32,256 bases of DNA from assembly GCA_003990765.1 (NCBI GenBank), contig RBNJ01000360.1, positions 1 to 32,256 of the forward strand. Reading direction: 5' to 3'. Each line of letters starts with the position of its first letter. Positions within the stretch are counted from its first letter, which is position 1. The notes under the pieces are model-generated. The model had not been told where the DNA came from and did no database searches. It was given only the letters and a program-made list of their open reading frames with translations. Source of the DNA: Jimgerdemannia flammicorona. Lineage: Eukaryota. Shown here piece after piece: positions 1-32,256 of the stretch. The translations under genes were made by a program, and so were the position numbers.

Positions 1-327
1 TTTTTTAACTTTTCAGACTGAGGTTTATTTACTTAAATCTTTGGAATATTTTATATAAATATAGTTACTATCAGATTGCTATCTAGATAATTATAGAATA
101 TATAATAAGACTACTTTAGAATGAATGTGATTACTTGTTCTCTTAGAGGACAGATATTTTCTCAGAGAATGAGTATTCTTTCAGAGAATAGTTATTTTAA
201 TTTGATATATTTAATTATTTATATAAATTGATAAATATATAGTAACTATATACATATATAGTATAACTATATATACTAGGTACTCTTTATATATCATCTG
301 GCTATACTATAGTATTTACTCATCACA
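1..327 (-). mobile_element. Degenerate LTR remnant related to the LTRs of element 1 (cut by window start)
   Basis: CTGAGGTTTATTTACT at 18-33, followed by TTATATAA, recurs in the LTR at 15276-15751. The segment ends in CATCACA (321-327), like the LTR at 7817-8292. AT-rich and CpG-depleted. Confidence 0.45.
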
Positions 328-700
328 TCAGTCCCTACTAAAGGATAGTTTATCTCAGACTGTTTTTTAGTCATTATTCTGATATCTATAGATATCTTTT
401 ATATCTATAACTATATTATCTTTTTCTATTCCAGAATTACTCTATTCTAGAGACTCTTTATCTTCTTCAGAGTATAAGATTTTGACATAATTGATGATAC
501 TCTGGTAGGTGGTCATATTTATCCTTTATATATCATTTAAGGAGAACTGAACATATATTACTATGTTTTACAACTAGTAGTCTTCAACAGCTTTAGTCAA
601 AAGTATCCAGACTACTTGATAATTTCTTTGTGGATTACTATTCTTTGTCCCACTACATCAATTTGTTTAGAATATGAGCTATTTTACTTTAACAATTGAG
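328..700 (-). mobile_element. Hypermutated internal remnant next to that LTR
   Basis: CpG-depleted and TpA-rich. A minus frame reads ...AVEDY*L*NIVIYVQFSLNDI*RINMTTYQSIINYVKILYSEED..., with stops explicable as C>T/G>A changes. Confidence 0.3.
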
Positions 701-1119
701 TTGCATACACTGGTTGAGACTTGTGCTTAGAGTTTCCCTTAGTGTTTTGAATTTCATCACTAGCCACACAACCACGTGAACATCCAAATTGGAACATTTA
801 AGCAACCTAAAGAATCTTTCTTGTCAATTTACATTGCCTTCCACATAATAATTAGCAATGGAATATGGTTGGAAGCTCGTTAATAAAAGCCAAGAATGTG
901 CTTGCACAATTATATTTGAATTTCTGTCCTCGCCATGGAGATCTGACATTTTTCAGTTTTTCGCGCGGCCGATCAACACTGGCGTTGCTTGTTCCAATGC
1001 CTAGTAAATTAAAGCATCACAAGCAACCTGTCCAGTTTTCAAATCTGCTAGTCTGCTTTTATTATCTTTGACAAACACTCCTATTTATCTGACTAATTCT
1101 ATAAACTACGTTAAATCAG

Positions 1120-2710
<1,591 letters not shown>

Positions 2711-4406
2711 AAAATTTAGTGCTTCAGTTACATTATATACTTGATTGCGAAGAGCAGAGCACAGACACTTGTGATATTATTTTGAAACTTTTGGTGTTAT
2801 AGCAATATTTTATGCTTCTCAGTTTCTGATGAACATTTTGATTTAGATGGTAGTTGTTTTCTGGACTTGTTGCAAAAAGAAGGTGTTTGGTGGGCTGTCT
2901 GTTATGTTTCCAGAGCTTTTGGAATAGTATCAATAATCTATCTTGCAAACAGATACATTCAAGCGGATAATGCATGAAATTCTTGTGATCTAGACTTTGT
3001 AAATAACTTTGGGTTTGACAATGAATTTACTTAAGAGAAGGCCAGGAGCGAATGATGCGTTCGATTATTACTTGGTTGCTTACCACAATTCCGTTCCGTA
3101 TCTTGCGGTTGTATTCACTGGTAATCAGTCATCAGATATGTCGCTGCCTTCATGGCAGCTTCGGATACAGACACAGCGTGAGAGACTGCAAACCAGAATC
3201 CCAAGTCGGCGAGGAGAATGTAGCCTGGGGGTCGGAAAACTGACATCCTGTGAGTGCCGCGTTGGAGTCTTAGGCTACTGTTTTTTTTTTTTTTTTCAAG
3301 ATATTTCAACTTAAGTAGGACCTGTTTCTGAGCTCGCTAATATCAGTTCCAATTACAATTTCTTGCACATCTGTCGACGCCAAACCCGTTCCTGCGTACA
3401 CTTTTATCCAGCTGTCGTGCTTCCGCCACACCAGCTGCCAACAAGTTGAAGTTCTCTACCGTCATGCCAATGACACCTAGAGCAACTCCGTTTATGATTT
3501 GGGCAATGATACAAACCCCTGGAAAGCACTACAACTCCATGGCCAACTGAAATCGCTATACCCTTACCAATCCCTCCGATACCGCGCCACTCAATTCCCC
3601 TTAATGCCCACCACCCCCACACTTCCTTCCCCCATCCTCACATCTTCGTTGAATCCCTCCTCCCTCAACAACCTCTCGATATACCCCTTGAACATGTGCC
3701 AGTCTCCATCGTCGCATAGTACCGTCATAATGGTCATCGGGTGCTGAAGCCACTGCGCACGGACGGGACCCATCAAGTTCCGCGCCGCTGAGATGACAAG
3801 GAGACCCTCGGTTTGGAGGAGGTGATAGGACATTCGTATGGCCTTTGTGGGAGTGATAAATTTGGAGTGAGATATATGTGGGACGAAGGTTGGATACCAG
3901 AAATGAAAATAGAATCAGGAAAGCGAGTAGGTACACATACGGGCAAGTGGCCAAAATTAAAAAATGAAAGGTCAAATGATGACATCAACTTCGTTCATTA
4001 TTCTGGAATATCGCCATTGCGTGGCGAATGGTCCGGCGTAAGTGAACCCGACATAGTAAACAGGGAGGTGGGTGGGTATAAAACGAGATGAAGTCACAAT
4101 TGTTAATTATGACAAGGCGACGGAAGTGATTATAATTGAAGGGAGATGCAAGGTTACACATATTTGACCCGTCATACCTACTATGAGTGCGCAAAACGGA
4201 GTTCCTATTACGTCCTATAGACAAACTTCAAAGTACCACTGAATAAATTGATGTTACACTCATAGGTCAGTATTCCATTAGTCGTACTCAGGTATTTTTT
4301 ATCGGACAGAATTTAATCCCAATTTGTAAGACTTGCCAAAATAAATACAACATGTATACAATGCGGTTGCAAGGAGCCGACCCTCTCTGAAACCTTCATT
4401 GAAAGC

Positions 4407-4413
4407 TATAAAA
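4407..4413 (+). promoter_or_regulatory. Candidate TATA box of the protease gene
   Basis: TATAAAA ~105 nt upstream of the ATG, followed by a C/A-rich leader with (CCCATA)n. Confidence 0.5.
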
Positions 4414-4518
4414 CGCGTCATCTGAAGCCTCCACCATCCCAACAAAAAAAACCCCCAAGCACACCATACCCATACCCATATACCCATATTCATACCTACT
4501 CCATCCCTTCTCTCAATC

Positions 4519-5787
4519 ATGAAGATCATTTCGTGCATCCAAGCCGCCCTGGTGGTGGCCTCGTTTTCCTCCACCCATGCCACCCCTGTCAGCGACCCCA
4601 AAGGGTCTGGATTCAGCATCCTCGTCCACAGTAATCCACAGTTCGCGCCCAGTGCCAAGAGGCAGGTGGCCAAGACTTGGAATAAGTTTAATAAGCACGC
4701 GACGGGCAGTCGGATTGGGAATGTCGATGTCAGCACGATTCCGCTCATTGATGTATGTATAGTCCAGCGATTGCTATTGATACGAACTAGCCTCTTGCGT
4801 TCCGATCTAACGATCTATAATTTTCAATTACAACAGGACGGCCCCGATACAGAGTACTACGCTTCTATCACAGTGGGGACCCCCGGTAAGACCTTCAAGA
4901 TGGATTTCGACACAGGTTCATCCGACTGCTGGATCCCTGCCATTGACTGCGGCAGCACGTGCAAAGGCAAGGCGTCCTACGACCCGACGAAGAGCAGCAC
5001 GTACAAGAAGGACGGTCGCCCATGGTCGATTCAATTCAACGACGGGTCGATCTCCTCCGGAATCCTAGCCAGCGACACGATCTCCCTGGGCACGCTAGTC
5101 ATCAAAGACCAAACCATCGACCTCGCCAAGAAGCTCTCAGGCACCTTTGGGGGTATTGCGGCCGACGGCATCCTCGGGTTAGGTTTTGACGCCAACACGG
5201 CTGTTCAGGGCATCAAAACCCCCGTGGACAACATGATCGCTCGGGGCCTCATCACCGACCCGGTCTTCGGCGTCTTCCTTGGCAAAGCCAGCCGGGGTGG
5301 CGGCGGCGAGTACGTCTTTGGTGGATACAACAAAAACAAGGTCGGCGGTACACTCACTACCATCCCCGTCGACAACAGCCAAGGGCTTTGGGGCATCACC
5401 ATTGACGGGCTGTCTGCGGGCGGCAAGTCTGTCGGAAAATTCAACGGTATCCTCGACACCGGGACCACGTTGCTTCTCCTCACGAACAAAGTTGCGTCCG
5501 CACTCGCTGCAATCCTCGGTGCCACCGATAACAAAGACGGGACCTACACCGTGCCCTGCGATGCGAATAAGCTCGCCGACCTGGTGTTCTCTATCGGGTC
5601 CGCGAAATTCAAGGTGCCCAAGGAGGATCTTGTGTTCCAGAAGGACAGCAAGGGAGTTTGTATGGCCGGGTTTGGATATGGCAACTTACCGTTCGCAATC
5701 TTGGGAGACATGTTCCTCAAGAACAACTATGTCGTGTTTAATCAGAAGGTACCACAGGTGCAGATGGCGCCGTTGGCAGGGTTGTAA
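4519..5787 (+). CDS. Secreted pepsin-family (A1) aspartic protease, rhizopuspepsin-like; exons 4519-4752 and 4837-5787, 394 aa spliced
   Basis: Hydrophobic signal peptide, basic propeptide, both catalytic motifs (FDTGSSD, LDTGTT), DGILGLGF and ILGDMFL. AATAAA at 5895-5900. Confidence 0.96.
   Translation: MKIISCIQAALVVASFSSTHATPVSDPKGSGFSILVHSNPQFAPSAKRQVAKTWNKFNKHATGSRIGNVDVSTIPLIDVCIVQRLLLIRTSLLRSDLTIYNFQLQQDGPDTEYYASITVGTPGKTFKMDFDTGSSDCWIPAIDCGSTCKGKASYDPTKSSTYKKDGRPWSIQFNDGSISSGILASDTISLGTLVIKDQTIDLAKKLSGTFGGIAADGILGLGFDANTAVQGIKTPVDNMIARGLITDPVFGVFLGKASRGGGGEYVFGGYNKNKVGGTLTTIPVDNSQGLWGITIDGLSAGGKSVGKFNGILDTGTTLLLLTNKVASALAAILGATDNKDGTYTVPCDANKLADLVFSIGSAKFKVPKEDLVFQKDSKGVCMAGFGYGNLPFAILGDMFLKNNYVVFNQKVPQVQMAPLAGL
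4753..4836 (+). other. Phase-0 spliceosomal intron, 84 nt, in frame and stop-free
   Basis: GTATGT donor, CTAAC branch point (4807-4811) and CAACAG acceptor. Removal gives PLID|DGPDTEYY. Confidence 0.88.
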
Positions 5788-7120
5788 TGCTTGACCCTCT
5801 TTTTCTTTTTCCTCCCTAACGCTTTTATTTGACGCTTGTGATGTGCAAGACTTGCTTTAAAATTTCCTTGTACCATGGTATGTACTTACCGACGAATAAA
5901 CGGGAAAAGGACGCAGACATGCGTATAGAAACAAAGTTTTCGGCGGATAGGTCCTAGCGCAGATATGTAAATGGAATATGTATTGCAGGTACATCAGAAA
6001 GTTACTGCGAAACAAAAGCTGGCAGTATTGCACTCAGGTCTTCCTCTTTTTGTCGTTCGGCGTGGCTCACCTTTTCTGGACAAGCTGCTCTTTGTTGAAG
6101 GGATCCCGAAAGGGATAGCGCGTTAAAGACATGTCGCACGATTACCTGATTAAGGAATCCGAGTACTCGGACATCTGTATATATAGTGTAGACAAACGTT
6201 CATCCTTCTCCTGCTTTCGCTTTCGCTTCGCTTGCACTGTCGTTCCGCTTCAAACGCGTAGACGTTACTTCGTAATTTCACACCCTCCCACCTCCCTCTG
6301 ATACACTTTTCGTCGGGTTCTTAGTGAACTGACCAATGCATCAGTCTTCATGCAGGCATTTGCCCAAATACAAACATTCAAAACAATTATTCTTAACTAT
6401 CGGATAGGGAGTTGGTTGGCGGGCATCAACCAGATCAAGCGAGAAGGGATTTAAGTTTCGAACTATGATATCTACGTTTTCCGCACGTGCATTGCTCGCC
6501 ACACTGTATTCCCAAAATCAACATACATCCTGTTCTGAGACAAAAACGAGTCATGGTTTAGCATTTATAGGCGCCATCCCACCAAGTAAATCAGAAACTC
6601 GCTCTCCTACGCTCACACACACAACCTTTCTCTCTCTTTTTCTCAACTACACAAAAACTACCCTGAAAGGAGGTGACGGTGCTGCTGTGCTGAACCAGGA
6701 TCAACCTTACTAGTATGACGACGAAGGAGGACCATGACGCAGCACTGCAACTTTATTCGTGAGTATTCTCTGTGGCAGTTAGGGCCCGGGAGGCTAAGGG
6801 CTTTGGGAATCAAAGCGGTTCCTTTGGAGGGCTTGGACCATCGGGTCCGTGGAGAAGTGCACAGACCAACGCAGCTGACGCATCGGGGAATTTACGAATA
6901 TGTTGGAAAAAAGAGGATGCCGTGCGCTTGAGTCGGCTTTCACGCATCCAGCTCTTAAGGACCCAACGGGATCGCCTTTGTTATGCGCACGGGCATATTC
7001 GACTCTCGTCTCACCGACATCAAATCCTCATTCCACATCGCTAATTCCCCCACAGCCACACCATCGAGGTGGATAACGCTCTCCGCCAGCTTTAGCGTCA
7101 GCCCCAGCGTGTTTTGGGTA

Positions 7121-7460
7121 AGGCAACTGTCGGTGCAAGGCTTCGAAGCTGGTCCAATGATGATGCCTGAAGGCAACCGTCTGAACAGGGTTCAGAAGCT
7201 GGTCGAAGGGTATTGGCCAGATAGTTTGTTACTAAATACGTTTGTGGTGTCGATTTCTTGTGTTTTATGGAAGGGGTGGTTTTGGGCTTTTTTTTTTCCA
7301 TCCCATGAGGCAACCATCAGAGCAAGGCTCTGAAGCTGGTCCAATGATGATGCCTGAAGGCAACCGTCCGAACAGGGTTCGGAAGCTGGCCCAAATGGTG
7401 TTGACTGGATTGCTTTTTACCACATACACTTATAGATTATTTATTTTTGTCCTTTGTGTT
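7121..7460. repeat. 187-bp direct repeat (2 copies), each with two 50-bp sub-units containing a 7-bp hairpin
   Basis: AGGCAAC...GAAGCTGG units start at 7121, 7171, 7308 and 7358. GAAGCTGGTCCAATGATGATGCCTGAAGGCAACCGTC is identical in both copies. Confidence 0.85.
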
Positions 7461-7479
7461 TGGGTTTCAAGATTTCTTT

Positions 7480-7816
7480 AATGTTCTAGGTAGAATACAT
7501 ATATATAAATATATACAATGTATGTATCTTTGTTATTTAAATGGATAAAAATAAAACAAAAACTGTAGTTGTCTTCTTGGCAGATATCAACAATAAATAT
7601 ATTGAGTTTTATAGAAGATTATGGTCACTCAGTTATGGTTGTGATATATTCACTCACAACCTTAGATATTATTCAATAGATTTATTATAATCATCTGATA
7701 TTATCTATAGTAAGATCAATGTACTGTAGTCATAGTATAAGAAAGGTAGAAGAGGTAGAAGAGATAGATAAAAAGGGGGCTGAAGTAGCACTCTCTATAA
7801 GAAGAATAGTAGATAG
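7480..7816. mobile_element. AT-rich degraded repeat relic, host site of element 1; continues at 15752-16240
   Basis: Strong AT/TpA enrichment on both sides of the ATAG TSD. Family not recognisable. Confidence 0.4.
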
Positions 7817-8292
7817 TATAACATAGTGGACACTTACTCTTGAAAGAATGTCAGATTTCTGTATCTTGAAAACTTGACTGTTCTGACTCTTGCAGAGTCT
7901 CTTGAAGTTGCAGGGGAGGGTGGGTGAGTTCGAAGTATATCTGCCCACAGACTTACTAGTTCCTTTGCTATCTCTTTGCCTTGAACTATTTCAATCTGAG
8001 GTTTATTCACTTGAAGATACTGGGTTATTTATACAAGTTTGCTAGCTATGAGAGGGTGGCTAAGTAATAAATGAGTCATTTGGACTTTGTTGAAATATTT
8101 GGACTATGTCTAAATACTATACTAAATCAGGACATTTGATTTGGATAATGTCTAAAATTTAGACAATGTCTAAGAATTTAGACAATGTTGGAATTGAGGA
8201 CTGCTAACTATAAGGCTATACTACTTTGGGACTAGGTGTGATCAAGTGTCTATTCCCTATTTTCTTCTTCCAAATTTGGCTGTACCATCACA
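7817..8292 (-). repeat. 3' LTR of element 1
   Basis: Ungapped match to 15276-15751 with 27 substitutions by manual count. Confidence 0.96.
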
Positions 8293-8329
8293 ACTTCCTT
8301 CTGAATAGATGGTCTCATCCCTGAGACAT

Positions 8330-8791
8330 CTATTCAAACTCCCAGGCTTCAACCATCTGTATGGTCTTGTACTGTACAATTTGCTGCATGACTGTTTCCC
8401 AATAATGTCTTCTCACTTTCTCAAAGTCGGTAGGGGTTTCTCCTCTCAGGTGGTCTATTGCTGGTTCATCTTCTCAGAATAACTTGTAGATTCTTTTGGC
8501 AATAGTGATCTGTGAGTGGGAGAGTTGACACTCAGCAATCTAGTCCTCTTTGGTCTTTGCTGGATCCTGATTGAGCACCTGTCCAAGCTTGAAGTACTCT
8601 TGGAATTCTGCCTGATATTGATAGGCTCTAAAGTGCGAGATCTGAGAGAGATGAGTTTGCACAATACTCTGAATATCATCATAGTATGCTCCTATGGTTG
8701 GAGGCTCAGTGGTGTGCCATTGTCTTTCAATGGCTCTTTGGGCAGCGCTAGTGATCTTGAGTGCCATCGCAGTACTTTTATTACTAGCCAT
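8330..8791 (-). pseudogene. Element 1 accessory ORF3 (~153 aa, unknown function) between integrase and the 3' LTR
   Basis: The ATG overlaps the pol stop. One frame with two internal stops (TAG 8540, TGA 8474), each one transition from a sense codon. Confidence 0.7.
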
Positions 8792-10000
8792 GATATTTCT
8801 TGAGTCAGTTTCGGTGAATGGTGGTGGGGATTATTGTGTCTGAGGGTTTTCATAGCCAAAAGGTGGTTCCTTTTATATCTTGTACAAGGTAAGATCCTTC
8901 CCACTTGGGCTCTAGTTTTTGTGACCATGAAGCTTCTACCATATTCCAATACACTAGGACTTTGTCTCCTATCTTGATAATCTCCAAGAGTTTGTGGGTC
9001 TTTTCCACATTCCTCCATTATAGTGTCTGTACCTTGGTTATGTAATCCTCAGCCTTCTTCCTGATTTGGTATAGTCTCTGTATTTCCATATCCACATGTT
9101 TCCATATAGAATCTCCATTGGATGATAGGGTTCCCTGAGAACATTCTTCTCTGAACAGCATTTCTCGAGGGGTAAAGTGGGTACTTTGTGATCAGATATC
9201 CCGGAGAGCAGATAATGCTATTGGCAGATAGTGATCCCAGTTCTCATAGTTATCACAGATCTTGGCAATAACATTCTTGAGGGTTTTGTTGGTCCTTTCT
9301 ACTTATCTGTTTCCTTAGGAGTGATAGGCTGTGGTCCAAATGTGCTGGATCTTGTACTTCTTGTAGAGAATCTCAAAGAGCTGGTTCATGAATTCTGTTC
9401 CTCTATCTGTAGTTACTTGTATTGGGGTCTTGAACCAGCAGATGATTTCCTTGTGGAAGAAATCAGTGATTGACTATACATTGGCTTCCTTGAGAGGTCC
9501 TGCTTCTATCCACTTTGTAAAAAGGTCTATAATGATAATGATATATCAGTTACCAGTCAGGGTCAAGGATAGGGGGCCAATTACATCTATTGCTATGTGG
9601 GCAAATGGTACTGGTTCTATGCGTGCTGATCCTGGGACTTGGTTTCATTGGTCTTGTTTCTGTTTCTGGCATTTGTCACAGGTCTTGACAAATTGTCTGA
9701 TATCTTCCTCCATCCCTGGCCACCATATTGTTCTTCTTGCCTTGTCATATATATTCGTTCCTCCTAGATGGCTAAGTTCATATACTGATTTCATTACTTG
9801 CTCCTTCTTGTGTTCTGGTATAACTAGTAGTTTTCCTTTCTTCAGTGTTTCTCCATCAGTTTTGAATTGTTTCCATGTTCTGTTGATAATCGTTTGTATC
9901 CATTCTTCCAGATGTTGGGGTATCTTTTGCTGTCCCAGGTATGTGATGATTCCATAGTAGAGCTCCTTATTCATGATTGATTTATTGGTTGGGGGTAGTT
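8784..10000 (-). pseudogene. pol: Element 1 integrase (HHCC, DDE core, GPY-like module; no chromodomain)
   Basis: SHLGG...WWPGM...CDKCQ; IAIDVIGPL; TTDRGTEF; VERTNKTLK; KLEPKWEGSY. Confidence 0.93.
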
Positions 10001-10059
10001 CGGGGTGTCTGTGAGAGGGCATCTGCATTGGCATTGGTTCTTCCAGAGTGGTGTACAAT

Positions 10060-11322
10060 GGTTACATCATAAGCTTGCAACTTCATTATCTATCTGGCAT
10101 AGATTCCTTTATGTTGTCCAGTTGTCAGTAGCCAGGTGAGAGCTGAGTGGTCTATTTGGATGATGAAGTGTCTCCCAGCCAGATAGTAGTAGAACTTTTC
10201 TACAGCCCAGATGACTGCGAGGCATTCCAACTTGTAGGATTTATATTTTTTTTCAGCTTCTCGAGTTCTGCAGCTAAGGTATGTGATGACATACTCCACT
10301 TTATCTTTCTTTTGAGCTAGGACTGCTCCTAGTCCTTGTGCACTTGCATCAGTCTATAGGATGAATTCTTGAGTCTAGTCAGGTCTTCTGAGGATGGGTG
10401 CCTGGGTCAGTCTGACCTTGAGTTCATCAAATACTTTTTGTTGTCTGCCAGTCCACTGGAACTTGGTATCCTTCTTGTTAAGTTCATAGATTGGACCTGT
10501 GATATTAGAGAATCCTCTAATAAATCTGCGATAGTAGGAGGCAAGTCCCATGAAGGCTTGGGCTTCTGTAACAGTGGTGGGTCTTGGGTATGCTGCCACT
10601 GCTTGTATCTTGAGGGGGTCCATGTGTGTTCCATCTTGGTTGATGATGTGGCCAAGATAAGAGATCTCGATTTCTGTGAATTTGCATTTCTTGGACTTGA
10701 TGTATAGGCCATACTCTCTCAGTCTTTCTATTATCTGCCGGATGTGCTGCAGGTGTTCTTCTGGTGTCTGGCTGTAGATGATTACATCATCAACGTAGAC
10801 CATCATCTATCTTCCTATATTATAGCAGAAGATTTTGTTCATCATTCACTGGAAACTTGCTGGTGCATTGCATATTCCAAATGGCATTCATAGGTAGACA
10901 TAGGTTCTGTCTGGGATGATGAAAGCTGACTTTTCACTTGCCATGTCTGTGAGTCCAATTTGGTGGAATCCTGAGTATAAGTCCAAAGTGCTATAGTACT
11001 GTGCTTCATCTTCCAGTGTTATGAGGATGTCATTGATGAGAGGCAGTGGTTGGCAATCCTTCTTGGTAACCATGTTGAGCTTTCTGTAGTCAATGCAGAG
11101 TCTTGGGGTGAATTCTCCAGACTTGCTGTCTTTTTTTGGGGCTAGTACAACAGGTGAGGACCAGGGGCTGCTGGCTTCTTTAATGATACCAGCTTCTTCT
11201 ATCTGCTTGATTTCTTCTCTGAGTCATTCTTGGTAGGCTGGTGGGACAGGTCTTGCCTTCTGATAAATTGGTTTGGTGTCTCCAGTATCTACTTCATGAT
11301 AGTAGTGTGGGGTCTTTCCTTT
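10060..11322 (-). pseudogene. pol: Element 1 reverse transcriptase and RNase H
   Basis: SPWSSPVV, LCIDYRKLN, LDLYSGFHQI, MPFG, YVDDVIIYS, FMGLASYYRRFI, TDASAQGLGAVL, LECLAVIWAV, DHSAL. Confidence 0.96.
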
Positions 11323-12508
11323 TTTTTTTTTTTTTTTTGTTTTACGGACTCATGTCCCAAGGATTTTTATTGGAAGGGAACCTAGACTATATAGGCCAAA
11401 ACCCTCCCCCACCACCCACCAAGCACTGCCCCTCCATTAACCTAGGCTAGCTATTGTCCAGCAGCTCGACCATGCCAGGCGCAGTAGGGCTGATAAGCCC
11501 GCACCTCATTCTGTGTACCATGCTCTCCCTACCACCAGGGGAAACCCAACCATATGCTAACAACCAAAAGCACATGCCTGAGAACCCAACGTATGTACAA
11601 GGCCACGCCCGAGCTGAATAAAATAGCCCCTGCCACCCCAAAGAGAATGACAGGCAAATAAAAAACTCTCATCAAAGCACAACATGGTGGGTAGGGCCTG
11701 GTTCTCCCAGTTGAGGTGAGTAAAGGACTTACACATAAGGCAGGAGGAAACCCCCAATACCCCACTACTCAAGCCTGTGGGCCTCAATCACATTGCCATG
11801 TCAGCTCCCAGTTCCAGTTGAGTGCAGCCAAGACACCTGAAATGGGTAGCCTTGGGCCTCCTGACCCCCTCTGATGACTGGGGCCCAACCCTGCTGACCA
11901 CCAAAAGAAGCCAATAGTGACACCTACCACCTAACTGCACCACACCAATCAAAAGGCCCCACCAAAGCAGCACCTGCCCCAGCCCCGATGACTGCCCCCA
12001 GCCTGGCACCCTACTGGTTCACCGTAATCGCCCTTCCACCTATCTGTGATGGCCATCTCCCCTCCCATCCCGACAACACCCAAAAAGCTGTCACCTATGC
12101 CAGAACCATGCTCGCCGGGAAGCTTGCCAAAGCCAGAGGGCCCCACCACAGGCACCAAGGACCTGCAGGTAACCTATACTGAGCACTTGACGCCCAAGGT
12201 CGGCCGACTCCCTACATAGCCCGAGACACACCAAGACAACTCCTTGTTAGCGATGGCAAAAGGAAGAAGGCGCCGCACCAAAAAGGGTACACCCTAGACG
12301 CAGCTGAAGGCACCAGAATCCATGAAAAAGTGGAGGAAGCACTAATCCGACACTGATAAAGGGACAACTCATCACCATTGCCCTCCTCCCACCATGCCCC
12401 TGCAGGCACAGCAAACCAACCTGAGGTAGAGGGGGTAATATTAGGGGAAAGGGGACTTGGAAGGTCGCCTACCAAACCTAGTGACCGGTAAGGTAGTGGA
12501 GAAAGGAG
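11323..12508 (-). mobile_element. Poly(A)-tailed non-LTR retro-insertion (5'-truncated LINE 3' end or non-autonomous element)
   Basis: 14-16 bp TSD GTGGGGTCTTTCCT(TT) at 11307-11322 and 12509-12524. T tract to 11338. AATAAA on the minus strand at 11366-11371. Removal restores pol KDIKGKTP|HYYHEVDTG. Confidence 0.92.
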
Positions 12509-12689
12509 GTGGGGTCTTTCCTTTGATATCCTTGAAATCTGTGGCAAGGACATCTTCAAATTCGTGGAGTATTTTCTTGAGTTCTTTCTTAAGTGGAAAT
12601 TCATTTCTGATGGTGTAGCTGTGCTTGCTTGTGTTTTCCTCCTTCTTATACTCGAGTTCGGTAATCTTGGTGCTGGCGAATACTTCTCT

Positions 12690-13102
12690 TCCTGTGGATC
12701 CAAATCCTTTCTTTCCTCTTTTCGTTTCCTCCAGATTCTTGACTTCTATGATCCTTGGTTGTATGATTGGAAAGATCAACATTTGCACCAATCGGTCCTT
12801 CTTCTTGACTGGAAATGGGATTGTAGGATTGTGATTTCTAGCAATGAGTAGGATTTCTCCAATATAGTCTGAATCGATGACTCCTCCTTCAATTGTGATT
12901 TCACTTCTAGCCAGGCTGCTTCTTGTCTTGAGAATCCCGACATGATCCTTTGGGATGGTCATCTCCAGTCTAGTTGTGAGTAGGGTGGTTGTCTGGAGTT
13001 CCAGTACAGTCTCTTCTACTTTAGCAATGTCCATTCCAGCTGCGTTTTCTGACTTGTATTCTGGCAAGACTGCATCAGGGAGGATCTTTCAAATCTTGAC
13101 CT
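12690..13102 (-). pseudogene. dut: Trimeric dUTPase domain within element 1 pol
   Basis: All five motifs are present: AAGMDI, RSSLA, GVIDSDYIGEI, DRLVQM, RGKKGFGSTG. Confidence 0.95.
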
Positions 13103-13399
13103 TGATTTCTTCTTCATCATCACTGTCCTCTAGGAGGGCTGGTGGTTCGTCATCTTTCTCCTTCTCTTCTTCCCTGATCTATTTTTCAAGAGCTTTCTGC
13201 CTTCTTTCCTGATAGATCTTCTTGGTTCCGATGGTGCACTGGTAGCAATCATTGACATGCTCTATACAGTACATCTTGATTCCATGAGGACAGACTCCTT
13301 GTAGGGTATAACCTTCTGTGATCTTCTTACACCATTCTTCTTCACTCATCCATCCAACTTTCTTCTTCTTTGGAGTAGTCACCATATAAGCTTCCTCTT

Positions 13400-13810
13400 G
13401 CTCACTCTCTTCTTCCTCCATATCAGGCAGGACTCCTTTGTTGATATTGATGGAAATTCGTATCTTCTGTCCCTGATAGGTGATCTGCATCTTCTGAGCA
13501 TTGAGATCAATTACTGCCTTGGCTTTGTGAAGCCATTGATTGCTGATGAGGATGTCATTGTTGGTGGCATTGGTTACAATTACATCTACTGGGATTGTTG
13601 CTCCTTCAATCTTGATGGGAATATCTCGGATCTTTCCTAGAGATGTGGCTCTTGTGCCATTGGCTGTGACAAACACCAGCTTAGTTGCTTCTTCCACATC
13701 CCAACCTAGGCAGTCCACTGCCTTCTTGCTGAGGAGACATCCTTCTGCTTCTGTATCAATGATGGCTTCAAAGATTCTATCTTCAATTTGGCATGTTGTA
13801 TAAGCAGAGG
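13400..13810 (-). pseudogene. pol: Element 1 retropepsin protease
   Basis: AIIDTEAE (DTGA after G>A), ANG, and DILISNQWL (ILG.xWL motif). Confidence 0.88.
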
Positions 13811-13919
13811 TTTTGCAATTGTCCTCACATTCTTCTTCTGAGTCCTCTTGGACATTATTGGCCTCAGTTATCTTCCATCCTTGTTTCTTAGTTGTTTCAG
13901 CAAGTCCAAACCTCATTTG

Positions 13920-15220
13920 CTGTCTGAATGTTGGGATTTCTGCAAGCTGACCAAAGGTTGCATTGACCTTTTGTTGACTGAGGTCCTTGAAGATATCATA
14001 CTTGAAGGTCTTGGTCTTGCGAAGCTTCTTTTCTTTTTCTCCTTCACTGGCTGAAGTGGTTCCTTAGATGATATCTTGAACTGCTTGCTCTAGCTCTGTA
14101 TCTTGGTCCATCTCTTTGGCTTGGCTTTCTGTGGCAGTTTCCATCCACTTTTCCACTGAGTTCTTCTTAGGTCTTCCTGGTGATTTCTTGTAGGATTCTT
14201 TGCAAACATCCTTCTTAGTAGTCTGAGCAGGATAGGCCTCCTATACCTCTTCTTCAGATTCACCAATTTCTTCAAAGGTGATTGTATTGACCTGTTCCTT
14301 GTTTTATGAAGCATTGCTTGGTTGAGCCTTATGCTTGGTTTCACTCATGCATTCATAGGAGTAGTGGCCTTCTTCTCCGCAGCTGTACCAGATACCTTTC
14401 TTCTTGTCTGAAGTGATGGCAAACTTCTGAACAGGGCAGCAGTCTCTTCCTCGAATTTCCTTTACCACATCTCCCAGGTGGGCAGTCATTTTAGCAAACC
14501 TTTTGGCGAGTTCCTCCATAGGGTCACTGTTCTTTTGCTGCTCTGTAGCTTTTGGCTGAGGTGTGTTTCGATTGATCATTGTGGTAGGGATCACACTAGT
14601 TGCCTTGGGTGCCTCGATTCTGACTCCTGTGACCCTTTCCATTGTATGGTCTTGTGGATGTCTAGCTATCCAGTATTGCTGAGCATAGGTGACCTTCTGT
14701 GGCAGATCCAGAATCACTGGTGATGAGCAGATGGCCATGGCTATTTCTGGATAGACTCCTTTCATGAAGGTTGCTTCAGCTACTTGATCTCGGATAGCAG
14801 CAGCATAATCTACAAGGATTATCTGATATCAAATTCTGGTATAGAATGTGTTTAGATCTTTGCTCATTCCTTGGCATATTGTATTGAGCTAATTCTTCAG
14901 GGCTTACTTGATCTCATCTGTATAATATGTATTTCGGAGCCAGGTCTTCTGTGCTGTCAGTATAGCATTGGCATCATTTCCTGTATGGGTTGCAACTGTG
15001 AATGCTGTTCTGGCAGGACCTCATAGGCTGAAGGGTATGAGGGCTACTTGCTGTGCTGCTGTCAGGGTCCTTACAGTGGCATGCTGCTTGAAATTGTCAA
15101 TGAAGGTGATGATTGATTCGTCTGAGGTATATCCATGGAATACTGGTGGTCTCATATCTATCTTGTCTGGGTATTGGGGCTCGGTTTGTATGGTTGTTCG
15201 GGTAGTGGTGGTTATTCATT
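13920..15220 (-). pseudogene. gag: Element 1 gag
   Basis: RPPVFHG capsid start, FMKGV, and a decayed zinc knuckle WYSCGEEGHYSYEC. Confidence 0.8.
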
Positions 15221-15263
15221 GTTCAGCTTGAAAGTGAGGGATTCATCTTGAATCACCAGCCAA

Positions 15264-15272
15264 TGGGCACCA
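15264..15272 (-). promoter_or_regulatory. Primer-binding site of element 1
   Basis: TGGTGCCCA lies 3 nt inside the 5' LTR. It may be decayed TGGCGCCCA (tRNA-Lys-like), but the tRNA identity is uncertain. Confidence 0.7.
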
Positions 15273-15275
15273 AGT

Positions 15276-15751
15276 TGTAACATAGTGGATGCTTACTCTT
15301 GAAAGTATGTCAGATTTCTGTATCTTGAAAACTTGACTGTTCTGACTCTTACAGAGTCTCTTGAAGTTGCAGGGGAGGGTGGGTGAGTTCGAAGTATATC
15401 TACCTACAGGCTTACTAGTTCCTTTGTTATCTCTTTGCCTTGAACTATTTCGATCTGAGGTTTATTTACTCGAAGATACTGAGTTATTTATATAAGTTTG
15501 CTAGCTATGAGAGGGTGGCTAAGTAATAAATGAGTCATTTGGACTTTGTCAAAATATTTGGACCATGTCTAAATGCTATACTAAATCAGGACATTTAATT
15601 TGAATAATGTCTAAAATTTAGACAATATCTAAGAATTTCGACAATGTTGGAATTGAGGACTGCTAACTATAAGGCTATACTACTTTGGGACTGGGTGTGA
15701 TCAAGTGTCTATTCCCTATTTCCTTCTTCCAAATTTGGCTGTATTGTCACA
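15276..15751 (-). repeat. 5' LTR of element 1
   Basis: TGTAACA...TGTCACA termini, an internal TATA-like motif, and an adjacent PBS. Confidence 0.96.
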
Positions 15752-16240
15752 ATAGATATTCTACAGAAAAACCTCTAATATAGGATAATTATTATATAAT
15801 AAAAAATTATAGTAAATCTTGTTCAATAGAATAATATTAGATCAGTCATATATTTTTTAATAAGAGAAATCTATACAAAAGATAACATATTATAGCTATA
15901 TAATAGAATTATACTTTCAAATACATTTCTATAGTCTTCTATTAATCTAATAATCTGACGGTCTCTGAGACAGATTATAATTTTAATACTCATTTATACT
16001 TTATATTGCCCAATCTATATTGAGTATAATTAGATAAAGATTTTATATAATATATTATTAAATAGATAATATCTATTTTTAATTCTCAAAATAAATTTAT
16101 TATTATATATATATATTTTCTTTTTACTTATCTTATATATTTTTACTTATTTAATATATAAAATAACTAATAAGAATGATTTAATCTTTTTTAACATTCA
16201 TACTATATATACTTTTCAATATACTTCTAAATAGTTTTTT

Positions 16241-17087
16241 GGAGAAAGGTAATAGCAATATAGTGATTAACAAGTAATCTGACAAGTATGCTAAATCAGA
16301 TAGACTTGGGACCTTTGACTAGCAATATATTGAATAAGAATATAGTATAGAGATGGGGTCTTTTGGTAGTAAGAGTAGATAGAAAGAGTAAAGTAAGAGT
16401 CAGCTGCTAGATAGGAGTGGAGGAGAGCAGGGACTGATGAGTTTTGCTATAAAGATAAAGACAGAGAGTTGACCTGGAGATACTTAGGACAGTAGAGCTG
16501 AAGAGAGGAAGATGGTGAGTACTGGGAGAGCTGGTAGATTATTGGCTAGTAGGGCTAGTATAGAGACTAGTAGGGCTGTGGCTTGAAGCAGGGGTAGGAC
16601 TACTAATAGTGATATAACTAGAGATCTGAAAAAAAAATCTATATGTAACTACTGATAGCAGGGCTAAACAGAAGAGATATAGAGAGAAGAGAGATCTGGT
16701 AGATAGTATAATAGGTCTAGTAGTGACTTCATTACTCAAGAAGTTGATCTTAGAGTTTATAGTTATGTTGTACTTTCAGAAGCTAGTAGTGATAGCTAAG
16801 ATAGTTCTGAGACTAATCTCAAAGCAGATAGAACAGCTTTAGTAAAGTTCTTGTAGGGGCTGAAGGAGATTAAGATGAGCTTTGAGAAGGCAGGGCTATT
16901 AGAGGAGATCTTGAAGACTGAGTTGACAATTGGAGAGATAGTGGTACTGATAGTATAATACTTAAGATAGGACCCTAGAGTGGTTTAGCTCCTAGTGAAA
17001 GAGATACTCATGATAATAATAGTTAAGACAAAGCAGAGGATAGAGGAAGTAATAATAGAATATAGTAATATAGTAGATATTGGATTC
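16241..17087 (+). mobile_element. Probable 5' part (UTR/ORF1) of a degenerate L1-like LINE
   Basis: Same G/A-rich strand bias as 24838-26340. The frame from 16860 reads ...DPRVV*LLVKEIL...RIEEVIIEYSNIVDIGF, resembling a LINE ORF1 RRM. Confidence 0.5.
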
Positions 17088-17424
17088 TATACATTCTCCT
17101 AAGTCTTAGTAATGACATCTAAGTAACTCCAAAAGTCTAGCTAACTTCTGCCAGAACTGACTCTGATATATAAATCAAAAAGACTTAAGTAAACCCACTT
17201 ATTGAACCTGAATTCCAAGGTGGATTTAGTCTGTGTACAGCAGAGAATAAGTTCCTTATAACTATAGTTAATAAAAAGGATACTAGTACTATAACTACTT
17301 TCAAGTGAGTGCTTTCTCACACTGAAGACTTCTTGGTACACATTGTGTACTAAGTCTCTAAGTAATACCTTGTTTTCCTAATTATTTAAAGGATAAGAGA
17401 GGGATAGAAATAAGAGTTATTATA
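17088..17424 (+). repeat. Element 2 partial 5' LTR (R/U5 side), followed by an 8-nt PBS T[G>A]GTAGCA at 17428-17435
   Basis: Reverse complement of 20396-20752; the spurious ORFs 17141-17341(-) and 20479-20679(+) are near-identical. Confidence 0.9.
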
Positions 17425-18084
17425 ACTTAGTAGCAACAGAATTACCAAGCCAAGAAGGTATCAAGAATATACTTCTGAGAAGTTAAAACAAGACCAATCT
17501 GAACAGGAGTAACCCCCAGAACTAACTGTAGATTCTCTAGAAACCAATCTCCAAACCAGAGTCAGATAAGCTATTGTCATTAAGACTAGATAGTATTAGA
17601 AAACTACTGATCCAGAAATCCACCAGCTAGTAATTGACCAGATATACAGAGATCTATATGAGGTCTTTAGGACTTTCCACTCAGATCTTAGAAATATAGT
17701 TAGCTGCTGTAGATTCTACATACTTCTTCATAACTACCTTGGAATCACTAGGATCTAAGAATCTACTGCTGCAACTATCTAGGAATTTCTAGACTATATC
17801 TTATTCTCTGTAGCAAGAGAAGCAGCTGCTGAGTGAATTGCATCTAATAAATACCACTATACTCCTACCAGGACCTCTCTCTAATATAGACTAGTTGTTT
17901 ACTATACCTCAGTTATAATAAGATATAAGAACAAGTAAGCTGGCCACTCATCCCCTACTGCTGATCAAGAAGCAGGCCCATCTATCTAGCCAGAATCTAA
18001 TATCCCTTTTGAAGGACCTAGTCAATATGAGAATACACTATCTCATCAGAGAAGGGAGTCAGATAAAGACTCTACAGGATACTA

Positions 18085-20374
18085 GTGCTCAAGGATATAT
18101 TGAACCCAGCCATTTCCCATTTAGAGCTCCTATTCTGTTTGTCAAGAAGAAGGATGGCTCTCTGTAAATATATATTGACTATAAAGCTCTCAACAAGATC
18201 ACTATTTAGAACCAGTATGCCTTATTTAGGATTGATGAGTTGTTATACCAGATCTTCAAGGCTAAGACCTTTTCTCTACTAAACTGCAAAATGGTTATTA
18301 CCAGATTCTCATTGATGAGAAGGATATTGAGAAGACAGCTTTCTGAATACAGTTTGGATACTACTAGTTTTGAGTCATGCCTTTTGGTTTGACTAATATA
18401 CCAGTGATATTCTAGTATCTGATGAATGATATCTTTGAACCACTGCTCAAAATTTGTATTCTTGTGTATATTAATAATATACTAATATATAGTAAAACAG
18501 TAGAGCTACACTATATCTATCTCAGGCAGATACTGACCTTTCTGTGAGAATATCAGCTCTATGCCAAGATGAGTAAGTATAAGATCAGATTGAGTAACTA
18601 AGATATATCATCTCTGCTGAAGGTATCAATGTAGATCTCCAAAAGGTATCAGCTCTTAAGGATATTCCTATCCCCACTACCCTCAAGCTACTCTAGTACT
18701 TTCTGGATATTACAGATTACTACCAAAGATTTATCTAAGAATACTTTACTATTACAGCCCCCCTGATCAGCCTGATCTATAAAGGAGTGAAAATCAAAAC
18801 CAAATAGACTCTTGAGTATACTCAGACCATGGACTACCTCAAAAAACTCCTTACTGAGGCTCCAGTGCTAATTACATCTGATTCTACCAGAATATTCACT
18901 TTGATCACAGCTGCCTCTGATATTGCTATTGGGGTAGTACTCAGTCAAAAAGATCATTTAGTGGCCTATCTTTTCCAAAAGCTCAAGCTAGCTGAGATCT
19001 AATATACTATCCATGAGAAGGAACTTCTGACCATTGTCACTGTACTCTAGGAATAGTGCTATTTTCTCTTAGGACAACTATTTATAGCCTATATTGATTA
19101 TCATACTCTATAGTATATTCAAATACAGCTTATGCTAACTCACAAATAAGCCTATTGGATGGAAATTATTACTAACTTTGATATGGTTATCAAGTATATC
19201 TCAGACAAAATCAACTGTATAGCTGATGGTTTCTCTAGATATATAGAAGATGAACTTATCTTCATGGTTGAGATAATTGGAGACCTTACTCAGATAATCA
19301 AGAATGACTACTAATAAGACAGCCCCCTGGTAAAATTCCTTCAATTCTGCTAAGACCCAGAGGTTGAGATCCCAGAATCTATGAGGCAAATGTCCAAAAT
19401 ATTCACTTACCATGATAGACCTATCTATAGAGATTATGACAGAGTGATTGTACCCAATAATAATACTCTGCAGCTCAAGGTCATATAGGAACTCTATGAC
19501 ACTTCTGTAGTAGAACATTTTGACTTTAAAATGACTTACAATCTCCTCTCAAGAGAGTTCTACTGGCCAAAGATGACTAAGGATATCAAAGATTTCGTAA
19601 CTTTATATAAGATGTACCAAAGATTCAAAAGTGATAACTAGCTATCAGCAGGACTTCTGCAACTCCTGCCTATCTCTAGCTATAACTGGGATCAGATTTC
19701 TATAGACTTCATTGTCTAGCTCCCCAAGACCAAGGCAGGATGGGATGCTGTTGTAGTATTTGTAGATTATCTAAGCAAATAAGCCTATTTTGCACCCACT
19801 AAGACCACTGCTACAGTACCAGAGATTGCTGAGATTTTCCTCAACTAAGTATTCAGACTATATGATATATCTAGTATCATTGTATCTGATCAGGATGCCA
19901 AGTTTATAAGCAACTTCTGAAAGGCATTCTTCTCTCTCTATAGAATCAAGCTGAAGCTCTTTACTGTCTACCACTCTCAGAATGATGACCAGATCAAACA
20001 AACCAATAGAACTCTCAAGCAGATGCTCAGCATCTTCTGCTGTTATAAGCAGAATGATTGGGACAAATATCTAGCCCATACTGAGTTTGCCTATAATAAT
20101 AGCTAGCAAACCTCTATAAAGAAGACTTTATTCTTCCTGAACTATGGTCAATATCCAAGGACCCCAAGTACTACTATAAAATCAGCAGTCTCAGTAGCCC
20201 AAGATCTGGCCAAGACTATTTCTGATCTTATTCAAATGATAAGAGATATTCTTATTAAAGCACAGAACTATCAGACCAAGTATGCAAACTTGAAGCAAAG
20301 AGAAACCTCTTACAATATTGGTGATATAGTCATTCTTAGAACAGACTATCACTATCCAAACACTCTGGTATAGT
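18085..20374 (+). pseudogene. pol: Element 2 pol (RT, RNase H, integrase to just before the GPY module); most of gag and PR deleted upstream
   Basis: APILFVKKKDGSL..IDYKALNK; MPFGLTN; YINNILIYS (YIDD after G>A, 18467); HEKELL; FYWPKM; WDQISIDFIV; VSDQDAKF. Many transition stops. Confidence 0.93.
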
Positions 20375-20392
20375 AACTATCCACTGCTACTA
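20375..20392 (+). other. 18-nt copy of a tRNA-iMet-like 3' end abutting the inverted LTR
   Basis: AACTATCCACTGCTACTA versus the human tRNA-iMet 3' end AACCATCCTCTGCTACCA (recalled from memory): 15/18 match, with two mismatches of CpA>TpA type. Confidence 0.7.
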
Positions 20393-20395
20393 AAT

Positions 20396-21163
20396 TGTAA
20401 TAACTCTTATTTCTATTTCTCTCTTATTCTTTAGATAATTAAAGAAATAAGATATTATCTAGAGACTTAGTATACAATGTGTACCAAGAAGTCTTTAGTA
20501 TGAAGAAGTGCTCACTTAAAAGTAGTTATAGTGACAGTACCCTTCTTATCAACTATAGTTGTAAGAAACTTGTTCTTTGCTGTACACAGACTGAATTTGA
20601 ATTAAAATTTATATTCAATAAGTGGAATTACTTAAGTCTTTTTGATTTATATACTAGTCTCAGTTCTGATAGAAGTTAGCTAAGCTTCTGGAGTTTAGTC
20701 AGAAATACTAGAGTCACTTAGATATCATTACTAAGACTCAGAGGAATGTATGTATATAGAGGATGACTTAATTTTTATATTAAGGACTGAACTAAAACTA
20801 TCTTTATTTCAGATAGAAACTGGGGGGTATTTTATATAAGTTGGTTCATAATTTCTAACTAAATATAAGTGACTAATTTGGTAACTATGGTAAGATTTAT
20901 GATCATGACCTTTATTAGATAATTTGTAATTAAGAATACTTTGTAATCAGGATCTCTATTATTAGGCAATGATCAGCTACTGCAGTACTGATTGTTGTAG
21001 AACCAATTATTGGAAATAAGCTAGATATTATTTATTTATATTATTTATATCATTTATTAGATTTGTCATTCATATATTATATATTACTAATAGTGATATA
21101 ATTATTAGATTATATGATTACTTATTATATATTGTATCTTGTCTATTCATTTGTTCATTCTAT
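20396..21163 (-). repeat. Element 2 near-complete 3' LTR (inverted)
   Basis: One end matches 17088-17424 (inverted) and the other matches 24671-24837 (direct). TATATAAAA on the minus strand at ~20830. A purine tract is adjacent at ~21164. Confidence 0.85.
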
Positions 21164-21168
21164 TCTCC

Positions 21169-21471
21169 TTAAAAGTCAATGTTCTTGTTGATTTGAAAAT
21201 TGAGAACTAGGGAAGAAGAGGGTAGGAAATTCTCCTCATCTAACTCAGTATTGTTGCCATCTCTATCAGAGATTGGGAGGGTAGTTGCTGATGGCTTAGT
21301 ATCAAAGATGAAAAAATCAATAAGGTCCACAAATAGTTCTTGAGCACCTAGTATGAGAGTTCTCTATCTAATATAGTTGGGCCATCCAGATAAGGGACTT
21401 GTAGATCATATCTGAGAATATTTATTTAGATAGACAGTCCTTCAAAGAGATGAGAAAGACCTTGAAGCCAT
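21169..21471 (-). pseudogene. Element 2 accessory ORF C (~100 aa)
   Basis: The ATG overlaps the ORF B stop (TAATG). Three internal transition-type stops. Ends at the purine tract. Confidence 0.45.
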
Positions 21472-22043
21472 TAGTCTGAATTATTATTCAGAAGGGGGCT
21501 CCAGTAGGGCTCGCAGTCAGTGGACTTGAGTGTGATCCAGAAGTGGGCTTCTTGAGTGACCTTGATCTTTAGTTCATTAACCTTGGAGAAGAAGAGGTTC
21601 TGGAAGTCCTTCAGTTATATATAGTTGAGATTGGAGATTACAAAAGATATATAGTATATAATTTGATAGACCTTCTTAGTTATTCTATACTCATGCTTGT
21701 TCAAGTTGGTCTAGTCTGAGACCTGGTCCATAGGTAGGCCTTTTATATATTGAAAAGGTTGATGGCCAATTTTATATTCATATCAGATTTCTAGGTAGCT
21801 GGTAGTAAGGTAGGCTCTTTTGATAACTTCATAGTAGTTGAGGACATAATGTCCTAAATCTTAGCTAGTGAGATTAAGAGTCTCAGAGCAGTAGTTTCTT
21901 TCTTGAATAGTAATCTGGATATATCCAAAGAGGTAGTCAACCTGAATTGAAAGGGGCTGACTATGGTGGGCTGTTTGGCAGTAGATAGTAAGTATTCTTT
22001 TCTTATCTTTTCTTTAGTAAGAGAAGAGGGGGATGGAGGTCAT
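21471..22043 (-). pseudogene. Element 2 accessory ORF B (~190 aa), apparent homolog of element 1 ORF3
   Basis: A single frame of 191 codons with five transition-type internal stops. Motif similarity to ORF3 (RAY..E..YKIG; I.KKVYQI; I..L....KDF). Confidence 0.6.
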
Positions 22044-22297
22044 AGTGTATTTCTGACCTGGATATTTATACTTGTTTATCTATCTGGTGTAACTCTATTT
22101 TGATCACCTGACTAGAGAAATATATGACCTATTGCTATAAGCAGGGCATATACTAGTCATATAAGAAAATACTAATTTTAAAGGTATTATCACATTGTAG
22201 TTATAGTTACACAGAGTTGACAAATCTTGGACCTTTTTTCTTGGTATATTTGTAAGAACTGACTATTCTTATCTAGGGTGAGAGCTCTCATTATCAT
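22040..22297 (-). pseudogene. Element 2 accessory ORF A (~85 aa)
   Basis: ATGA overlaps at both ends, in frame with each other. Contains CQLC and a hydrophobic stretch. Many internal stops. Confidence 0.35.
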
Positions 22298-22961
22298 GGC
22301 TGGGGGTTCAAACCTCTCAAAAATAGTATTTCTTATAATCTGAGATAATTTCTAGAAATAATATCTATTATGTGGATAGACTTAAGATTGGTTCTAATAT
22401 TGTTGGCTTTCTTGAGTTCTATATGAAACATCTGTCACTCTCTAATATAGATGATACAGATGGTATGAATAGAGTTATTCAAATGTATTTTGCTATACCT
22501 TGCTAAGTTATTCTTTATCTGAATATCCTCTTGTTGATTAATTATAGTGTTTCTTTTCTTGTAATATTCAGTATTATATATCCCAGATAAATATATGGTA
22601 TCCTTTTCATTTGCTATATACTCTAGATTTTAGAGCTATAGTTTCTTCCTTTGCTAGGGAGTAAGTATTTCCATATAGTCCTAAAGAACTTTATAGACAT
22701 TCTCCAGTACTTCTTCTTTTTTCCAGGTAGCATCATAGGTAGAGTAACCTTTCTACTTGATAAGGAAAAACCACTTGACTGTTTTGGTATATTTGTGGAT
22801 CTTGTGGTCAAGTACTTTCTTGATTTCAAATTCCTCATAATCATTAATCCCAATTAGAAGTAGTGATGGAACTATATGCTTGGAGAATAAGTTCACATAG
22901 TAGTCCACCAGTTGACTGATATGGAATACTGAGTATACTTGAATATTATAGGGAAGTTGTA

Positions 22962-24242
22962 TAGTGACTTCCAAAACCAGTCCAATGTTTTATTATTTTT
23001 TACTTTTTATTATTTTAAAAATAGAAAAAAAAAAATTGAAAAAATATAAAACTAAAGTATATTGTAGTCCTATATTAGAAGTTTCCATAGATCATAATTT
23101 TGTCATATTTGGTATTATTTTTGCTATTGAAAATAATTTTTAAAAAAGTCCACACATTGGATCAGTTTTGGAATAACCTCCTCAAAAAATACTAAATATA
23201 TACTGATTAATACTTTACATAGCCTCCCTTTGTCTTATACATCATGCCAACATACTTTGATATACCATCAATTAAATCCTTATATACTTGGCTGGGAATT
23301 ACATTCCATTCTTCTTCTATATATTTCCAAAGCTCATATATGCCCTTCAGCAGTTTCTTATATAGATTGAGCTGTCTTTTGAGATGTACCCACAGGTGCT
23401 CAATTGGGCTTAGGTCCAGAGACTGTGCTGGCCAGTCTAAAAGTCAAACATAGTTATTCTTGAACTATTTCATCACCATATACAATGTATGCTTTAAGTT
23501 ATTGTCCTATTGAAATATTAGTTATTTTCAATTGATCTTGAAATACTTAATCAATTTCTTTAATTCATTATTAAGAATACTTTAGTAAAGCTTGGCATTT
23601 ATTTTTCCTTTGATCTTGTATATATACCCAGTGCCGCAGTAATTTATATAGCCCTAAACCATAATATAACTACCCCTAAACTTTAAAATTAGTATTACAT
23701 AATTTACTGTCAATAGTTTGCCTTGGTATTTCCATACTCATTGTCAACTGTCAGATCCAAAACAGTTGATTTTGGTCTCATCAAAGAATATAACCTGCTT
23801 CTAATTGTCAACTGTCTACTCTTTATACTTGCATATGAATTCATATCAAGCTTTTATATACCAGCAGAAGAGTAGGAGTTTCTTTTATTTTACAGTAGCC
23901 TTCAAACTGGCTTCCTTCAGGGTACAACATACTGTTTGGGTACTGGCTTTTACTTGGCCATCTTCTTGGAGTAGTTTTGTAATCTTGGGGGCTATATTGG
24001 TATTACCACTAGTTACCTGGCAAATAATCCATGATTTGTCACAATCTGAGAGTATTTTTGGATGACTTTCTTTCAATGACATAATAGAGCAATGCTCCTT
24101 TTTAATATGGATTATAGTTGTCTTGCTAACACCAGTCTGTTTGGCAATTTGACATATCATTATATCTGAGTTTAGCAGAACAATGATATTTTTTTGAGTA
24201 TCCAATGAAATTTTTCTCATTTATTTTTTTAAAAAAAAAAAA

Positions 24243-24278
<36 letters not shown>

Positions 24279-24581
24279 AGCATGTGGAGAGGGGTTAAGA
24301 GAATAATCATGCAAAATTTCTAGCTTATATAGTGATTTTTTGATGGTCTGTAACACAAAAATATATTTATTGAGATAGTCGTTCTAAAACTGGTCCAATG
24401 TGCAGACTTTTTTAAAAATTATTTTCAATAGCAAAAACAATACCAAATATAACAAAATTATTATCTATAGAAACTTCTGATATAGGGCTACAATATACTT
24501 TAGTTTCATATTTTTTCTCTATTTTTAAAATAATAAAAAGTAAAAAATAATGAAACATTGGACCAGTTTTGGAAGTCACTG
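22962..24581 (-). mobile_element. Tc1-family (DD34E) DNA transposon, 1620 bp, ~220-bp TIRs, TA TSD
   Basis: TA|[C>T]AGTGACTTCCAAAAC ... GTTTTGGAAGTCACTG|TA. TIRs at 22962-23185 and 24370-24581. Excision restores integrase YKLQLP. Confidence 0.96.
23207..24220 (-). pseudogene. Tc1 transposase (338 codons, in frame, many transition stops)
   Basis: HTH (QIAKQTGVSKTTI), VIFFDETKIN, FQ*DNNLKH, WPAQSLDLSPIEHLW, KGGYVKY*. Confidence 0.95.
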
Positions 24582-24670
24582 TAGCTTATAGTTAACTTTG
24601 CTGACCTTTTCCACAATCTTGTATAGTCTAATTCTTCTAGTATAGAGTTTCTTAGATGTTTGCTATAGTA

Positions 24671-24837
24671 CTAATTACTGGAGATAAGCTGGATATTATT
24701 TATTCACATTATTTATATCATTTATTATATTTGTTATTTATATATAATATGTTGCCAATAGTGATATTATTGCCAGGTCATATGATCACTTGTTATATAT
24801 CATGTCTTGTCTGTTCATTTGTTCATTATATTACAAT
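24671..24837 (-). repeat. Element 2 LTR U3-end fragment
   Basis: Direct match to ~21003-21163. Ends in ATTACA (TGTAAT on the minus strand). Confidence 0.85.
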
Positions 24838-26340
24838 CTAACAGTTAGCTTATAAGAAATATAAAGAGAAGATAGAGACTAAGGATGATGAGACAATCCT
24901 TGAGATTTTGGCTGATCTGAAGGAGAGAGAGGCTGAGAAAGAGGAGGCTGTAGTTGAGTATGATCTAGACTTAGCTCAAGAGGAGATGAGTGTAGAACTG
25001 TAAGGAGTTAGAACTATTCTATAATATTATTTTCTTATAAACAATATAACTAATATTTTCTTACTAAATGTGAATAGCTTGAGAAGCTCTATGAGACATC
25101 AAACCATTTTTACTTAGTTGAGAGGATTGGGTACAGATCTTTTTCTATTATAGAATATATGCTATAAGAAGGACTTAGATAGATAGGAGTAGGCAAAGAA
25201 ATGAGATAGAGTAGTAGTTTAGTGAGATAAGGTGGAGTTTCTGATATGAAAGAGTAAAGGAGATCTTTGTGAGATTAGTGGTTGAGGAGAGTACTTAGTT
25301 TGGAAGAAGTGATAGAGACCGGAGTGGAAACCAGTAGTTATCAGCTCTTATTACTGCTCTATAGTTAGAGGAGATAGAGTAGAGTAGTTGAATAGACTTT
25401 ATAAGTGTAGTATACTTGCTGAGGTTGGTATGGATATATTTGGTGGAGATTTTAACATAGTGTAGAATGTACTATTATATAAGACTAATAGAGAGAAAAG
25501 TACTAGAGATCAGAGTAGTGGTCTGAATGTCTGAGAGAAGGTAGAGTATCTAAGTTCTTTAGTAAATACTGGCAGAATATTATGAGAGAACTAGAGGGTT
25601 TACACTCACTGAGTAAATGAACTTGAAATAAGAATTGACTGGATATTGACTACTAACTACTGGGGAATAGATGTCTGGATAGATCTTGAGATAGAGTGGT
25701 GCTCTTGATTGGATCATTAGGGGTTAAGAAAGCATGAGTAGTTTGGGGGGAGTAGAGATGAACCTGGACTTTGGTGTCTCAAAACCTCTTTATTGATAGA
25801 GAAGAGATTATGGGAGACTTGAGCAGTGGCCATTGAATCAAAGATTATCAGCTGGAATCATAAGGAGTCCCTTGTGGGGGTCTGCTGAATGATGTTGAAG
25901 GAGACTGCTAGAGTATATTAAAGTGAGGCTAAAAGTTTCTGAGAAGTATAATGATGATATAGAGTATAGTGGGCTTTTTATTAATTGGAGAGATTATAGC
26001 TAAAATGGGTCAGTTTATTGAGCTGAGAGACTGTAGAAGACTGAAAGCTAGAGTGAGCCCAGATGGAGGTAGGGAGTTGAAGTGATTATTGAGAGAGAAG
26101 GAGGAGACTTATGTGTAGAAAATGACTACTAGGTTGAGGTGGCAGAGGCTTGAGGAGGGTGAGAGGCCTTCTATGTATTTGTTGAGGCTTCTTCAGGTAT
26201 GAAGAGTACAGTAGAGGTGGGATGGAGTGCTTGATAAGAAGGGCACCCTGGTGCATAGAATGCAGCAGATCTTGGGCTCTCTGAAGAGAAGATGGAGAGG
26301 TCTGTGCCCTACAGAACTTAGGAAAGCTGGTGTGTTTTCC
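24838..26340 (+). mobile_element. L1-like LINE: acidic ORF1 tail and ORF2 AP-endonuclease domain, truncated before RT
   Basis: One frame contains LNVNSLR (25064), DLFLL*, GGDFN (25442-25456), RIDWI (25631) and LDH (SDH after CpG decay, 25709), followed by WPLNQRL. Confidence 0.85.
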
Positions 26341-29300
26341 AGTCACTGGTTCACCTAGTTTTATGCACAAAGTGGAGGCATCCTGTATGGCCAATCATGA
26401 GATAAAAGTTCTGAAGAACACACCTCCCTCAAAAAAATATTAGTGACCATAAACAAAAAATCCCAAAATCACTCATTTGTGGTACTCGTCTTGGCCTGAA
26501 CGACAACTCGGGCTTTTTCTGTTTGTTGCATAGGAAGCTTTGACGAATTCAAGAAAAACCACATATATAGCTACTGGCATGTATGCTCGGAAATAGCTTA
26601 TATGAATTGAATGGATATACCAGACTCCAATGCTCTTGGCTGTGAATGGTTCTGTGTTTTGGCACGAACACATGCTTTGAATATAGGCGGTATCATAATC
26701 AAAATTCAAGAGAGTGACGTCCAAATCCAGGTTCAGATCCTATCCAATACTATCCAACGCCATGCGGGAATTTCCAACGCCAATGGCTCACCAAAGTCCC
26801 ATAATTCGTCTGTGAGCACATTAGGACGCTCAATGTAATTCTGGCATTCACTTTCCGATCTTCAAGCGTTTGGAGTTGGAGCTTATGTTTTATTTTTTAT
26901 TTTTTCTGCAGTCTAATCTTAGTGTCCCTTCATGACTCGCCATAGAATACAAAGTATCTACCAAAATGCGCACTCGCGATGCTGAAAACGATGCAGCGCA
27001 TCCATGCCAGAACAAATAAGACGGATCTACTTACTAAAAATATGCTAATATTATGCGCTTTCATTCTACAAACAGCTTGAGCGATGAATGGTGACTTGTC
27101 AGCAGAATGGCGGTGATGACAGCAGTATAGCAATAACGAAAAACAACAGAACGATAACGACAACTACGAACTGTGAAATAATAATACCGAAAACAAGACT
27201 ACGGAATAGGCAGTTATTTACAGAATAATAATAATAATAGCGATGACAAACTACAATGACTTACCAGAAAACTGACGACAACAAACTGAAAAATAACAAT
27301 AATGCCGAACTACGATACGACGATGACGCCAAACCGCAAAATGACGCAAAGATGTTGATTGCATAACAATAATAAATGTTAATAATTAACTGCTGAACAA
27401 CGGATGTTCCAACAAAATTATGGGATGACAGGCAACCAGATAAAACTTTATTCAGCAAACAATCGCCATTGTCTAGTTTCCCACGATCGGAGCCACCACA
27501 TTTAGCAACATGAGGTGATTTGGTTTTTGTCTATGCACTTGCCTGTTCTTGACACCTTTATAGCTCCTCTCATAGAGATTTTATTCGGAAAACAAGCGCC
27601 ACGCCCACAGAGACGGAGAGAGAGAAAGGCGGGTGAGGACATTGTAACAAGCCTTGCTCGATTGTGATTCCAACATTCTCTGTCGGGTCTCTATTAATCG
27701 CCATGAACGTGGTTTGGCCGGGTGCCGAAGGGTCGTTCTATAATTAAATTCGGTATCTTCAATAATCATCTATGCTATCATTGTGCAATAATCTTCGTCG
27801 CCGTTCTGTAATTGTAACCACTGTCATTTATAGTCGTCTACGTTGTCTTTGTTCAGGTGGTATGCAGGTCCCATTAATAATATAACGTTAATACAGCAGG
27901 TGCTTGGCAGCAATGCTGACGCCTCGTGAATCGCGCTCCGACATGGGTACTTTTAATGACGATCTTGGATTTCTCGCGAGCGGATGTTTGGGATCCAGAA
28001 CAGAACCCCTTTTCAATTATCATTTCGTATATAAACCTGCGCCATTAGCTCTGCGTCTCCGTCTTTCCCAAAGAGGGTAATATTTGCTATATTGCATCTC
28101 GATCGTATTCTATAAATTCACACGACGCCATTGTTCCATGTCCCGCAAGATCCTGCTGTGACCGTAAGATGATTTAGGTGATAAAAGGCTCCGCCATTTT
28201 CTTGGGTATCGAGAACAAGAGTTTGATGTTGTGCATCTCATTGTGCTGCCAACTACTTATGACGAAAAAAAGTTGAACGTCGAAGGCAGATCAAGATCAT
28301 GGAGCAAGGAAGTCGGACATAGACCGAAGCTCATGACGCTCTCGGCGTTTATTGTATGTTTCACCCACATCTTCATTGAATTGTCCCTGTTGAGGGTAAC
28401 TCGCCCGCCTTGCCATATATACCGTGGTTCAAGCCTTTGTCACATTAAACAACACAAACGCTCGGCCTCGCCTACCTCATTTGCAATACATATTCTATCT
28501 GCCCTGACTATCAGCGACGCATCGCTGCAGTGTCAGCATTTCCTTTATATTCGGATGAGCGAGATGCACCGCGAAGATATGTTACCATTGTGATAAGCTC
28601 AATGACGCGGAATCAATTCCTATTAGGGAAGGGGCTTTAGGGACACATTTTTATATTTCGATGGTTCACCATGTTTTCCAGGAACACTAACCTTCCACCT
28701 TCCCCCACCCCACCCCCCCAAAAAGCAAACACGTGTAATTATTGGTTATTGGGAGTTGAATTTCGCAAAGGTAGACCAGTATCTTTCTTTTTTGAACCAA
28801 AGATGTGATAGGAAATTCCTCTTTCTCCTTATACGGCGGCACTCAAGAGGTGTCGCATGGGCCATAAAGGCACTAGCACAGGACACCCCACCACTAGCTA
28901 GCCTAGAAGCACGCGGATTATTAAACCAGGAAAACTCGGATAGATTTCGGGTTCAGAAAACAAAACGTGCTGGACTGGATAAGGTCGGCCTGATAAGGTC
29001 GGCCTGACAGCAACAGAAACCACATTAAGGCTTTGTGGGAAACAGCTCGACAGAGTTAAGATAATATTCACAAATAGCAAAAGTTGGGTCGCAAAAACTG
29101 AGAACATAATATGTCCCAATGGAAAAGAATAAGCCCCCGTGGGCCATTGCCCGGCACCCGGTCTAATTTATATGGCGCCCGCCTACCACAATGCCGTGGC
29201 CACCCTTTGGTCCTCAAAATGCAATTATATGGAAGACGCGTGTCTCCACACTTGGCTCGCGAAGACAGACCCCTCCCGCCTGTATCCTTTTAAAGTCCCG

Positions 29301-30289
29301 CCCCGGCGCCAAGGTCGACCAGCTCCTTGGCCATAAGCGCGACAGTCGATGCCACGAGTAACCAGAACGATACGTCTGGCGCCAGGGAGGATGGGTCTGT
29401 TCCTAGACGCAAGCCGAGCGCGGGAGCGTCCACGCACCCTGGTACAAGCAGGAGGGATATCGGCCTTTATACTTTGCGACTTCATGGCGAGCAGAATAAC
29501 GCGCCACATGGTTGGAGTCAGCATCTCGCCACGTGCCTAGGATATAATTAGTCAACAATATTTCGCAAATACTTTTTCAAAATAGAGAGACGGAATGTTT
29601 TGCTATAATACACAGCCGGAAGTAGTTACAATCGAGAGATCTACCGGAAAATCCAGTCCACGGCGACATTAAAGCAAACAACCGAGCGAGCTATCGTCCT
29701 ATCTGCAACACATATGTGCTCAGCATCATCCCGCCACACCTCATTGCGACAATGGATGCATCTTCATCGAAAATATATCTGGATGGGATTTGCCAACGTG
29801 ATCGCTACCAATAAATTTATATTTTTTCAAGAACAAATCCAATTACCCGCGATGCCCGAATAAATGACCTATCCGAATATACTATTCACATATACATGTG
29901 GACCCAAATAGGACGGGCGAGTATATCTAATTATCAAATACCACAGGGGGAAAGATGGAAAGAAATAATGATGGACGGGATGTCACACGTCAGTCCAACA
30001 TCGCCTTCCACACTCCTCCTCAATTTCCTCGTCATCGTCGCTATCATCCAGGCTCTGCTGAATCAGCAGTCGGCTGGATGTTGAACTAGGGGATATGATT
30101 GGACATTGTGAGTCAGTACAAATGCTTGGTCCTGCGGTGTATATGGGATGCACCGTGGATTCGAGGTTGTATATACGAAACACCCCCCCCCCCCCAAAAA
30201 AAAAAAAAAAAGAACGTACCGCTTCCATGTTTTCTACCTCTTCCTCACGTCCTCTTCCTCACCGGACTACCTACCCCAAGCCCAGCTCC

Positions 30290-30670
30290 AAAATTCTCTT
30301 CATATTCTTCCTCAGCATTCTCGGCATCGCAAATGGATTTGGCAACCCAACCTCCACCCCGTCCTCCCTCTCCACTTAGCCTATAACGTTCTTCCTAACT
30401 TTCCTCGGCGTGGCAAACGATCGACAATCCCACCTCCTCCACTCCGCCCCCCAAACAACACTCCTCCCAACTTTCGTCGGTGCCGTAAATTGGTTGGGCA
30501 ATCCCACCTACTCCACTCCGCCCTTCCCCTCACACTCCCTCACGACACTCCTCCCAACTTTTCCCCGCGTCGCAAAGGGATTCAGCAACTCCACCTCCCT
30601 CCCCAACTCCGCCATTCCCTGGTCCTCCTCGCCTTCCTCGGCGCCGTAAACGGGTTCGGCAGCTCCATCT
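30290..30670 (-). pseudogene. Degenerate coding repeat, 5 copies of (V/E)(G/E)LPNPF(A/T)(T/A)PRK(V/A)(G/R)R
   Basis: LPNPFTAPRKARR, LLNPFATRGKVGR, LPNQFTAPTKVGR, ..FATPRKVRK, LPNPFAMPRMLRK, across frameshifts and stops. Confidence 0.6.
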
Positions 30671-30774
30671 CCAGCACCTTGGCCAGTGGCAAGTGCTGCG
30701 CCGCCATCGCCGACGTCAGCGGGGGCGGCCAGAAGGCCTCGTCATCCTACTCCCCAGCCTCGTCCCGGGGGCCC

Positions 30775-31251
30775 CCAAAAAATGCACACCTCTGAAATAC
30801 GAAGTCGAAGCTCTCGTCCTCGAACAGCAGACCTTCGAGTGTGTTCGCGTGCATGAAGGAACAATTTTAAGGGATATCTTTCCTGGAAAAACGGTTGCGC
30901 AATCGATTCTGACGAAGGTGGAGTTGGTAATCCGAAGCCATTTCTATTATCCACCTTCCGGACCACGTGGATTCCCTCCTCCAGATTTTTGTCAAGGGGT
31001 GCGCTAAAATTGGCGTTAACGAGATGCCTGGTGAAAAGTTGAGTATTCGTTTGTGGAATGGAGGAAAGAGATGACGTGTGGAAACAGCAAAGACGATCAG
31101 GAACGTTCATTACCGGATCACGTAGTGCTGATAATCGAGCTGGTTGAGCTCGTTGTCACAGGGAAGCATGTAGTTTGTATTTCCCTCGGTCATGAATGCC
31201 CTCTTGTGGATGATGCGGAACCCTTCTGGGAAAGAGCTACCAGTGCTGTCG
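30775..31251 (-). pseudogene. Class I SAM-dependent methyltransferase pseudogene (LaeA-like fungal type); intron 31113-31028
   Basis: FRIIHKRAF..YMLPCDNELNQLDYQHYVIR|HLVNANFSAPL..EGIHV[motif I deleted]GRWIIEMASDY..STFV.ID..NCSFMHANTLEGLLFEDESFDFVFQR, with frameshifts. Confidence 0.88.
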
Positions 31252-32256
31252 CTGGTCGGATGCAAGGGGAGTAGAAAAAATAACGGAAAGGATATATATA
31301 CCATTGACACCACTAAATTTAATTTTACGCTATACAAAAGTTTATGACCTAGACATGACGAAATTTATCATGTGATGCTTGTTACGCGTCTTTTTTTTTT
31401 TTCTAAGTGAAGCACCGCCTCCTTCTCTCCTTTTTTCTACCACTCGTACTAGGTATACTTGTCTACTAACTCTGCTGTTGCTTACCTGCAGAAGATAATA
31501 GCATGATAAGTTATCATTGCGCGAGATTCACATTCCTTTTTTTATATTTCTTCCGAACTACTCAACCAATACTCACTAACTAATACGACAAATCCGTGCC
31601 GGTGGACCGACGGAACTGCTGGTAAAGCATAAACCCACAACCAAGTTTCGTGGCGGTGGCAATAATGAGCGTCTGTAGCCAGCAGCGCAGAATGTGAACA
31701 ACACCGTGACTCTGGTAAGTATTGAAATGGCTGACGAATAAAACTGCGAGCACGGAAACGGAAAACAGTCGTTGACTATATAATATTCAACTCTCATTGC
31801 ACTTGTCAACCAACAACACCAATCGGCCTTACCATTACCATTCATAACCGTCGAATTGAATAGCACTGCCCCCACCTACCTCTTCAATCCTTCTGGGCGC
31901 CTTCACCTGTCTTTTCAACCTGCTCAACCTTCTGATTTCGCGGTACATAGTTCCACTATTCTCTGTTTTCCCCACCGTCACATTATGTCTACTTCTAAGT
32001 GAACTGACATCCATTCACCGAATTACCTTTTGGCAGCATACGTCCCAAGAGCGTCGACGCACTCAGTGGACCCACCACCGCCAATTTAAGGTCAGTTTCA
32101 CTGTATTCTCCTGACTATAGAAAAATGGGATCCTGTGAACGTCCTTGCATATGTAAACCTATGCTGTAGGGAGTGCAATGTTTTGTACGCTCTTTGCGTC
32201 AGTATCGAGACCTGCTTGTATCGAGATCTGCTTTACCTTCATATGCTTGCACTGTC

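Follow-up and report, generated by a model that had tools for sequence, protein, structure and literature searches.

We found that a Ty3/Gypsy element in the window, by which we mean the whole 32,256-nucleotide stretch of Jimgerdemannia flammicorona DNA analysed here, carries a genuine and conserved coding gene, ORF3, that is under purifying selection, and that a second frame, ORF B, is very probably a degraded, RIP-ruined homologue of the ORF3 family and its third member, judging from profile comparisons. The explanation that we favour, and regard as probable, is that ORF3 represents a lightly RIP-damaged but real accessory gene of a dUTPase-bearing, chromodomain-less lineage, and ORF B a third and far more divergent member, ruined by RIP, behind a chromovirus-type copy. 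Both frames, which had been pointed out in an earlier note on this DNA, are present on the minus strand, ORF3 at 8330..8791 and ORF B at 21471..22043, with two and five internal stops, respectively, and a terminal stop each.

The element with ORF3, here called element 1, is a dUTPase-bearing Ty3/Gypsy element without a chromodomain, as had been claimed and as the domain search agreed. Its 5' LTR (15278..15752) and 3' LTR (7819..8293), both 475 bp in length and on the minus strand, are 94.5% identical. The dUTPase domain (12690..13070, minus strand; 6.3e-25 and 1.9e-26) is located between the protease (RVP_2) and the reverse transcriptase (RVT_1), and the integrase (8777..9821, minus strand), in which stops are present, consists of an H2C2 zinc finger, an rve core and a C-terminal part (Pfam: Integrase_H2C2, 1.3e-15; rve, 5.9e-10). 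The Pfam search revealed no Chromo match in element 1 and likewise none in L001, a related metagenome element with the dUTPase at the same place. L001 has the order gag-PR-dUTPase-RT-RH-IN, followed by an intact 153-aa ORF3 that overlaps the integrase end. The window copy of ORF3, an accessory gene of 153 codons, was indeed found between the integrase and the 3' LTR, beginning with an ATG that overlaps the stop codon of the integrase and ending 36 nt from the LTR. This 36-nt spacer (8294..8329, minus strand) contains a purine run resembling a polypurine tract, which is conserved in L001 according to the alignment, read directly.

Comparison of ORF3 with its counterpart in L001 gave a pN/pS of 0.24 in frame, as against values of 1.36 and 1.75 for the two remaining frames, and the value for the integrase C-terminus of the same two elements, 0.19, was near that of ORF3. 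The measure of selection that the earlier note had proposed for both frames thus came out well below 1, with an outcome that covers ORF3 only. Both internal stops of the window copy are of the RIP type, and at the first of them W is present in 7/7 homologues. These seven were identified among 12 database candidates (E values from 3.5e-72 to 1.3e-31, 63-78% identity), and HMMER matched ORF3 to the family profile (alignment A4) with 156.4 bits (1.7e-49). An exhaustive profile search found, in addition, the protein P0010 at E=1.6e-5, and with it a second clade of 11 proteins of about 165 aa, 21-27% identical; in a joint alignment, clades 1 and 2 have the motifs EFQ..Y, TIA.RIY.LF and AL.H in common. 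Because this second clade exists, ORF3 belongs to a protein family, which comprises at least two intact clades in public data, mostly environmental. The family is unnamed, as had been supposed, with no match in searches of Pfam, PDB, folds and motifs.

The ORF3 family is predicted to be helical, with a long helix spanning about 40 residues, in agreement with the earlier note; the model of clade 2 (pLDDT 76, pTM 0.72) is all helical, with residues 143-165 disordered. Clade 2 proteins have a net charge of -10 to -14, mostly from the last 30 residues, and the tail ends in a Trp-acidic motif, which reads EAWEFE in clade 1 and, in clade 2, DEWDL, DEWDV, EEWDL or DEFDI. No transmembrane segment was found in the eight homologues examined, the maximum 19-residue Kyte-Doolittle mean being 0.19-0.89. 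An envelope identity was rejected for proteins that are only 153-168 aa long, lack a hydrophobic segment and have an all-helical soluble model; the view that the frames are not env-like therefore stood as regards size and membrane segments.

The surroundings of ORF B had been described as one chromodomain element ("element 2"), a description that gave way to that of a rearranged, RIP-mutated mosaic (15753-26000) rather than one intact element. On its plus strand, the LTR-like repeat R1 (copy 1, 17088..17435) and a PBS-like word precede a RIP-mutated Gypsy pol fragment (17600..20384) containing RT, RNase H and integrase up to the start of the SH3 part (RVT_1, 1e-13; RT_RNaseH_2, 3.6e-17; Integrase_H2C2, 1.9e-11); gag and protease were not detected in the mosaic. 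An inverted copy of R1 (20385..20752, minus strand), 83% identical to copy 1 and 98% when transitions are ignored, is likewise followed by a PBS-like word and abuts the broken integrase, and it is from this one repeat pair and the short PBS-like word that R1 is taken as an LTR with a tRNA-Met primer site. The minus strand carries a RIP-mutated integrase end with a probable chromodomain (22660..22959), for which the motif pattern and the integrase end were read in the printed frame; the Chromo match (22675-22830; E=0.0011) has 19.2 bits, under the Pfam cut-off of 25.1 bits in this RIP-mutated DNA, with a typical integrase end directly before it. A Tc1/mariner-type DNA transposon (22960..24583, minus strand) with terminal inverted repeats of about 232 bp (22960-23191 versus 24583-24364, 85.8%) was inserted in the integrase C-terminal region, its DDE_3 (3.4e-4) and HTH_7 (0.0055) matches both being under cut-off. 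Upstream of this insertion is an integrase SH3-like piece (24584..24671, minus strand; SH3_Tf2-1, E=0.0013, under cut-off), which appears to complement the break in the plus-strand integrase. In addition, an AT-rich repeat, R2 (20975..21183), located between ORF B and R1, is a direct copy of 24643-24851.

The mosaic has the pattern of RIP, namely C-to-T and G-to-A transitions, mainly at CpA, and low GC. Transitions accounted for 51/58 of the differences between the R1 copies, 18/21 of those between the Tc1 repeats and 24/26 of those between the element 1 LTRs, with an A after the mutated C in 22/50, 12/18 and 16/24 cases, respectively. The GC content of the mosaic was 0.29-0.34 and its TpA/ApT 0.95-1.16; the second RIP index, (CpA+TpG)/(ApC+GpT), was 1.06-1.33, which is not below the usual RIP threshold.

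ORF B shares its strand with the chromodomain, from which it lies about 0.6-0.7 kb downstream, and the LTR-like repeat follows it at a distance of about 0.7 kb. Its placement between an integrase and a 3' LTR accordingly survived in strand and order, but with about 0.7 kb on either side and an uncertain LTR assignment. The host elements of ORF3 and ORF B do differ in lineage, as had been claimed, their RNase H being only 34% identical (35/103 residues). ORF B likely belongs to the chromovirus, a membership that is unproven because element 2 is a rearranged mosaic; lying behind the chromodomain of a chromovirus-type copy, it would therefore place the family in more than one Gypsy lineage. Alternatively, ORF B may be a true relative of ORF3 but stem from an element unrelated to the chromovirus; together with the LTR-like repeat, it would then be a fragment from the 3' end of that element, brought to its place behind the chromovirus piece by nested insertion and rearrangement. 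The chromovirus may end at the chromodomain stop, because a purine run, like the polypurine tract before an LTR, follows immediately after that stop. Furthermore, between the stop and ORF B lies about 0.7 kb that is unaccounted for, whereas in element 1 and L001 the gene start is at the integrase stop and not 0.7 kb off, and the region is visibly rearranged, with the inverted R1 copies, the R2 duplication and the Tc1 insertion. However, ORF B follows the chromodomain in the expected order and on the same strand; the R1 copy downstream of it pairs with the one preceding the plus-strand pol fragment, and the broken integrase of that fragment appears to be complemented by the chromodomain piece, two observations that argue for one element family. 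Neither an element-1-like integrase tail upstream of ORF B (z about 0 in all three frames) nor a second LTR pair (searched in purine/pyrimidine space) was found, and we consider an origin from a separate fragment unlikely.

That ORF B is a member of the family, on which the favoured explanation and the separate origin agree, was judged on a custom full-length test, ordinary tools giving weak results. In this test, the family profile was moved, ungapped and in full length, along the whole window with its 63,728 codon positions, with normalisation for composition. ORF B reached z=6.84 without a RIP model and 7.0 with one, whereas the maximum at 61,913 other positions, normally distributed with an sd of 0.95, was 4.19 and 3.89, respectively. 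Over the ORF B core (21528..21920, minus strand), 131 codons align without gaps to profile columns 13-143; for this fixed alignment, z was 7.0-7.3, which was reached by 0/20,000 column permutations at any RIP rate or background. Against individual family sequences, ORF B has only 12-18% identity, with z values of 3.4-6.9 for each of the 18, and the clade 2 database proteins match it as well as ORF3 does. The method was controlled on three other RIP-mutated domains of the mosaic, integrase, RT and RNase H, for which z was 21-46 when the frame was correct and about 0 when it was not.

The ordinary tools leave room for the reading that only ORF3 is real and that the likeness of ORF B is a matter of chance or composition in AT-rich, RIP-mutated DNA. 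Direct BLASTP of ORF3 versus ORF B gave E=0.25, so that the pair alone is not significant, and ORF B, although the top non-self HMMER match in the six frames of the window, had 2.5 bits (i-E 0.038). With the joint family profile, hhalign aligned ORF B over 96 columns at E=0.0025, but its score of 25.7 was matched by an unrelated Tc1 tile (26.4 over 25 columns) among 204 tiles, and with clade 1 only it gave E=0.2 in a different register. The profile comparison that the earlier note had proposed thus recovered a collinear alignment, with a score tied by an unrelated tile. The local-alignment score vanished when the codon composition of ORF B itself was used as background (161/500 shuffles reached it), the clade 1 profile alone gave no local signal, and the clade 2 profile alone gave z values of only 3.6-4.4. 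Several RIP rates and three profiles were tried before the rate-independent test was chosen, and the column range was picked from the ORF B alignment itself; both method and range were therefore chosen after the data had been seen.

Against a chance likeness stand the slide and permutation results, none of the 61,913 other positions exceeding 4.19. In addition, the reversed profile, in which helix periodicity is kept, gave only a baseline score on ORF B (19.1 versus 38.1), and unrelated coding DNA mutated in silico gave equally high raw scores (mean 36) but composition-corrected z values of at most 4.2 in 250 trials. Clade 2 proteins, which were absent from the by-eye comparison of the earlier note, score like ORF3, and the match lies on the pol strand just behind the integrase end. 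The register of that by-eye comparison was reproduced, hhalign with the family profile and the ungapped profile alignment both giving the same collinear pairing. The homology claimed between ORF3 and ORF B is thus borne out by the full-length slide and the permutations and weak by BLASTP, HMMER and hhalign; we regard a chance or compositional likeness as improbable.

That ORF3 is no separate gene but a C-terminal Pol extension, made by a +1 frameshift in the overlap at the integrase end, is in keeping with its +1 frame relative to the integrase in both the window copy and L001, with the 44-nt overlap in L001, where the frame is open from 39 nt ahead of the ATG, and with the unusual conservation of the first 30 or so codons as DNA (up to 29/30 bases identical), but is very unlikely given that all seven full-start homologues begin at the same Met, that both DNA copies have A at -3 and G at +4, that the window overlap is only 8 nt and, as weak evidence, that the fused form was found in 0/7,327 word-sharing longer-protein candidates.

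As a separate accessory gene, ORF3 would be expressed from its own AUG, either by re-initiation or on an RNA that is subgenomic or spliced, and its protein may serve the element in trans, as regulator or adaptor. The helical core, with its long helix, would bind the LTR or some component of the element, and the disordered acidic tail with the Trp-acidic motif would bring in a host factor, in the simplest case the transcription machinery. We put this mechanism forward tentatively and, taken as a whole, as doubtful; the idea of an activator derives from tail composition only. Bolder, and in our estimation rather unlikely, is the proposal that Gypsy lineages as deeply separated as the dUTPase-type non-chromoviruses and the chromoviruses possess, by inheritance or exchange, one accessory family under purifying selection. 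Its product would regulate in trans, as a transactivator of the LTR or as a counter-silencing factor, which would give fungi an equivalent of the regulatory genes found in complex retroviruses.

The usual view of Gypsy elements in fungi is that of gag-pol machines. If they do have a third gene, present in a second lineage, lacking a known fold and as tightly conserved as the tail of the integrase, such elements would carry an unassayed function of their own. ORF3 makes a defined protein of about 17 kDa available for study, and with the family profile, "hypothetical proteins" from fungal genomes and soil metagenomes can be annotated anew. As regards method, homologues that BLAST, HMMER and hhalign miss in RIP-ruined DNA can be recovered when a profile is scanned in full length and its score normalised for composition.

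Complex retroviruses, such as foamy virus and deltaretrovirus, have transactivator genes between pol/env and the 3' LTR, and acidic tails studded with hydrophobic residues are typical of activation domains, including those of retroviral transactivators. The ORF3 family may be likened to these transactivators in position and composition only, as a small 3'-end protein with an acidic tail; no likeness in sequence or fold was found. The env-like third ORFs of Athila/Gypsy-type elements (PMC2864245) occupy the same position between integrase and 3' LTR, but the proteins of the ORF3 family have only 153-168 aa and no hydrophobic segment. An "add. ORF" of unknown function was drawn for some fungal Gypsy elements by Novikova et al. 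2010 (PMC2864245), which, like element 1 and L001, have an ORF beyond gag and pol; unlike ORF3 here, it is assigned, in the text consulted, neither to a sequence family nor to a position, and its conservation is not described, although elements with ORF3 itself may be among those of that paper. The same paper describes PosPlaTy3-5 of Postia placenta with a dUTPase between PR and RT, the order of element 1 and L001. In Botrytis cinerea, the Boty-like elements, which are chromoviruses, contain an additional gene, brtn (Zhao et al. 2011, cited in PMC8365987), which resembles ORF3 and ORF B in being additional to the usual genes of a fungal Gypsy element and in having no known role, but is antisense, whereas ORF3 and ORF B have the orientation of pol, a distinction drawn from the published description only. 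In bdelloid rotifers, additional ORFs are described as common to diverse types of retroelements (PMC5408684). Although the host is an animal and not a fungus, this case is, by description, like that proposed for the ORF3 family in having one accessory ORF in unrelated LTR-retroelement lineages, which implies capture or exchange.

Element 1, the dUTPase-bearing Ty3/Gypsy element on the minus strand, is bounded by two LTRs of 475 bp each (7819-8293 and 15278-15752, 94.5% identical), and when read through its stops it matched the Pfam domains zf-CCHC, protease, dUTPase (6.3e-25), RT (1.2e-32), RNase H and integrase (H2C2, 1.3e-15; rve, 5.9e-10), with no match to a chromodomain in the same search. 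Its third frame, ORF3 (8791-8330, minus), has two internal stops, yet our analyses showed that it is a genuine accessory gene. When 5.8 billion proteins were searched by word index, 12 candidates were obtained, seven of which matched ORF3 (E 3.5e-72 to 1.3e-31, identity 63-78%), one being a full-length 153-aa 'hypothetical protein'. At the first stop of the window's copy all seven homologues have Trp, and at the second all six that reach the site have R, K, Q or H. In addition, a metagenome scan with clade 1, comprising ORF3 and its close homologues, matched 305 patterns and confirmed one locus, L001, a 6.5-kb contig of the same lineage as element 1, in which a 1,281-codon gag-PR-dUTPase-RT-RH frame is followed by integrase and then by an intact ORF3, the ATG of which lies 44 nt inside the integrase end in the +1 frame. 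Both DNA copies, in the window and in L001, have A at -3 and G at +4 of the ATG, and both have a conserved purine run between the ORF3 stop and the LTR. Between these two copies ORF3 had a pN of 0.19 and a pS of 0.80, a ratio of 0.24, compared with 0.19 for the integrase C-terminus and 1.36 and 1.75 for the two other frames of ORF3; the protein is therefore under about the same constraint as the neighbouring integrase, and the selection check proposed in the earlier note, here made on two copies of ORF3, came out in favour of a functional gene.

The first approximately 30 codons of ORF3 (window 8700-8760, L001 5825-5885) were also conserved as DNA, with up to 29 of 30 bases alike as against 15-25 of 30 in the rest; the integrase overlap explains part of this conservation, not all, and the start could contain a cis-acting RNA or DNA signal. 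Traces of ORF3 were found at small shares (0.05-0.14) in soil-metagenome runs and one organism. None of the listed runs matching ORF3 was an RNA run, and the contigs of these runs are short pieces of related copies, so they have no bearing on ORF3 expression. Soil-metagenome runs X1-X3 contained many short contigs with 80-99% likeness to a region (window 8250-9250) that runs from the end of the integrase to that of ORF3, and dozens of ORF3 copies are present among soil-metagenome contigs. The differences in X1 were A>G 33 and T>C 20, versus G>A 11 and C>T 7, the window mostly having A or T where the soil contigs have G or C, a bias consistent with light RIP in the window's copy. A further feature of element 1 is a 1.2-kb GC-rich insertion in pol between dUTPase and RT (11303-12522, minus-strand sense), which is not present in L001. 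It has a terminal run of about 20 A and a 14-base direct target duplication at its flanks, the signature left when LINE machinery retroposes either a processed transcript or a SINE-like element; none of the open frames in the insertion matched Pfam.

When 1.84 billion representatives were searched exhaustively by HMMER with the clade 1 profile, six proteins were returned at E <=0.001, three of them clade 1 members. Two others, P0009 and P0011, are internally repetitive, each with 5-6 short matched stretches, and were excluded from the alignments as spurious. The sixth, P0010 (165 aa, E=1.6e-5, aligned over residues 49-131), has 10 relatives among 38 candidates, and these 11 proteins form clade 2. 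The joint alignment, A4, contains 17 sequences, with 21-27% identity between the clades and the blocks EFQ..Y, TIA.RIY.LF and AL.H common to both. Clade 2 has an extra acidic tail, and the C-terminus carries a Trp-acidic word, EAWEFE in clade 1 and DEWDL, DEWDV or EEWDL in clade 2, one clade 2 sequence ending in the Phe-acidic variant DEFDI. Scans for clade 2 relatives matched 26 patterns on viral contigs and 11 on prokaryote genome contigs, and no relative was found in either. Among clade 2 members, P0015 is encoded on a contig of up to 7.8 kb and P0017 on one of 5.9 kb. The earlier note had recognized no named family, and we also found none: Pfam gave no match above cut-off for either clade, the best match among PDB sequences had E=0.17, and the protein atlas returned unnamed bacterial clusters only. 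TBK1_ULD appeared in five of 12 clade 2 members (E 0.016-0.018) and was taken as noise.

To the right of element 1, from 15753 to about 26000, lies a mosaic with a GC content of 28-36%. It contains a plus-strand pol fragment with domain matches to RT, RNase H and integrase, ending at about 20384; an inverted repeat pair, R1 (17088-17435 and 20752-20385, 83% identical, or 98% with transitions ignored); a direct repeat pair, R2 (20975-21183 and 24643-24851); and, on the minus strand, an integrase end with a chromodomain (22959-22660; Pfam Chromo E=0.0011, weaker than the cut-off), belonging to a chromovirus fragment. A Tc1/mariner-type transposon (22960-24583), with 232-bp terminal inverted repeats 85.8% identical, is inserted in the C-terminal region of this fragment's integrase and is itself RIP-mutated, with weak remnants of DDE_3 and HTH_7 on the minus strand. 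Differences between repeat copies were nearly all transitions (51/58, 18/21 and 24/26), mostly at CpA, and the pattern is therefore assigned to RIP, which has also lightly affected element 1. The segment 16001-17000, 5' of the plus-strand copy of R1, has a GC skew of +0.40 and a purine-rich plus strand, with no domain or repeat found. Outside these transposons, just left of element 1, is a 120-bp direct repeat (7121-7239 and 7308-7427, 82.5% identical). The window flanks, checked through single ORFs only, contained an intact 453-codon frame (4426-5787, plus; GC about 50%) for a pepsin-type aspartic protease (Pfam Asp, 3.9e-91), an ordinary host gene lying 2 kb away from the transposon cluster, and at least 10 tandem repeats of 126 bp (42 aa) at 1070-2700 (plus) with TPR_12/TPR_10 motifs (1e-35), a kind of motif seen in fungal NLR-like proteins; because stops and frame changes interrupt this array, it is probably a decaying gene. 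No tRNA genes were found within the window.

ORF B (22043-21471, minus), located behind the chromodomain, has five internal stops in 191 codons and was hardly visible to ordinary programs. BLASTP against ORF3 gave E=0.25 with 8/38 identities, and hmmsearch of the six window frames ranked ORF B second to ORF3, with only 2.5 bits (i-E 0.038). With hhalign, ORF B matched A4 in the register seen by eye in the earlier note (probability 12%, E=0.0025, 96 columns), whereas clade 1 alone gave E=0.2 over 13 columns in a different register; moreover, among 204 tiles of the RIP-mutated region a Tc1 transposase tile scored 26.4 (25 columns) against 25.7 for ORF B, so that the E-value of 0.0025 is not exceptional. 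The profile comparison that the earlier note named as a refuting check is thus weak for ORF B. We then scored ORF B against A4 with a custom codon-level profile aligner that permits C-to-T and G-to-A decay. At decay rates of 0.2-0.35 the local score was 36-38 bits, compared with 16-18 +/- 3 for codon shuffles (0/500 as high), at most 23-24 for 318 other tiles, 20 +/- 2.2 for column-shuffled profiles (0/2,000 as high) and 19.1 for the reversed profile. This local score is sensitive to the background: 161/500 shuffles reached it when the codon composition of ORF B itself was used. Unrelated coding DNA mutated in silico had raw scores of 36 +/- 9, but once corrected for composition its z was no higher than 4.2 in 250 trials (ORF B, 7.5). 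Scored with single clades, ORF B gave nothing with clade 1 and only z 3.6-4.4 with clade 2. A word resembling the clade 2 tail downstream of ORF B (about 21215-21250, another frame) reached only the 99th percentile of 1,008 tiles and was rejected.

The best alignment of ORF B is gap-free, pairing codons 42-172 with profile columns 13-143, and therefore allows a test independent of background and decay rate, made after nine decay rates and three profiles had been tried in local scoring. The fixed pairing stood 7.0-7.3 standard deviations above column re-assignments, none of 20,000 being as high, and the result was unchanged at decay rate 0. When the 131 columns, a range chosen from the ORF B alignment and so slightly favouring it, were slid ungapped over 63,728 codon positions in the six window frames, with composition normalised per position, ORF3 gave z=8.1 and ORF B (21528-21920, minus) z=6.84 without a decay model and 7.0 at decay 0.25, while 61,913 other positions behaved like a normal null (sd 0.95, maxima 4.19 and 3.89). 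As method controls, the RIP-mutated integrase of the mosaic gave z 21-25 when read in its correct frame and about 0 otherwise, and RT plus RNase H gave z >40. With plain BLOSUM62 and raw translation, each of 18 family sequences singly reached z 3.4-6.9 against ORF B; identities in the fixed pairing were 24/131 with P0010 and 20/123 with the window's ORF3. The likeness of ORF3 and ORF B noticed by eye is thus borne out, although ordinary programs were blind to it, and the sequence comparisons make it very probable that ORF B is a decayed family member, about 12-18% identical to the other members.

ORF B does not derive from the element 1 lineage: the RNase H near it shares 34% identity with its element 1 counterpart, the repeat flanking ORF B is unlike the element 1 LTR, and ORF B is further from both clades than the clades are from each other. 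Whether or not it belongs to the chromovirus fragment does not alter this; the claim of two lineages in the earlier note is likely. We consider it reasonably likely that the two are the same element, as ORF B is downstream of the chromodomain on the same strand, the minus-strand copy of R1 lies approximately 0.7 kb beyond it, the other copy is directly 5' of the plus-strand pol fragment, and an identical PBS-like word follows both copies. The plus-strand integrase stops at the start of SH3, exactly where the minus-strand R1 abuts, and the absent SH3 part, integrase end and chromodomain were found inverted at 24671-22660, so the complementary pieces look like halves of one element with its 3' part inverted. 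The break falls at 20384/20385 and about 24671, with the halves on opposite strands and 4 kb apart; an LTR-like repeat and PBS-like word at the break are not predicted by simple inversion. Against a single element, about 0.7 kb of unassigned sequence separates the chromodomain stop from ORF B, whereas in element 1 and L001 the gene begins at the integrase stop; the real polypurine tract may be a purine run that lies right behind the chromodomain stop; no gag or protease was detectable in the mosaic (z at most 4.3 in a profile scan of 15753-26500); and R2 has no explanation.

The family protein is not an envelope protein: no hydrophobic segment was found in the family proteins examined, in agreement with the earlier note. 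The predicted clade 1 fold was too poor for fold searching (pLDDT 48), and that of clade 2 (pLDDT 76, pTM 0.72) has helices at 6-18, 35-75, 88-101, 105-110, 116-121 and 124-135 and a disordered tail at 143-165; this model, with one long helix (35-75) in a helical core, is consistent with the helical protein proposed from the sequence. Searches with the clade 2 model gave best values of E=0.85 against PDB and E=0.91 against BFVD viral structures (Foldseek), and Z=3.5 against 48,161 chains (VIA-align). The ORF3-type gene occupies a constrained frame of its own at the element's 3' end, and the family tail is disordered and acidic, with conserved aromatic residues and the terminal Trp-acidic word. 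An acidic tail bearing bulky hydrophobic residues is a typical feature of transcription activation domains, and on that basis we favour, tentatively, an element-encoded regulator, which would be translated from its own AUG and act in trans, the helical part binding the LTR or an element protein and the tail recruiting host machinery. Alternatively, the protein may counter silencing, serve as a chaperone for assembly or for nucleic acids, or act as a tether in integration. A Pol-ORF3 fusion made by +1 frameshift is quite improbable; a search for longer proteins found no fused form among 7,327 candidates, which is weak evidence.

In full-text literature searches we met no account of a protein family that, like that of ORF3, is encoded on the sense strand behind integrase, an absence that is not proof. 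Related situations are described in the literature: Novikova et al. (PMC2864245) drew an 'add. ORF' for some fungal Gypsy elements and reported dUTPase between PR and RT in PosPlaTy3-5 of Postia placenta, an antisense gene, brtn, is present in the Boty-like elements of Botrytis (PMC8365987), and bdelloid LTR elements contain captured ORFs common to different retroelement types (PMC5408684). The ORF3 family thus belongs with the extra ORFs of LTR retrotransposons, which are already known as such.

Follow-up and report, generated by a model that had tools for sequence, protein, structure and literature searches.

Inward-facing long terminal repeats in a decayed Jimgerdemannia flammicorona chromovirus: a probable trace of mis-aimed second strand transfer with a tRNA tail

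RESULTS

A chromovirus copy with an internal inversion

The window, a 32,256-nt stretch of J. flammicorona DNA, is contig C360 of a 231-Mb host assembly in 35,354 contigs. It contains a decayed element, the whole of which was accounted for by mapping against full copies of the same family. On the plus strand, the element begins with LTR A (17089-17424), which comprises only the 3' 336 nt of an LTR of ∼790 nt; the 5' part is missing, and other copies extend further upstream. The spacer ACT, a decayed 12-nt primer-binding site (PBS) for tRNA-iMet (17428-17439, 9 of 12 positions matching) and the 5' leader (17440-18086) follow. Relative to the full copy L107, ∼2.75 kb comprising gag and the protease region is absent at 18086/18087. 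The next segment (18087-20383) is decayed pol, with part of the reverse transcriptase (RT), RNase H, and the zinc finger and core of the integrase, interrupted by many stops and frameshifts and ending inside the C-terminal part of the integrase. Pfam recognized RT_RNaseH_2 (6e-18) and Integrase_H2C2 (3e-12), in that order; RT motifs upstream of RNase H were recognized by eye, and a 100-amino-acid RT piece gave no Pfam match.

From this point the element continues on the minus strand. Junction J1 (20375-20392) is an 18-nt complement of the tRNA-iMet 3' end, matching at 14 of 18 positions, of which 20375-20383 are common to the integrase plus strand. It adjoins a U5-PBS spacer ATT (20393-20395; ACT in other copies) and LTR B (20396-21164), a 3' LTR without its first 3 to 4 nt. 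Behind LTR B lie a polypurine tract (PPT) remnant (21165-21170), with ∼10 nt missing across the PPT/U3 border, and the 3' region together with the chromodomain end of the integrase (21171-22959; Chromo, PF00385, 1.2e-5, at 22600-22959 minus). A DNA transposon (22962-24581) was inserted later into this inverted half; judged by its TA duplication and ∼230-bp terminal inverted repeats, it is Tc1/mariner-like. Integrase sequence (24584-24661, minus) restarts at the site where the plus-strand half ends and runs into junction J2 (24657-24667, minus), where about 11 nt are common to U3 and integrase. The first ∼170 nt of U3 (24668-24835, minus) complete the element, with the true LTR end TGTAAT at 24835. 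The element is thus inverted internally, its terminal repeats face each other, and it has a second junction at 24657-24667 that went unnoticed at first pass.

By sequence, the element classifies as a decayed fungal chromovirus of the Ty3/gypsy group (Metaviridae). The domain order is RT, RNase H, integrase, with a chromodomain at the integrase C end, and normal copies of the family have TG..CA LTRs, a PBS, a PPT and a 5-bp target duplication. The window copy is dead. Both flanks are one host repeat in the right order, from which 919 to 1,015 target nucleotides are missing (versus the 10 of 19 homologues that were measurable). Two intact LTR ends and a target duplication mark an integrase-mediated insertion; the window copy has a single proper LTR end (24835) and no target duplication. 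The ratio of observed to expected CpG is 0.00 to 0.05 across 16-26 kb of the window. Its repeats are heavily C>T/G>A decayed, so all sequence matches there need to be read with decay in mind.

Elsewhere in the window, an open 453-codon aspartyl protease frame lies at 4426-5787 (plus), with rhizopuspepsin as its best solved relative (1e-120; next family, 6e-49), which points most probably to a fungal host of Mucoromycota type. At 1070-2700, 126-bp repeats that encode TPR_12/TPR_10 units form an interrupted array. A separate, less decayed LTR element spans 7819-15752, its direct repeats being 94.5% identical over 475 nt; a copy of this family is inserted beside the LTR of locus L036.

The PBS of the family matches 12 nt of the host tRNA-iMet

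An 11-nt pattern search yielded 607 sites of LTR end plus PBS for the window family. The PBS is 12 nt long, and all 12 nt are kept in less decayed copies. In two sets of 29 and 30 copies, the tRNA match normally stopped at 12 nt and was followed by ATTAC, AATTAC or TTTAC. The subfamilies with these three continuations diverge exactly at the end of the 12-nt match, as if that point had been repeatedly rewritten at strand transfer. The first-pass annotation had allowed a tRNA match of only ∼8 nt in the 5' PBS; the copy at 17428 owes its lower match to three G>A changes. It had also considered that normal copies might carry an 18-nt PBS, and they carry 12 nt.

Among the first 30 LTR+PBS sites listed, the leader followed the PBS in all 29 that were not J1. 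One of the 30 sites, L165 (G000:C379), is a tandem copy with 3' region, LTR, PBS and leader arranged around one common LTR. The control copy L107 (G000:C874) has direct LTRs, a GTCAG duplication and a 3' LTR with no PBS behind it; this full copy sits in opposite orientation in the pol of another family member. Likewise, no PBS was found behind any of 11 further 3' LTR ends (20 examined, 9 not reaching the end), and the PPT/U3 border was intact in all 19 other readable 3' LTRs.

A T-loop pattern search found two identical host tRNA-iMet genes. The host tRNA ends in AACCACCCGCTGCTA, and the complement of its 3' 18 nt including CCA is TGGTAGCAGCGGGTGGTT. The end predicted from the window, AACCATCCACTGCTA, is wrong at two positions, and its pattern had 8 matches in the host genome, none in a tRNA gene. 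An Rfam search (RF00005) listed 62 tRNA matches, with no iMet in the 30 loci inspected; L081, L091 and other matches from this search lie in AT-rich, mitochondrial-looking clusters among nuclear contigs. A search with the 8-mer alone stayed at chance level (2 found, 1.15 expected).

An 18-nt tRNA-like junction behind a 3' LTR

The 18-mer TAGTAGCAGTGGATAGTT does lie at 20392->20375 on the minus strand, where it follows a 3-nt spacer and the end of LTR B, whose orientation is opposite to that of LTR 17089-17424. LTR B is a genuine 3' LTR, as had been proposed: on its own strand, the integrase C terminus, chromodomain, 3' region and PPT lie upstream. The spacers, held at first pass to be identical, differ (ACT at the 5' LTR, ATT at J1). 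Compared with TGGTAGCAGCGGGTGGTT, the 18-mer matches at 14 of 18 positions, and its four differences are all transitions (G>A at 2, 13 and 15; C>T at 10). The claimed 18-nt match is not full; it does extend to 18 nt if decay is allowed for, past the 8 to 9 nt at which an end of the host tRNA match would have told against the first-pass reading. J1 thus presents an LTR end, spacer and PBS extended by the primer-tRNA complement, over 18 nt versus the 12 nt of the family.

Part of the 18-mer belongs equally to the integrase. The sequence orthologous to 20375-20383 (AACTATCCA on the plus strand) was collinear with integrase in all 29 other copies examined, most commonly as AACCAGCCA (13 of 29); two of the 29 had T at the sixth base, as in the window. 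Positions 10-18 of the 18-mer are consequently tRNA/integrase microhomology and not an unambiguous insert. This alters the first-pass idea of an aberrant reverse-transcription product fixed together with its tRNA copy: strong-stop DNA of this family does carry a copy of 18 nt of tRNA-iMet, and such copies can become chromosomally fixed, but the one here was not simply left over at the junction, as integrase sequence occupies positions 10-18 and continues inverted beyond them.

No base at J1 is diagnostic of the tRNA. Position 13 is A (G in the tRNA, A in the family PBS), and positions 14-18 equal integrase. In this copy single bases prove nothing, and it is the position of the junction that suggests a tRNA tail. 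In another family with an 18-nt site, A13 occurred in 12 of 52 copies and in 8 of 16 heavily decayed ones; A13 is ordinary decay and no objection to a tRNA origin. A record of an older U64 tRNA was also considered for A13 and is unneeded, since decay explains this base; U64-type tRNAs do exist elsewhere, 9 of 18 metagenome matches being iMet-like genes with T at the corresponding position. Decay-tolerant tRNA matches arose at internal positions at rates of 0.35% for positions 13-18 and 0.04% for 10-18. The match at J1 exceeds chance, which argues for the tRNA: the break sits directly after the PBS, where breaks are rare.

The acceptor site at J1 is complementary to the tail through a 9-nt overlap with the integrase plus strand. 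Counting against a tRNA tail, the family PBS by itself supplies 4 to 5 nt of microhomology, and the target is not unique: six sites in L107, the target among them, contain AACCA and match at 7 or more of 9 positions. The target was absent from the top 10 sites by duplex energy in L107, a ranking which, on decayed single copies, did not single it out.

J2 uses the same integrase site as J1, and the microhomologies of the two junctions overlap. Both halves of the element carry the rare T variant of this site. The U3 fragment differs from LTR B by 3 transversions in 158 nt (median of 40 other copies, 5.6%; one closer). LTR A and LTR B differ by 49 transitions and 7 transversions in 336 nt (rank 11 of 59); they are only subfamily-close, no nearer each other than to other subfamily members. 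A parentage test of the two integrase halves by correlated distances gave a rho of 0.07 (n = 22).

tRNA-extended sites recur in the family

A strict search returned six matches, of which L141 was false, being a mutated normal PBS, so that 5 of the 607 sites have a tRNA-extended PBS; a looser search added a sixth, L310. In L136, L137 and L140, the 18-mer is followed by the leader. In L139, it is joined to a site 400 nt downstream, which in other copies resembles tRNA positions 11-18; the product retains the tRNA bases. G13, absent from the family PBS, is kept in three of the four other strict matches, and tRNA-only bases are present in L137, L139, L140, L310 and, from a second family described below, L274. 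With L136, these loci make up a set of 5' LTRs carrying the full 18-nt tRNA copy, with the leader next in four and a deletion in two. In an LTR tree whose bootstrap was not fully settled and which retained three very long-branched rows (L166, L013 and L026), L137 and L140 fell into separate starred clades amid normal-PBS copies, indicating that the extension arose more than once. The 18-nt tRNA copy is fixed in about 1% of the sites of the window family.

A second family provides an integrated inverted-LTR element

A general search for the 18-mer gave 133 sites (control, 6), 100 of which were examined. Of these, 53 and 29 belonged to two families, 6 to the window family and 3 to a second family, and 9 were unassigned or chance matches. 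Within the listed copies of the 53- and 29-copy families, the 18-mer looks like an ordinary PBS. In one 18-nt-site family (e.g., L291 and L256), position 19, facing tRNA A58, alternates between A and T and could be a misincorporation signature; in another, L183, L292 and L306 have an extra 5-nt repeat after the 18-mer.

Locus L194 (C622:14894-23744; L221:895-9745) contains a full LTR, a 12-nt PBS, gag-pol as far as the integrase, an inverted 18-mer and a complete LTR. This C622 element has a U3 start at each of its outer ends, and AGAAG stands on either side of it as a perfect 5-bp target duplication. A private start variant is common to both arms, which are separated by 4 transversions in 1,470 nt, versus 4 to 11 in 700 nt to nine other copies; in most of 24 normal copies, the integrase target agrees with the tRNA end at 9 of 10 positions. 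At L283 (C4690; L313:4469-9605), a perfect 18-mer tRNA-iMet complement joins the LTR to inverted gag-region sequence, with a match of 6 of 7 to the one reference copy. The arms of C4690 are 94% identical, its left end lies at a poly-A run, and sense internal sequence of the same family restarts directly behind the second LTR. L274 has the 18-mer joined to sense integrase with a 4.6-kb deletion. The 12-nt PBS of the second family was read from one copy.

L194, L283 and L274 came from a search demanding the 18-mer, so their match to it is by construction, and only the target duplication and arm identity of C622 count as independent evidence. These two features show that the inverted structure existed before integration: inverted-LTR products exist as cDNA and can integrate. 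C622 is a cleaner specimen than the window case, and other parts of the genome hold the best examples. In none of nine junctions in the two short-PBS families was the tRNA followed past position 19.

DISCUSSION

A strand transfer aimed at the wrong site

The observations to be explained are the geometry, the tRNA match, the microhomology, the recurrence, and one integrase-type insertion in another family. [quoted passage not shown] In this model, plus-strand strong-stop DNA (U3-R-U5 plus the primer copy) would reach 18 nt of tRNA-iMet, 6 nt past the 12-nt PBS. Within the integrase gene, the element's plus strand, as RNA or DNA, has a stretch resembling the tRNA 3' end; the unpaired tail would pair with it and, on being extended towards the 5' end, join LTR and PBS to inverted pol. 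The event presumably took place in the virus-like particle, with m1A58 as the putative stop; the 18-nt length fits such a stop.

In yeast, Rit1 modification at nucleotide 64 causes a stop at 12 nt. Counting along the PBS puts position 13 opposite tRNA nucleotide 64, and the host has C there. With no block at C64, the copy would run on to 18 nt and leave 6 bases unpaired. A search for Rit1 in the host gave no match, and its positive controls gave none either. The unpaired 6-nt tail could produce insertions by slipping back on the PBS, deletions by pairing downstream on the minus strand, and inversions by pairing on the plus strand, as in the window, L194 and L283.

For the window structure as a whole, we prefer a single event, at about even chances. 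The tail would have primed on RNA that the growing minus strand had yet to reach, and been extended to the RNA 5' end, leaving LTR A without its U3. The minus strand, having lost its template, may have switched through the 11-nt homology at J2 to the U3 of another strong-stop DNA, and a nick at the PPT primer may have been repaired with a 10-nt loss. The product, with one proper LTR end, would then have become part of the chromosome, at a target that lost ∼1 kb and was not duplicated. Such an event would cover the coincidence of J1 and J2, the loss at the PPT/U3 border, the missing U3 of LTR A, the one LTR end and the lack of duplication. Against it stand the fact that LTR A and LTR B are close at subfamily level only, the presence of several similar target sites, and an unreliable TATA word. 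This TATA-like word lies ∼27 nt upstream of the left end of LTR A and reads TACAAG in 20 of 52 matches (32 T, 20 C); it was dropped as a sign that LTR A begins at a transcription start, and the case for LTR A starting at the RNA 5' end is weak.

Alternative origins

The main alternative, possible but rather unlikely and within the same best explanation, has the tRNA tail act in two steps. The tail would fold onto U3, with AACCA in common, and be extended back as far as the start of the LTR, so that a full-length element ended in an inverted U3. This would create a ∼15-nt inverted repeat with the integrase site, through which a later reciprocal inversion would generate both J1 and J2. It accommodates the placing of J1 and J2 on one integrase site with overlapping microhomologies and the end of the U3 fragment at the true LTR end, and reversing one inversion gives back a collinear element. 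It also requires a rare chromosomal inversion through 15 nt and a separate deletion that removed 1 kb of flank together with the U3 of LTR A, and leaves the 10-nt PPT/U3 loss unexplained.

A purely chromosomal origin of the window structure is unlikely; we would give it a small chance. Microhomology would here have rejoined a broken tandem copy (3' LTR and 12-nt PBS) to an inverted LTR nearby, with only chance behind the match at positions 14-18. Tandem copies such as L165 exist, A13 agrees with the family PBS, nested and deleted elements are heaped up in the region, and a target duplication is absent. Three breaks would be required, one of them exactly at the PBS end. The PBS runs on into the leader at all 29 other sites among the first 30 listed; at the 0.35% chance rate per site, fewer than about 0.07 such matches would be expected among 607. 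The same type of junction also occurs with a target duplication in C622.

Two further explanations are very improbable. An inversion circle made by autointegration and captured later in the chromosome would have the right order of integrase C end, 3' LTR and inverted 5' half (PMC7197481), but a joint made by integrase would end at the LTR-terminal CA, where J1 has spacer and PBS; the second joint should be an inverted U3 terminus, and J2 lies 170 nt inside U3 in sense direction; and both joints have 9 to 11 nt of homology. An assembly artefact among repeats, as a fragmented assembly might produce, is equally hard to credit with copies that differ by 10 to 20%, junction overlaps below 15 nt, correctly ordered flanks from a single host repeat, a TA-duplicating transposon inside the inverted half and the same junction type on other contigs. 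A truncated tandem copy (3' LTR, normal PBS, sense leader), the simpler explanation entertained at first pass, is rejected because antisense integrase follows instead.

Implications

The mis-aimed transfer that we favour for J1 would belong to a wider picture, which we advance only tentatively and as a joint proposal. In hosts without a purine at tRNA-iMet position 64, short-PBS chromoviruses may routinely make a 6-nt unpaired tail that acts as a built-in mutagen. This tail might lengthen the PBS to 18 nt, which two families may have fixed, and make deletions; plus-strand priming might give integrase-competent elements with two inward-facing LTRs. If so, gag-pol in these elements would be transcribed from both strands, and the resulting double-stranded RNA could trigger silencing of the family to which they belong, and LTR finders that need direct repeats would overlook them. 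The inverted-LTR element would be an overlooked class of integrated product, with C622 as a clean example bearing a target duplication. The genome sequence by itself appears to record the length of primer copied by reverse transcriptase, 18 nt and not the 12 nt of Ty3, and suggests that a Ty3/gypsy element can hand primer-tRNA sequence to its progeny, contrary to the strict PBS inheritance reported for yeast Ty1/Ty3. PBS length versus the state of tRNA position 64, and inverted-LTR copies as sources of silencing RNA, become testable across genomes.

Comparison with known systems

Retroviral plus-strand synthesis halts after 18 nt of the tRNA at m1A58 (PMC8599865). The 18-nt copies found here, with none of the nine junctions extending past position 19, resemble this strong stop; the retroviral PBS, unlike the one here, pairs with the full 18 nt (PMC8599865), and a putative m1A58 in this fungus would fit the length of the copy. 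Ty3 is described as copying 12 nt into a dead-end product, the PBS coming from the element itself (PMC5371799 and PMC7472051, after Lauermann and Boeke 1997). As in the PPT-recycling model for Ty3/Ty1, a Ty3/gypsy element primed by tRNA-iMet makes a first strong-stop DNA with surplus tRNA sequence, and most copies retain their own PBS (PMC5371799, PMC7472051). Unlike in Ty3, the copy here reaches 18 nt and has been fixed in about one site in a hundred. Rit1 modifies A64 or G64 of initiator tRNA (PMC7694415), whereas the host tRNA-iMet has C64.

A close parallel is HIV-1, where tRNA inserts at deletion junctions of proviruses were reported in 44 sequences and attributed to aberrant (deferred) second-strand transfer (PMC12657518). 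In both systems, tRNA sequence beyond the PBS pairing is copied into plus-strand DNA and fixed in a defective integrated copy, and L139 and L274, with downstream minus-strand transfer and deletion, are the direct equivalent of the HIV-1 case (PMC12657518). The excess in HIV-1 is a read-through past position 58 of 7 to 54 nt with the minus strand as acceptor (PMC12657518); in J. flammicorona, it results from a 12-nt PBS shorter than the 18-nt copy, and in three cases the plus strand served as acceptor, so that the LTRs came to face inward. Neither "inversion" nor "inverted" occurs in the main text of the HIV-1 paper (PMC12657518). Of related sources, PMC12220202 deals with non-primer tRNA, and the inversions listed in PMC9278108 are given without a plus-strand mis-priming mechanism. 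An integrated inverted-LTR element produced through plus-strand mis-priming was not found in the literature searched, though older virology papers could describe such products. The inverted form appears to be an unreported variant of a known reverse-transcription error.

Autointegration inversion circles of Ty1 and Arabidopsis SISYPHUS likewise place an inverted internal segment next to an LTR (PMC7197481). The joints here consist of PBS/tRNA sequence and microhomology, not a processed LTR end, and C622 is linear with a target duplication, unlike those circles (PMC7197481). Ty1 replication intermediates are captured at double-strand breaks (PMC11372161); the window copy, without target duplication and with a target deletion, resembles such captures, which offer a possible route of entry. 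The C622 product, unlike them, entered by an integrase-type reaction.
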